64,000 bases of DNA from an uncultured Chloroflexia bacterium (GCA_963768675.1 CAVYIV010000015.1:23586-87585); one strand, 5' to 3'. Counted from the first letter of the stretch, positions 1 to 64,000 are shown. A program made the numbers and translations. The notes: generated from the sequence alone by a model not told the origin.

Positions 1-1407
1 ACCGTAGTCCACGTCGAGGACGGCGATCCCGCGGGTCGCCAGGATCTGGATGGTGACCGCGAGCCCCGAGTAGGCGGCCGCCGTTGGGCCGCCGTGGCTG
101 GTCACGAGGAGGGGCGGTAGCTCGCCATCCGGGGCACGGAAGGCGCGGTTGTGCGGCCGATACAAGATCCCGTGGGCGACCCGTCCACCGGTCGTCGGAA
201 ACTCGACGGGCTCGGGTGCCGAGAGGTCGGCCGGATCGAGCTCGGCCTCGGATGCGCGGCGCAGCACCTCGACCGATCCGTCGGTGAGGTTGACCACCAC
301 GACCGACCGGAAGGCCGCCGGTGCGGCGGCAAGGCAGACGAGGCGGTCGCCGTGGACGCCCAGGTAGTCCAGCTCGGTGAACTCGAGGGGGATCTCCCGG
401 GGCTCGCGCCCGCTGCCGGGATCGATCCGGAAGAGGCGATCGCGCCCGTCGGAGCGGGCAGCCGCGACGATCGTCCCGTCGGCGGCGAAGCCAAAGTCGG
501 AGTAGCCCAGGTTCCACTCCGGTCCGCCGATCTCGGCGCGCATCGGTGCCACCAGCATGAGGCGCGGGGAGCCTGCCGCCGCTCCGTCGAGCTCGACGCG
601 GTACAGGTTCAGCCAGTCGTCCAGCTCTGCGGCGAGGTGCAGCACGCCCGACGGGGACCAGGTGGGTTGCGTCACCCAGGTCCGCGCGTCGCCTGCGACC
701 ACCGTCTCCGCGCCGAGCCGGCCGTCCTCCCCGACCCTCGCGACAACGCACTCCGTTCCGTCCCACGGCATGTTCGGGTGGTTCCAGCGGGTCCAGGCCA
801 GGTGCCCGCCGTCGGGGGAGAGGCGCGGCGCGGCGACGAAGTCGGAGCCGCCGGCGAGGACCACGATGCGGGCCGGATCGTCCGCGGCCGAGCCGTCGAG
901 CGGGATGGCCACGAGCTCGTTGACGGCCTCCCGGCCATCCTGCGTGTGATCCTCGCGGACGCAGATCAGCCGGCCGCGGGAGAGATCGAGGCAGGGATCC
1001 GCGTACCGCCAGCGCCCGTCGGGTGTGATCGGCGTCGATGCCCGCTCGGCGTCGAGGCGGATCAGGCGCCCGGTGGCGAAATCCGAGATGACGACGAGAT
1101 CGCCGGCCGCAAGGTAGGCCCCGCCCCCGTACTCCTGGACACGTGTCCGAACGTTGATCCCGGGCGGGCTGACGTCGCGGATGCCGGCGTCGCGAGTCCA
1201 GCGGACCAGCGTCTGCCGGCCGCCGTCGTCGCCGCGACCCTCCAGCCAGGTGATCGACTCGCCGTCCCAGCGCGGTTCGGCGAGTCGCACGAACCCGGCT
1301 GCCACCAGCTCGAGGGCCACCGGCGACCGCCAACTGCCGTAGCGGGCCACGACCCGCGCGACCGCTCCGTCGGCTGCCGAAAACGCATCCGTCGATCGAA
1401 CAGTCAT
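1..1407 (-). CDS. S9-family serine peptidase (prolyl oligopeptidase/acylaminoacyl-peptidase-like), N-terminal part; C-terminus lies beyond the window start
   Basis: Own translation of the minus strand; the ORF is open to the window edge and so is absent from the ORF track. ATG at 1405-1407 (MTVRSTDAF...). One uninterrupted frame ends ...PPLLVTSHGGPTAAAYSGLAVTIQILATRGIAVLDVDYG, typical of the propeller-to-hydrolase junction of S9 peptidases. The catalytic triad is outside the window. Confidence 0.7.
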   Translation of the reverse strand, partial: MTVRSTDAFSAADGAVARVVARYGSWRSPVALELVAAGFVRLAEPRWDGESITWLEGRGDDGGRQTLVRWTRDAGIRDVSPPGINVRTRVQEYGGGAYLAAGDLVVISDFATGRLIRLDAERASTPITPDGRWRYADPCLDLSRGRLICVREDHTQDGREAVNELVAIPLDGSAADDPARIVVLAGGSDFVAAPRLSPDGGHLAWTRWNHPNMPWDGTECVVARVGEDGRLGAETVVAGDARTWVTQPTWSPSGVLHLAAELDDWLNLYRVELDGAAAGSPRLMLVAPMRAEIGGPEWNLGYSDFGFAADGTIVAAARSDGRDRLFRIDPGSGREPREIPLEFTELDYLGVHGDRLVCLAAAPAAFRSVVVVNLTDGSVEVLRRASEAELDPADLSAPEPVEFPTTGGRVAHGILYRPHNRAFRAPDGELPPLLVTSHGGPTAAAYSGLAVTIQILATRGIAVLDVDYG

Positions 1408-1414
1408 CGCCGGC

Positions 1415-2692
1415 CTACGTCCCACTCTTCCACGAGTTCGTGTAGGCCTCCTGCTCGGCCGTCATCCCGTCGATGTGGTGGCCGAGCGCCTCGAGCTTGA
1501 GGCGGGCGACCTCCTGGTCGATCGCCTCCGGGACGACGTACACCCTGCTCTCGAGATCGGCGTGGTGCCGGGCGACGTACTCCGCGCAGAGGGCCTGGTT
1601 GGCGAAGCTCATGTCCATCACCGCCGCCGGATGACCCTCGGCGGCGCCCAGGTTGACCAGCCGCCCTTCCGCGATCAGGTGCAGCTTCCTGGGCCCGAGG
1701 TCGAACTCCTGCACGTTCTCGCGGACCTCGCGGACATGGCCCTCGGCGAGGGCCCGGAGCGCCTTGAGATCCAGCTCGGCATCGAAGTGACCGCTGTTGG
1801 CCATGATCGCGCCGTCCGGCATGGCCACGAAGTGCTCGCGCCGGAAGACGTTCACGTTGCCGGTGGCGGTGATGAATAGCTCGCCCCACGGGGCCGCCTC
1901 GTCCACGGTCTTGACCTCGAAGCCATCCATCAGGGCTTCGAGCGCCCGCACCGGGTTGACCTCGACGACGGCCACGTGGGCGCCCATCCCCTTCAGCCGC
2001 GACGAGATCCCCTTGCCCACCCATCCGTAGCCGGCCACGACCGCATGCCGACCGGCCAGCAGGATGTTCGTCGCCCGCAGGATCCCGTCGATCGTGCTCT
2101 GGCCGGTCCCGTAACGGTTGTCGAAGAGGTGCTTGGTCTCCGCCTCGTTGACCGCGACGACGGGGAACCGCAGCGCCCCGTCCCGCGCCATCGCCCGCAG
2201 GCGGATCACGCCCGTCGTGGTCTCCTCGGTCCCGGCCATGACCTCGCCCAGCTGCCCAGACCGCTCGGCGTGAAGCAGCGAGACCAGGTCGCAGCCGTCG
2301 TCCATGGTCAGTTGGGGGTGCGTGTCCGCGACCGCGTTGAGGTGCGCGTAGTACGTCGCGCGATCCTCGCCGCGCCGCGCATAGGTGGAGATGCCGTAGT
2401 GGGCAGCGAGCGCGGCCGCCACGTCGTCCTTCGTGGAGAGCGGGTTGCTCGCTGCGAGCGCGACGTCCGCGCCGCCCGCGGCGAGCGTTCGCACCAGGTT
2501 CGCGGTCTCGGTCGTGACGTGGAGACACGCCGCGATCCGGAGGCCGCGGAGCGGCACCTCGCGCGCGAAGCGCTCGCGGATCAGACGCAGGACGGGCATC
2601 TCCCGCTCCGCCCACTCGATCCGCCGCACGCCTTCGGCGGCGAGCCCAGGATCGGTGACGTCGTGGGGCGGCAGGGAGCTCGGGATGGTCAT
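1415..2692 (-). CDS. ahcY: adenosylhomocysteinase (S-adenosyl-L-homocysteine hydrolase)
   Basis: 425-aa ORF with full-length family resemblance: [21 protein letters not shown]-binding [11 protein letters not shown]. Confidence 0.95.
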
Positions 2693-2795
2693 GGCGGGCT
2701 GGGTCTCCGGGGTGCGGATGGGCGGTCGGCCGCGCGAGCGCGGTCGTGGCCACTGATTATGCCCGACCTCGGGGCGGCGGCCCCCCTCGGCGCGC

Positions 2796-3668
2796 TCAGG
2801 TCTCGCTGCGTCCCAGCAGCCTCCTGATCGGGCCGGGGAGGGCGGCCAGCGGTCCGGCCGGGCCGCCCTGACGGTGGATCAGCCGCTCCTCGAAGCGAAC
2901 GTGCTCCCGGTAGCCCAGCTTCGCGTAGGCCTGGAGGGCCGGCGGGTTGTCCGAGCGCACGTTGAGCACGACCTGGTCGCAGAAGCGAAGCAGGTCCGCG
3001 GTCACCGCCCCGGTGACCGCCGTCGCATAGCCGCGGCCGCGGAAGTCCGGGTGGGTCATGACGTTCCCGACCACGCCGAGCCGCGCCTCGGCCGAGATGA
3101 CGTGCGTGCCGGCTGCGCTCACAAGGCGCCCACCCACGCGGATGCCGTAATAGACGCCCTCGGCGACCGCCGTGGGCGGGAGCCACGCGGTGAACCCGAG
3201 CTGGTACAGGCGGTTCAGGTCGCCGACCTCCACGGGCAGGAGTCGCGCGACCTCCGCCGGGCACGGCCGGAAGATGCTGCGGTCGACCCACATCCGGACC
3301 ATCAGCGGGCCCGGCTCGGCGCGGTAGATGCCGCCGATGGCCGAGAGGTGCTCGGTCCGCGCCGCCAGGTAGGCGGCCCTCGGCCGGATGAGCACGCGCA
3401 GGATCGCCGCGATCCCGGCATTCTCGCCCATGACGAAGACCGGCTGGGGCGCGAGGCCCGCGTACTCCAGGACGACCGCAATGGGGTCCGACCCGGCGAA
3501 CGCCACGCCCCAGCGCGTTCGCCCGAACTCGCGGTCGTCGAGGTCGCAGAGCGCGTACGCCGCGTAGAGGCGGTCGCGCTCGAGGAAGCTGCGCAGGAGC
3601 GCGCGATCGACCGAGGGCCGAACCACCAGGCCCGGCCCGGCATCGGTGTGCGTGGCGGGTACGGCCAT
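2796..3668 (-). CDS. GNAT-family N-acetyltransferase
   Basis: C-terminal GNAT core ([17 protein letters not shown]...QAYAKLGY). Start set at ATG 3666-3668 (MAVPATH...), which overlaps the upstream stop as ATGA. The ORF-track start at 3827 would run 160 nt into the upstream gene. Confidence 0.75.
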
Positions 3669-5032
3669 CAGGCTTCCCCCCGGGCGAGCTCCGCCGCGTT
3701 CGCGAGCGCCGCCGCATATGGGGCCTGCAGCGGGCCGGCCTCCGTCACGATCGCGGTCACGAGCGCCGCCGGGATGACGTCGACGGACGGGTTCAGCGCC
3801 GCGGTGCCCTCCGGCGCGATCCGCCATCCGCGCAGCGCGAGGAACTCCTCGGCCGGTCGCGGCTCGGAGCGCAGCTCAGCCCCGCCGGCGGCCTCTCGAT
3901 CCCGCGTGGACAGTGGCGCGGCGACCAGGAACGGGATGGCCTGCCGGGCGGCGACGACGGCGAGCCCGTAGCTGCCCGGGTCACAGGCCACGTCGCCGTC
4001 GCGCGCGAACGCGTCGGCGCCGACGATGACCGCGTCCGCCTCGCCCCGCGCCAGCATGCCGGCAGCGGCCCCGTCGCCGACGAGCGCGAACGGAACCCCG
4101 GCCTGGGCCAGCTCCCAGGCGGCCAGCCGGGCGCCCGCCAGCCACGGCCGGCCCTCGGCGAGCAGGACCCGGACGTCGAGCCCGTCGTCGCGGAGCGCCC
4201 GGACGACCGCGAGCGCGGTGCCGACCTGGCCGCCCGCGAGCGCGCCGGTGCTCCCGATCGTCAGCACGCGGAGCGGCCCGCCGGCCGCCCGCCGGACGTC
4301 CGCAAGGAACGCCGCGCCGTGGGCGGCCAGGCGAGCGTGCGCCAGCGTCGCCTCGACGATGATCGCCTCGGCCTCCTCGCGCAGGCTCGCCGACACCCGT
4401 GCCGCCTCCGGCTCCGGCTCGGCAAGCGACGCAAACCGGCGGAGCATCCGGTCCATCGCGTTACGGACGGGCGCGGCGGTCGGGGCGGCGTTGCGAAGGG
4501 CGTTCGCAGTGCCGAAGAGGATCGCGCGGCGAGCCGCGGGCGAGGCGGCAACCGAGCGAGCGGCCGTGAGGGCCAGCCCGCACGCGGCCACCTGGCCCAG
4601 GAGCGGTGCGCCCCGGACCACGGACTCGCGGATCGCCTGGGCCACGTCGGACCCGGAGACGCACGCGAGCTCGACAAGCTCCTCGGGAAGGCGACGCTGG
4701 TCGAGCAGGATGAGGACCTCCGGTTCGAAGCGAAAGGCGCTTCGAAACCCGGCAGGCGGTCCGGCGGCCGTCCGTTCGTCGGCGCCGACCGCGGCCGACG
4801 CCGACGGCGAGGCGCCGAGCAGCGCACCCGCCATCTCGGCGGACTGGTCGCGCAATGCATTCGCCGCCCCGACGACCGTCGCCGCGGTCCGCATCGCGTC
4901 CGCCGCGAACGACCGGAAGAACCGCCGGCGGTCGAGCCGCCGCGCGTCGTCCGGGTCGATGGACGCGCCATCCGCCGGAGCGGAGGTCCCCGGCGTGACC
5001 GGTTCCGGCACGGGGCGTCGCTCTTCGGTCAC
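3668..5032 (-). CDS. eIF-2B alpha/beta/delta-family protein (methylthioribose-1-phosphate isomerase MtnA-like, divergent) with a roughly 100-aa N-terminal extension
   Basis: 454-aa ORF. The family core runs from FRFEPEVLILLDQRRLPEE through VRGAPLLG, GTALAVVRAL, IVGADAFARDGD and FLVAAPLSTRD. The N-terminus carries an RRRFFRSF motif. Confidence 0.75.
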   Translation of the reverse strand: MTEERRPVPEPVTPGTSAPADGASIDPDDARRLDRRRFFRSFAADAMRTAATVVGAANALRDQSAEMAGALLGASPSASAAVGADERTAAGPPAGFRSAFRFEPEVLILLDQRRLPEELVELACVSGSDVAQAIRESVVRGAPLLGQVAACGLALTAARSVAASPAARRAILFGTANALRNAAPTAAPVRNAMDRMLRRFASLAEPEPEAARVSASLREEAEAIIVEATLAHARLAAHGAAFLADVRRAAGGPLRVLTIGSTGALAGGQVGTALAVVRALRDDGLDVRVLLAEGRPWLAGARLAAWELAQAGVPFALVGDGAAAGMLARGEADAVIVGADAFARDGDVACDPGSYGLAVVAARQAIPFLVAAPLSTRDREAAGGAELRSEPRPAEEFLALRGWRIAPEGTAALNPSVDVIPAALVTAIVTEAGPLQAPYAAALANAAELARGEA

Positions 5033-5057
5033 CGACCCGCCGCCGCTCGGGCTCGCG

Positions 5058-5579
5058 TCAGTACGTGATGACCGAGGTGACCGCCTGGCCGGACAGCCGG
5101 TCGCGGCCCTTGAGAAATCCGAGCTCCACGAGAAACGCCAGCCCGACGATCTCGCCCTTCAGCCGCTGGACCAGCTCCACCGTCCCGTTCACCGTTCCGC
5201 CGGTCGCGAGCAGGTCGTCCACGATCAGGACCTTCATCCCGGGCTGGATCGCGTCGCGGTGGACCTCGAGCGTGTTGGAGCCGTACTCGAGCGCGTACTC
5301 GACGCTGATCGTCTCGGCCGGCAGCTTGCCCAGCTTGCGTACGGGAACGAGGCCGGCGCCGAGCTGGTACGCCATCGGGGCGGAGAAGATGAAGCCCCGC
5401 GATTCCATCCCGACCACGACGTCGATCGCCCTGCCCGTGTAGGGCGCGAGCATCGCGTCGATCGCCGCGCGATATGCGACGGGGTCCTTGAGAAGCGTGG
5501 TGATGTCGTAGAAGAGAATGCCTGGCTTCGGGAAGTCCGGGATCTCGCGGATCTTCGCGCGAAGCTCGTCCGGCGTCAT
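5058..5579 (-). CDS. apt: adenine phosphoribosyltransferase
   Basis: PRTase motif VLIVDDLLATGGT and full-length Apt resemblance. Start set at ATG 5577-5579 (MTPDELRAKIREIPDFPKPGILF), 12 codons inside the ORF-track start. Confidence 0.93.
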   Translation of the reverse strand: MTPDELRAKIREIPDFPKPGILFYDITTLLKDPVAYRAAIDAMLAPYTGRAIDVVVGMESRGFIFSAPMAYQLGAGLVPVRKLGKLPAETISVEYALEYGSNTLEVHRDAIQPGMKVLIVDDLLATGGTVNGTVELVQRLKGEIVGLAFLVELGFLKGRDRLSGQAVTSVITY

Positions 5580-5657
5580 TGCTGCTGGGAACCTCCGATG
5601 GCGCGGTGCGGGCACGATCGCGCATGCGGTTCGAACGAGGTGGGCGCCCGCGAGAGT

Positions 5658-7427
5658 CTACCGCAGAGCGGCGCCCTCCCGGTCGGCGAGGCTCGCCGCG
5701 AGCGCGACGAGGCCGGCGCGAACGTCGGCGGCCGTCGGGCCGGCGAGCGCGATCCGGGCGGCCTCTTCGAGCGCGGCTGCGTCCGCCGACCGAATGGCGC
5801 GCCGGACGCCGGCCAGGCTCGACGCCGCCATGCTCAGCTTGCGGACGCCCAGCCCCACGAGCGCAAGCGCCGCGACCGCGTCGCCGCCCATCTCGCCGCA
5901 GACCGAGAGCGTGGCGCCGGCGGCGGCGCACGCCTCCACGGACCGGCGGATCAGGCGAAGTACGGCGGGGTGGAGCGATTCCTGGTAGCGGGCCAGCGCC
6001 ATGTTGCCGCGGTCGACGGCCACCGTGTACTGGAGCAGGTCGTTGGTCCCGAGGCTCGCGAACGCGAGGCGCGGGAGATACGTATCCCCCACCAGGATGG
6101 CCGACGGGATCTCGAGCATGACCCCCAGCGCGATCTCGCCATGCGGGACACCGACCGCCACGAGGCTCTCGCGGGCCTGCCCGGCTAGGCGCAGCAAAAG
6201 GTCGGCGTCGCGGGCGTCGGCGATCATCGGCGCCATGGCCCCGACGGTCCCCGCCGGCGTGCCGGCTGCGGCGCGCATCATCGCTCGCAGCTGGGTCAGG
6301 AAGATCTCCGGCTGGTCCCAGCCGAGACGGAGGGCGCGTACTCCGAGGAACGGGTTTGCCTCGGGCGCGATTGGGACGTACGGGATCGGCTTGTCGCCGC
6401 CCACGTCGAGGAGGCGGATGGTGACTGGGTGCGGGGCGAATGCCTCGACGACCGCCCGGTAGGCCGTCAGCTGCTCCTCCTCGGATGGCGGCGCGCTGCG
6501 CTCGAGGAAGAGGAACTCCGTGCGGAAGAGCCCGACGCCGTGGGCCCCGAGCTCCACGGCACGGGCGGACTCGCCCGGCCCGCCGATGTTGGCGAGCAGC
6601 GTCACCTCCAGGCCGTCGCGGGTGACGGCCGGAAGGGCGGCCTCCTCGAGCGCCCGGGCGGTCGCCGACGCCGCACCTTGACGGGCTCGCTCGAACCGCG
6701 CGACCGTGTCGGCGTCCGGGTCCAGCACGACCTCCCCGGTGCTCCCGTCGAGCGCCACGACCATGCTCGGCTCGCGGGTCTCGCCGCCGGCGGCGACGAT
6801 CGCGTCCAGCAGGCCCGCGAGGCCGACCACGGCCGGGATCCCGTAGGCCCGGGCGAGGATAGCCGCGTGCGCGGTCGCCGAGCCTTCGGCGAGGGCGATC
6901 CCCAGCATGCGGTCGCGCGGGAGCGTCGCCGTGAGCGACGGTGTCAGGTCCGCGGCGGCGATGATCGAGGGCCGCTCGAGCGCCGGGCCGGCGTGGCTGC
7001 GGCCCGCCAGTCGATCCGCGATCCTGCCCGTGACGTCCAGGATGTCCGTCGACCGCGCCGCGAGCAGCTCGTCGTCCATGGCCCGGTACTCGGCGGCGAA
7101 CTGCTCGCCCGCGGCCCGGATCGCTGCGACGGCATCGTCGCCGGCGCGGATCCGGTCCTCGGCCGACTCCGCCAGCGCCGGGTCCTGGGCCAGCATCGCG
7201 TGGGCGCCGAAGATCTCCGCCTCGGCCGGGTGTTCCGCGCCCAGGCGCTCTGCGAGCGCCTCCAGCTCGGCTCCGGCCGCCTCCATGGCCGACACCAGCC
7301 GGGCGATCTCCGCGTCGGCCTGCCCGGCCTCGATCCGCCCACCCTGGTGAACGGCGGCCGGCCGGATCAAGGCGAGCGGACCGACGGCAACGCCGGCGGA
7401 CGCGGGAGTCCCGGTGAGCGCGTGCAT
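5658..7427 (-). CDS. ptsI: phosphoenolpyruvate-protein phosphotransferase (PTS enzyme I)
   Basis: 589 aa. Phospho-His region SATAHAAILARAYGIPAVV and PEP-binding GVGLFRTEFLF. GGAGG lies upstream of the ATG. Confidence 0.93.
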   Translation of the reverse strand: MHALTGTPASAGVAVGPLALIRPAAVHQGGRIEAGQADAEIARLVSAMEAAGAELEALAERLGAEHPAEAEIFGAHAMLAQDPALAESAEDRIRAGDDAVAAIRAAGEQFAAEYRAMDDELLAARSTDILDVTGRIADRLAGRSHAGPALERPSIIAAADLTPSLTATLPRDRMLGIALAEGSATAHAAILARAYGIPAVVGLAGLLDAIVAAGGETREPSMVVALDGSTGEVVLDPDADTVARFERARQGAASATARALEEAALPAVTRDGLEVTLLANIGGPGESARAVELGAHGVGLFRTEFLFLERSAPPSEEEQLTAYRAVVEAFAPHPVTIRLLDVGGDKPIPYVPIAPEANPFLGVRALRLGWDQPEIFLTQLRAMMRAAAGTPAGTVGAMAPMIADARDADLLLRLAGQARESLVAVGVPHGEIALGVMLEIPSAILVGDTYLPRLAFASLGTNDLLQYTVAVDRGNMALARYQESLHPAVLRLIRRSVEACAAAGATLSVCGEMGGDAVAALALVGLGVRKLSMAASSLAGVRRAIRSADAAALEEAARIALAGPTAADVRAGLVALAASLADREGAALR

Positions 7428-7440
7428 GGTCAGCCTCCGG

Positions 7441-8070
7441 TCAGCGGCGCCACTCGATGCGGCGCTCCGTGCCGCGAAGGAGGCGTGCGATGTTGTCGTG
7501 GTGGAAGATCCAGATCAGGGCGACTGAGCCGATCGCGTACACGTCGTATGAGGCCGGTAGGCCCTGGAGCGCGACGAGCGCGATCATCAGCAGCCCGCCG
7601 AACAGCGAGCCGGCCAGGGAGCCGAGTGACGAGATCCGGGTCGCGAGGATCACCCCCCCGAAGACCGGCAGGATCGCGAGGGAAACGAGCGGCTGGATGA
7701 CGACGAGCGTGCCCCAGGCAACGGAGACGCCGCGCCCGCCGCCGAAACCGATGTAGGGCGAGCGGCTGTGCCCGACGATCGCGACGAGGGCGCCCAGCAC
7801 CTCGAACTCCGGCCCGAAGCCGAGCAACCGGGGAATGAGCACGGCGACGCTGCCCTTGGCGGCGTCGAGGAGCCCCGACACGAGCGCCCACCGCGGCCCG
7901 ATCGCGCGAAGTGTGTTCGCGCCACCGGTGCGCCCGCTGCCGATGCTCCGCGGGTCCCGCCCGCCCACGAGGCGCGCCACGACGATCCCGAACGGTATCC
8001 CGCCGATGAAATACGCGGCCGCCGCCGTAATCACGGCCGCAAGCACCGATCCAGGCTCCACGCCCGGCAT
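7441..8070 (-). CDS. plsY: glycerol-3-phosphate acyltransferase PlsY (acyl-phosphate dependent)
   Basis: 209 aa, multi-pass hydrophobic. GSGRTGGANTLRA matches the GSGNxGxxN-type PlsY motif; also LLDAAKG. Confidence 0.9.
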   Translation of the reverse strand: MPGVEPGSVLAAVITAAAAYFIGGIPFGIVVARLVGGRDPRSIGSGRTGGANTLRAIGPRWALVSGLLDAAKGSVAVLIPRLLGFGPEFEVLGALVAIVGHSRSPYIGFGGGRGVSVAWGTLVVIQPLVSLAILPVFGGVILATRISSLGSLAGSLFGGLLMIALVALQGLPASYDVYAIGSVALIWIFHHDNIARLLRGTERRIEWRR

Positions 8071-8125
8071 TATCGGCGCCGCGGGTCACGCCCGGCAGAT
8101 CGATCCGCGCCGGCCCGCATCGCCG

Positions 8126-8410
8126 TCAGGCGAGCGACTCCCCGAGCCCGCTCTCCACGGCCGCGCGAAGCACCTCGAGCGCCGCGTCCTCGTCCGGACC
8201 ATCCGCGCTCACCTCGATCTCATGGCCCTGCTTGATCTTGAGCGCCGTCACGGCGAGCATGCTCCGCGCATCCACGGACGCCGACGCCGTGCTGAGGTTG
8301 CTGACGCGGACGGCCGTGCCGCGGTGGGCCGCCGCGGCCCGCACGAACGTGGCGCCCGGCCGCAGGTGGATGCCGGACGGGTTGCGGACCGTGAGCCGGA
8401 TCGTCTTCAT
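8126..8410 (-). CDS. ptsH: HPr-family phosphocarrier protein
   Basis: 94-aa reading frame inside a longer ORF-track entry: MKTIRLTVRNPSGIHLRPGATFV (His-15 region). GGAGGAACC lies just upstream. The ATG overlaps the upstream stop (ATGA at 8407-8410). Confidence 0.9.
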   Translation of the reverse strand: MKTIRLTVRNPSGIHLRPGATFVRAAAAHRGTAVRVSNLSTASASVDARSMLAVTALKIKQGHEIEVSADGPDEDAALEVLRAAVESGLGESLA

Positions 8411-9477
8411 GGGTTCCTCCAGGTGGACGAACGATCGTCGATCTCGGACAGGAGCGCAACGGGTCGACCGCGCGTCCGCTCCCACGCGGACGGGTCGGCG
8501 GAGGCGGCCTCCACCAGGGTGGCGAGCGCCGCGTTGACCGGTGCGGGCACCCCAGCCGACTCGCCGGCCCGGGCGACGCCGCCGTTCAGCCAGGCGACCT
8601 CCGACGGCCCGCCGCCGGCCCGCAGATGGAGCAGCAGCGACGGCGCCTTCCCGCCGCGCGCGCCGCCGACCACCCGGCGCAGGACGGGGTACGCGAGGGC
8701 GGCGGGAGCCCGGTATCCCGCGGCGAGCCAGCGGACGTCGGCACCGGGGAGGCGCACCGGCGAGAAGCCGAGCGCGTGCATCACCCCGAGCGCCTCGAGG
8801 ACCGCTGCCCGCTCGACGGCGAACAGCCGCCGGTCGGCGTAGACGGCTGCCGCGTCGCGGTCCAGGAGGGCCGGCACCGCGTTCGCGACCATGTTCGTGA
8901 GCAGCTTCGACCACTTCATGGCGTGCCAATCGCCGACGACCGCGGCCGGCAGCCCGGCCTGGCCCAGCGCCCCCAGGATCGCGGCCTCGGTAGCGTGCGT
9001 ATCGCCCTGCACGTGGCCGAGGGCCAGACCGCGGTGCTTCCGCCAGGCCAGTGTGCCGTCCGCCTTCCGGTCCACCGGCGCCGTGAGCGACCCCGCAAGG
9101 AGCGGCGCGGCCGGGCGGGCGGCCACGACCGTCTGCTCGGCACCGATCCCGTTCTCGAGGGTGACGAGCGTGACGTTCGGCCATGCGGCACAGGCCGCGA
9201 TCGCGGCGCCGAGGTCGGGCATCTTGACGGCGAGGACCACGTAGGCCGGACGGTCTAGGGCGGCCGTCCCGTCCGTCCGCTCCACGGTGGCGTGCCGCAG
9301 CTCACCGGCAGGTGTGCGGACGACGATCTCGGCGGGACCCCGGAAGGTTCCGGGCCTGTCGACGAGCGTGACGCGCTCGCCGGCTCGAGCGAGCAGCGCC
9401 GCCACGAACGAGCCGACCGCGCCTCCCCCGAGGATCACCACGCTCGGGCTCGGCCCGGCGGGCAGGGACGGGGTCAC
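8407..9477 (-). CDS. ketopantoate reductase (PanE/ApbA)-family NAD(P)-dependent oxidoreductase
   Basis: 356 aa with N-terminal Rossmann VVILGGGAVGSFVAALLARAG and PanE/ApbA-like length and layout. The GTG start overlaps the dhaM stop (GTGA at 9474-9477). Confidence 0.8.
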   Translation of the reverse strand: MTPSLPAGPSPSVVILGGGAVGSFVAALLARAGERVTLVDRPGTFRGPAEIVVRTPAGELRHATVERTDGTAALDRPAYVVLAVKMPDLGAAIAACAAWPNVTLVTLENGIGAEQTVVAARPAAPLLAGSLTAPVDRKADGTLAWRKHRGLALGHVQGDTHATEAAILGALGQAGLPAAVVGDWHAMKWSKLLTNMVANAVPALLDRDAAAVYADRRLFAVERAAVLEALGVMHALGFSPVRLPGADVRWLAAGYRAPAALAYPVLRRVVGGARGGKAPSLLLHLRAGGGPSEVAWLNGGVARAGESAGVPAPVNAALATLVEAASADPSAWERTRGRPVALLSEIDDRSSTWRNP

Positions 9478-9899
9478 TCCGCGAGCTTGTCCTGGCTGAG
9501 CGTGGCATCGGCGGCATCGCAGACCGAGAGGAGGTCGTCGCCGATGCTGGCCTGGATCGCCGCGACGATCGCGCCCTCCACCACGGGCCCGCGGCTCAGG
9601 CGGACCCGGGCGGCCTGCGCCGGGTCGAGGAGCTCCAGCGCGGTCGAAGCCGAGAGGACGGCGCTCCCGAGATCGACCATCACAACGACGCCCGCTCCCG
9701 CATCCGCCTTCTCGATGGCGGCCATGATGCGGGTTGCGTCCGTGCCGATGCTGCCGTCCTCGAGCCCGCCGGCGGCAACGATGCGCACGTCATCGCCGGC
9801 CATCTGCGAGGCGAGCTCGAGCGTGCCGTCGGCGACCTTCGCCGAGTGTGACACGATGACGAGCCCGACGAGTGCCTCGGCTCCGTCGACGCCCGCCAC
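9474..9899 (-). CDS. dhaM: dihydroxyacetone kinase phosphotransfer subunit DhaM (single-domain EIIA-mannose type)
   Basis: LVGLVIVSHSAKVADG (phospho-His region)...VVVMVDLGSAVLS. Start placed at GTG 9897-9899, 5 nt after the glpC stop. The ORF-track start at 10433 lies inside glpC. The start is approximate. Confidence 0.8.
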   Translation of the reverse strand: MAGVDGAEALVGLVIVSHSAKVADGTLELASQMAGDDVRIVAAGGLEDGSIGTDATRIMAAIEKADAGAGVVVMVDLGSAVLSASTALELLDPAQAARVRLSRGPVVEGAIVAAIQASIGDDLLSVCDAADATLSQDKLAE

Positions 9900-9904
9900 G
9901 ACGC

Positions 9905-11245
9905 TCAGGTCTCCGCCGGCGCGACCGGCGCGCGGTTCTTCTTGGCGGCGGCATCCCCGGCCCGGTAGGCGTCGAGGAGGATCTCGATCGGGTGCCGCGT
10001 GCGCGTTCCCGTCGCCTTCTCGATCTGCCAGCGACACGTCTCCGAGTCGCAGGCGGCCTCGGCGGCGCCGCTCGCCCTGATCTTCTCGAAGAGCGGGGCG
10101 CCGACGGCCATGCCGATCGGGTACTTCTCCTTCTTCATGCCATACGTGCCGGCGATGCCGCAGCAGTCGTGGTCCATGTCGGCCGCCCGGAGCCCCGGCA
10201 CGAGCGCGAACAGGTCCAGCGCGGGAAGCCCGATGCCGTGGGAACGGAGCTGGCAGGGGGCGTGGTAGGGCAGGTCCTCGTCGAGCGTCCCGAAGCCCGT
10301 GTCGAGCTTGCCGTGCTCGTGGAGGTCGAGGAGGAACTCGCAGATGTCCCAGGTCGCGTTTGCGACCACGGTCGCGTCGTCGTCCCGGATGTCGAGCATC
10401 TCGCGATACTCGGCCTTGATCGTGTGGGTGCACGACGTCGAGGTCCCCACGATCCTGTAGCCCGCCCGGGCATAGCCGGCAAGCACGGAGAGGTTCTTGT
10501 GCGCCTTCTGGCGCGCCTCCGTGTAGATCCCGTTGCTAATGAGCGGCAACCCGCAGCAGACCTGCTCGGGGATGATGGTCTCGAAGCCGTTGCGCTTGAG
10601 GATCTCGACGGCAGCGTCGGCGAGGTGCTGCTCGTAGTAGTTGGCCGAACAGCCGTGGAAGTAGACGACGGCGCGGTCCGGGCCCGGCACGGCGGCCGAC
10701 CCGCGGCGCCGCTGGCGGCGCTTCCAGGTCGACTGGAGCGTGCGGCGGCCGAACTTGGGGAACGGGGCCTGGCGATGGATCCCGACGGTGACCTCCATGA
10801 TGGCCCGGATCGGCCGGTTGGCCAATGCCCAGTTCGAGATGGGCGAGAACAGCACGCCGACCTGGCCCACGAGGTCCGTCTGGCCGAGGCCCCAGTCGCG
10901 CAACTTGGGCCGCTTGCCGGCCTTCATGCGCGCCCGGGACTGGCTGTTCATCTCCGCGATCTTCACCCCGGCCGGGCAGGCCGTCGTGCACCAGCCGCAG
11001 CCGGAGCACCAGTCGACGGTGGCATCCGGGGACGCCAGGACCGCGATGCCCGGAACCTGGACGGGCTGCGCCCGGCCGGACCGGAATCGCTGGGCCTGCG
11101 GACCGACGTACTTCGGGCCCGGGAACAGGTCGGTGACCCTGGCGACCGGGCACACGGTCTGACACACGTTGCACTTGAGGCACTCGTCGGACGAGTACCC
11201 GACGGCCTCTTCCGACGCCTCCCTGATGAACTCGGCGATCGTCAC
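9905..11245 (-). CDS. glpC: anaerobic glycerol-3-phosphate dehydrogenase subunit C (Fe-S/CCG-domain)
   Basis: Two ferredoxin-type motifs, CLKCNVCQTVCP and CSGCGWCTTACP, plus cysteine-rich CCG repeats (CCGLP, CCGIAG). The GTG start overlaps the glpB stop (GTGA at 11242-11245). Confidence 0.88.
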   Translation of the reverse strand: MTIAEFIREASEEAVGYSSDECLKCNVCQTVCPVARVTDLFPGPKYVGPQAQRFRSGRAQPVQVPGIAVLASPDATVDWCSGCGWCTTACPAGVKIAEMNSQSRARMKAGKRPKLRDWGLGQTDLVGQVGVLFSPISNWALANRPIRAIMEVTVGIHRQAPFPKFGRRTLQSTWKRRQRRRGSAAVPGPDRAVVYFHGCSANYYEQHLADAAVEILKRNGFETIIPEQVCCGLPLISNGIYTEARQKAHKNLSVLAGYARAGYRIVGTSTSCTHTIKAEYREMLDIRDDDATVVANATWDICEFLLDLHEHGKLDTGFGTLDEDLPYHAPCQLRSHGIGLPALDLFALVPGLRAADMDHDCCGIAGTYGMKKEKYPIGMAVGAPLFEKIRASGAAEAACDSETCRWQIEKATGTRTRHPIEILLDAYRAGDAAAKKNRAPVAPAET

Positions 11246-12564
11246 GGTCGCTCGCTCCCCGGCCCAGCGGCACTCCCAGCCGGGACCGCGGACAGCGATC
11301 GCGCCGCCCGCCACCCGCTGGTGAGTGCGACGCCATCGCCGCATCGCTCCCGGATATACCGGTGGCCGGCGAGAAGGCTTCCGGCCACGCGGACGTTGTC
11401 AAACACGGACGCCCCGTCGGCGCCGACCGGCCGAAGCTCGGCATCGGTCCGGATCCCGGCCTTCTCGAGCGGATGCCCCGCCGGGTCGAAGGGGTCTTCG
11501 GAAAGCCACTCGTCGGCCGGCGGCGCCTCGACCGGGAGCCCCAGCAGCGGCTCCAGCAGCCGGCCGTCGCGCTCTGCGACGAGGCCACCGCCGGCGATCC
11601 CGCCGGTGGCAATGACGAGCGAGCCGGCCCGGACGGTGAACGACCGGGCAGCGGCGGCGGAAACCACGGCCGTCACGCGACGTCCGTCGTGCTCCACCCG
11701 CTCGACCATCTCGCCGACCTGGATGCGTCCGCCCGCCCGGATGAGCGCCGCGCGGAGCGCCGCGTAGAGGCGCAGGCCGGGGACGCTCGGCGGGACGAGC
11801 GGCATCTCGAATGGAGCTGCCGCGAGCCGTTGCCGGAAGGCCGTAAGGACCGCCGCGTGGTCGCGGATCCCGAGGACGGCAGGCAGCCCGACGCGGCCAC
11901 CCGAGCCGGGCGCCGCGGCGATCGCGCGGGCGATCGCATCGATCGCGCCCGATCGCCAGGCGGGGTCGTCGAAGCGGCGGGCGATCTCGAGCGCGTTCAG
12001 GTTGTGGCGGGCGGCAAGCCCGGGCAGGACGACGCTCACGGGGACCACCGTGGCCGGGCGGTTGCCGCCCTCCCACACGCGCCCCCTCGACAGGCTGGCC
12101 GCGATCGCCGCGGGCCAGAAGTCCTTGAACCCCGCGATCCCGCAGATCACAAGGCGCTCTCCGGGCGCCCATGGCGAGACCGCAGCGGCCTGGGCGGCCG
12201 GGAGGATCGCCGCCCGGCGGGTCCCGCCGATGGAGGTCGGGACGAGCTGCAGCGGCGTGTCGAGGTCGCCCGCGTACTCGACTCCCCCGGCCGCGAGGTG
12301 CGGGAGAGCCCAGTTCAGGGCCGCGGCCACGTCGCCGCCGAGGAACGCGTAGGGGTGGCCGGGCAGCGCGGCCAGGCGGCCGATGCCGTCCCGCGGTGTC
12401 GACGCCGCGGGGATGCCGGCCACGTCGATCCCGCCGGGTCCCCAGTGGGTGGCAGCGTGGCCCTTGGCAAGGACGTGGACGCGGGCGCCCGACTCGGCCG
12501 CCGAGATGGCGGCCGTCAGGCCGGCGAGGCCCGCCCCGATGACGACGACGTCAGCGCTGGGCAC
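11242..12564 (-). CDS. glpB: anaerobic glycerol-3-phosphate dehydrogenase subunit B
   Basis: FAD Rossmann VVVIGAGLAGLTAAISAAESG. Start set at GTG 12562-12564, preceded by GGGGAGGTGG. The ORF-track start at 12585 is also possible. Confidence 0.85.
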   Translation of the reverse strand: MPSADVVVIGAGLAGLTAAISAAESGARVHVLAKGHAATHWGPGGIDVAGIPAASTPRDGIGRLAALPGHPYAFLGGDVAAALNWALPHLAAGGVEYAGDLDTPLQLVPTSIGGTRRAAILPAAQAAAVSPWAPGERLVICGIAGFKDFWPAAIAASLSRGRVWEGGNRPATVVPVSVVLPGLAARHNLNALEIARRFDDPAWRSGAIDAIARAIAAAPGSGGRVGLPAVLGIRDHAAVLTAFRQRLAAAPFEMPLVPPSVPGLRLYAALRAALIRAGGRIQVGEMVERVEHDGRRVTAVVSAAAARSFTVRAGSLVIATGGIAGGGLVAERDGRLLEPLLGLPVEAPPADEWLSEDPFDPAGHPLEKAGIRTDAELRPVGADGASVFDNVRVAGSLLAGHRYIRERCGDGVALTSGWRAARSLSAVPAGSAAGPGSERP

Positions 12565-14182
12565 CGGCCACCTCCCCGGACGCAACGGGCGTCCCGTGCT
12601 CGATCAGCGACTCGACGCCCAGCCCCCCTCCGTAGACGCCGGAGATCATCCATTGCTCCTGCAGCTGGCGCCCCGCAGCGATGGGCCGCGTCCCCTTGAA
12701 GCGCTCCCGGAGAAACCCGAGGATCGCCCGGTCCGCGAGCTCGGCGACTCCCTCCGCGCCTGACTGGCCCGCCCGCTCGCCGACGACGCCGGCCGCGCGG
12801 AACGTGCAGAAGCCTCCCTGGCAGGGTCCCATCCCGAGGCGCGTGCCCCGCCGGACATCGTCGAGCGAGCAGCCCGGGTGCCGGTCGAGGAACGCGTCGA
12901 GCATCGGCCGCGTGACGAACTCACATTCGCACAGCAACCCGGCGTCGCCGCCGCCTTCCGCCTCGTGCTCGGCCAGCCGGTGGCCCAGCCAGTAGGTCTT
13001 GCCGGGGACCTGGTTCGGCAGGATCTCGGTCGCCGTGGTGCAGGGTTCCGTGACCCCGAGCTTCTCGCAAACGAGGTCGACCGTGTCCTCGGCCATCCTG
13101 CGGAACGTCGTGAGCTTCCCGCCGACGATCGTGACGAAGTTCTCGACGCCGTCGCGCGAGGCGTGGTCGAGCACCGTGTGCGCCCGGGAGATTTGGCGGC
13201 CGTCCTTGAGCGCGTCCGCGGTCACCTCGGCGGGCGGCTGGTAGAGCGGGCGTACGCCGGCGTAGGCGCGCAGGAGCCGCATCCGGCCGAGGTCGGGGAA
13301 TAGCTTCTCGCCCTCGGCGATCAGGGCGGCCACCTCGGCGCGCGGGATCTCGTACCGGTCTGGGTCCTCTACCCGCACCTCCGTCGTGCCGAGGATCGCG
13401 ACCGTGTGGACGGGAACCATGATGTCGCCGTCGGACGACTTGTGACAGCGGTTGACCACCGTGTCCGTCATGCGCTGGTTGTAGATGAGCATGGTGCCCT
13501 TGCCGGGGTGCATCGTGACCGACACGTTCACCATGGCGGCGATCTGGCCCGCCCATGCCCCGGAGCACGAGATGACGAAGCGGGGGGTGATCCGCGTCAG
13601 GCTCCCCGAACGTTCGTCGTGGAGGGTCGCTCCCACGATCCGGTCACCGTCACGCTCCATGCCCACGAGGCGCTGGTACGACCAGGCGTCGCTGCCGAGC
13701 GCGCGCGCATCCGCGATGTTCGATTCGATGAGCTGCCAGGGCTCCACGGACCCGTCGGGCAGCTTGAAGGCGCGCCGGATGCCCGGGTTCAGGGCCGGCT
13801 CGCGCCGCAGCGCCTCGGCGACCGGGATCTCCTCGCAGTCGACGTCCGCGGCAGCGCAGGCCGCAGGGAATGCCTCGACGTAGTCGTCCGGGTCTGCCGG
13901 CGTGGCGACGAAGAAGCCGCCCGTGTCCTCGATGCTGGCCGGCGCGATGCGGCGGAGGATGCGGTTCTCCGAGATGCACTCCTGCGCCGCGAGCCGGTCC
14001 TTGGCCACGTACCGTCCGCCCGAGTGCAGGAGGCCGTGATAGCGCCCCGTGGTCCCGGTGCCCCAGTCGCCGCGCTCGACGAGCAGCGTGCGCAGGCCGC
14101 GCCGCGCCAGGTCCCTGAGCACGCCGGCCCCGGTCGCACCCCCGCCGACGACGAGGACGTCGTAGGCGTGCGACTCACCCAT
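12551..14182 (-). CDS. glpA: anaerobic glycerol-3-phosphate dehydrogenase subunit A
   Basis: YDVLVVGGGATGAGVLRDLARRG FAD motif and a C-terminal BFD-like 2Fe-2S region (CECEFV...GMGPCQGGFC). Start at ATG 14180-14182 (MGESHAYDV) with GAGGTGA upstream. The ORF-track N-terminus is Arg-rich read-through. Confidence 0.92.
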   Translation of the reverse strand: MGESHAYDVLVVGGGATGAGVLRDLARRGLRTLLVERGDWGTGTTGRYHGLLHSGGRYVAKDRLAAQECISENRILRRIAPASIEDTGGFFVATPADPDDYVEAFPAACAAADVDCEEIPVAEALRREPALNPGIRRAFKLPDGSVEPWQLIESNIADARALGSDAWSYQRLVGMERDGDRIVGATLHDERSGSLTRITPRFVISCSGAWAGQIAAMVNVSVTMHPGKGTMLIYNQRMTDTVVNRCHKSSDGDIMVPVHTVAILGTTEVRVEDPDRYEIPRAEVAALIAEGEKLFPDLGRMRLLRAYAGVRPLYQPPAEVTADALKDGRQISRAHTVLDHASRDGVENFVTIVGGKLTTFRRMAEDTVDLVCEKLGVTEPCTTATEILPNQVPGKTYWLGHRLAEHEAEGGGDAGLLCECEFVTRPMLDAFLDRHPGCSLDDVRRGTRLGMGPCQGGFCTFRAAGVVGERAGQSGAEGVAELADRAILGFLRERFKGTRPIAAGRQLQEQWMISGVYGGGLGVESLIEHGTPVASGEVAGAQR

Positions 14183-14306
14183 GCTGCTCACCTCGATCTG
14201 CCTTGCTCCCATGCGTGTGCGATGTTGCGTGCGGGCCGCGCCCGCCTGACGTGTTCCGGGGCCCCCCGGCGCTGCCGAGGGGCCCCGGTGTGCGATGCGA
14301 GCGGGA

Positions 14307-15803
<1,497 letters not shown>

Positions 15804-15841
15804 GTGTCTCTCCATGCGGATCTAGGTGGCGCCCGCCGGAT

Positions 15842-16483
15842 CTAGCCGGCGCGCAAAGCGTCGCGAAGGGATTCGAACAGGATCGTGGTGCTCGTCGCAC
15901 CCGGATCCTGGTGGTTCGCGGAGCGTTCCCCGAGATAGCTCGCCCTGCCCTTGCGGGCCACGAGCGGGGTCACCCGGTCGCGCCCCTGCGCCGCCGCTAC
16001 CGCGGCAGCGTCGAGAGCGGCCGGGAGATCGTCGATGCCCGTTTCGAGGGCCACGACGGCGGGTGTCATGGCATCGACCATCGTCTTGTCGTCGAGGCCG
16101 GCCTTGCCGCGGGCGATGACGCCCTCAAGCCCGGCCCGGAACCCTGCGGCAAGCTGGGTGGGGCCGATCTCCGTGGCCGTCCCGAACGATGTGCCGAGGC
16201 GAAGAAAGAAGGTCCCGTAGAGGGGCCCGCTGGCCCCTCCGACCGTGGAGATGAGCTTCATCCCGGTCTGCTTGAAGAGCGTTCCGGCATCGCCGTCACG
16301 GAGCCCGGGGAGGAGCTCCATGACGGCCGTCATCCCGCGGTCCATGTTGATCCCGTGATCCGCGTCGCCGATGGCGGAGTCGAGCTGCGTCAGCTCCTCC
16401 CTGGCGGCGCGGATCCGGTCGGCGAACGTCTCGAGAAACCGCGAGAAGTCGCCCGTCGAGATCACGGCGATCAGACTCCCCAA
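15842..16483 (-). CDS. dhaL: dihydroxyacetone kinase ADP-binding subunit DhaL
   Basis: DAK2 motifs [41 protein letters not shown]. The start is either TTG 16481-16483 or GTG 16463-16465, 5 nt after the dhaK stop. Confidence 0.9.
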
Positions 16484-17469
16484 CGCAGTCCCGGGGTCTT
16501 GACCGGCGCGTCCCAGTAGCGGAGCAGCTCGTCATCGAGCTTGAGCAGCGTGACCGACAGGCCCGCCATCTCGAGCGAGGTGATGTAGCTCCCGACCAGG
16601 TTGCGCGCAATCGTGATCCCGCGACCCGTGAGGATCTTGTTGACCTTGCGATAGGCCACGTACAGCTCGATGAGCGGCGTGCCGCCCATCCCGTTGACGA
16701 AGGCGAGGACGCGGTCGCCGCTCCCGAAGATCCCCTCCTCGAGGATCGGCGTGACGAGCATCTCGACGATCTCGTCGGCCGGCTTGAGGGCCTCCCGACG
16801 ACGGCCCGGCTCGCCGTGGATGCCGATCCCGATCTCCATCTCCGAGTCGGAGATGTCGAAGGTCGGCTTGCCGGCGGCGGGGACGGTGCAGGAGGTCAGG
16901 GCCATGCCCATCGAACGGACGTTGTCCTGGACCTTCTGGCAGAGCGCGGTGACCGTCTTGAGGTCGGCACCGGCCTCGGCGGCCGCTCCGACGATCTTCT
17001 CGGCGAGGACCGTGCCGCCGACGCCGCGGCGACCCGCGGTGTAGAGCGAGTCCTTCACGGCGACGTCGTCGGCGATCACGACCGAGGCGACCTCGATCCC
17101 TTCCGCCTGCGCCATCTCGGCCGCAATCTCGAAGTTCATGATGTCGCCGGTGTAGTTCTTCACGATGTGAAGGACGCCGGCTCCACCGTTGACCGCCTTC
17201 GTGGCGGCGAGCATCTGCTCGGGGACGGGCGACGTGAAGACGGCGCCGGGGCAGGCAGCATCGAGCATGCCAAGCCCGACGAAGCCGCCGTGCATCGGCT
17301 CGTGACCGGAGCCACCACCGGAGATGATGCCCACCTTGCCGGGGCGGGGGGCGTCCTTGCGGACGATGATGTTCGGCTCCTCGACCCGGATCAGGTCGGG
17401 GTGCGCCGCAGCCATGCCGGCGAGGGCCTCGTCGACCTCGCGCTCGGGGGTATTGATGAGCTTCTTCAT
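16471..17469 (-). CDS. dhaK: dihydroxyacetone kinase subunit DhaK
   Basis: MKKLINTPE...[22 protein letters not shown], full-length DhaK resemblance. ATG 17467-17469 is preceded by GGAGGAG. Confidence 0.93.
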
Positions 17470-17595
17470 GCGCTCCTCCAATGGCGAGTCAACGACCGAT
17501 GCTCAGGGAATGTCGGGTAGAGACTTCGGAGCGCCGGCGGGCGGGGCCGCAACCGCCGGCGCTCGGGATCGCGAAGATCCCGGCTGGGGATCGGG

Positions 17596-18330
17596 TCAGT
17601 TCGTGAACGCCTTCAGGATGTAGTTCCGGTACACCGTGACCCAGAACGCAGCGGCGATCGCGCCGCCGATGAGCGGGCCGGCCACCGGGATCCACGCGTA
17701 CTCCCAGTCGCTGCTGCCCTTGCCGGGGATCGGCAGGACGGCATGCATGATCCGCGGCCCGAGGTCGCGGGCGGGATTGATCGCGTATCCGGTCGTGCCG
17801 CCGAGCGACATGCCGATGACGAGGACGAGAAGCGCGACGGCCAACGGGCCGAGGCTCGCGGTGTTCTTGCCGAAGCACAGGATCACGAAGACCAGGACGA
17901 ACGTGCCGATGATCTCCGAGACGAGGTTCCAGAGCGGGTTGCGAATGGCCGGGCCGGTCGAGAAGACGGCGAGCTTCAGGCCCGGGTCCTCGGTCTCAGC
18001 CCAGTGCGGGTAGTAGTGCAGGAAGACGAGCGTCGCGCCGATCATGGCGCCGATCATCTGGGCGAGCCAGTACGCCGGGACCTCGTCCCACGTGATCGCG
18101 CCCTTGATGGCGAGACCGAGGGTAACCGCCGGGTTCAGGTGCGCGCCGCTGTACGGGCCCGACACCACCACGCCGGAGAAGACCGCGAACGCCCATGCGA
18201 AGGTGATGACGACCCAGCCCGCGGCATTGGCCTTGGACTTGTTGAGCAGGACGCCCGCGACGACGCCGTCGCCCAGGAGGATCAGGATCATGGTCCCGAT
18301 CAGGTCGGCTACGAATTTCTCTGCAGTCAT
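17596..18330 (-). CDS. glpF: glycerol uptake facilitator (MIP/aquaglyceroporin)
   Basis: Two NPA boxes (HLNPAVTLG, INPARDLGPR) and six hydrophobic segments. Start at ATG 18328-18330 (MTAEKFVADLIG) with GAGGGAG upstream. Confidence 0.92.
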   Translation of the reverse strand: MTAEKFVADLIGTMILILLGDGVVAGVLLNKSKANAAGWVVITFAWAFAVFSGVVVSGPYSGAHLNPAVTLGLAIKGAITWDEVPAYWLAQMIGAMIGATLVFLHYYPHWAETEDPGLKLAVFSTGPAIRNPLWNLVSEIIGTFVLVFVILCFGKNTASLGPLAVALLVLVIGMSLGGTTGYAINPARDLGPRIMHAVLPIPGKGSSDWEYAWIPVAGPLIGGAIAAAFWVTVYRNYILKAFTN

Positions 18331-18449
18331 GCTCACTCCCTCAATTGGGTTGGACACCAACGCCGGCTGCGAGCCCGCTCGCTCGATCCCTCCGCTGACG
18401 CGATGGCGACCCCGGCCCGGGTCACGTTGCGGCCGATCACGCCGACGCC

Positions 18450-18537
18450 ACAGTGCCCTCGAGCACTGTTGCCAAGACGGTACGCCAGCGGCGGGGTGCG
18501 AAACGTCAAGGAAACGTCTAGGTTGCAGACGCGTTTC
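18450..18537 (-). promoter_or_regulatory. candidate operator region upstream of glpF: palindrome ACAGTGC-N6-GCACTGT plus three GAAACG half-sites
   Basis: ACAGTGCCCTCGAGCACTGT at 18450-18469. GAAACGTC at 18500-18507 and 18511-18518 are direct repeats; GACGCGTTTC at 18528-18537 is inverted. All lie in the 230-nt gap between the DhaL paralog and glpF. I found no convincing -35/-10 pair. Confidence 0.3.
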
Positions 18538-18560
18538 AGCTCGGACCGGCCGGTCGCTGC

Positions 18561-19220
18561 TCAGGCGACCCCAGCGACCGCGTCCGCGAGCGCGCGGACG
18601 AGTAGGGCGCTCGAGACGGCACCGGGATCCAGGTGGTCCATCGAGCGCCGACCCAGGTAGCTGGCCCGCCCCTTCGTCGCCACGAGCGGCACCGTGCGGA
18701 GCGCGCCGGCCTCTGCTGCATCCGCGGCGCAGCGCGTTGCGGCCGGCAGGTCGACCCCACCGAGGCCAGCCGCCTCGAAGGCGACGGCAGCCGGCACGAG
18801 AGCGTCGAGCATCGTCTTCTCGCCGGGCCGTGAGTGGCCGAGCGTCGCGATACCGTCGACGGCCGCCCAGAAGACGCCGGCGAGCTGCGCGGACGTGATC
18901 GCGGACGCTGCCGGCCGCGCTTCCAGCCGCGCGTCCAGCGTCGCGCCAGCCCGCATGAGCGCGCGGCCGTAGAGCGCGCCGCTGGCGCCTCCGACCGTCC
19001 CGGTGATCGTTCGGCCCGCCATGACCAGCAATGCCCCGGGCGGCGTCGTCTCGACGTCGCTTGCGGCCAGGCGCCCCGTAAGCAGACGGAAGCCGCGATC
19101 GAGGTTGATGCCGTGGTCGCCGTCCCCGATCGCAGCGTCGAGCTCCGTCAGCCGAGCGCGCTCGGCGGCGATGCGGGCGGCGGCGAGGCGGAGCCAGCCG
19201 GCGACGAGCGCGCCGCTCAC
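18561..19220 (-). CDS. DhaL-like DAK2-domain protein (paralog 2)
   Basis: LDAAIGDGDHGINLDRG, GGASGALYG, GEKTMLDA, MDHLDPGA. Start set at GTG 19218-19220, 19 nt after the upstream stop. The ORF-track start at 19334 lies inside the upstream gene. Confidence 0.8.
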   Translation of the reverse strand: MSGALVAGWLRLAAARIAAERARLTELDAAIGDGDHGINLDRGFRLLTGRLAASDVETTPPGALLVMAGRTITGTVGGASGALYGRALMRAGATLDARLEARPAASAITSAQLAGVFWAAVDGIATLGHSRPGEKTMLDALVPAAVAFEAAGLGGVDLPAATRCAADAAEAGALRTVPLVATKGRASYLGRRSMDHLDPGAVSSALLVRALADAVAGVA

Positions 19221-19239
19221 GACCGCGGGCCCCGTCCGG

Positions 19240-19671
19240 TCAACGCGGGGCCGTCCCGTTGGCCGGCCAGTCGACAGGCAGCTTGTCGGTCCCGGGCGAC
19301 GTCTCCGAGGCGGCCAGCACCCCGGCCAGCCCACCGCCCCCGGCAGCCTCCACGGCGGCTCGCACCGCCCCCTCGACGAGCGCGCCGCGACTGACGCGGA
19401 CCCGGGACCGGTCGGCGGGCGCCAGATCGTCGAGTGCCATCTCGAGCGCCAGCGCCGCGCTGCCGAGGTCGAGCATCACGACGGCTCCGTCCGCCGCCTC
19501 GCCGAGGACGGACCGCAGCGCGGCGAGGATCATCGGCGCGCTCGTGCCGAGGGCGCCGAGATCGGTGCCGCCCGCCACGCCGACGGGGACACCCGGCGCC
19601 GCCTGGGCGAGCATCGCGCGGAGCCCACGGAGCAGCAGCGGGCTGTGGCCGACCAGCACGAGCGCGACCAT
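19240..19671 (-). CDS. DhaM-like PTS EIIA-mannose-type phosphotransfer protein (paralog 2)
   Basis: MVALVLVGHSPLLLRG (His in the DhaM position)...VVMLDLGSAALALE. GGAGGTG lies upstream of ATG 19669-19671. Confidence 0.75.
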   Translation of the reverse strand: MVALVLVGHSPLLLRGLRAMLAQAAPGVPVGVAGGTDLGALGTSAPMILAALRSVLGEAADGAVVMLDLGSAALALEMALDDLAPADRSRVRVSRGALVEGAVRAAVEAAGGGGLAGVLAASETSPGTDKLPVDWPANGTAPR

Positions 19672-19748
19672 CGAGCACCTCCGCGCATGGGGCGTCCACG
19701 CCCCCCTCCACCGCGGTGGCCCACGACGGAGGGTAGACTCTGCCGTGG

Positions 19749-20474
19749 ATGAGTCTAGGACGGCCCGCCAGACGGACGGTGGGTGATGGCGCCACCGCGG
19801 TGATCTTCACCGCCGAGGACGTCGTCGCCTTCATCGGGCGCGCGGCGGCGGCGATCGCGCGCCACGAGGCGCTCCTCGACCGGCTCGACGCGGCGCTGGG
19901 CGACGGCGACCACGGCACCAACATGTCGACCGGCCTGCAGGCCGTCGTCCGGGCGCTCGCCGACGAGGCACCGGCCGACGCGGTCGGGCCGCTCGACATG
20001 GGAGCGCTGCTCCGGCGCATCGGGCACACCCTGGTGGGCAGCGTCGGGGGCGCAAGCGGCCCGCTCTACGGAACACTGTTCATCGAGGCGGGCTTTGCGC
20101 TCGACGGGCGAAGCGGGGTGGACCTGGTCACGCTCGCCAGCGCTCTCGACGCGGGCCGGGCCGGTCTCGCCCGGCGCGGCCGCTGCGCCGTCGGCGACAA
20201 GACGATCCTCGACGCCCTCGAGCCCGCCGTCCACGCGCTCCTGGCCGGGGCTGCGGCAGGGCTTCCCCCGGACGAGGCCTTCGTGCGGGCCGCCAGCGCC
20301 GCCCGCGACGGCGTCCGGGCCACGATCCCGATGATCGCGCGGCGCGGCCTCGCCCTCCGCCTGGGAGAGCGTTCGCGCGGCCATCGCGACCCCGGCGCCA
20401 CGTCGTGCTTTCTCCTCATCCGCTCGATGCTCGACGGACGGCCCGGGTGGCGCACGTCGCGGCGGCGCCGGTGA
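19749..20474 (+). CDS. DhaL-like DAK2-domain protein (paralog 3), translationally coupled to a histidine kinase
   Basis: [41 protein letters not shown]. The stop TGA 20472-20474 overlaps the kinase GTG 20471-20473. Confidence 0.8.
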   Translation: MSLGRPARRTVGDGATAVIFTAEDVVAFIGRAAAAIARHEALLDRLDAALGDGDHGTNMSTGLQAVVRALADEAPADAVGPLDMGALLRRIGHTLVGSVGGASGPLYGTLFIEAGFALDGRSGVDLVTLASALDAGRAGLARRGRCAVGDKTILDALEPAVHALLAGAAAGLPPDEAFVRAASAARDGVRATIPMIARRGLALRLGERSRGHRDPGATSCFLLIRSMLDGRPGWRTSRRRR

Positions 20475-22084
20475 GCGACGAGGAGACGCTCAGGGCGCGG
20501 GTGGCCGCCCTGGAGGACGAGCGGCGGCGCGCCTTCGACGAGGCCCAGCGCGAGGCGGACGCGATGTTCGCCCAGTACCAGCTCAGCCAGCTCCTCGCCT
20601 CCGGCGACAATCTCGACAAGCTGGCGCCGGCGGTTCTGGCGGAGATCGCCCGCACGGTCGGAGCGGCGGCCACGGCACTCTGGCTGGCGGCTCCCGCGCG
20701 GCGCACGCTGCATCGGATCGCCTTCCTGGCGATCGCCGACGCAACACCTCCAGGTGCGCCCGCCGGGGAGACCGCCCGGGCCACCGACGTCCCGGGCGCA
20801 TTCACGGACGCGGGCGCGGCGGAGCGATGGGCCGCCCGAGCCGGCTGGTTCGGCGTCCCGCTCGAGGAAAGCCGGGCTCTCGGCGTGAGCGGGGCCGGCC
20901 ACGTCGCGCTCGGCTACCTCGCCGTCCGGCCCCCGCGCGGCGGGATGCTCGACCCAGGTCATGCGCGCTACCTGGGGCTGGTCAGGCGCGAGCTCGCGCT
21001 CGCGTTTCGCTCGGCGCAGCTCCGGGGCGCACTGGCCCGTGAACGGGCAACGCTCGCGGCGATCCTCGACGGCGCGAGCGACGCGATCATCGCCGTGGAC
21101 TCGGACTGCCGGATCACCCGCCTCAACGGAGCCGCGGCACGGCTCGTCGGCGCGGCGGAGCGGGAGGGGATCGGGGCCACCTGCGAGGCTTTCCTCGGCT
21201 GCGTGCAGGAGGCGAGCGGCCGGCGCGGCTGCGGCCGGACCTGTCCGTTCCGCGAGGTCCTGGCCCATGGCCGGCCGCTCGTCCGCGAGCAGGTCGTCGC
21301 CGGCCCCGGAGCCGAGGCGATCCCGGTTGCGGCGAGCTATGCCGAGATGTCCGGCTCGCCACCGGGCGCGGTCGCCGTCTTGCGAGACCTCCGCGAGACG
21401 CGCGCGCTCGACGCGCTGAAGTCGAGCTTCGTCGCCGCGATCTCGCACGAGCTCCGGACACCCCTGGCGCTCATCAGCGGGCATACCCAGAGCCTGCTCC
21501 ACCTCGGCCTCGACGCGCCCACGAGCCAGCACCACCTCGAGCGCATCGGGGACGCCGTGGATCGGCTGAGCGGGCTCGTCGACGACGTCATCGACGTGTC
21601 TCGGATGGAGAGTGATCAGCTCGCGCTGGAGCGCGCCCCGGTCGACCTCGAGGCGCTGCTCCGGGCGTTCGCGGCCGAGCAGGCGGAGATGCCCGGCGCA
21701 CCGCCGATCACGCTTGACGTCCCGCCGCTGCCCCTCGTGGACGTGGATGCGCGCCGCATCCGCCAGGTCCTGGCGAACCTGGCCGCGAACACGCTGAAGT
21801 ACGCGGGCCCGGGCGCGTCCGTGACCATCAGTGCCCGCCACCTGGGGCCGGACTCGGTCGTCGTGTCGTTCGCCGACGACGGTGTCGGAGTCGACCCGGA
21901 TGAGCGTGCCCAGATCTTCGACCGGTTCTTCCGGGGCGAGCGGGTCCGCGAGTCGCGGATCCCCGGGAGCGGGCTCGGCCTGCACGTGTGCCGCCGCCTT
22001 GTCGAGGCACATGGGGGTTGGATCCGGCTCGACGCAACCCGGCGCGGCCTGTCGATATCGTTCCGCCTCCCGGTGTTGCCGTGA
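20471..22084 (+). CDS. soluble sensor histidine kinase (coiled-coil/GAF-like, PAS, HisKA, HATPase_c)
   Basis: H-box FVAAISHELRTPLAL, N box LANLAANTLKYAG, DDGVGVDPDERAQIFDRFFRG, GSGLGLHVCRRLVEAHGG, and a PAS-like segment LAAILDGASDAIIAVDSD. I saw no hydrophobic membrane segment. Start set at the GTG overlapping the upstream stop. Confidence 0.88.
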   Translation: MSDEETLRARVAALEDERRRAFDEAQREADAMFAQYQLSQLLASGDNLDKLAPAVLAEIARTVGAAATALWLAAPARRTLHRIAFLAIADATPPGAPAGETARATDVPGAFTDAGAAERWAARAGWFGVPLEESRALGVSGAGHVALGYLAVRPPRGGMLDPGHARYLGLVRRELALAFRSAQLRGALARERATLAAILDGASDAIIAVDSDCRITRLNGAAARLVGAAEREGIGATCEAFLGCVQEASGRRGCGRTCPFREVLAHGRPLVREQVVAGPGAEAIPVAASYAEMSGSPPGAVAVLRDLRETRALDALKSSFVAAISHELRTPLALISGHTQSLLHLGLDAPTSQHHLERIGDAVDRLSGLVDDVIDVSRMESDQLALERAPVDLEALLRAFAAEQAEMPGAPPITLDVPPLPLVDVDARRIRQVLANLAANTLKYAGPGASVTISARHLGPDSVVVSFADDGVGVDPDERAQIFDRFFRGERVRESRIPGSGLGLHVCRRLVEAHGGWIRLDATRRGLSISFRLPVLP

Positions 22085-22810
22085 TGCCGGAGCCGCGACG
22101 GGGTGCCGAGATCCTCATCGTGGAGGACGAGCCCGAGTTCGCCGACCTCCTGGCCCTCTGGGTCGAGCGCCACGGCTGGCGACCGCGCGTGGCGCGCGAC
22201 GGCGCCACGGCGATCGTCGAGCTTCGAGGCCGCTCCGCCCGACCTGATCCTGCTCGACGTCAGCCTCCCCCGCCTGAGCGGCTGGCATGTCATCGAGCGG
22301 ATCCGGGCATCGAGCATGGTCCCGATCCTCCTCGTCACCGCGCGCGACGGCGAGCAGGACAAGATCCGCGGGCTCGGCCTGGGCGCCGACGACTACGTCA
22401 CGAAGCCGCTCAGCTTCCCCGAACTGATGGCCCGGATCGAGGCCGTCCTCCGACGGACGAACGCCCGGTCCGCCGCCATCGCCGGCGACGAGATCAGGCA
22501 CCCCGGACTGGTCATCGACGGGCGCGGCCATCGCGTCACTGCCGAGGGAACCGAGATCCACCTGACGCCGACCGAGTACCGCCTACTCCGCCATCTCGCC
22601 GAGCGCCCGGGATCCGTGGTCGGCCACGCCGAGCTGCTGACCGCGGTCTGGGGCGCGGGCTACCGCGACGACATCCACCTGCTGCGCGTCACGATGCGCA
22701 ACCTTCGAGCCAAGCTCGCCGATGCGGCGCCGGCACGGCGTTTCCTCGAGACGAGCTATGGGGTCGGCTACCGCTTCCGCGCGGCCGGCAGCGCGCCGGA
22801 CGAAGCCTGA
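22084..22810 (+). pseudogene. OmpR/PhoB-family response regulator, frame-interrupted as assembled (one extra base near 22222)
   Basis: The receiver N-terminus (MPEPRRGAEILIVEDEPEFADLL...DGATAIVE) is in the frame of ORF 21988..22875. The rest (FEAAPPDLILLDVSLPRLSGW...wHTH LTPTEYRLLRHL...GVGYRF) is in ORF 22103..22810. Junction: gtc gag c ttc gag. Length check: 727-1=726 nt, i.e. 242 codons. ATG 22084 overlaps the kinase stop (TGATG). Confidence 0.85.
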
Positions 22811-22816
22811 TCCGTC

Positions 22817-25800
22817 CTAGTCCGGGGTCGAGGCGACGCGGGCAGCGGCCACGCGCGCAACGATCGCCTGCGTGAGCGCCCAGGCACGCGCGGCGTCGTG
22901 CGGTACGCGGATCCGGACCTGGCTTGCCCCAAACGTGACGTCGCCGGGTCGGACGCCGGGGAGCGGCGCGCCCGCGACCAGGCGCATCGCCTCGCCACGC
23001 GAGAGCCCCGAACCGAAACGGACCACGAGCTGGCCCTCCTCGCGGGCGAGCGAGGTGATGCCCGCGGCCTCGGCCGCGAGACGCAGCTCGGCCACCTCGA
23101 CGAGCCGGACGACCGCGGCGGGGAGCGGCCCGAACCGATCCGCGACGTCCTGGCGGAACGCGGCCAGGTCGCCCGGCGTGCGGGCGCGCGCCAGGCGGCG
23201 GTAGAGCTCGAGCTTCGCCGCCTCGTCGGGAACGTACGCGTCCGGGAGGTGGGCGTCGACGGGAAGGTCCACCGTCGCCCCGGCCGGGGCAAGGGCCGCC
23301 GGCCGGCCCTCCCAGCGCGCCTTGCGCTCCTCGACCGCATCCGCGAGCAGCGTCGTGTAGAGGTCGAAGCCGACCGCGGCCATGTGCCCGGACTGCTCGC
23401 CGCCCAGGATGTTGCCGGCGCCGCGGATCTCGAGGTCGGACAGCGCGATCTGGAAGCCCGCGCCCAGCTCGGATGCGTTGAAGATCGCCTGGAGCCGCTT
23501 GCGCGCCTCGTCGGAGAGATGGTCGCGACGCCGGTAGAGCAGGTACGCGTAGGCCCGCCGCGAGCTGCGCCCCACCCGCCCGCGGAGCTGGTAGAGCTGG
23601 GCGAGGCCGAGCGTGTCGGCCCGGTCGATGACGATCGTGTTCGCGTTCGGGATGTCCAGCCCCGACTCGATGATCGTGGTGCAGACCAGGACGTCGGCCT
23701 CGCCTCCCGCGAACGTGCGCATGACGCCCTCCATGCGCCCCTCGTCCATCTGCCCGTGGCCCACCACGATCCGCGCGCCGGGCAGGAGCCGGCGGAGCTG
23801 GTCGGCCTGCGCCTCGATCGTCTCGACGCGGTTGTGGACGTAGAAGACCTGGCCGCCGCGGTCCAGCTCGCGGAGGATCGCATCCTTGACGAGCCCGGCG
23901 GAGGCCTCGGCCACGCGGGTCTGGATCGGGAGGCGGTCCTCGGGAGGCGTCTCGATCACCGAGAGGTCGCGGACGCCGACGAGCGCCAGGTTCAGCGTGC
24001 GCGGGATCGGGGTCGCCGAGAGGGTCAGGACGTCGACCTCCCGCCGAAGCTGCTTGAGGCGCTCCTTGGCGGCGACGCCGAAGCGCTGCTCCTCGTCGAC
24101 CACGAGCAGGCCGAGGTCCCGGAACCGCACGTCCTTCGACAGGAGCCGATGGGTCCCGACGACCAGATCGACGGACCCGGCCGCCAGCCCGGCGAGCGTT
24201 GCCTGCTGCTCGCGTGGCGCGACGGAACGCGAGAGCAGCCGGACCGTGGTCGGGAAGGCGGCGAACCGCTGCGTGAACGTCCGCAGGTGCTGGTCGGCGA
24301 GGACGGTCGTCGGGACGAGCACCGCCACCTGGCGGCCATCCTGGATCGCCTTGAACGCCGCCCGAAGGGCGATCTCCGTCTTGCCATAGCCGACGTCGCC
24401 CACGACGACCCGGTCCATCGGCCGGCCGGCCTCCATGTCCGCCTTCACCTCATCGATGGCGCGTCCCTGGTCCGGTGTCTCCTCGTAGGGGAACGACGCC
24501 TCGAGCTCCTGCTGCCAGGGCGTGTCCGGCGAGAATGCGTGGCCCTCTGCGGCGGCCCGCGCCGCGTACAGCTCCAGGAGCTCCTCCGCGAGATCCGTGA
24601 CGGCCCTCCGGACGCGGGCCTTCGTCCGGGCCCACTCGCCGCCCCCGAGCCTGGAGAGGCCCGGCCGCTCCGCCCCCGCGTAGCGGCTGATCCGGGTGAT
24701 CTGCTCGACCGGCACGAAGATCACGTCGGTGCCTGCGAAGGCGATCTCCAGGTAGTCGCGCTCCTCGCCGTCGCTGCCACGCCGGAGCATCCGCGCGTAG
24801 CGGCCGATCCCGTGGTCCACGTGAACGACGAGATCGCCCGGCGTGAGGCGCTCCAGGATGTCGCGCGGGACCACGCGCCGCAGTGCCTTCGGCCGGCGGA
24901 CGCGCACGGTCCCGAAGAGCTCTCGGTCCGTGACCAGGACGAGCCCGTCCGGGCCGCCAGCGAAGCCGGCGTTCAGACTCCGCCCGACGAGCGTCACCGC
25001 CCCCGGCGGCGGTGGGTCCAGCGGGTGCAGCGTGACCCCGGCCGGGATCCCGGCCTCGCCCAGCAGCTCCGAGAGGCGAGGCGCCTGGTCCGAGGTGATC
25101 ACCATCCGTGGGACCGGCGAAAGCGTTGCCGCCGGCGCCAGCCGCGACTGCACGAACCCAGCCGGGTCCGCCGGCCGGCCGGCCGCGCCTTCCTCCTCGT
25201 CCGCCATCGGGATCGTGGCGGGCCCGCCCGTGCGCCAGCGCTCGATCGCGCGCGCGAGGCTCGCGCTCCGACCCGGCGGCAGCACCGGCTCGCGCCAGCC
25301 GAACGGGTCCTCCGCGGCGGCCGCTCCGCCGATCGCCACGAGCGGCCCGGATTCCCAGGTCAGCTCCAGCGTTCGGCCGCGGGCGAGGCGGGCAGCCCAG
25401 TCTCGGGGCGCGACGTACGCGCTGGGCCACTCCGCGGGGAGATCGCCCGCGGCAACCAGGTCGCGTCGTCGCTCGGCCGCCTGCTCCCAGAGGAACTCGG
25501 CTGCCGAACCCACGTCTCCGGGCTCGTCGATGACCAGGAGCGTCTCCGGCGCGAGATGGTCCAGCCCGGACGCCGGGCACAGGATCGCGGCCCAGACCTC
25601 GGCCGCGTCTCCCGCCTCCAGGGCGCGCGTGGCGCCCGATGCCGGCGGCCAACCGGCATCCGCCCCCTCGAAGCGGGCGAGATCGGCGGCCAGCCGCTCC
25701 GGGAGCCGGGCGGCCAGGTCGCCGAGCCGCGCGCGGATCCCCGAGGGACCGTCGACGGGGAGCAGGAACTCGCTGGCGGGCAGCAGGTCGACGGCCTCGG

Positions 25801-26470
25801 CCGGCCCGACGCTGCGCTGGTCGGTGGGGTCGAAGCGGCGGAGGCTGTCGATCTCGTCGCCGAAGAACTCGATCCGCACGGGCAGGTTGGCGCCCGCGGC
25901 GAAGATGTCCACGAGACCGCCCCGACGCGCGAACTCGCCGCGCCCGGCGACCTCGAGGACCGGCTCGTAGCCCAGCCGGAGCAGGTCGGCAAGGAGCGCG
26001 CCCTGGACCTGCCGGTCTCCCCGCCGGACGGAGCGGGGCCGGGCCGGCAGGTCGTCCAGGCCGAGGGTCGGCTGGAGGAGCGCCTGGACCGAGGCGACGA
26101 GGACCCGGGCTCGCCCGGCCCGCCACGCGGCCAGCGCGGCGACACGCGCCGCGGACTCGTCCCGGACGAGCTCGCTCCGTTCGTACGCGAGAGCGGTCCG
26201 CGGCTCCAGAACCACCACCGCGCCGGGATCCCCGAGCCAGGCGACGAGCTCGTCCGCGACACGGTCGCCGATCTCGGCGTCCCGCGCGATCCAGCAGACC
26301 CGCTCTCGTCCGGCGAGGGCGAGCGCCGCCGCGAGGTACGTCTTCGCACCGTGAGGGACCGCGGTCACGGCCGCGTGCCGGCCCTGCCGGCCCGGCGCGG
26401 CGCCACCCGGGCCCAACGCGACGTTCAGCGCCCGGAACGGCCGCGTGGGGTGGAGCAGGGGCGGCAGCAC
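22817..26470 (-). CDS. mfd: transcription-repair coupling factor Mfd
   Basis: Lower part of the 1567-aa ORF-track entry. Contains the UvrB-homology N-terminus, CarD-like [17 protein letters not shown], helicase GDVGYGKTE and DEEQRFG, and a TRG-type C-terminus. Start provisionally at GTG 26468-26470, after the pth stop. Confidence 0.9.
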
Positions 26471-26580
26471 CGCGAGGTCCGGGATGCGGTGGCGGGATGC
26501 TCGGTCGTCGGCTCCCGGGCCGGCTCCGGCCGCCCGTGGTCGGGCTGCCCTTCGGGCAGTCTCACCGGGCCTCCGCCCGC

Positions 26581-27277
26581 TCACTGGCGCGGCTCGTCCG
26601 GGCCGTCCGGACGCGTCCTCCGCCAGCCGGTCTTCGTCCGGCGAACACCGTCCGCGCCCGGCGGCCCGTCGACCTCGCCGGGCGGGGCGGTCCGCGCCTC
26701 GTCGGCCGGCCGGAGCTGGAAGGCGTTGAAGCGGTTCGAGGCCTTGCTGAGACCGTCGCGCGCCCACGCCTCCACTGCGTCCGCGGCGGCGTCCAGGAGC
26801 TCGTCGAGGCGACGCCGCTCCGCCGGCTGGAAGACGGAGAGGACATGGTCCACGGCATCCCGGCCCGGCTCGCCGATCCCGATCCTGAGCCGGGGGAACG
26901 CCTCCGTGTTCAACTCCTCGATGATCGAGCGGAGGCCGTTGTGACCGCCGTGGCTGCCGCCCTCGCGGAAGCGCATCTTCCCGAAGGGCAGGCTGAAGTC
27001 GTCGGTCACCACCAGGATCTCGTGAAGCGGGGCGCGCTCGCGGGCGACCAGCGCGGCGCACGGCGAGGCCCGAGTCGTTCATGAAGGTGAGGGGCTTCGC
27101 CAGCACGAGATCGAGGCCGCGGAACCGGCCCTGCACCACCGCGCTCGCGTCGCGGGTGCGCCCGCGACCACTCCAGCCGGCCCGGTCGGCGAGCCGATCG
27201 ACCACCATCCAGCCGATGTTGTGGCGCGTCTTCGCGTACTGCTCGCCCGGGTTCCCGAGCCCGACGACGATCTTCAC
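26581..27277 (-). pseudogene. pth: peptidyl-tRNA hydrolase, frame-interrupted as assembled (extra base near 27052)
   Basis: [23 protein letters not shown]...MNDSGLAV is in the frame of the 22817..27520 [46 protein letters not shown] is in ORF 26581..27012. Junction: gtg cgc cgc g ctg gtc. Length check: 697-1=696 nt. GTG 27275-27277 is preceded by GGAGGA. Confidence 0.88.
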
Positions 27278-27362
27278 GAATCCTCCGTCGCCCACGACGA
27301 ACGGCCCGGATCCTCCTGGACCGGGCCTCGACGGGATGGTAACGCGCCCCGGTCCGGATGGC

Positions 27363-27946
27363 TCATGCGCCGGCGAGGATCGTCCGCTCCAGGGACCGCA
27401 TCTCCGCCTCCTCCCCGGGCTCGGCGTGGTCCCAGCCGCACAGGTGGAGCGCGCCGTGGACGGCGAGAAGGCGGAGCTCGTCGGCCGGTGCCCAGCCGAC
27501 GTCGCCGGTCTGGCCGCCACGGCCCTCCGTCGCCTGGCGGATCGCGCGCTCGACCGAGATCACGATGTCGCCGAGGTGGAGACGCGCGCCGGGCGGCAGG
27601 AGGAAGGCGGGCTCGGACGATCGCCGAGTCGCCACCGGCGGCCGCAGTGGAGCGCCCGGATGGGGCGGGTACGCCGCGGGCGGCAGGAGCGGGAACGAGA
27701 GGACGTCGGTGGCCCCTGAGGCGCCGAGGAACGTGCGGTTGAGACGGGCGAGCTCGCGATCGCCCGCGAGGACGAGCCCGACCGAGGCCGGTTCCGGCGC
27801 CCCGCCCGCGATCAGCGCCGCACCGCAGGACGCGCGCCAGGACCGACGCCGGCAGGAGACGCGGCAGCGCCGGCGCGGAGCTCGAGATCGACGCGGAAGG
27901 GAGGGAGGTAGAGGCGACGAACCGGGCTCGACGTCAGCGGGGTCAT
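27363..27946 (-). pseudogene. ybeY: rRNA maturation endoribonuclease YbeY, frame-interrupted as assembled (extra bases near 27868 and 27822)
   Basis: The C-terminal [11 protein letters not shown] metal motif and TDVLSFP are in ORF 27363..27965. The N-terminus MTPLTSSPVRRLYLPPFRVDLELRAG starts at ATG 27944-27946, overlapping the upstream stop as ATGA, in a second frame. The LPRLLPASVLARVLR segment is in the third frame. Length check: 584-2=582 nt. Confidence 0.8.
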
Positions 27947-30103
27947 GTGCCCCGGCCGCCGGCACCCGCCCCGCGTCGGGCCTCCAGCTCCACGATCTTG
28001 TTCTGCGGATAGGCGATCCGCTGGTGGTACATCCCGAGCAGCTGGGCCACGAACGCCTCGCGGATCTGCTCGATGTCGCGAAGCGTCAGGGGACATTCGT
28101 CGAACTGGCCGTCCTCGAGGCGATCGGTGATGATCTGGCTCACCATCGCGCGGATCGAGGGCTCGTCGTGGCTGGCGAGGGACCGGACCGACGCCTCGAC
28201 GCCATCGGCGAGCATGAGGATCGCCGCCTCCTTCGTCTGGGGCTTGGGACCCGTGTGGCGGAACGGTCGCTCGTCGAGCGCGTCCGCGGCGGCGCAGCCC
28301 GGCGGCCGACCCGAGGCCCCCGAGCGGCGCGGCCGCCTCCTCGCGTGCCTTGGCCCAGAAGTAGCTCATCCGGGTCGTCCCGTGGTGCTGCGGGATGAAG
28401 GCGATGAGCGGCTTCGGGAGCTTCGCCCGGTAGGCGATGTCGATCCCGCCGGAGACATGCGTCTTGAGCAGCTGGGCGCTGGCCTGCGGGGACAGGTGAT
28501 CGTGGATGTTGTCGCCGCCCGCCTGGTTCTCGATGAAGCCGGACGGGTTGTCGAGCTTGCCGACGTCGTGGTAGTAGGCGGCGACACGTGCCAGCAGCGG
28601 GTCCGCGGAGATCGCCTCGGCCGCGCGCTCGGCGAGGTTGCCGACCATCAGCGCGTGGTGGTACGTGCCCGGGGTCTCGAGGAGCAGGCGCCGGAGCAAT
28701 GGCTGCGACGGGTTGGCCAGCTCCAGCAGCTGGAAGACGGTCAGGATCCCGAACAGGTTGCCGACCGCCTGGAACGTGCCGACCGTCGCCACGGCCGCCC
28801 CGGCCGCCGCGGCGGCGGAGGCCGCGTAGAGCTGGAGGACGCCGGTGATGTCGCGCGTGCCGAGCAGCGAGAAGATCGAGACGACGGCGACGTTGGCGAC
28901 CGCGATCGCGAGGCCGGCCTGCAGGAAGACGGCCACCCGGTCACCGCGACGGACGGCCAGGATGCCGGTCAGCGAGCCGATGAAGACGTAGGTCGCGAGC
29001 TCGAGGGAAAGGTCGTTCGAGGCGTCCGGCGATGATCGCCAGGAAGAACGACAGGACCGTCGCCGGCCCCGCTCCCAGCAGGATCGCGACGAGCATCCCC
29101 GCCCCGGCGCCGGGGACGAAGAACGGCAGGACCGAGCGCCCGGCTGTCATCCGGTACACGAGGGCGGTCACGAGCAGGATCGCCCCGAGGAGGGCGAGGG
29201 TGCGGGCCCGGTGCCAGACCTCCTGCCGGTAGCGCCACAGCCAGGCGAGGTAGAGGATCACCACGAGCGCGGCGAGCAGGAGCCAGCCGACGATCCGGGC
29301 GAGGTCGAGATGGGCCTCGGTCAGGCCGAGCGCCTGGAGCGTCTCGATGTCGGTGGCGGTCACGACGTCCCCGGCGTCGACGAGGACCTGGCCCTTGGCG
29401 ATCTGGACCTGGATCGGCGCCACGGCGTCGGCGGCCGCCTGGCGCGCCTGGGCGGTGAGGACGTCGCTGTAGGTCGAGTTCGGGACCAGGAGCGGGCTCA
29501 CGATCTCCGTTGCGAGGCCGCGTTCGTCATCGGTGAGCTGAGGCGAGAAGAGCCCGCTCAGGTCGCCCCGCGCGGCCTCCATCTCGGAGTCGCGCAGCTC
29601 GGATGCGCTGGAGCGTGCCGAGCACCCGCGTCGCCTCGGCCGCGACGAGCGACCAGCGGTCGACCGACATCGCTTCGAGCGTCTTGCGGGCCGCGGCGGA
29701 GATCCCGCTCAGGGTGGCATCGAGCGCGGCGACCCGCTCGTCCGGGGTCAGCGACGCGGCGAACGCGGCATCGACCGGCGCCAGCTCCCCGGTGAGCGTG
29801 TCGAGCTGACGGCGGGCGAGCGACGAGGCGGTATCCGCGCTGAAGTCGTACTGCGGCTCGACCGCCGCGCTGGCCGCCGCGCGGGCGGCGGCTGTCTGGA
29901 CCGCCGACTCGAACTGGATCGCCCGGGGGGCCCGGATCTGCTGGGAAGCGATGCCCCCGACCTGGACGTTGTACGCCTGCGGAAGGTCGCCGATGGACAG
30001 GATCGCGGTCAGCGCCGCCGACCAGCAGGATCGTGGCGACCGCGAGCCGGACGGCATCGTTCCGGGTGAACCGTGTCACGCGGTCGAAGCGCCGGGACAG
30101 CAT
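27943..30103 (-). pseudogene. 7TM-receptor/HD-hydrolase membrane protein (PgpH/YqfF family), frame-interrupted as assembled (4 extra bases)
   Basis: Five successive ORF-track fragments (29558..30139, 29527..30057, 28941..29582, 27812..28936, 27943..28215) read as one protein. It has an extracellular N-domain, a 7TM block, and an HD domain with HHALMVGNLAE, YYHDVGK, IPQHHGT and KEAAILMLADGVEASVRS. Junctions lie near 30013, 29601, 29027 and within 28283-28326. Length check: 2161-4=2157 nt. Confidence 0.85.
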
Positions 30104-30107
30104 CCGC

Positions 30108-30596
30108 TCAGCCTCCGCCGCCGCGTGCGGACCCGGCAAGGGCCTCGCCGACGAGTGCGCTGACGTGCTTCCCGTCCGCGCGGCCGCGGGTGGCCGCCGC
30201 GAGGTGGCCCATCACCCGGCCGAGATCGCGCGGGGACGTCGCGCCGGTCGCGGCGATCGCGTCCGCGATCAGCGCGCGCAGCGCTTCCTCGGTGAGCGGC
30301 TGGGGAAGATAGACGGAGAGGATCGCGATCTCCGCCTCCTCCTTCGCGGCAAGGTCCTCCCGGCCCCCGTTCCGGTAGGCCTCGACCAATTCGCGGCGGG
30401 TCTTCACCTCCCGCACGAGGACCGCCACGACAGCCTCGTCGGAGAGCTGCGCATGCTCGCGCTTCTCGACCCCGTAGATGCTGCTCAGCGCCATCCGGAG
30501 CGTGTCGCGGCGCAGCACCTCACCCGACCGCATGGCGGCCGTCATCTCGTCGTGAAGGCGATCTCGAAGGGACACCGGCGGTGGCTCCTCCCGCAC
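30108..30596 (-). CDS. yqeY: GatB/YqeY-domain protein
   Basis: 162 aa: LRDRLHDEMTAAMRSGE...LSVYLPQPLTEEAL...MGHLAAATRGRADGKHVSALV. Position directly after rpsU, as in Bacillus. Confidence 0.85.
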   Translation of the reverse strand: MREEPPPVSLRDRLHDEMTAAMRSGEVLRRDTLRMALSSIYGVEKREHAQLSDEAVVAVLVREVKTRRELVEAYRNGGREDLAAKEEAEIAILSVYLPQPLTEEALRALIADAIAATGATSPRDLGRVMGHLAAATRGRADGKHVSALVGEALAGSARGGGG

Positions 30597-30759
30597 CCTC
30601 GCAGGCCCACCCTCGATGTGGGGGACGGCACTGCGTCGTGCGCTGGGGGCCTCCGGGGCCCGGGTCTCGGGCCGGGGAAGCAGGTGGAACCGGCGTTCGT
30701 GCGGGAGGGTCGATCGGCCACGTCGAGCCGGTTGACCGTCGCGCCGCCGGTCCCGGCGG

Positions 30760-30942
30760 CTAACCCTGCTGGCGGGCGGCCTTCTTGCGCTTTGCTTCCT
30801 TCCGCTTCCGCTTCACGCTCGGCTTCTCGTAGTGCTCGCGACGGCGAGCCTCGGCGAGAATGCCCGACTGCTGGATCTTCTTGTTGAAACGGCGAAGCGC
30901 GCTCTCGAAGGTCTCGTTCTCACCAACGCGGATCTCTGCCAA
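30760..30942 (-). CDS. rpsU: 30S ribosomal protein S21
   Basis: [49 protein letters not shown]. Start set at TTG 30940-30942, 8 nt after GGAGGAGGTGA. The ORF-track N-terminus is read-through. Confidence 0.88.
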
Positions 30943-31144
30943 TGCCGGGATCACCTCCTCCGCCCAGGGGTCGTCTGGCTCGTGACGCCGCCGGGCGAGT
31001 GTCGGCGCGCACGTGCTCGTGGGCACGCGCGAACGCGGCCTCCGGGCCCGCCGGAGTGTAGCCCGGGAGCGGCGGGGTTGCAAACTCGCCGACCGAGACG
31101 GGTACCCCGTTGCGCAGCGGGTGACGGTCCTCCACGATGGGCCG

Positions 31145-32838
31145 ATGACGCAGATCGGCCGGACCCTCGTCGACCTCCTCGACGGAGCGGCGGCTCGCTA
31201 CGGCGAGCGGCCCGCGCTCGCGTTGCGCCGCGATGACGGTCAAACGGAGGCGTGGAGCTACCGCGAGCTCGACCGTCGGAGCCGGCTGGCCGCGTGGCGG
31301 CTCCGCTCCCGCGGGCTGCGACCGGGCGACCGGCTGCTGACATGGTCGGCATCCGGCCCCGAGCTTGCCGCCACCTACTTCGGGGCGATGCGGGCGGGTC
31401 TGATCCTCGTGCCGCTCGACCTGCGAATGGCTCCCGCCACCATCGCCCGGATCGCGGAACGTTCGGGGGCGGTGCAGCTCGCGGTCGGTTCCGGACGCGA
31501 CGCCCCGGACCCCGCGGGGGCGGACCTGGAGGCGATGCCGTCCGTCACGCTCGACGAGCTGTGCGCGGAGTCCGATGCCGCGTTCCCGGCGGACTGGGAG
31601 GCGACGCTGGAGACGTGGGCGCGCCCGGAGCCGGGCGACCCCTACCTGCTCGTCTTCACCTCGGGCACGACGGGCACGCCGAAGGGCGTGGTGCTGGCGC
31701 ACGAGAACACGCTGGCCGGCATCGACGGGTTCCACCAGCTGGTCCCGGACATGGACTACCGCGTCACCTCCGTGCTGCCGCTCGCCCACCTGTTCGAGCA
31801 GGCGATCGGGCTCTACCTGGTCCTCGACCTCGGTGCCGACATCGTGTACGTCCGGACCCGCAACCCACGGGTCATCCTCGAGTCGATCCGCGACCATCGG
31901 ACGACGGCGATGATCCTGGTGCCGCAACTGCTCGAGCTCTTCTGGTCGGCCGTCGAGCGCGAGGTCGAGCGACAGGGGCAGGCGGCCCAGTTCCGGCGCG
32001 CCCGGACGGTCGCCCGTCGCCTGCCGATGGCGGCCAGGCGCCTGCTCTTCCGCAGGATCCATCGGCAGCTCGGCGGGCACCTGCGGCTGCTCGTGTCGGC
32101 GGGGGCCTTCCTCCCGCCGGCCGTGCAGCAGGGATGGGAGGAGATCGGGATCGTCGTCATGCAGGGCTACGGCTCCACGGAGACCGGGTCGGGCACCTGC
32201 ACGACCTGGCGGGACCACCCGCCGCGGCACGGTTGGTCGCCCGGTGCCCGGGATGGAGCTTCGCATCGCGGCGGACGGCGAGATCCTGTTCCGGGGTCCG
32301 AGCGTCACCCGAGGGCTACTGGCGGGACCCGGCTGCGACCGCGGCCGTGTTCACGGAGGACGGCTTCTATCGCTCGGGCGACCTGGGGAGGCTCGACCAG
32401 CGCGGGCGGCTCGTCCTCCACGGCCGGAAGCGGGACATCATCGTCCTGCCGAACGGGCTCAACGTCTTCCCCGAGGACGTCGAGAACGCGCTCCACGTCG
32501 CCGGGGTCCGCGACTCGATCGTGCTCGAGACCGCGCCCGGACGGATCGAGGCGATCATCCTGGCCCCGCTGGCCGGGCAGGGCAGCGCCGGCGGGAGCGT
32601 CGATGGGTCGCCGGCCGGCGCGTTCGACGACGAGGCCACGGCCACGCGTGCCCGGGCGGAGACGGACGCCGCCGTGAAGGCCGCCAACGCGACCCTCGCC
32701 GTGAACGCCAGGGTCGCCGCCTGGCGGTTCTGGCCCGAGGCAGATTTCCCGCGCACGCTGACGCTCAAGGTCAAGCGCGACCAGGTCCGCGCCTGGGCGG
32801 CGGTCTCGGCGCCCCTCCCGGTGTCCGAGGGCTCGTAG
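31145..32838 (+). pseudogene. AMP-dependent synthetase/ligase (long-chain acyl-CoA synthetase-like), frame-interrupted as assembled (extra bases near 32225 and 32316)
   Basis: [12 protein letters not shown]...LLVFTSGTTGTPKGVVL...QGYGSTETG is in ORF 31013..32677. GTVGRPVPGMELRIAADGEILFRGPSVTRG is in ORF 32244..32978. YWRDPAATAAVFTEDGFYRSGDLG...LTLKVKR is in ORF 31252..32838. Length check: 1694-2=1692 nt. Confidence 0.85.
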
Positions 32839-32878
32839 CCGCACGCGTAGAACGTGGCAACCGGCGGCCGTACCGCGG

Positions 32879-33451
32879 TCACCCGGGTGGGATCGGCACC
32901 TCCGTGCCCACCGTGGCGATCGCGGCCGCCAGGTCGGCTGTCTTCGGGTCGGGTGACGACGCGGGCGACCAGGGGTAGAAGACGAGCGTCGCATCCACCT
33001 GGCGCAGCACGAAGCGGACATCGGGCGGGAACTGCACCCTTCCCGGCCCGCTCGTGATGTAGGCGGCCAGGTCGCGGGCCCCGTCCGCCGCGAGGGCGGC
33101 GCTCGGGAACGCATAGATCACGAAGAAACCGCCCGCCGGGTCGTCCGGGAGGAGCGCGTGGAACGGCCACCGGGCGACGGCGGCGAACGAGGGTGGCTCG
33201 GCCGGGCGGACCTCGGTCAGGGTGGGCTCCACGACCAGCCCCGTGGCGCGGGCGGCGCTCTCGAGCTGCCCGAGCGTCGCCTCGACGATGGCGGGGGCGG
33301 TCGGCTGCGCGGTTGCGAGCGCCTGGGACGTGGGCAGGACGGTCGCGGCGCCGCCACACCCAGCGAGCAGGGCGCCAGCGCCGACGAGGACGGCGGCGAG
33401 CGTCCGGCGGTCGATCGAAGGGACCCTGCTGGAACCGCGGCGGCTCGTCAT
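32879..33451 (-). CDS. hypothetical lipoprotein
   Basis: Signal peptide with lipobox (RRTLAAVLVGAGALLAGCGG). I recognised no family. ATG 33449-33451 overlaps the HIT gene stop (ATGA). Confidence 0.55.
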   Translation of the reverse strand: MTSRRGSSRVPSIDRRTLAAVLVGAGALLAGCGGAATVLPTSQALATAQPTAPAIVEATLGQLESAARATGLVVEPTLTEVRPAEPPSFAAVARWPFHALLPDDPAGGFFVIYAFPSAALAADGARDLAAYITSGPGRVQFPPDVRFVLRQVDATLVFYPWSPASSPDPKTADLAAAIATVGTEVPIPPG

Positions 33452-33795
33452 CCGGGCGGCCACTGCATGGCCCGGCCACCGAGCAGATGGAGATGCAGGT
33501 GGTTGACGGTCTGTCCGCCGTCGACGCCCGCGTTGACGACGAGCCGGTAGCCGCCGTCGGCGATCCCTGCGGACCGCGCGAGGTTCGCCGCGACCGCGAC
33601 GAGGCGCCCGACCAGGCGAGCGTCGAGATCGGTGAGGTCGAGCGCGGAGTCGATGTGCTCCCGCGGCACGAGCAGCAGGTGGACCGGCGCCGCCGGATGG
33701 ATGTCGCGGATCGCGACGATCAGCTCATCCTCGTGCACCTTCGTCGCCGGGATCTCCCCCGCGACGATCCGGCAGAACAGGCACTCGGTGCTCAC
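33448..33795 (-). CDS. HIT-family (histidine triad) nucleotide-binding protein
   Basis: Last 115 codons of the 1587-aa ORF-track entry: STECLFCRIVAGEIPA...GQTVNHLHLHLLGG (HxHxHxx). GTG 33793-33795 is preceded by GGAGGT. Confidence 0.88.
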   Translation of the reverse strand: MSTECLFCRIVAGEIPATKVHEDELIVAIRDIHPAAPVHLLLVPREHIDSALDLTDLDARLVGRLVAVAANLARSAGIADGGYRLVVNAGVDGGQTVNHLHLHLLGGRAMQWPPG

Positions 33796-33928
33796 GCAGG
33801 ACCTCCGCTGAAGGGGACGTGGGTCTCCGGGCCACCAACCCCGGGGCCGAAGCGTACGACGGCTTCCGCGCCGGCGGTGCCTGCCGATCGTGCGGGCAAC
33901 GGCGGAAGACGCTCGAGCAGGCGGCCGA

Positions 33929-35340
33929 TCACGCGGCCCGGGTCGGACGGATCGACGCGCTCGACGCCACGCGTGCGAGCTCCCCGGCGAGGGCGACCGC
34001 ATCGCCGGGTGGCACGGCGCGCACGAGGATGTTGTCCTCGGCATGCCCGGTCCAGCCGCCGGCCGGGTCGCGCTGCTCGAACAGCACGCGTCGCTCCTCC
34101 CCGATCGCGCGCGCAGCAAAGGTCCGCCGCGCCTCCGCGGCAAGCACCAGGAGCTCGGCGGCGCGGGCCCGACGCACGGGTTCCGGTACGTGGCCGGCCA
34201 TCCGCGCGGCGCGCGTGCCGGGCCGCTCCGAATAGCGGAAGACGTGGATCCCGGCGAGGTCGAGCGAGCGCACGAACGCGAGCGAGCGGTTCCAGGCCGC
34301 GTCATCCTCGGTCGGAAAGCCGACGATCGCGTCGGCATGGACGGCGGCCCCGGGGAAGACGGAGCGGATCCGCGCCACGACCGCCGCGTAGCGGGCCGTG
34401 TCGTAGCGACGGCCCATCCGTCGGAACACCCCGTCGTCGCCCGACTGGAGCGGCAGGTGGAAGTGCGGCAGGCAGCGTCCGGCACCCTCCCATCGCCAGG
34501 CCTCGAGCAGATCGTCATCGACGTGCTGCGGCTCGATCGAGGAGAGCCGGATGCGTTCGACGTCGGTCTCGGCAAGGATCCGCCGGACCAGCGCCGGCCA
34601 GCGTGGCCGCGCTGCGGGCGTGCGCGCCACGAGCGCCCCGTTCGGACCAGCCACCGTCGTACGTGCCAATGTTGATCCCGGTCAGGACGATCTCGCGATG
34701 CCCGGCGGCAAGCGCCCGGCGGACCTCGGCGAGCACGGCATCGGGGGCGATCGACCGTTCCGGGCCGCGTGCCCGGGGGATGATGCAGTAGGTGCAGTGG
34801 AACGAGCAGCCGTCCTGCACCTTCACGAACGCGCGCGTCCTGTCGATACGGGCCGCGGCGTCCTCTCCCAGCGTGACCTCGACACCACCGAGCGTGGGAA
34901 GCGCCGCCTCGACGCGCGCCCGGGACGCGGCGCCGGATCCGTCCGCGGGGATGGGCGGAAGAGCCGAGCAGCCGCTCGATCTCGGCGCCGGATCCGTCGG
35001 CGGCGAGGTTCGTCGCGAGCAGCGCGCGAGGATCCTCGTGCGCGAACCCGGCCGGGTCCAGCGCGACGGCGCAGCCGGTGACGACGAGCGTCGCATCCGG
35101 GCTGGTGCGCCGGGCCCGACGGAGCGCCTTGCGCGACTTGTCATCCGCAACGGCGGTCACGCTGCACGTGTTGAGGACGTGAAGATCGACGGGGGTGCCC
35201 TCCGCCACGAGATCGATCCCGCGAGCCTGCAGGAATCGCGCGACGGCTTCCATCTCGGCCTGGTTCACCTTGCACCCGAGGTTCGTGATCGAGGCCCGCC
35301 GGACCGGTCGCGGGCTGCTCGAAACTAACTGGGCGACCAT
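33929..35340 (-). pseudogene. mtaB: tRNA t6A37 methylthiotransferase MtaB (radical SAM), frame-interrupted as assembled (extra bases near 34962 and 34592)
   Basis: The N-terminal MTTase domain (ITNLGCKVNQAEMEA...LNTCSVT) is in the 33448..38211 frame. The radical-SAM CSFHCTYCIIP segment is in ORF 34515..35150. The C-terminus (RIRLSSIEPQHV...FPTEDD...TRAM-like) is in ORF 33929..34669. Length check: 1412-2=1410 nt. Confidence 0.85.
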
Positions 35341-35363
35341 GGCGCGCGTGTGCCCGGCCGGGG

Positions 35364-36363
35364 TCAGCCTGCGGGGCGTTCGGCATCGAGGGCAACCCAG
35401 TCGCCCTCGACTTCGCGGCCAAGGATCGCGAGGCCGGCGCCCGCGAAGGCCGAGCGGACGTCCGGCTCGCGGTCGACGAAGATCCCGGAGCGCCAGCAGG
35501 CGGCCGCCCGGCCGCAGCTCGGCGCGGAGCGCCGGCGCGAGGGCGACGAGCACGGACGCGATGAGGTTCGCCGCGACCAGGTCGAACGGGCCCGCGCCCG
35601 ACGGCAGCGAGCCCTGCCACGCCCGGATGCGCCGGGCGAGGCGATTGCGCCGGGCGTTCGCGAGCGTCGCCTCGATCGCGAGCGGGTCCGTGTCCACCCC
35701 TACGAGCTCGCCGGCGCCGAGGAGTCCCGCCGCCAGCGCGAGCACGCCGGACCCGCAGCCGACGTCGAGAAACCGGGCGCTCCCGCTCGGCGCGGCCCCG
35801 CGGGCGAGAATGCCGTCGTCCGCCCAGCGCTCGATCCCGGCGAGACAGAGCCGCGTTGTCGGGTGGAGACCCGTGCCAAACGCCATCCCGGGGTCCATCG
35901 CGATCACGATGTCCCCGGGCCGCCTTCGGTGGCGCCGCCAGGTCGGCCGGATCACGATCCGGCGCCCGATGCGCAGCACATGGAAATGCCGCTTCCAGGC
36001 GCTCGCCCAGTCGGACTCGTGGACCACGGCAGTGGCGAGCTCGCCGATGTCGCGGAGGCCGAAGGCGGTGAGGTGCCCGAGCGCGCGCTCCGCCGTGGCG
36101 ACGGCAGCCCGGACCACCAATGGGTCCCGGGCGGGCAGGTAGCCGCGCACGGTCGCGGCCTGGGATGGGTCAGCGATCGCGCCGAGGCCTTCGTCGGTCA
36201 GCCTGAACCCGGGCGCGACGCTCACTCCTCCCGGCGCGACCCGGGAGAGGATCTCGCTCACCGCCTCCACGGCCTCCGGATCGCAGGTCACCGCCAACTC
36301 GAGCCACGTGTCGTCGCCGACGAGCCCGTCCGCCGCAGGATCGGCGGCGAACGCCCCGATCAC
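35364..36363 (-). pseudogene. prmA: ribosomal protein L11 methyltransferase PrmA, frame-interrupted as assembled (extra base near 35490)
   Basis: MDPGMAFGTGLHPTT and the SAM motif FLDVGCGSGVLALAAG are in the 33448..38211 frame. The C-terminus SGIFVDREPDVRSAF...ALDAERPAG* is in the next frame (stop at 35364-35366). The GTG start overlaps the dnaJ stop (GTGA). Length check: 1000-1=999 nt. Confidence 0.85.
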
Positions 36364-37487
36364 CCCAGCGCCTCCTTGAGACGGTCGAGGACGCCGGTCT
36401 TGCCGGTGCCGAGCCCGGTCTCGCCCGAGGCGGCCGCGAACGCCTCCAAGGCCTCGCGCTGCTCCTTCGTGAGCTTCGTGGGGATCCTGACGTCGACGAG
36501 GACGTGAAGATCGCCGCGCGCACCGGCACGCCGCAAATGGGGTGCGCCACGGCCGCGGAGGCGGATCTCCGTCCCCGGCTGGGTACCCGGCTTGATCTCG
36601 ACGTCCTCTTCGCCGTCCGCGGTCGGCACCCGCACCGTCGTCCCGAGCGTCGCCTGGGCGATCGACAGCGAGAGATCGTGGAAGAGCTCCGTCCCTTCGC
36701 GCTTGAGCGACGGGTGGGGCGTCACGTGGATCGCGACGTACAGGCTTCCCGGCAGGCCACCCCGCGGCCCGACTTCGCCCTCCGCCGCGAGGCGGATCTG
36801 GTGGCCGTCGTCGATGCCGGCCGGCACGCTGACGCGGAGCCTCTTGGTCCGTTCCCGCCGCCCTTCGCCCCCGCACGCGTCGCAGGGCGCCTCGACGACC
36901 TTGCCCTCGCCGCGGCAACGAGGGCAGGCCACCACGTTGACCATCTGGCCCAGCATGGTCTGGCGGACGTGTCGGATCTCGCCTCGACCCTGGCACTGGG
37001 GACACATGGTGGCGGTCGAGCCGGGCTTCGCCCCGCTCCCCGAGCAGGTGGCACAGCGGTCGAGGACGGGAAACTCGATCTCCTTCTCCGTGCCGCGGAT
37101 CGATTCCTCGAAGCTGATCCGCATGTCGTAGCGGAGATCCGAGCCGGCCGCGGCCCGGCCGCGGCGCGCGCCTCCGGCGCCCGCCGCCGTTCCGCCGAAG
37201 AACGCATCGAAGATGTCCGAGAAGCCGCCGAACCCTTGCTGCGCCCCGAACCCGCCGGACCCGTTCACACCGGCCATCCCGAACATGTCGTAGGCCTGCC
37301 GGCGCTGCGGATCCGACAGCACCTGGTACGACTCGTTGATCTCCTTGAAGCGCTCGTCCGCCTCCGGGTCGCGGTTGACATCCGGGTGCCATTGCTGGGC
37401 GAGCTTCCGGAAAGCCCGCTTGATCTCCGCGTCCGTCGCCGTGCGGGGAACGCCAAGGATCGAGTAGTAGTCGCGTTCGGTGGCCAT
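36360..37487 (-). CDS. dnaJ: molecular chaperone DnaJ
   Basis: J domain (DYYSILGV...HPDVN), G/F region, and four CxxCxGxG zinc motifs (CATCSGSG, CPQCQGRG, CPRCRGEG, CDACGGEG). Confidence 0.95.
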   Translation of the reverse strand: MATERDYYSILGVPRTATDAEIKRAFRKLAQQWHPDVNRDPEADERFKEINESYQVLSDPQRRQAYDMFGMAGVNGSGGFGAQQGFGGFSDIFDAFFGGTAAGAGGARRGRAAAGSDLRYDMRISFEESIRGTEKEIEFPVLDRCATCSGSGAKPGSTATMCPQCQGRGEIRHVRQTMLGQMVNVVACPRCRGEGKVVEAPCDACGGEGRRERTKRLRVSVPAGIDDGHQIRLAAEGEVGPRGGLPGSLYVAIHVTPHPSLKREGTELFHDLSLSIAQATLGTTVRVPTADGEEDVEIKPGTQPGTEIRLRGRGAPHLRRAGARGDLHVLVDVRIPTKLTKEQREALEAFAAASGETGLGTGKTGVLDRLKEALG

Positions 37488-37574
37488 GCGCCCGCCAGTC
37501 TACGGGAGGTTCGCGATCGGGCGCCCGCGCCCCCGTGGAGGCCGGGCCGCAGCGGACCGGCACCTGCCCGGGGA

Positions 37575-38513
37575 TCAGCGCGAGGGGTGGTCCTCGATGA
37601 CAAGCGGCGAGGCGCCCTCCGTGTCCCTCGCCTTCGACCCGGGTGCCCTCGGGGCCGCCTGGCCGGGGGCGCCGGTGGTAGGCGGGGAGGCCTCCTCCCG
37701 GGCGACCACCGCCGCGGCGATCCCGACTCCGGCCCCGGCGAGAGCCGCCCCGACGATGCCGGACGTGTTGAGGTACTGAGCGGTGACGATCGGGGCGCGA
37801 GCGGTGAGGTACTTGGCGTACTTCGCGTATTCCTTGCTGACGCCGCCGCCGAGGATGATCAGGTCGGGCCAGAACCAGCGCTCCAGAAGGGCCATGTACT
37901 CGCTGAACTCCCGGCCCCACTTCCGCCAGCCGACCCCGCGCCGCTCGCGGGCGGCTCCCGAGACCAGGGTCTCGGCGTCCTTCCCCCGGTAGGTCACGTG
38001 CCCGAACTCGGTCGAGTCCAGGAGCCGGCCGTCGATGAAGAGCGCGCTCCCGATGCCGGTCCCGATGGTGAGAAGGAGGACCGTGCCCGGCACGCCCCGC
38101 GCCGCCCCGAATGTCGCCTCGGCGAGGCCGGCCGCATCGGCGTCGTTCACGAGGCGCACCGGCCGGTCGAGGCGGGCCATGAGCATCGCCTCGGCGGGCG
38201 CGTCGATCCACGACTTGTCGATGTTTGCTGCGGTCATCAGGCGCCCTGACTTCACCACACCCGGCAGGCCCGCCCCTGCCGGCATGCCCGAGGCGACATG
38301 CCCGTCGGCCACGAGCTGGTCCACGATCCCGCCGACCGCCGCGACGATGGCCTCCGGGGTCGCCGGCTGCGGCGTCTTGACCCGGAGCCGGGGAGAAGCA
38401 AGCTCTCCGGTGACCAAGTCGACGACGGCGGCCTTCACACCGGTTCCGCCGACATCGATGCCGATCGCGGTCCGGGGGGCGGCTGGTTCGGGGCGCTTGG
38501 CTCGAGGGCTCAT
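37575..38513 (-). CDS. ppgK: polyphosphate glucokinase (ROK family)
   Basis: Lower 312 codons of ORF 37575..39326: IGIDVGGTGVKAAVVDL...NDADAAGLAE...TIGTGIGSAL...FGHV...ILGGGVSK. ATG at 38511-38513. There is a roughly 45-aa low-complexity C-terminal tail. Confidence 0.88.
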   Translation of the reverse strand: MSPRAKRPEPAAPRTAIGIDVGGTGVKAAVVDLVTGELASPRLRVKTPQPATPEAIVAAVGGIVDQLVADGHVASGMPAGAGLPGVVKSGRLMTAANIDKSWIDAPAEAMLMARLDRPVRLVNDADAAGLAEATFGAARGVPGTVLLLTIGTGIGSALFIDGRLLDSTEFGHVTYRGKDAETLVSGAARERRGVGWRKWGREFSEYMALLERWFWPDLIILGGGVSKEYAKYAKYLTARAPIVTAQYLNTSGIVGAALAGAGVGIAAAVVAREEASPPTTGAPGQAAPRAPGSKARDTEGASPLVIEDHPSR

Positions 38514-39421
38514 TCCGTCGCAGGATACGCTGGGGATCGGCGGTCCGCTGGCCCGTGCCGGGGTCGTCGGCCGCGCGCCGGCCACGGCGGCGACGCGCGG
38601 GCCGTCCCGCGGGGCCACGCTATCTTCAGGAGCATCCGGTCGAGCCGCCGCGCGGTGACCGCGAGGCCGAGCATGCCCATCGCCGCGAGGTACACCACGT
38701 GGATGAGCATGCCGGGCCCGACGGACCCCGTCGTCAGGCTCCTGATCAGGTCCACGCCGTGGTAGAGCGGCGTCAGCTCGACGAGCAGGCGCAGCGCGTC
38801 GGGGTAGGTGGTGAGCGGCTAGAAGGTCGCCGAGAACAGGAAGAGCGGCAGGATGACGAGCTGGACCATGTCCATGTCCTGCCACGTCCGCATGAACGTG
38901 GTCGCGGCCATCCCGGCCCCGGCGAACGCGAAACCGATGAGGATCGCGGCCGGGATCGCCAGGACCGCCAGGGGGCTCCGGACGAACCCCAGCACGAACA
39001 TCACGAGCAGGAACGTCGTCGCGTAGATGGCGCCGCGGATCAGGGCCCAGCCGATCTCGCCCAACGCCACGTCGCCAGGACCGATCGGGGTGGCGAGGAT
39101 CGAATCGTAGGTCCGCGCCTCGCGCAGCTTGTAGAAGACGTTCATCGTCGAGTCGTAGATCGCACCGTTCATCGCCGACGACGCCATCAGGGCGGGTGCG
39201 ACGAACACCGTGTAGGGCACGTCCCGGCCACCGAACGGAACGGCGCCGATGAGAGCGCCGAGGCCGAGGCCGATCGAGAGCAGGTACAGAAGCGGCTCGA
39301 AGAAGCCCGAGACGATGACCATCCACGTGCGCCGGTAGACGAGGACGTTGCGCTCGATGAGGCGGCCCGCGCGGCGGCCACCGAACCGGACTGCGCCCCG
39401 GAGTCGCACCAGGCTGCTCAC
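38510..39421 (-). pseudogene. ABC-2-type transporter permease (second permease), with an in-frame TAG at 38819-38821
   Basis: ORF 38819..39925 (...LVILPLFLFSATF*) and ORF 38510..38755 are in the same frame. The text continues as PLTTYPDALRLLVELTPLYHGVDLIRSL..., which matches the paralog's LFLFSGTFFPVSQLPGFLQPVAYATPLWHGVDLCRTL. The GTG start overlaps the upstream stop (GTGA at 39418-39421). The 3' end is uncertain: it could be near 38625, or 38510 with an ATGA overlap onto ppgK. Confidence 0.75.
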
Positions 39422-40212
39422 GATCGCAACCGGCGCCGCAGCGCGAAGGACGCGAGCAGAAGACCCAGGCCCGCGACCCCGACGAGGTACGCGACGTGGA
39501 TCAGCACGCCGCCTGGGGTCGCCGTCCCAAGGGCGAGCGTTCGGCACAGGTCGACGCCGTGCCAGAGCGGCGTGGCGTACGCCACGGGCTGCAGGAAGCC
39601 GGGCAGCTGGCTGACGGGAAAGAACGTCCCGGAGAACAGGAAGAGCGGGATCACCCCGAAACGGAAGAGACCGTTGAATCCGCCGGGGTTCTTCTGGCTC
39701 GCCGAGTAGGCGATGATCGGGGTCACGAAGGCAAGGCCGGTGAGCATCGCCGCCGGGATGGCAAGGATCGCCTGGGGACCCCCGGCCGCTCCGAAGACGG
39801 TCATCACCCCGAAGAACACGCTGGTCGCGAGCGCCAGGCGCAGCGAGATGTAGATCAGCTTGCCGGCGAGGATGTCGCTGACGCGGATCGGCGTCGCGAG
39901 CATGCCCAGGAACGCCCGGTCCCAAAGGATGCCACCCATGATGGGGAACGTCGCCTCGCCAGCGGCAATCTGCTTCGCGGTCGACGCGAGCAGCCCGGGC
40001 GCCAGAAACGCGAGATAGCTCACGCCGCCGAGAACGGCCACGGACCCCGCGGGGCCCGCGCGGCTGGACGCGACGTATCCGCCCAGCCCGACACCCATCG
40101 CGGCCAGGTAGAGGGTCGGGTTCAGGAAGGAGCTAACGAGCGTGCCCCGGAACGCGCGCCGGTACTTCAGCAGCTCGTGCTCGAGCACGCGGACCGCGGG
40201 CGGCGTGCTCAT
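39418..40212 (-). CDS. ABC-2-type transporter permease (first permease)
   Basis: 264 aa with about six hydrophobic segments and ABC-2 (NodJ/DrrB-like) layout. It is a paralog of the downstream permease. Confidence 0.85.
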   Translation of the reverse strand: MSTPPAVRVLEHELLKYRRAFRGTLVSSFLNPTLYLAAMGVGLGGYVASSRAGPAGSVAVLGGVSYLAFLAPGLLASTAKQIAAGEATFPIMGGILWDRAFLGMLATPIRVSDILAGKLIYISLRLALATSVFFGVMTVFGAAGGPQAILAIPAAMLTGLAFVTPIIAYSASQKNPGGFNGLFRFGVIPLFLFSGTFFPVSQLPGFLQPVAYATPLWHGVDLCRTLALGTATPGGVLIHVAYLVGVAGLGLLLASFALRRRLRS

Positions 40213-40219
40213 CGCAGCT

Positions 40220-41158
40220 TCAGTCGATCAGGCTCCGGCCCGTCAACCGCAGGAAGACGTCCTCCAGCGAGGACCGCCGGACAAGGCTCATCTCCGGCCG
40301 CAGGCCGCGTTCGTGGGCAACGGCCGCGGCAGCGTCGCCGTCTTCCGTGTAGACGAGGACGCGATCGGGCAGCCGGTCGACCCGGTCCCCGAGTCCGTCG
40401 AGCGCACCGTCGAGTGTCTCCTGGACACCCACCGGGAAGCGCATCTCAAGGACCTCCCGGCTGCTGTGCTGCTCGATGAGCTGGCGCGGCGAGCCCTGGG
40501 CCACGATCCTCGCCTTGTCCATCACCACAAGACGATCGCAGAGCTGCTCGGCCTCGTCCATGTAGTGCGTGGTGAGGACCAGCGTCACGCCCTTCTGCTT
40601 GAGCCGGTAGAGCCGGTCCCAGAGGAGATGCCTGGCCTGCGGGTCCAGGCCCGTGGTCGGCTCGTCGAGGAGGAGCAGGTCCGGCTCGTTGATCAAGCTC
40701 CGGGCGATCGTCAGGCGTCGCTTCATCCCCCCGGAGAGCGGCTCGACCTGGTCGCGCGCCCGCTCGCTGAGCTGGACGAAGTCGAGGAGCTCGGCGACGC
40801 GCTTCCGGATGACGTCCCGAGGGAGGTCGAAGTAACGGCCGTAGATCGCGAGGTTGTCCGATACCGTCAGCTCCCCGTCGAGCGTGTCCTGCTGGGGCAC
40901 GACTCCCAGGCGCGTACGGATCCGGGGCCCATCGGTTCGCGGGTTCATCCCCAGGACGGACAGCTCTCCGTCCGAGACGGGCGAGACGCACCCGATCATC
41001 CGCATCGCGGACGTCTTGCCGGCGCCGTTGGGCCCCAGGAAGCCGAACGACTCGCCGGACGCCACGTCGAAGTCGATCGCGTCGACCGCGGTGAGCGCCC
41101 CGAAACGCTTGGTCAGCGCACGGGCACGGATGAGCGGTGGCGTCGACGCAGCGGCCAT
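40220..41158 (-). CDS. ABC transporter ATP-binding protein (ABC-2/DrrA-NodI-like)
   Basis: Walker A GFLGPNGAGKTS, signature LSGGMKRRL, Walker B LLLLDEPT. Start at ATG 41156-41158 (MAAASTPPLIRARAL). The ORF-track N-terminus is Arg-rich read-through. Confidence 0.9.
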   Translation of the reverse strand: MAAASTPPLIRARALTKRFGALTAVDAIDFDVASGESFGFLGPNGAGKTSAMRMIGCVSPVSDGELSVLGMNPRTDGPRIRTRLGVVPQQDTLDGELTVSDNLAIYGRYFDLPRDVIRKRVAELLDFVQLSERARDQVEPLSGGMKRRLTIARSLINEPDLLLLDEPTTGLDPQARHLLWDRLYRLKQKGVTLVLTTHYMDEAEQLCDRLVVMDKARIVAQGSPRQLIEQHSSREVLEMRFPVGVQETLDGALDGLGDRVDRLPDRVLVYTEDGDAAAAVAHERGLRPEMSLVRRSSLEDVFLRLTGRSLID

Positions 41159-41225
41159 GGGCGCCGAGTGTACCGGCTGCCTCCGGGCGGAGGCGGCCGG
41201 TTGCGCACGCCGGCGGCCGCCGGGA

Positions 41226-43187
<1,962 letters not shown>

Positions 43188-43204
43188 TTAGGGTGGTTGG
43201 GTGG

Positions 43205-43783
43205 TCAGTTGGGTCGCGGGCTTCCGTCGCTGACGGCGACGAGGGCCGGCCGGAGCACACGGTCACGGAGTCGATAGCCGCGCCGGACCTCCAGCACGAC
43301 ATCGCCCTCGGCGGCTCCGCTCCCGGAGACGTGGCTCAGCGCCTCGTGCTCGTTCGGGTCGAATGGCTGCCCGAGCGCCTCGATCGGGGTCACGCCCTCG
43401 CGCTCGAGCAGGGCACGGAGCTTGCGGTCGATCGCCACGATGCCCTCCAGCCACGGGGTGTCCCGGGCCTCGGGAGGGAGGTGCTCGAGGGCGAGATCGA
43501 AGTCGTCGACGAGCTCGACGACGCGGGTCAGGAGGGCCGCCCGGGCTCGATCGAGGTCGCGCTCCCGGTCGGCCTCGGACCGGCGCTTGAGGTTCGCGTA
43601 GTCGGCCGCCGCGCGCTGGGCCGTCATGAGGTTCTCCTCGGCCCGGGCAAGCGCAGCGTCTCGCTCGGCCGTCAGCGCGGCCACCTGCGCGAGGAGTGCG
43701 GTCGGGCTCGTCTCGAGCTCGGCGATCCGATCCTCCGCGCGCGTCCTGCGACGTGGCGTGGGCTGGTCAGGGTGATTCGGCAT
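43205..43783 (-). CDS. grpE: nucleotide exchange factor GrpE
   Basis: 192 aa with a coiled-coil N-terminus. C-terminus: GVTPIEALGQPFDPNEHEALSHV...VVLEVRRGYRLRDRVLRPALV. Confidence 0.9.
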   Translation of the reverse strand: MPNHPDQPTPRRRTRAEDRIAELETSPTALLAQVAALTAERDAALARAEENLMTAQRAAADYANLKRRSEADRERDLDRARAALLTRVVELVDDFDLALEHLPPEARDTPWLEGIVAIDRKLRALLEREGVTPIEALGQPFDPNEHEALSHVSGSGAAEGDVVLEVRRGYRLRDRVLRPALVAVSDGSPRPN

Positions 43784-43787
43784 TCGG

Positions 43788-44873
43788 CTACCCCGGACTC
43801 GTGGAATAGAGATGATCCACCAGGTCGTTCATGATCCCGGACACGAAGCGCACGGTCCCGATCGCCTCCGGATACCGGAGGCGCGTCGGCCCGAGCACCC
43901 CCACGAAGCCGACCGCGGCGCCGGGTCGCCCGTACGGCGCCAGCACCAGGCTGACGTCGGCCATCTCGTCGGGCCGGTTCTCGCGGCCAATGTAGACCTG
44001 CAGGTCGCCCTGGCTCGTAACGGCCTCGAAGAGCTCGGCGAAGTAGCTCCGGTTCTCGAGCGCCTCGAAGACGCCACGCAGCTTCTCCGAGCTGGCGAAC
44101 TCGGGAGCGGCCATGACGTTGAGGAGGCCGTCGCTGAAGAGCTGCTCCACCGTCGCGGCGTCGAACTCGCGGAGGAGCCGCAACGCCCGGTCCCCGGCGC
44201 GGCGGACCAGGCCGAAGACGGCGTCGGCGGCGGGCGCCTCGTCGAACCAGCGGAGGTGCTCGGCGACGTCCGCGGCGCTCCGCCCGGTGCACGAGACGTT
44301 GAGACGACGAACCGCCTCGTCGAGATCCGCTTCGCTCGTCCCGGCGTCCAGCGTGAAGAGCGTCTGCTTCAGGGTGCCCTCGTTAAGGACGATGATCAGG
44401 CTGGCCATCCGGTCGCCGATCGGGATCAGCTCGAAACGCCGGATCCGGGCCGCCCGGGGCTTGGCCGGGGTTGCGATGCCGGCGGAGCGCGTCTCCGCGG
44501 CGAGCGTCGACGCGGCCAGGCGGAACCACTGGTCGGTCGCGTACTCCACCTGCCCGAACTGGTGGCGGATCATGAGCTGCTCGACAGCCGGGAGCGGGAC
44601 GTCGCCGGTGAGGGTCTCGACATAGAAGCGGTAACCGGCGTCGGTCGGCACGCGGCCCGCCGACGTGTGCGGGTGCATGAGGAAGCCCTCGGTCTCGAGC
44701 TCGGCGAGGATCGCCCGGACGGTGGCGGAGCTGACCCGCAGCCGATGGCGCTCGACGAGCGTCTGCGAGCCAACAGGGGCCGCGCTGGTGATGTATTCCT
44801 CGATCACGGCGCGCAGGATCGACTGGGCTCGCTGATCCAGCGGGCCGGTGCTCAGTCGAATCCCTCGTGTCAT
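43788..44873 (-). CDS. hrcA: heat-inducible transcription repressor HrcA
   Basis: LDQRAQSILRAVIEEYITSAAPVGSQTLV...SSATVRAILAELETEGFLMHPHTSAGRVPTDAGYRFYV. Start set at ATG 44871-44873 with AGGAGCGG upstream. The ORF-track start at 44939 would lie inside the CIRCE operators. Confidence 0.9.
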   Translation of the reverse strand: MTRGIRLSTGPLDQRAQSILRAVIEEYITSAAPVGSQTLVERHRLRVSSATVRAILAELETEGFLMHPHTSAGRVPTDAGYRFYVETLTGDVPLPAVEQLMIRHQFGQVEYATDQWFRLAASTLAAETRSAGIATPAKPRAARIRRFELIPIGDRMASLIIVLNEGTLKQTLFTLDAGTSEADLDEAVRRLNVSCTGRSAADVAEHLRWFDEAPAADAVFGLVRRAGDRALRLLREFDAATVEQLFSDGLLNVMAAPEFASSEKLRGVFEALENRSYFAELFEAVTSQGDLQVYIGRENRPDEMADVSLVLAPYGRPGAAVGFVGVLGPTRLRYPEAIGTVRFVSGIMNDLVDHLYSTSPG

Positions 44874-44889
44874 TCGGTGGCCGCTCCTG

Positions 44890-44916
44890 CTGGCACTCTC
44901 GCTTGGTGAGTGCCAG
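44890..44916 (-). promoter_or_regulatory. CIRCE-like inverted repeat (CTGGCACTC-N9-GAGTGCCAG), proximal copy
   Basis: Perfect 9-bp arms with a 9-nt spacer, 17 nt upstream of the hrcA start. It differs from the CIRCE consensus TTAGCACTC-N9-GAGTGCTAA at 2 positions per arm. Confidence 0.7.
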
Positions 44917-44922
44917 TCATCG

Positions 44923-44949
44923 TTAGCACTCTCATCCATAGAGTGCTAA
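44923..44949 (-). promoter_or_regulatory. CIRCE operator (TTAGCACTC-N9-GAGTGCTAA), distal copy
   Basis: Exact match to the canonical HrcA operator, directly downstream of the predicted promoter. Confidence 0.9.
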
Positions 44950-44961
44950 CTCTTCGCCCGG

Positions 44962-44991
44962 ATCGTACCAGGACGGGCGAGGGGGTGTCAA
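44962..44991 (-). promoter_or_regulatory. sigma-A/sigma-70-type promoter of the hrcA-grpE-dnaK operon
   Basis: On the minus strand: TTGACA (44986-44991), 18-nt spacer, TACGAT (44962-44967). The first CIRCE starts about 12 nt downstream. Confidence 0.65.
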
Positions 44992-45025
44992 TCGGCCGAC
45001 GACGTGACCCGGCGCCGCTCTCGCC

Positions 45026-46270
45026 TCAGATGAGGCGAGAGAACAGCTCGTTGGACAGCAACCGTCCTCGCAGCGTGAGGCGCACCCTGTCCCCGGGGGC
45101 GTCCTCGACCAGGCCGTTCTCGGCCGCCCAGGCGATGGCTTCGAACCGGCCGAGCGCGGTTCGGCGGGCGATCCCGCGGGCCAGGCGGAGGCCGAGGAAC
45201 ATCGCCTCCGTGTCCGCCATCGCGGCGTCCACCCGCTCCGAGCCACCCGGCGGCAGGGCCGGTTCGGCGCCGCCAGGGGGCGGGGTCAGGGCAGCCATCC
45301 AGGCCTCGAGGGGCGCGGCATTCCACGACCGCGCGGCGCCATCGAACGCATGGGCCCCCGGGCCGACGGCCGCGTAGGGCCGGCGCTCCCAGTAGGCACG
45401 GTTGTGGCGGCTCTCGTGGCCCGGGCGGGCCCAGTTCGAGAGCTCATACCAGGGATAGCCGCTCCCCTCGAGCATCGCGTCGGCCAGACCGTACGCACCC
45501 GCGGCGCGATCCTCGTCCTGCGATGCGCGCGCGGCCTCGCGCCAGCGCCGCGCGCCCGGGGTCGCCGCGAGATGATCCCCGGAGGGCCCGGTGAGCCCCT
45601 CGGCCTCCGGGTCGTCGAGCGTCAGGGCGTAGGCGGAGACGTGGTCAGGCGCCAGTGCCAGGGTGTTCTCGAGCGTCTCGGTCCAGCTCGCGAGCGTCTG
45701 CCCGGGGACGTCGTAGAGGAGGTCGAGGCTGACGCTGCCGATCCCGGCGTCGCGCGCCAGGGCGACGGTGTCGGCGATGTCGGCCGGTCGGTGGCGCCGG
45801 CCGAGGGCCCGCAGCTCACCGGCGTGGAAGCTCTGGGCGCCGATCGAGAGCCGCGTGACCCCCGCGCGCGCGAAACCGGCGAGATCGCCGCGGTCGTCCG
45901 GTCCCGGGTTGGCCTCGAGCGTCACCTCCGCGTCGGCAGCCAGCCCGAAGCGGGCCGCGACATGGGCGAGCAGATCCGCGACCGCTTGTGCCGGAAGGAG
46001 CGACGGCGTTCCGCCGCCGAGATAGACCGACTCGAGGGCCGGGCGTCCGAGCGCGCCCGGCTCGCCGAAGGCCGCGTCCAGCGCCATTGCCCGCAGGTCG
46101 AGCTCCGCCGCGACCGCCCGCAGGTAGCGGGCGACGCGACTTCGCGGTCCCGTCGCGGACGCGCCGGCGACGACCACGAAGTCGCAGTACGGGCAGAGGG
46201 AGCGGCAGAACGGTGCATGGAGATAGAGCGCCACCGGCGCCGCGGGCACCGGCGCGTCGCGTGCCGTCAT
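45026..46270 (-). CDS. hemW: radical SAM heme chaperone HemW (HemN-like, oxygen-independent coproporphyrinogen oxidase family)
   Basis: 414 codons from ATG 46268-46270. Radical-SAM HAPFCRSLCPYCDF, GGGTPSLL, and a HemN C-terminal domain. Sits between lepA and hrcA, as in Bacillus. Confidence 0.88.
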   Translation of the reverse strand: MTARDAPVPAAPVALYLHAPFCRSLCPYCDFVVVAGASATGPRSRVARYLRAVAAELDLRAMALDAAFGEPGALGRPALESVYLGGGTPSLLPAQAVADLLAHVAARFGLAADAEVTLEANPGPDDRGDLAGFARAGVTRLSIGAQSFHAGELRALGRRHRPADIADTVALARDAGIGSVSLDLLYDVPGQTLASWTETLENTLALAPDHVSAYALTLDDPEAEGLTGPSGDHLAATPGARRWREAARASQDEDRAAGAYGLADAMLEGSGYPWYELSNWARPGHESRHNRAYWERRPYAAVGPGAHAFDGAARSWNAAPLEAWMAALTPPPGGAEPALPPGGSERVDAAMADTEAMFLGLRLARGIARRTALGRFEAIAWAAENGLVEDAPGDRVRLTLRGRLLSNELFSRLI

Positions 46271-47031
46271 CGGTCGGCTCGCAGGTCCTCGGCCGACGCG
46301 TCCGCCCGGCGCCATCGCTCGGGCGAGCGCCGGAATTCCCCGGGGTCCTCGGGCTCCTGCCCGCGTGGCGCCGGCTGGCCGGCGTGGCCTGTGCACACGA
46401 AAAGGGCGATCCGCGTGATCGCGTGCCCCAGAAACGCCGCGCCGATCCCGCCGGTCAAGGTTGTCAGCCAGCCGCCGCCGATCCCGATGAAGAGCGCCAG
46501 GCCAAAGACGTGGCGACTCCGTCCGGGGGCGCCGGTCCGGGTCGCCAGCACGTACAGGATCGCCTGGATGACGATCGCGGGAAGCGCATCGAGACCGGCG
46601 AGGAGAAGGAAGCCGAGGATGAAGCCGCGGAAGGTCGCCTCGTCGATGAACGCCGTGCCGATCGCATTCACGAGGGCGCCCGGGTACGACCATGGCGGCG
46701 GCATCCGCAGCCGCCCGTAGCGGATCCAGGCGAACGCGATGACGACCCCGGCCCCGATCGCACCGAGCCCGAACCCGCCGAGCAGCGCTCCTCCCCGATC
46801 GCCGAGCCCAAACTTGAGCTCCCTGGCCGGCGCGGGATGCACGAGGAGCACCGCGGCGACGAGCCCGAAACCGAGCACGTACCAGGCGGTCCGCGTCCGA
46901 AGGGGGCTCGGGCTGTCGCTGAACGTGGGCTCGTCGTACTCGGCAGCACCGAACGAGGCAGCCTCAAGGCGCAGAAGGCACAGCAGTCCGGTCAGGCCGA
47001 GCGCGACGAGATCCCGGAGCAGCGCCTCCAC
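46267..47031 (-). CDS. CPBP-family intramembrane metalloprotease (CAAX protease-like)
   Basis: Multi-pass membrane protein with IDEATFRGF (EExxxR-like motif) and FLGHAITR. Start provisionally at GTG 47029-47031, 14 nt after the lepA stop. The stop overlaps the hemW ATG (ATGA). Confidence 0.7.
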   Translation of the reverse strand: MEALLRDLVALGLTGLLCLLRLEAASFGAAEYDEPTFSDSPSPLRTRTAWYVLGFGLVAAVLLVHPAPARELKFGLGDRGGALLGGFGLGAIGAGVVIAFAWIRYGRLRMPPPWSYPGALVNAIGTAFIDEATFRGFILGFLLLAGLDALPAIVIQAILYVLATRTGAPGRSRHVFGLALFIGIGGGWLTTLTGGIGAAFLGHAITRIALFVCTGHAGQPAPRGQEPEDPGEFRRSPERWRRADASAEDLRADR

Positions 47032-47045
47032 GGAGGGTGCCGCGC

Positions 47046-48860
<1,815 letters not shown>

Positions 48861-49036
48861 GGGACTGGAGTGTAGCCGGGCAGCGTGGGGCGCGGCCGCG
48901 CAGCGGGGATGGCCCACAGCCGCTGGCCGGACGCCAGTGCGTCTGGTACCATTCGCGGTCGCGCCGACGCGGTGTCCTCTCCCGCTGCGCGGCATCCGAT
49001 CCTCGACAACCTTTTCCACCAGAGGTCAGAACGCCA

Positions 49037-49822
49037 GTGGCTCACTCGCCCCGCGGCTGGACCGGCGCACGGACGCCATCCGGCAAGAAGCGGGTCCGTC
49101 AGGCCGAACGTCGCGAGGCGATCAACGCCCCGCGCCGAACCAAGGCCAAGACCCTCGTCACGAAGACCCTCAGGATCGCGACCGGCCACGTCGAGGGCGA
49201 CGCGAACGTCTCCCTTGCCGAGGCCATGAGCGCGCTCGACAAGGCGGCCAAGGTCGGCGCGCTTCACCCGAACACGGCGGCGCGGCGCAAGTCGCGTCTC
49301 GCCCGGAAGGTGGCGGCGGCGGCTGGCGGCGCGACCGTGCAGACGGCCGCGAAGATCACGAAGACCACCGGCACGGCGGCCGCGGCGAAGGCCGCCAAGG
49401 CGCGCATCGCGGCCGGCAAGGCCGAGAAGGCGAAAGGCGCCCAGACGGCGGCAGGAAAGGCCAAGGCGGCGATCGCGCGCGCCGGCCGGACCGACATCGA
49501 GATGACCAGGACGGTGGCAGCACCGGCAGCACCGGCTTCCGCCCCACGGACCCGCGCCCGGATCGCCGCAGCGCCCGCCGACGCGGACGCGAAGGCGACG
49601 GCGGCAACGTCAGCTCCGGCGTCGAAAGCGGCCACGAAGCCAAAGGCTGCCGCGAAGGCGGCGCCGAAGGCGAAAGCTGCGGGCTCGGAAGCGGCGGCTG
49701 CCAAGGCCAAGGCGCCGGCCGCGAAGGCCAAGGGGCCGGCCATCAAGCTGCCCTCGATCAGGCTGCCCGGCGCCAAGGCGCCGGCGAAGACCAAGGCAGA
49801 ACCGAAGAAGAAGGCCGAGTAG
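49037..49822 (+). CDS. rpsT: 30S ribosomal protein S20 with a roughly 170-aa Ala/Lys/Pro-rich C-terminal extension
   Basis: The S20 core is SGKKRVRQAERREAINAPRRTKAKTLV...ALDKAAKVGALHPNTAARRKSRLARKV. It continues without a stop into AAKAAKA/KAKAPAAKAKG-type low complexity. The GTG start at 49037 is provisional. Confidence 0.8.
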   Translation: MAHSPRGWTGARTPSGKKRVRQAERREAINAPRRTKAKTLVTKTLRIATGHVEGDANVSLAEAMSALDKAAKVGALHPNTAARRKSRLARKVAAAAGGATVQTAAKITKTTGTAAAAKAAKARIAAGKAEKAKGAQTAAGKAKAAIARAGRTDIEMTRTVAAPAAPASAPRTRARIAAAPADADAKATAATSAPASKAATKPKAAAKAAPKAKAAGSEAAAAKAKAPAAKAKGPAIKLPSIRLPGAKAPAKTKAEPKKKAE

Positions 49823-49868
49823 GCCTGCCGACGCCGGGCATCCCGGCACCGGGCTCCACATCCAGGCT

Positions 49869-49896
49869 CGACCCCGGGCATCCCTGCCCGGGGTCG
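49869..49896 (+). terminator. hairpin downstream of rpsT (possible intrinsic terminator)
   Basis: CGACCCCGGGCA-tccc-TGCCCGGGGTCG: perfect 12-bp stem, 47 nt after the stop. There is no clear U-tract. Confidence 0.45.
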
Positions 49897-49961
49897 AACG
49901 ATTCCCGCCGCGGTGGCTTTGGGCCACGAGCACGTGCTCCCGATACCCGTACACTCGCCCG

Positions 49962-50828
49962 ATGCCGCTCGCCGCGACCGCCCTCGTCCTGGTTGCCGCG
50001 TTCCTGCACGCGACCTGGAACGCGGCTGTCAAAGCGTCCGGCGATCCGCTTCGCGCGACCGCGCGGGCGGTCTGGCTGGGCACCCTCGCCGCGACCCCGT
50101 TCGCCGCGGCGGCCTGGCTCGCGCAGGGGCGCCCGGGTCTCGACGTCGAAGCCTGGCCGATCGGCGCGACATCGGCGGCGTTCGAGGTCGTCTACTGGGT
50201 GGCGCTCGGGCTCGCCTACCGAGCCGGTGCGCTCTCGACCGTCTACCCGGTGGCGAGGGGCTCGGCCGCGCTGCTCGGGGCGCTGCTCGGGATCGCGGTC
50301 CTCGGCGAGCGGCTGGCGCCGCTCCAGCTGACGGGCGTCGCGCTTCTCGTGGCGGGAACGCTCGCCTCCGCCGTCCCGGGGGCCGCCCGGCGATCGATGA
50401 AGCCGGCCCTGGCCATCGGGGCCGTCATCGCCGCCTACACGCTCCTCGACCGGCTCGGCGCGCGGACCGGGCCTTCGTGGCTCTACGGCTGGCTGATCTT
50501 TGCGCTCGGGAGCGTTCTGCTCGCCGCCGCGCTCGCCGTGGCCCCGCTCCGGATCGTCGGCCCCTCACCGGCGCGCGGGAGCACGGGCGACCCAGGATGG
50601 TGGCGTCCGCTCGGCTCGGGCCTTTTCATGGTCGCCGGGTACACGCTCGTCCTTGCCGCGCTCGCGATCGCTCCGCTCGCCGGCGTGGCACCCCTGCGCG
50701 AGTCCGCGACCGTTCTCGCCGCCGGCTGGGGCGTGATCCGCCTGGGCGAGCGGGAGGGTGCCGCGTGGCGCCTCGGCGGGGCCGGCTCGATCGCCGTCGG
50801 CGCGGTCCTCCTCGCGATCGGCAGCTGA
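49962..50828 (+). CDS. DMT-superfamily (EamA-like) transporter
   Basis: 288 aa with about 10 hydrophobic segments in two EamA-like halves. Confidence 0.8.
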   Translation: MPLAATALVLVAAFLHATWNAAVKASGDPLRATARAVWLGTLAATPFAAAAWLAQGRPGLDVEAWPIGATSAAFEVVYWVALGLAYRAGALSTVYPVARGSAALLGALLGIAVLGERLAPLQLTGVALLVAGTLASAVPGAARRSMKPALAIGAVIAAYTLLDRLGARTGPSWLYGWLIFALGSVLLAAALAVAPLRIVGPSPARGSTGDPGWWRPLGSGLFMVAGYTLVLAALAIAPLAGVAPLRESATVLAAGWGVIRLGEREGAAWRLGGAGSIAVGAVLLAIGS

Positions 50829-50927
50829 AACGGCGACGGCGGAGGGTGGGCCCTGCCGCACGCCCGGGGCGGGGATCGCAGGGAGCCGGCGCCGCGTGTG
50901 CGGCAGACCGGGCTGCGGATCGCCGGG

Positions 50928-51542
50928 TCAGGCGGTCGGGGCCCCCGATGCCGGGGAAGGAGGCTGCGCCTTCGGTCGTGCGAAGCCGTACATCGCGGCA
51001 CCGAGCACGCCGCCGGCCAGGCAGAGGATCGTCACGGTCCCTGCCGTGCCAAGCTCCTCGCGCCAGTAGAACGCGGTGAACAAGGTGACGTCCGTGACGC
51101 CCGCCGCCGCAAACTCGGCGGTCTTGCCCTCCTCGGCGAGATAGCGGTGATACACGCAGTCCGCGCCGGATACGCAACCGGCGATCGGTCCGCCCTGGCT
51201 CGCATCGCGATAGCCGTCGTCGGCGTAGAAGAAGATCGCCTTCGTGCCAAGGAAGAGGAGGGCGAGGGTCAGCGTCGTCAGGATCGCCGCGTAGATCCCG
51301 TTGGACATGATGCGCAGCCAGGGCCCGGCGCGCCTGTCCGACCGCGCGTTCGCGTAGTAGCCGATCAGCAGCCCCGCGAAAGGCGCCATCAGCCAGAACA
51401 CCGGCTCGATCGGGATGACCAGCAGAAAGCTGACGGCGATCGTCATCGCCATTCCCACGCCGACCCAGCCCGCGAAGATCGCGCCTGGGTCCACGAACCG
51501 GCCCAGGAGCCGGGTCACGCTGCGCCCGTGCCGGCGCGCCAC
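50928..51542 (-). CDS. hypothetical integral membrane protein
   Basis: Four or five hydrophobic segments. The Cys pair in GPIAGCVSGADCVYH sits in a loop. Start is uncertain: GTG 51542 or GTG 51518. The ORF-track start at 51740 lies inside eno. Confidence 0.5.
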   Translation of the reverse strand: MARRHGRSVTRLLGRFVDPGAIFAGWVGVGMAMTIAVSFLLVIPIEPVFWLMAPFAGLLIGYYANARSDRRAGPWLRIMSNGIYAAILTTLTLALLFLGTKAIFFYADDGYRDASQGGPIAGCVSGADCVYHRYLAEEGKTAEFAAAGVTDVTLFTAFYWREELGTAGTVTILCLAGGVLGAAMYGFARPKAQPPSPASGAPTA

Positions 51543-51612
51543 GCGACGGACGCCGCGGGGAGCGAGCTGGCCCCGGCCGGCAAGCCGGCCGGGGCCAGGA
51601 GGAGCGCCAACG

Positions 51613-54153
<2,541 letters not shown>

Positions 54154-54210
54154 GGCAGGCTTCTGCCTCTGCTAGCTGGGGGTGTCGGCGCAGGCTGATC
54201 GCGTCGGCGA

Positions 54211-55218
54211 TCAGAGCCGCTCGGCGATGATCTTGACGAGGTCGGCGACGCGGCAGCTGTAGCCCCACTCGTTGTCGTACCAGGCGATGACCTTCACGAA
54301 GTTGCCGCCCAGGACCATCGTGCTCGCGCTGTCGATGATCGATGAGCGCGTGTCGCCGCGGAAGTCGGAGCTGACGAGGGGCTCGTCGCTCACGCCGAGG
54401 ATCCCCTTCATCGGGCCGGCCGCCGCGGCCCTGAAGGCCGCGTTGAGCTCCTCGACCGTCGTCTCGCGCTCGAGTTCGGCGGTGAAGTCCACCACGGAGA
54501 CCGTCGGGGTGGGGACGCGAAGGCTGAAGCCGTCGAACTTGCCCTTGAGGTCCGGGATGACCAGCGCGAGCGCCTTCGCGGCGCCGGTGGTCGTCGGGAT
54601 GATGTTCAGGGCGGCGGCGCGGGCGCGGCGCGGGTCCTTGTGCGCCACGTCGAGGATCTTCTGGTCGTTCGTGTAGGAGTGGATGGTGTTCATGAGGCCG
54701 CGCCGGATCGTCCAGCCGTCGTGGACGACCTTGGCCGCCGGAGCGAGGCAGTTCGTGGTGCAGCTCGCGTTGCTGATCACGTGGTGCTTCGACGGGTCGT
54801 AGGCAGCGTCGTTCACGCCGAGGACGATCGTGACGTCCTCCTTCTTCGCCGGGGCGCTGATGAGGACCTTCTTCGCGCCGGCGTCGATGTGCACACGAGC
54901 CTTGTCGGCGTCCGTGAAGCGGCCCGTCGACTCGATGACGATATCGACGCCGAGCGCCTTCCACGGGAGCTGGGACGGATCGGCGACCTGGAGGACCTTG
55001 ATCTCCCGCCCGTCGACGATGATCGCGTCGTCGGTGTGCTCCACGGTCCCCGCGTAGGCGCCGTAGGTCGAGTCGTGCTTGAAGAGCAGCGCGTTCGTGG
55101 GAACGTCCACGATGTCGTTGACCGCCACGACCTCGATGTCGGGCGCGCGCTCGATGAGCGCCTTGAGCGACTGCCGGCCGATGCGACCGAACCCGTTGAT
55201 GCCCACGCGTACGGACAT
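54211..55218 (-). CDS. gap: type I glyceraldehyde-3-phosphate dehydrogenase
   Basis: [38 protein letters not shown] 55216-55218 is preceded by GGAGG. The ORF-track N-terminus is read-through. Confidence 0.95.
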
Positions 55219-55500
55219 GTCTCGAACCTCCGCTCTGCGGTTAGATGGATCGATGGGTCCTCCCCGCGCCGGGCGCAGGGAGGCGGGATGCATAAGGACG
55301 CGGGCGCGCGTCTGTCGCGCCGAACCGTGAGATGCCCCTCTCGAGCCGCCGAGCGAAACCCGGAACCATGGCTGGAGCTTCGCCCGCCGCCGGGCAGGCG
55401 GGGCGATCAGCGCTGGCGCGCGGCAGCAGACCCCCGATGGCGGGGGTGGAAACGGGCCGTGGGGACACAGGACCTCGCGAGTGCGGCGGGAACCACACAC

Positions 55501-55509
55501 ATTCTACCA
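55501..55509 (-). promoter_or_regulatory. extended -10 element (TGgTAGAAT), candidate gap-operon promoter
   Basis: The minus strand reads cTTGGTAGAATgtgtg in one of the few AT-rich patches of the window. It would give a roughly 275-nt leader before gap. There is no good -35. Confidence 0.4.
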
Positions 55510-55616
55510 AGCACCCTTGCCGGTCCTTCGGGCCGACCGTCCCACCGACGCGGTCCGAACGGCCCGCACGTGAGCGGGCCTTCGCCCGGAGGTCTCGGAC
55601 TGCCCGGAAACAGACC

Positions 55617-55644
55617 GAGCCCCCGCCGTCTCCGGCGGGGGCTC
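55617..55644 (-). terminator. hairpin downstream of the zinc-ribbon mini-gene (intrinsic terminator candidate)
   Basis: GAGCCCCCGCCG-tctc-CGGCGGGGGCTC: perfect 12-bp stem, 23 nt after the stop. On the minus strand it is followed by GGTCTGTTTCC. Confidence 0.6.
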
Positions 55645-55666
55645 GGTTCGGTCGATCGCGGTGCGG

Positions 55667-55807
55667 TCAGCCGCCGATGCGGAACATCTTGGTGCCGCAG
55701 ACCGGGCATGTGCCCTGGGCGGCAGGCTTGCCGTTCTTCATGGTGATGTGCTGCGCGTTCTTCATCTCGCGCTTCGCCTTGCACTTGACGCAGTACGCCT
55801 CGGCCAC
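55667..55807 (-). CDS. small zinc-ribbon protein (DUF5679-type, 46 aa)
   Basis: Own translation; too short for the ORF track. VAEAYCVKCKAKREMKNAQHITMKNGKPAAQGTCPVCGTKMFRIGG*, with two CxxC pairs. GGGAGG lies 9 nt upstream of GTG 55805-55807. The family name is from memory. Confidence 0.7.
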   Translation of the reverse strand: MAEAYCVKCKAKREMKNAQHITMKNGKPAAQGTCPVCGTKMFRIGG

Positions 55808-55927
55808 TCCAGGAGCCTCCCTTTCGTCACGGTGGACGTCGACGGACCCCTCGCCCGGCGCTCATCCTGTACCAGCGATGCTGGTTCGGCGCAGCCATCT
55901 GGTACAGCTTTCACGAAGCCGACAGAT

Positions 55928-55972
55928 CCGAGGCGGCGCGAACTCGCGCAACGGTAGTCCGCGCCGCCTCGG
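55928..55972 (-). terminator. 13-bp perfect stem (CCGAGGCGGCGCG-N19-CGCGCCGCCTCGG), 4 nt after a frame-2 stop at 55977
   Basis: Seen directly in the sequence. On the minus strand it is followed by ATCTGTCGGCTTCGTG. It is a plausible terminator of the upstream lamin-tail-domain gene. Confidence 0.45.
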
Positions 55973-55976
55973 AGCG

Positions 55977-56937
55977 TCAAGCCGGTTCCCGCACGATCCG
56001 CGCCGGGTCACCCACGATCGGATCCGGTCGTGCGAGCTGCGCAGATGGTGCGGCCGCCAAGGTGACGTCGGCGGAGCCCGCCGGCGGGGAGCCCGCCGCC
56101 ACGGCGAACGGAGCGCCCAGCTCGGGGAGGCGTCGCGCGGGCGAAGCCGGACCTGGCGCCGGTCGCGGCGACAGCGAACGGCGAAGAGGGCCGCTCCGCC
56201 CGTCGCGAGCGGGGGATCGATCCGGCCCCGGCGGTCATCGGCGCAGCCGCTGGTCTACCGGTGAGGCCCGGCGGTGTCGAGCCGGCCGCGGTCGCGTCCC
56301 CCGCACCCGCTGTCGCCGGCGACGCTGCGTCAGCGTCCGCCGCGTCGTCGCCTGCGAGGGCACGGCCTCGCCGAGGTCACCGAGGCGCACGAGGTCGGCC
56401 GCCTCGGCCACCCGGATCCTCGTGGGCGATCCCGTCTGGACGATTCCGGCCGCCCCGATCGCGTCACCGGGACTCAGCAGCGAAAGCAGCGGGCGCGCGT
56501 CGCCGGCGAGCTCGAGCCGCGCGGTACCCGTCCCGTCGTCGAGGGCGAGGCTTGTCGCATCCACCGTCACCACGAGCCCACCAACCCGCACCGAGCGCCC
56601 AAGGAAGCCGGTGAGGCTCGTGACGTCCGTCCAGGCGACCTTCCGGGTCACGCTGGACCCCAACGACGTGACGTAGACCCGCTCCATGCCAGCCAGGTCG
56701 ACCGGGAGGGCCCCTGCGTTCGTGATCTCGACGTACTCGTCGAAAGCGGAGGTGCCACCGGTGACCACCTCCGCGAGGAGAAGCCCGGTGGACGGATGCC
56801 ATGCCACCGCGGCCGCGGGACGCAGGTTCACGTCCGTCGCGGTCGTGGCTTCCGGACGCGGCGGGCCGCCGGTCAACGTCGCGAGCAGGAGCAGGCTGGC
56901 TGCTCGCGCCGAGCGCGGCGCTCCTCGGGACGCGCAT
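55977..56937 (-). pseudogene. secreted lamin-tail-domain (LTD) plus OB-fold-like protein, heavily frame-interrupted as assembled
   Basis: ATG 56935-56937 (GGGAGG upstream) begins MRVPRSAALGASS. After a shift near 56900 the text continues LLLLATLTGGPPRPE..., then an LTD-like stretch LLLAEVVTGGTSAFDEYVEITNAGALPVDLAGM, then a beta-rich segment GRSVRVGGLVVTVDATSLALDDGTGTARLELAG (ORF 56235..56876). The 3' part is tentative. A PFAVAA(T/G)G motif recurs in two different frames (about 56180 and about 56110), and a frame-2 stop at 55977 sits right before a strong hairpin. This implies up to 3 further shifts. Confidence 0.5.
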
Positions 56938-57107
56938 GGACGACCTCCCGGCGGGCAGGTTGGGGCGGAGCATGCCGGCGGGCGTCGCGGGCGGCGGCGA
57001 TGCCGGGGGTATACCGGGCACGGCTCATCGATCGCTTATCCGCGGCCGCGCTACGATGCTCGGCGCGGCACATCCCGCCGCCCCGACCAGCCGACCCAGG
57101 AGGTTTC

Positions 57108-57830
57108 GTGGCCCGCGCGAAGAGGATCCAGCGTGCCGAGGCGCGCCGCCGTTACCGCTCCGAGGTCGGAGTTGCCAAGAACACGGATCTCGAGGTCGAC
57201 GAAGCGAAACCGAAGCCCCGGAACCGCCACGCCCGGCATCCAGGGGCGGTGCTCGCGCGAGACCGCCCGTAGCGACCTCGACTGCTCGACGCGAGGCGGC
57301 TGGCCCGCGGCCGGGGTTCATCGCGGGGCTTCGTCGCGCAGCGGCGCCGGCCGACATCCTCACCGACGTGCGCGCATTGCCGGCGGTCGCGCTCCACTCG
57401 AAGGCGTTGTGGGTACCGCTGGGCGTTGATCGTCGCGATCACGGTCCTGTTCTTCATTCCCTCGGTCTCGGCGAACGCGTTCGTGGTGTTGCTGGGCAGC
57501 CTGGCGCTCCAGCCGCCGCCGATGATCCTGCCCTTCCTCGGAGGCATGCTCGCGCCGCGGGGGGCCTGGCTCGTGGGCGGGATCGTGGGCCTCGCCAACG
57601 CGGCTGCGTACTCGCTGCTGTTCGGGGTCTTCACGAACTCCGTCCAAACCGGGCTGGGGTTCACCTACGTGATGACCACGGACCAGAAGATCGGGGTCGT
57701 CATCAATGCGGTCGCGACGTCCGTGCCGTTCGGGATCCTCGTCGGGGCGTTCTCCGGCTTCTACCGCCGCTTCCTGGCGATGTCGAGCCCGGCCCGACAG
57801 CAGGCCCCGGCCAAGACGAAGCGCCGCTGA
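57108..57830 (+). pseudogene. hypothetical membrane protein with a basic N-terminus, frame-interrupted as assembled
   Basis: AGGAGG plus GTG 57108 begins VARAKRIQRAEARRRYRSE...DEAKPKPRNR (frame of ORF 56274..57272). RPGFIAGLRRAAAPADILTDVRALPAVALHSKALWVPLG is in the frame of ORF 56801..57865. LIVAITVLFFIPSVS...four TM segments...AKTKRR* is in ORF 57426..57830. One junction lies near 57425; one or two more lie between 57225 and 57310. Confidence 0.5.
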
Positions 57831-57888
57831 CCGGCCGCACATGGTGCCCGCGGGTGGCAGGGTGATGCCGGGCTGATCCGCGGGCTCT

Positions 57889-60800
57889 TCATCCCAGCCG
57901 ACGCATGCCGGCATGGCCGAGCTGGCGGACGCCGCCGGGCGCTGCTGGGCCGCCGGCGCGTCGGGCCACCTGGACGAGCGGGCTGATCTCGCGGGCCACG
58001 ACGTTCACGACGCTCGACTCGCGCTGCAGGCTCCCGTCCACCACGAGCAGGGCGTTGCGCCGCACGACTCCCCGGAGGCGTGCCCACGTGTCCGGCCAGA
58101 GCGTGACGTTCACCATGCCGGTCTCGTCCTCGAGCGCGAGGAAGACGGTTCCCTTCGCCGTCATGGGGTGCTGGCGGGTCACGACCAGCCCGCCGACCCG
58201 AACGCGGCCGGGTCGCCGCTCCGCGAGCGTGGCGTTCGTCACCGCACCGAGCCGCTCCAGCGCGGGGCGGAAGAGCGCCACCACCTGGCGCCGTGCGTCG
58301 AGCGAGAGGATCGCGTAGCTGTCGCCGAGCCGCTCCAGCTCGCTGATCGGCGGAAGGTCCGGTGATGGCGTCGGCGGGAGTCGCAGGTCCAGGGGCCGGC
58401 CGGCGGCCCGGCCACCACCGCGGGGTGCTCCCCTCGCGGGCCGTGCAACCTCCCGCAGCTGCCAGAGCAGCTCCCGGCGCGGCCGGCCCAGCGAGTCGAG
58501 CGCGCCCGCCCGGATGAGCCGCTCGAGCACCTCTTCGGGAAGGTGGGTGCGCTCCACCACGTCCGGGAGCGACGTGTACGGGCCGCGCGCCCGCTCGGCG
58601 TCGAGGTGCGCGGCGTGCTCTTCGCCGATTCCCTTCACGAGGTGCAGCCCCAGGCGGACGCCCCAGCCCACGGCACTCTCGGCGGCCCAACGCTCGCGCG
58701 CCGCGGCGGCCGGGATCACGCAGGCCGGCGAGCGGACCGGGCGCGGCCGCGCCTCGATCCCCGCGTCGGCGGGGAGCGGCTCCCCGGGAGTCGCCGTCGT
58801 GGCGCCCGTCGTCCCCGTCTGGGCCCGCGAGCGCCCAGCCGGGCCGGCCCGCCCACTCGGTGGTGGTCCGGTGATAGGACGCGTTGACGTCCACGGGGAG
58901 GACCGCGACGCCATGGCGCTTCGCGTCGTTCACCAGCACCTCGACCGGGTAGAAGCCCATCGGCTGGGCGTTGACGAGGCCGGTGAGGAACTGGGCCGGG
59001 TAGAAGAGCTTGAGGAACGCCGACTCGTAGGCGGTCCGGGCAAAGGCGGCGGCGTGACTCTTCGCGAACCCGAAGCTCGCGAAGCCGGCGACCCCGCGAT
59101 AGAGCTCCTCGGCGTCCGCCCGCGGCATCCCCTGGACGCTGACGCAGCCGTCGACGAACCGGGCATGGAGCTTCTCCATCTCCGCGCTGGAGCGCCACGT
59201 TCCCATCGCGCGGCGGAAGCCGTCCGAGTCCCCGGGCGAGAACCCGGCGACCTCGATCGCGACCCGCATCACCTGCTCCTGGTAGAGGATCACGCCCATC
59301 GAGTCACGGAGGATCGGCTCGAGCGACGGGTGCAGGTACGTCACCGGCTCCAGGCCCTGCTTGCGGCGCAGGTACGGGTGGACGGCGTTCCCCTGGATCG
59401 GGCCGGGCCGGATGATCGCGACCTCCACCACCAGGTCGTCGAGGCAGCTGGGGCGCGACTTGGGCAGCGTCTGCATCTGGGCCCGACTCTCCACCTGGAA
59501 GACGCCCACCGTGTCGGCCGCCTGGAGCATCGCGAAGACCTCGGGGATCTCCTCCGGGAGCCGGTCGAGGTCCGGGCACGTCGCGCAGTCGCGCTCCACG
59601 AGCGCGAGCGTCTCGTCGATCGCGGCGAGCATCCCGAGGCCGAGCAGGTCCAGCTTGATGAGCTTGAGGGTCTCCACGTCCCGCTTGTCGAACTGGACCA
59701 CGACCCGGCCCGGCATCGTCGCGCGTTCCAGGGGCGCGATGTCGATGAGCGGCGCGGCCGTCACGAGCATGCCGCCGCTGTGGATGCCGAGGTGGCGCGG
59801 AAAGCCGTCGATCCGGGCGCACAGCTCCAGCCAGCGTTCCCACGGCGAGAGCCCGGCGACGCTCCCGCCGAGGGGCCGGGGCGACCCCGCGGCGGCCCCG
59901 GGAGCGAGCCGCGCGACGCTGGCGGGCGAGTCGCCGGGACCGCCCTCGTCGTCCGACGGCCCTCCGGCCCGGATCGCGGGGCGGGCGCCTGCGGGCAGTG
60001 CCCCCGCCGCCGCCTGCGTGGAGCCGCCCGCCGCGAGGATGGTCGAGCTGCCCCATCTCGTCGACGAGCCCGCGCGCGCCGGCGCGGGCGGCCGAGGAAT
60101 CGCCGAGGCATCGCCGTCCGGGCTCTCGCCGGGTCGCCGGAAGAACTCCGCGAAGCCGCCGTCGGCCTCCAGGTCCCGCCGGACCATCACCGAGTCGTAC
60201 GTCTCGAGCGCCTTGGCGACCCGGTCCACGAGGGGCCGCGGGAAGCCGAGCGCGGTACCGACCTCCCGGACCGCCGAGCGGGCCCGGTAGGTCACGAGGT
60301 TGCAGACCATCCCGGTGTGCTCGGGACCGTAGCGCTCGTAGACGTACTGGATGACCTCCTCGCGACGGGCCGAGGAGAAGTCGATGTCCACGTCCGGGTA
60401 GGTGGTGCGACCCTCGTTGATGAACCGCTCGAACAGGAGGTTGTGGCGGATGGGGTCCACCCGGGTGATCCCCAGCGCATAGGCGACGATCGAGTCCGCG
60501 GCGCTCCCCCGACCCTGGGCAGGGATCCGGCGTTCCCTGGCGAACCGCATCAGGTCCCAGCAGATGAGGAAGAACTCGGCCAGGCCAGTCCGCTCGATCA
60601 CGTCGAGCTCGTGGGCGAGCTGGCGCACGACGGGCGGCGTCACAGGGTGATAGTGGCGCCGGATCCCGGCGTGGCACAGCTCCACGAGGTACGAGAACGG
60701 CGTCTCGCCGCCGGGGACGGCGAAGCCGGGGAAGCGGTATCGCTCGAAGCCCAGGTCCACCGTGCAGGCAGCCGCAAGCGTTCCCGCGTTCGCGATCCCC

Positions 60801-61804
60801 TCCGACCAGGCGTGCGCCGTGTGCCGGTCCGAGGTGGCCGGGTCACCGGGAGGCAGGGCCGCGAGCTGGGCCGCGGACTTGAGGTGGTGCTCGCCGCTCG
60901 GCGTGCGCAGGTCGGCCAGCGTCTCGAGGCTCCGGCCGTGGCGGATCGCCACCAGGACGTCGTGGAGCTCGCGATCCTCCGGACGGGCGTAGTGCACATC
61001 GTTCGTGACCACGACCGGGAGGCCCAGCTCGGCGGCCAGGCGCGCGGATTCCGCGACGAGCCAGTCGTCGTCGGGGAGGAGATGGTGGGCAAGCTCGATC
61101 ACGAAGCCGGCCCCGGCGATCGTCTCGCCCGGGCCGCCGAACCTGCGCGCGTACACGCGGGCCACCTCCCGCGCCCCCGCCCGGTCGCCCGCCCGAAGCC
61201 GTCGTGCCAGCTCGCCCTCCCGGCAGCCCGAGAGCGCCACGAGCCCCTCGACGTAGTCCGCGAGCAGCGCCTGGGTGAGCCGGGGGGCGGCCTTCGTCCC
61301 GGCCAGGTTGGCGCGGCTCAGCAGTCGGCAGAGGCTCCGGTATCCGACCGCGTCCCGGGCGAGCAGCACGAGATGCGGACCCCGCTGGGGCGCCCCGATT
61401 CCGCGGTGGTCCTCCTTCGTCGCCGGCCGGTGGCCGGGCAGGCGTGCGCGCTCCGGGCGCGGCCGGGCGGGCAGGCCTCCGAGCGGCCGCCGGTCCAGGG
61501 CGTCCCCGGCGGCGGATGGGCGACCCCGGCGGGCAGGCCGGCGACCCGGGATGACCAGCCCGTCCGGATCCGGGACGAGCGGATCGGCAAGCTCGACCTC
61601 CACCCCGATCACCGGGTGGAGGCCGGCCTCCTCCGCCGCCGTCGCGAAACGGACCACCCCGTACAGGCCCCCGTGGTCCGTGACGGCAAGGCTTGAGAGG
61701 CCCAGCTCGACCGCCCGCGCCACGAGGTCCGTGGGCGGCGAGGCGCCGTCGAGGAAGGAAAAGTTCGTGTGCGCGTGGAGCTCGGCATAGGGCGGCGCGG
61801 GCAT
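57889..61804 (-). pseudogene. dnaE2: error-prone DNA polymerase III alpha-family subunit DnaE2 (ImuC), frame-interrupted as assembled (one shift between 58680 and 58860)
   Basis: The PHP N-terminus MPAPPYAELHAHTNFSFLDGAS, PDVDIDF, the FPRHLGIHSGGM region and the palm/fingers are in ORF 57761..61903. The C-terminus (WGVRLGLHLVKGIGEE...OB fold VRVGGLVVTRQHPMTAKGTVFLALEDETG) is in ORF 57889..58914. Start at ATG 61802-61804. Length check: 3916-1=3915 nt. Confidence 0.88.
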
Positions 61805-61873
61805 GGCACGACCCGGTGGACAGCGTCGAGGAAGGACGGCGACACGGCCGTAACGGCCGGCGGGAGCAGGGCA

Positions 61874-61903
61874 AATATAGAACAGATGTTCTACTCTCGT
61901 CAA
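61874..61903 (-). promoter_or_regulatory. sigma-70-type promoter of dnaE2 (TTGACG-18 nt-TATATT)
   Basis: The minus strand reads gggtcTTGACGagagtagaacatctgttcTATATTtgc. The -10 ends 70 nt upstream of the dnaE2 ATG. This is the most AT-rich patch in the window. Confidence 0.7.
61878..61893. promoter_or_regulatory. LexA (SOS) operator, Cheo-box type TAGAAC-AGAT-GTTCTA
   Basis: GAAC-N4-GTTC with perfect 6-bp palindromic arms. It fits CGAACRNRYGTTYC in the core and lies within the -35/-10 spacer of the dnaE2 promoter. Confidence 0.8.
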
Positions 61904-61998
61904 GACCCAAACGGCGCAGGTGCCTGCGCTTCGCGACCGTCTACCATGAGTGCGAAGTGCCTGGCCCTGGACCGGCTGCGGAGCAAAGGAGCGCGACG

Positions 61999-62130
61999 AT
62001 GGGACCGACGGGACGCGAGTGGCTGGGTGCCGGGCTCCTGGTGCTGATCCTGGTGGCCCTGGTCATCGTGCTCGTCGCGGCCGGCGCGTCCGGCGCGAAG
62101 CCCGCCGCGCTCGTCCAGCTGCTCGCCTGA
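61999..62130 (+). CDS. small hydrophobic protein (43 aa, one predicted TM helix)
   Basis: Own translation: MGPTGREWLGAGLLVLILVALVIVLVAAGASGAKPAALVQLLA*. AAGGAG lies 8 nt upstream of the ATG. Third-codon positions are strongly G/C, as in real genes here. It lies between dnaE2 and the imuB operon, on the opposite strand. Confidence 0.5.
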   Translation: MGPTGREWLGAGLLVLILVALVIVLVAAGASGAKPAALVQLLA

Positions 62131-62144
62131 TTCGGAGCTGCGGG

Positions 62145-62393
62145 TCAGTCGTACAGGCGCTCGAGGTGCCACGAGCCGTCCACGCGGTCCAGGTAGACGA
62201 GGGCGAGCCACTGGCGCCCGACGACTTTGAAGTAGTCGCGCGCGATCGGGCGGCCCCACCACGCCTCGTCGACGCGCCAGCGCGTGCAGACCTCCACGGG
62301 CTCGCGGCGGCCGGCCCAGCGAATCGCGACGAGGCGGCCGGCGTCATCCAGCTCCGCATCCATGACCGGGTGCTCACGCAGGAGGCGCGTCAT
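62145..62393 (-). CDS. small conserved protein coupled to imuB (DUF6504-like, 82 aa)
   Basis: MTRLLREHPVMDAELDDAGRLVAIRWAGRREPVEVCTRWRVDEAWWGRPIARDYFKVVGRQWLALVYLDRVDGSWHLERLYD. The ATG overlaps the imuB stop (ATGA at 62390-62393). The family name is from memory. Confidence 0.7.
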   Translation of the reverse strand: MTRLLREHPVMDAELDDAGRLVAIRWAGRREPVEVCTRWRVDEAWWGRPIARDYFKVVGRQWLALVYLDRVDGSWHLERLYD

Positions 62394-63679
62394 CGGGCCG
62401 GCTCCCCGCCGTCCACGGCGACGGGCCGCCAGGTCCAGCGCGTCTCGGGCAGCGGCGCCTCGGGGTCGGCGATAGAGAGCCGGCCGATCCTGCCCTCCCC
62501 GTAGCGGACGGCCAGCCGGGCGAGCTGCCAGCCGAGCCGGGCGGCCGCGTTCGCCTGGGGAACGAAGAGCGCGAGCTGGTGGCCGGCGGCGGGCGTGACG
62601 TCGAGCAACTCCAGGTCCAGGCGCGCGATCGGCGCAATGGGCGGGTCCTTCTCGAGCCGCGTCAGGAGAAGCCGCTCGAACGCCTCCGGGTCTGCGGATG
62701 GCTCCGGGAACCGCTGCTCCACGATCCGCTTCGGAAGATCCCCACCGGGGAGCGGGAGCCGGCCCGGCCGGAACGTCGGGTCGAGCGTGAGCGTCAGCCG
62801 GGCACGCCCCGCCGCCCAGCCCCGTGCGTCGAGCTGCGCCGCGAGCGCCCCGGCGACCCGCCGCAGGACGAAGCGGACCGCCTCAAGGCCGACGATGGGC
62901 TCGTCGGCCGAGAGCCCCAGCACGAGCCGCGCGGGGCTCCGGCGCGGGCGGAACGGGTCCGTCTCGCGGCCGTTCGCCCGATCGTGGAGCCGCGCGCCGA
63001 CGTCGGTCCCGAAGCGCGCCACGAGCGCCGAGCGCGGCAGCGCGCCGACCTCCCCGATCGTCGCGAGGCCGAACCGGTCGAGCCGGGCCCGGACGTCCGG
63101 GTCGCGCGAGAGGGCTGCGGCCGGGAACGGGGCGAGGAATGTCGCATCCCCGCCGGGAGGCACGCAGACGCACGGGATGACGGACGGGCCCGGGCCGGTG
63201 ACTGCCGCGAGCGCGGCCGCGAACCGGGTCCCGGCGATCCCCGCCCGCGGCGTCCCCGGGAGGAGCTCCGCGAGCGCAGCGCGGATCTTCGTGACGATGA
63301 TCGGCTCCGGCCCCCAGAGCGGCTCCAGCCCGTCGAGCTCCACCTCGAGCGTCCCGAACGCGGGATCGGCGGCATCGACCGAACCGGCGATGCCCGGGCT
63401 GAACGCTGCGAGCGCATCGAGCGCCGCCTCCACGGCCGCCGCGTCCGACGCGGGGTCGGGCGAGACGAACACGACCTCCGGGGCGAGCCGGTGCGCCTGC
63501 CCGAGCGGGATCCCCCGCCGGACGCCGAGATCCCGGGCGGCCTGGTTCGCGTCGAGGACGACGCCGTCATCCCACGGCTGCCCACCGAGGATCAGCGGCC
63601 CGTCGGGCAGGTCCCCGGGCGCCCGCCGGCGGGCGAGCCGGAGCGCGAGGTGCGGCCAGGAGAGGTGGAGGAGGCGCAT
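62390..63679 (-). CDS. imuB: Y-family DNA polymerase-like protein ImuB
   Basis: 429 aa: MRLLHLSWPHLALRLA...VVLDANQAARDLGVRRGIPLGQA...little-finger-like C-terminus. Positioned between an imuA'-like ORF and dnaE2. Confidence 0.85.
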   Translation of the reverse strand: MRLLHLSWPHLALRLARRRAPGDLPDGPLILGGQPWDDGVVLDANQAARDLGVRRGIPLGQAHRLAPEVVFVSPDPASDAAAVEAALDALAAFSPGIAGSVDAADPAFGTLEVELDGLEPLWGPEPIIVTKIRAALAELLPGTPRAGIAGTRFAAALAAVTGPGPSVIPCVCVPPGGDATFLAPFPAAALSRDPDVRARLDRFGLATIGEVGALPRSALVARFGTDVGARLHDRANGRETDPFRPRRSPARLVLGLSADEPIVGLEAVRFVLRRVAGALAAQLDARGWAAGRARLTLTLDPTFRPGRLPLPGGDLPKRIVEQRFPEPSADPEAFERLLLTRLEKDPPIAPIARLDLELLDVTPAAGHQLALFVPQANAAARLGWQLARLAVRYGEGRIGRLSIADPEAPLPETRWTWRPVAVDGGEPAR

Positions 63680-64000
63680 CGGTCGATGGGTGGGACTCGT
63701 GCTGCGGTCGAGGCGGGGCGGCGGAAGCGGGCTCGAAGGGCGCGGCGTCCGGCCGGAGGATGCCGAGTGGCGCCCCCGCGACGGGCTCCTCCGCCAGGAG
63801 CTCGTCGCGGGCCAGGCAGCGGTCCCGCGGCCCCCCCTCCGCGTAGAGGATCCGCAGCGTGGTCCGCCGGTCCGGTATCCCGTGGTGGTCCTTCGCGACG
63901 CGGACCTCCGTCCGCTGTCCCACGACCTCGCGACCCAGCCGGATCCAGCTGCTCCGGCGGAGCTCCAGGCGCAGGCCGGCGCCCTCGTCGAGCGCGGAAC
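63567..64000 (-). CDS. possible ImuA'-like (RecA/SulA-fold) protein, C-terminal part; N-terminus beyond the window end
   Basis: Open frame from the window edge: SALDEGAGLRLELRRSSWIRLGREVVGQRTEVRVAKDHHGIPDRRTTLRILYAEGG... The call rests mainly on position upstream of imuB. The frame runs 113 nt into imuB, so the 3' end may be affected by another indel. Confidence 0.4.
   Translation of the reverse strand, partial: SALDEGAGLRLELRRSSWIRLGREVVGQRTEVRVAKDHHGIPDRRTTLRILYAEGGPRDRCLARDELLAEEPVAGAPLGILRPDAAPFEPASAAPPRPQHESHPSTDAPPPPLLAAPRAPARPPAGARGPARRAADPRWAAVG

Follow-up and report, generated by a model that had tools for sequence, protein, structure and literature searches.

A remodelled DhaL paralog encoded in overlap with a soluble histidine kinase: a candidate two-component co-sensor in uncultured Chloroflexota

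In a 64,000-nt stretch of DNA from an uncultured Chloroflexia bacterium (the window), we identified a three-gene array (19749-22810) encoding a Dak2/DhaL protein, here called Dak2_3, a histidine kinase with a helix-GAF-PAS-HisKA-HATPase architecture, and an OmpR-type regulator. We put at roughly 60% the probability that Dak2_3 serves the kinase as a nucleotide-loaded co-sensor, resembling DhaL with DhaR or DhaQ with DhaS but feeding a His-Asp relay. We favor this reading because of the coupling of the genes, a fixed residue signature, the position of Dak2_3 in a monophyletic sister clade of the lineage's own DhaL, the conservation pattern of the kinase, the restricted distribution of its family, the presence of only one regulator nearby, the phased repeats at adjacent promoters, and precedents in other bacteria. 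Taken as a whole, the data suggest a two-component system whose signal now comes from what used to be an enzyme subunit.

The gene array and its conservation

Dak2_3 is the third Dak2 gene of its cluster; the other two are dhaL1, which adjoins dhaK, and Dak2_2, which adjoins dhaM1 (Table 1). An earlier note on this DNA had described a third DAK2 protein running by a GTGA overlap into a kinase, and this is what we find, with the stop TGA at 20472-20474 overlapping the kinase start codon, a GTG at 20471. The TGATG overlap it had described between kinase and regulator is present as well: the kinase stop TGA (22082-22084) overlaps an ATG at 22084, to which we add an in-frame GTG at 22081, also overlapped, as an alternative start. 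Relatives that lack the ATG must start at GTG, which yields a second GTGA overlap. The remaining observations on the layout were borne out too. The trio is divergent from the strand that carries the glycerol/DHA/PTS genes, separated from the start of dhaM1 by a 77-bp spacer, and no GlpR-, DhaR- or DhaS-type regulator was seen among the called genes scanned between 1 and 30 kb of the window. The same scan returned neither a TetR gene nor any further regulator gene.

A −10-like hexamer precedes the Dak2_3 start codon. The eight closer loci examined each have TAGACT or TACACT 7-11 nt ahead of the start codon. Of the three most distant loci, for which no start codon was mapped, two have TACACT upstream as well. 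On the opposite strand, the presumed target operon runs on past glpK into glpABC, EIIA, HPr and EI.

Table 1. Positions of the genes, protein segments and sites discussed, counted from the first letter of the window
Feature	Position	Strand	Basis and remarks
−10-like hexamer TAGACT	19734-19739	+	9 nt 5' of Dak2_3 ATG; leaderless-type promoter
Dak2_3, DhaL paralog, 241 aa	19749-20474	+	Pfam Dak2, TIGR02365, signature residues, tree
Soluble histidine kinase, 537 aa	20471-22084	+	Pfam PAS_4, HisKA, HATPase_c; AF2 and Foldseek for GAF
Kinase N-helix		+	aa 1-45
Invariant run FAQYQLSQL	20567-20593	+	within N-terminal helix
Kinase GAF	20606-20950	+	aa 46-160
Kinase linker helix		+	aa 161-202
Kinase PAS	21077-21406	+	aa 203-312
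Kinase HisKA	21419-21613	+	
Kinase HATPase	21746-22075	+	
OmpR-family response regulator	22081-22810	+	start GTG 22081 or ATG 22084; frame broken near 22218
dhaM1, EIIA-Man-type DhaM phosphoryl donor, 143 aa	19240-19671	−	Pfam EIIA-man; TIGR02364 85.7 bits, under the 98.25 cut-off
Dak2_2, canonical-signature DhaL downstream of dhaM1	18561-19220	−	Pfam Dak2 147 bits; start set at in-frame GTG 19220
Tandem 11-bp direct repeats CTAGACGTTTC and CTTGACGTTTC upstream of glpF	18500-18521	−	candidate regulator site
Presumed target operon glpF-dhaK-dhaL1-glpK	14307-18360	−	Pfam assignments; same order in relatives
glpF	17596-18360	−	Pfam
dhaK	16471-17481	−	Pfam
dhaL1	15842-16483	−	Pfam
glpK	14307-15815	−	Pfam

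The arrangement was found again in approximately 90 independent loci, and the triplet is thus not a product of chance. A genome search for conserved DAK2-kinase-regulator triplets with overlapping stops, as the earlier note had proposed, located the kinase immediately 3' of a Dak2_3-type gene in 12 of 12 genome loci, with the regulator also present in all 10 that reach far enough. Among 78 informative metagenome loci, which were collected via the kinase N-terminus, 76 carry a Dak2_3-type gene directly upstream of the kinase. NTGA overlaps make up 49 of the 64 distinct Dak2_3/kinase junctions (~77%) and 9 more fall within −8 to +4 nt, for a total of about 90% that overlap or lie within 4 nt; overlaps between kinase and regulator were also seen. 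The association persists down to 51% identity.

Canonical DhaL genes have a different neighborhood. This kinase is absent from 72 canonical-DhaL loci, in 60 of which the DhaL gene follows dhaK, and a Dak2_3-type gene is adjacent to dhaK in no locus. Every locus long enough to show it also encodes a canonical DhaL, either adjoining dhaK or as the last gene of the dhaM operon. A divergent dhaM is found wherever the contig reaches far enough upstream, except in one locus with no dhaM match (L159) and in two without the paralog (L128 and L129). The latter two have the kinase and regulator genes divergent from glpF-dhaK with neither Dak2_3 nor dhaM, indicating that the kinase is not strictly dependent on Dak2_3.

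The examples all belong to a single Chloroflexota lineage whose local gene order is strongly conserved, with mfd and pth downstream syntenic too, so part of the conservation of the triplet reflects shared ancestry. It is nonetheless highly improbable that the adjacency is inherited synteny and nothing else, with no functional link among the three genes. The surrounding operon has undergone rearrangement from one subgroup to another (dhaM-dak2_2 followed by glpF-dhaK-dhaL-glpK, versus dhaM-HPr-glpF-dhaK-dhaL) and the flank 3' of the regulator varies, with an MFS transporter in L004, while the triplet and its overlapping junctions stay unbroken, which largely refutes that explanation. Apparent Dak2-kinase fusions (P0164, P0193, P0202, P0210 and P0213) were rejected as frameshift artefacts of error-prone assemblies, because readable stretches in them alternate with wrong-frame, Arg-rich ones.

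A DhaL paralog with an altered signature

Dak2_3 contains a full Dak2 domain (PF02734, 156 bits) with the GHRDPGA motif, is 37% identical to E. coli DhaL, and passes the cut-off of the DhaL model TIGR02365 (170 bits against 138.3). Its AF2 model is the eight-helix DhaL fold, matched by Foldseek to 3pnl_B (TM 0.84, E = 1e-10). The Mg2+-binding Asp triad D30/D35/D37, H38, and the motifs GGASG, GDKT and DPGA are kept in 77-78 of the 78 members of the Dak2_3 clade. As none of the nucleotide or Mg residues has been lost and the DhaL equivalog cut-off is passed, the protein may have residual catalytic activity.

The clade differs from other DhaLs at six near-invariant positions, where I33, M130, K176, R178, S180 and Y181 are replaced by L, I, R, L, L and R, turning the K176-Y181 motif KGRASY into RGLALR. 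We compared 118 canonical DhaLs from many phyla with 67 distinct Dak2_3 sequences. The six positions are 95-100% invariant in the canonical set, with KGRASY in 99-100%, and RGLALR together with L33 and I130 occurs in 97-100% of the Dak2_3 set. In the protein of the window, L201, L203 and R204 stand at the positions of canonical R178, S180 and Y181. Two of the replaced residues, R178 and M130, are ones that we take to be annotated ADP contacts of DhaL. The clade also has two cysteines of its own, C146 and C220.

In an NJ tree, the Dak2_3 type is monophyletic and its sister clade is the Dak2_2 type, the lineage's own DhaL; Dak2_2 of the window, which retains KGRASY, is the closest paralog of Dak2_3. 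On this sequence evidence, Dak2_3 forms a neofunctionalised subfamily of its own, as opposed to a redundant DhaL copy. It has probably ceased to be mainly a catalytic subunit and would represent a duplicate of the lineage's DhaL that has taken on a new function.

Alternatively, Dak2_3 could be a third DhaL isoform with a catalytic role, working with DhaK and DhaM, whose gene happens to lead an autoregulated operon; the kinase would then sense something else. The score against the equivalog model, the DhaL fold, the full set of Mg and nucleotide residues, and the proximity of dhaM nearly throughout (with the exceptions given above) all agree with such a role. We consider it unlikely, however, because residues that are nearly invariant in canonical DhaLs have been replaced and then fixed at six positions, and because a canonical DhaL is already available in every locus long enough to show it. 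Moreover, the gene never lies beside dhaK, and its 4-nt overlaps in roughly three-quarters of the distinct junctions, as well as an association that survives deep divergence, are with the kinase.

The kinase, the regulator and candidate target sites

The earlier note had described the kinase as a soluble GAF-PAS protein without a membrane segment. We likewise found no credible membrane helix (the KD19 maximum, 1.38, lies within a charged GAF helix), and the PAS domain is recognized by Pfam as PAS_4. The GAF domain received no Pfam call and is instead seen in the AF2 model (pLDDT 78), which has a helix at 3-43, a GAF fold at 48-153, a helix at 162-202, and then PAS; Foldseek matches the GAF model to GAF structures with E values of 4e-5 to 1e-3. 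The sensor region therefore combines GAF and PAS domains joined by long helices. The kinase boxes can all be read (SHELRTPL as the H-box, and NLAANTLKY, DDGVGV, FDRFFRG and GSGLGL as the N/G1/F/G2 boxes), and the closest NCBIfam types are PnpS, PhoR and WalK.

Together, the HisKA kinase and the Response_reg/Trans_reg_C regulator have a classical two-component make-up, including a receiver Asp and a winged-helix output, with the receiver frameshifted by 1 nt in the window. The Response_reg profile is matched over positions 1-38 in frame 1, and over 38-111, followed by Trans_reg_C, in frame 2; the break corresponds to one extra C relative to three relatives (L086, L087 and L098). This frameshift is probably an assembly error, since pth is split in the same manner, near 27050-27080. 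A genuine pseudogene is unlikely, given that pth, only 4.8 kb away, is essential and that the regulators of relatives are intact at 229-251 aa.

A profile of 65 kinase sequences revealed a marked difference in conservation within the sensor. The longest invariant run of the whole kinase, FAQYQLSQL, lies in the N-terminal helix, and the GAF core is the least conserved part, with only 2 of 115 positions invariant. An invariant helix next to a variable GAF core would be expected of a kinase that binds a partner protein more than of one that senses a small molecule through its GAF pocket. The N-terminal module is also rare: a search of 1.84 billion proteins yielded just 68 representatives at E ≤ 1e-10, and for this reason we regard the kinase as a dedicated, lineage-specific sensor.

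The PAS domain presents a competing source of input. C238, C244 and C258 are invariant, and a fourth Cys is found in most sequences, or a His in distant homologues; kinases with Cys-cluster PAS domains, such as NreB, are known. The real input could be a metal, Fe-S or redox site built from these 3-4 Cys, sensing oxygen or redox state for glpABC, glpK and dha, with Dak2_3 as a secondary modulator or an output, such as a feedback element. The anaerobic-type glpABC in the target cluster is consistent with this proposal, as are the two loci that keep the kinase and regulator without Dak2_3. We judge it rather unlikely, since it leaves unexplained why a remodelled DhaL co-occurs with the kinase in 97% of cases and is coupled to it by overlap, and since the most conserved element of the kinase is the N-terminal helix and not PAS. 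The two inputs are not mutually exclusive.

A specific kinship with DhaR was dropped as evidence. For the kinase sensor, phmmer found no DhaR homology, and a profile search of the PDB placed the DhaR N-terminal domain (4LRX, 4lrx_C) at E = 0.08 among generic PAS matches. In the Foldseek top 50, 4LRX was missing, and generic GAF and phytochrome matches were listed instead. The similarity observed is of the generic GAF/PAS kind.

At the promoter side, the two 11-bp repeats upstream of glpF are the only matches with up to one mismatch in the 64-kb window, and related loci have them too. In the most distant loci, a set of three 11-bp-phased repeats, (C/G)TTGAT-N5-YTTGCT-N5-CTTGAC, lies upstream of dhaM, and phased direct repeats occur at adjacent catabolic promoters in all subgroups. 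We propose the repeats as a candidate binding site for the regulator. A plain −35 box was considered and rejected: the 21 nt between the tandem repeat and a conserved TACCGT are too long for canonical sigma-70 spacing, which makes an activator site more plausible. Scanning the intergenic stretches and 5'UTRs against Rfam gave no relevant match.

Proposed mechanism and relation to known systems

In the co-sensor reading, Dak2_3 would hold Mg-nucleotide tightly bound, and its ADP/ATP state would depend on the DhaM~P/PTS branch and perhaps also on discharge to DHA held by DhaK. One nucleotide state, by analogy with the E. coli activator presumably the ADP form, would then dock on the invariant N-helix and GAF module of the kinase dimer, so that Dak2_3 and the kinase would bind each other physically. 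Docking would move the coiled-coil linker and shift the balance between kinase and phosphatase activity. Finally, the phosphorylated OmpR-type regulator would bind the 11-bp-phased repeats at the glpF/dhaM promoter and turn on glycerol/DHA uptake and catabolism, which would make the neighboring glp/dha genes its targets.

The earlier note had suggested that a DAK2 paralog may report PTS or adenylate state to a two-component system controlling the neighboring operon. The conserved coupled triplet, the distinct subfamily, the sole regulator and the candidate repeats lend this wiring partial support; no specific homology to the DhaR sensor was detected, and two loci keep the kinase and regulator without the paralog. 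A more elaborate version, which we offer tentatively, is that Dak2_3 acts as a pseudo-enzyme switch, holding ADP permanently and having it phosphorylated by DhaM~P. Such a switch would convey the phosphoryl state of the PEP-PTS and DHA flux through DhaK to His-Asp signalling by docking on the kinase N-helix, perhaps joined by redox or metal input through the cysteines of the PAS domain.

Dha-kinase subunits are textbook “trigger enzymes.” To our knowledge, they have been wired to transcription in two ways so far: the catalytic DhaL and DhaK act on DhaR, and the DhaK paralog DhaQ acts on DhaS. Control of DhaR by DhaL reportedly involves a coiled-coil rotation mechanism (attributed to Shi et al. 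2014). In E. coli, DhaL::ADP is the activator of DhaR, a GAF-PAS regulator (PMC10084136, PMC6643234), and the system proposed here would likewise use a DhaL-fold, nucleotide-bound Dha-kinase subunit as the signal to a cytoplasmic regulator. Both systems also have a GAF-PAS sensor flanked by long helices and a regulator gene divergent from the dha operon. They differ in that the partner here is a dedicated, remodelled DhaL paralog instead of the catalytic subunit, the sensor has no detectable DhaR-sensor homology, and the output is HisKA/HATPase_c with a separate OmpR regulator instead of an AAA+/HTH enhancer-binding-type protein.

In L. lactis, the DhaK paralog DhaQ co-activates DhaS (PMC7590123, citing Christen et al. 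2006). As proposed here, both cases would have a non-catalytic, regulatory paralog of a Dha-kinase subunit encoded with its partner beside the dha operon. DhaQ, however, derives from DhaK (Dak1) and binds DHA, and DhaS is a one-component TetR-type activator. Here the paralog derives from DhaL (Dak2), is of the nucleotide-binding type, and is paired with a two-component system.

Accessory proteins also control histidine kinases elsewhere, as PII does for NtrB. The Dak2-domain fatty acid kinase FakA influences SaeRS output in Staphylococcus and is similar in that a Dak2-domain protein affects a two-component system, but its effect is indirect, via fatty-acid pools, with neither gene coupling nor a dedicated paralog. 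In EIIA(Ntr)-KdpD/PhoR and PhoU-PhoR, a small cytoplasmic reporter of metabolic or PTS state binds the kinase and thereby determines the ratio of its kinase to its phosphatase activity (PMC9239213, PMC9239096). The control that we propose from genomic coupling resembles all three of these accessory-protein systems, PII-NtrB included, whose accessory proteins, in contrast, are neither Dak2-fold nor translationally coupled to the kinase. In the literature searched, we found no description of DhaL/Dak2 paired with a histidine kinase or two-component system, nor of the DHA-kinase PTS branch linked to a His-Asp relay.

If correct, the co-sensor reading would add a third way of wiring Dha-kinase subunits to transcription, through a DhaL paralog and a histidine kinase, and would show how duplication can turn an enzyme subunit that holds a nucleotide into a dedicated two-component sensor. 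Should the switch version hold as well, this third way would be one not described before and would link the PTS directly to a two-component system, with a nucleotide cofactor as the messenger. The Dak2_3-kinase pair would offer a compact, soluble model for accessory-protein control of a GAF-PAS kinase through coiled-coil helices. It would also open a way into the control of carbon metabolism in Limnocylindria-type Chloroflexota, a group that is uncultured yet abundant in soils, peat and freshwater. Annotation by TIGR02365 does not separate Dak2_3 proteins from ordinary DhaL, so that the subfamily goes unnoticed; simple markers for re-annotation are the LxLR signature and, in the kinase, the FAQYQLSQL helix.

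The Dak2-HK-RR triplet and its junctions

The window has a G+C content of ~73%, and the MAG contigs most closely related to it carry the labels Chloroflexota, Candidatus Limnocylindrales or "Chloroflexia." The earlier note had described a trio of genes for a DhaL paralog (Dak2_3), a histidine kinase (HK) and an OmpR-family regulator (RR), divergent from the strand of the glycerol/DHA/PTS array and 77 bp away from it, with no GlpR-, DhaR- or DhaS-type regulator in view. The gene layout bears this out: the spacer to dhaM1 has that length, and no further transcription factor occurs among the called genes scanned at 1-30 kb. The 3' end of the regulator gene faces convergent mfd.

Features of the window, with genes assigned by Pfam where indicated
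Feature	Coordinates	Strand	Remarks
dhaM1, EIIA-Man type	19240-19671	-	Pfam
Dak2_2 (DhaL)	18561-19220	-	Pfam
Spacer between Dak2_2 and glpF			200 bp
glpF	17596-18360	-	Pfam
dhaK	16471-17481	-	Pfam
dhaL1	15842-16483	-	Pfam
glpK	14307-15815	-	Pfam
glpA, glpB, glpC, second EIIA-Man, PanE-like gene, HPr, plsY, PTS enzyme I		-	Pfam; past glpK
Second EIIA-Man, PanE-like gene, HPr	8126-9870	-	between glpC and plsY
Dak2_3	19749-20474	+	77 bp from dhaM1
Histidine kinase	20471-22084	+	537 aa
OmpR-family regulator	22081-22810	+	
pth	26581-27520	-	4.8 kb from regulator
C146 and C220 codons, Dak2_3	20184-20186, 20406-20408		
PAS-loop cysteines, kinase	21182-21244		Cys238, Cys244, Cys254, Cys258
TAGACT and Dak2_3 ATG	19734-19751		9 nt apart
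Tandem 11-bp units upstream of glpF	18500-18521	-	CTAGACGTTTC, CTTGACGTTTC
Palindrome, glpF 5' region	18450-18469	-	ACAGTGC-N6-GCACTGT

The second EIIA-Man is DhaM-like and its PanE/ApbA-like neighbor is an oxidoreductase gene; some relatives have EIIA-Man and ApbA annotated as a single fused protein of 500-508 aa, an unusual PTS-associated oxidoreductase.

Both overlaps that the earlier note had read at the gene junctions are present. The kinase start overlaps the Dak2_3 stop in a GTGA, and the kinase stop overlaps ATG 22084 as well as an in-frame GTG at 22081. Because relatives carry ATT at the position of this ATG, the regulator likely starts at GTG 22081, which would give a second GTGA overlap. 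The regulator's receiver domain is spread over two frames, with the break at Pfam profile position 38. Alignment with three relatives (L086, 97% identical; L087; L098) revealed a single extra C near 22218, which disrupts the domain ahead of the phospho-acceptor Asp. The essential gene pth (peptidyl-tRNA hydrolase) also lies in two frames, split at profile position 72/73, with its N-terminal half continuous with the long mfd ORF in the same frame; such a second frameshift points to assembly indel errors. Since pth is split likewise and the regulators of relatives are intact (229-251 aa), we regard the regulator frameshift as a probable assembly error and consider a pseudogene unlikely.

Conservation of the triplet

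Dak2_3 has numerous homologues at 59-93% identity. On the contigs of four relatives (five places, 61-78% identity), Dak2, HK and RR are divergent from dhaM in every case. Scanning a single genome for each GTDB species gave 79 Dak2 loci, including seven of the Dak2_3 subtype, which has RGLALR in place of the KGRASY signature of canonical DhaL; with the five places in the opened contigs, these make 12 loci (51-79% identity). The triplet with overlapping stops, for which the earlier note had proposed such a search, recurs in them: the kinase is directly 3' of the Dak2_3-subtype gene in 12/12, with an N-terminal module 40-80% identical, and the regulator comes next in all 10 loci that extend far enough, the other two contigs stopping within the kinase gene. 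Among 64 distinct Dak2/kinase junctions, 49 are 4-nt NTGA overlaps, 9 lie between -8 and +4 nt, and the remainder are alignment artefacts at frameshifted contigs. The 72 other loci carry canonical DhaL, directly after dhaK in 60, and this kinase in none.

A metagenome scan with the kinase N-terminal module as query yielded 80 loci, 76 of which have a Dak2_3-type gene immediately 5' of the kinase, while 2 more end at a contig edge. In the other two (L128, positions 1-5523, and L129), HK-RR is divergent from glpF-dhaK without Dak2_3 or dhaM, as if a relative of the L007 type had recently lost them. The surroundings vary: the most distant subgroup (L009, L021, L045 and others) has dhaM-HPr-glpF-dhaK-dhaL as its divergent operon, the window's subgroup has dhaM-dak2_2 followed by a separate glpF-dhaK-dhaL-glpK operon, and L004 has an additional transporter after the regulator. 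Because the triplet stays intact through these rearrangements, the comparison argues for selection on it as a unit, and pure synteny is a very improbable explanation of the adjacency.

Dak2_3 as putative co-sensor of the kinase

Fold and HMM score place Dak2_3 in the Dak2/DhaL superfamily. All four Dak2 motifs quoted in the earlier note are found in it, it scores 170 bits against the NCBI DhaL equivalog cut-off of 138.3 (its paralogs both score higher, with 183 and 223 bits), and E. coli DhaL gives the best superposition with its structure model (3pnl_B, TM 0.84, 37% identity). We aligned 204 Dak2 sequences, comprising all fetched loci and E. coli DhaL. The Mg2+ triad D30/D35/D37, H38, N41, the GGASG loop, GDKT and DPGA are kept in both the Dak2_3 and canonical groups. 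At six positions (I33, M130, K176, R178, S180 and Y181, E. coli numbering), 118 distinct canonical DhaLs drawn from many phyla show 95-100% invariance, and 67 distinct Dak2_3 sequences carry L, I, R, L, L and R instead, with 97-100% fixation; in E. coli DhaL, R178 and M130 presumably count among the annotated ADP contacts. C146 and C220 (window numbering) are invariant within the Dak2_3 clade, whereas canonical DhaL has Ala or Ser at these positions and virtually no Cys, and several charge changes are fixed in the clade, e.g. R90E and M70H. Closer subgroups also conserve an N-terminal MS(I/L)G. Neighbour joining places the 67 sequences in a single clade without intruders, sister to the Dak2_2 type encoded beside dhaM at the same loci. 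This is the pattern expected of local duplication and neofunctionalisation, in which the nucleotide-holding core would have been kept and one surface or pocket edge remodelled. Two hallmarks of functional DhaL are missing from Dak2_3, the invariant motif and a gene position next to dhaK. That it is a purely catalytic third DhaL is distinctly unlikely, given that the KGRASY loss is fixed, canonical DhaLs are present at the same loci, and Dak2_3 is coupled to the kinase.

The kinase has no plausible membrane helix, as the earlier note had maintained, and its "GAF-PAS" description also holds. Pfam detects PAS, HisKA and HATPase_c only; in an AlphaFold2 model covering residues 1-320 (mean pLDDT 78), an N-terminal helix of 40 residues leads into a GAF fold, which a linker helix of equal length connects to PAS. 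Foldseek matches to GAF domains range from E 4e-5 to 1e-3. Across 65 distinct full-length sequences, the N-terminal helix has the longest invariant run, FAQYQLSQL (aa 33-41; context Q..AD..FAQYQLSQL.A.G), which exceeds the H-box. Conservation is lowest in the GAF core, with 2/115 positions invariant, and the conserved elements are the helices on either side of it. In a GAF domain binding a small ligand, one would expect a conserved pocket. The N-terminal module occurs rarely, with 68 representatives at E <= 1e-10, many of them fragments, among 1.84 billion cluster representatives. Five predicted proteins of the representative library resembling Dak2-kinase fusions (P0164, P0193, P0202, P0210, P0213) were discarded as frameshift-garbled gene calls from error-prone assemblies, without Rosetta-stone value.

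The best-supported model, to which we assign a probability of roughly 0.6, is that Dak2_3 acts as a co-sensor of the kinase. Translational coupling would yield the two proteins in fixed proportion; Dak2_3 would hold Mg-ADP or Mg-ATP, in a state that depends on DhaM~P and possibly on DhaK-DHA; one nucleotide state would dock on the N-helix/GAF module, shifting the register of the coiled-coil linker and with it the kinase/phosphatase balance; and the regulator would then control the glpF/dha/glp operon. The PAS loop offers another candidate input. Its Cys238, Cys244 and Cys258 are invariant, and the fourth cysteine is present in most homologues and replaced by His in the distant subgroup; together they may make up a metal, Fe-S or redox site that serves as a second sensory input. 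As the principal input, the Cys-rich PAS domain fits the two loci without the paralog but leaves the 97% Dak2_3-kinase association unexplained, and we consider it unlikely. The PAS and Dak2_3 inputs may coexist.

The proposed co-sensor logic copies that of E. coli, where DhaR, a GAF-PAS regulator, has DhaL::ADP as activator and DhaK as repressor (PMC10084136, PMC6643234), and of L. lactis, where the DhaK paralog DhaQ co-activates DhaS (PMC7590123); here, however, the receiver is a His-Asp relay. The triplet is not DhaR-type, because its output domains differ and its sensor has no detectable specific homology to DhaR, nor is it a DhaQ/DhaS system. The proposed model also resembles kinases under accessory-protein control, such as PhoU-PhoR and EIIA(Ntr)-KdpD (PMC9239213, PMC9239096). 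In the literature searched, no DhaL or Dak2 protein is described as the partner of a histidine kinase, in keeping with the earlier note, which knew of no example of this wiring. Trigger-enzyme paralogs and accessory-protein control of kinases are each known; their combination is not known to have been described. In these comparative-genomic data, the system is confined to one uncultured lineage.

Promoters and candidate regulator sites

The two tandem units upstream of glpF are the only matches with <=1 mismatch in the 64-kb window. The same tandem occurs at the glpF promoter of related loci, with the variant CTGGACaatgtCTTGAC in a second subgroup, and the dhaM promoter of the most distant subgroup has three 11-bp-phased repeats, (C/G)TTGAT-N5-YTTGCT-N5-CTTGAC, kept in ten loci. 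OmpR/PhoB-family regulators usually bind head-to-tail repeats with a period of 10-11 bp, and we infer that these repeats are candidate sites of the OmpR-type regulator. A TAGACT or TACACT hexamer lies 7-11 nt 5' of the Dak2_3 ATG in closer loci, TAGACT in the window, and the hexamer recurs upstream in most related loci examined; its closeness to the ATG suggests a leaderless or near-leaderless transcript.

The glpF 5' region also contains a conserved palindrome or hairpin just past a conserved TACCGT -10-like box, with a compensatory variant, ACGGTGCC-N4-GGCACCGT, in the second subgroup. Its role may be that of an operator or of a stem-loop at the RNA 5' end. A search of Rfam gave no match for the palindrome, which is followed by a 5'UTR of about 100-200 nt.
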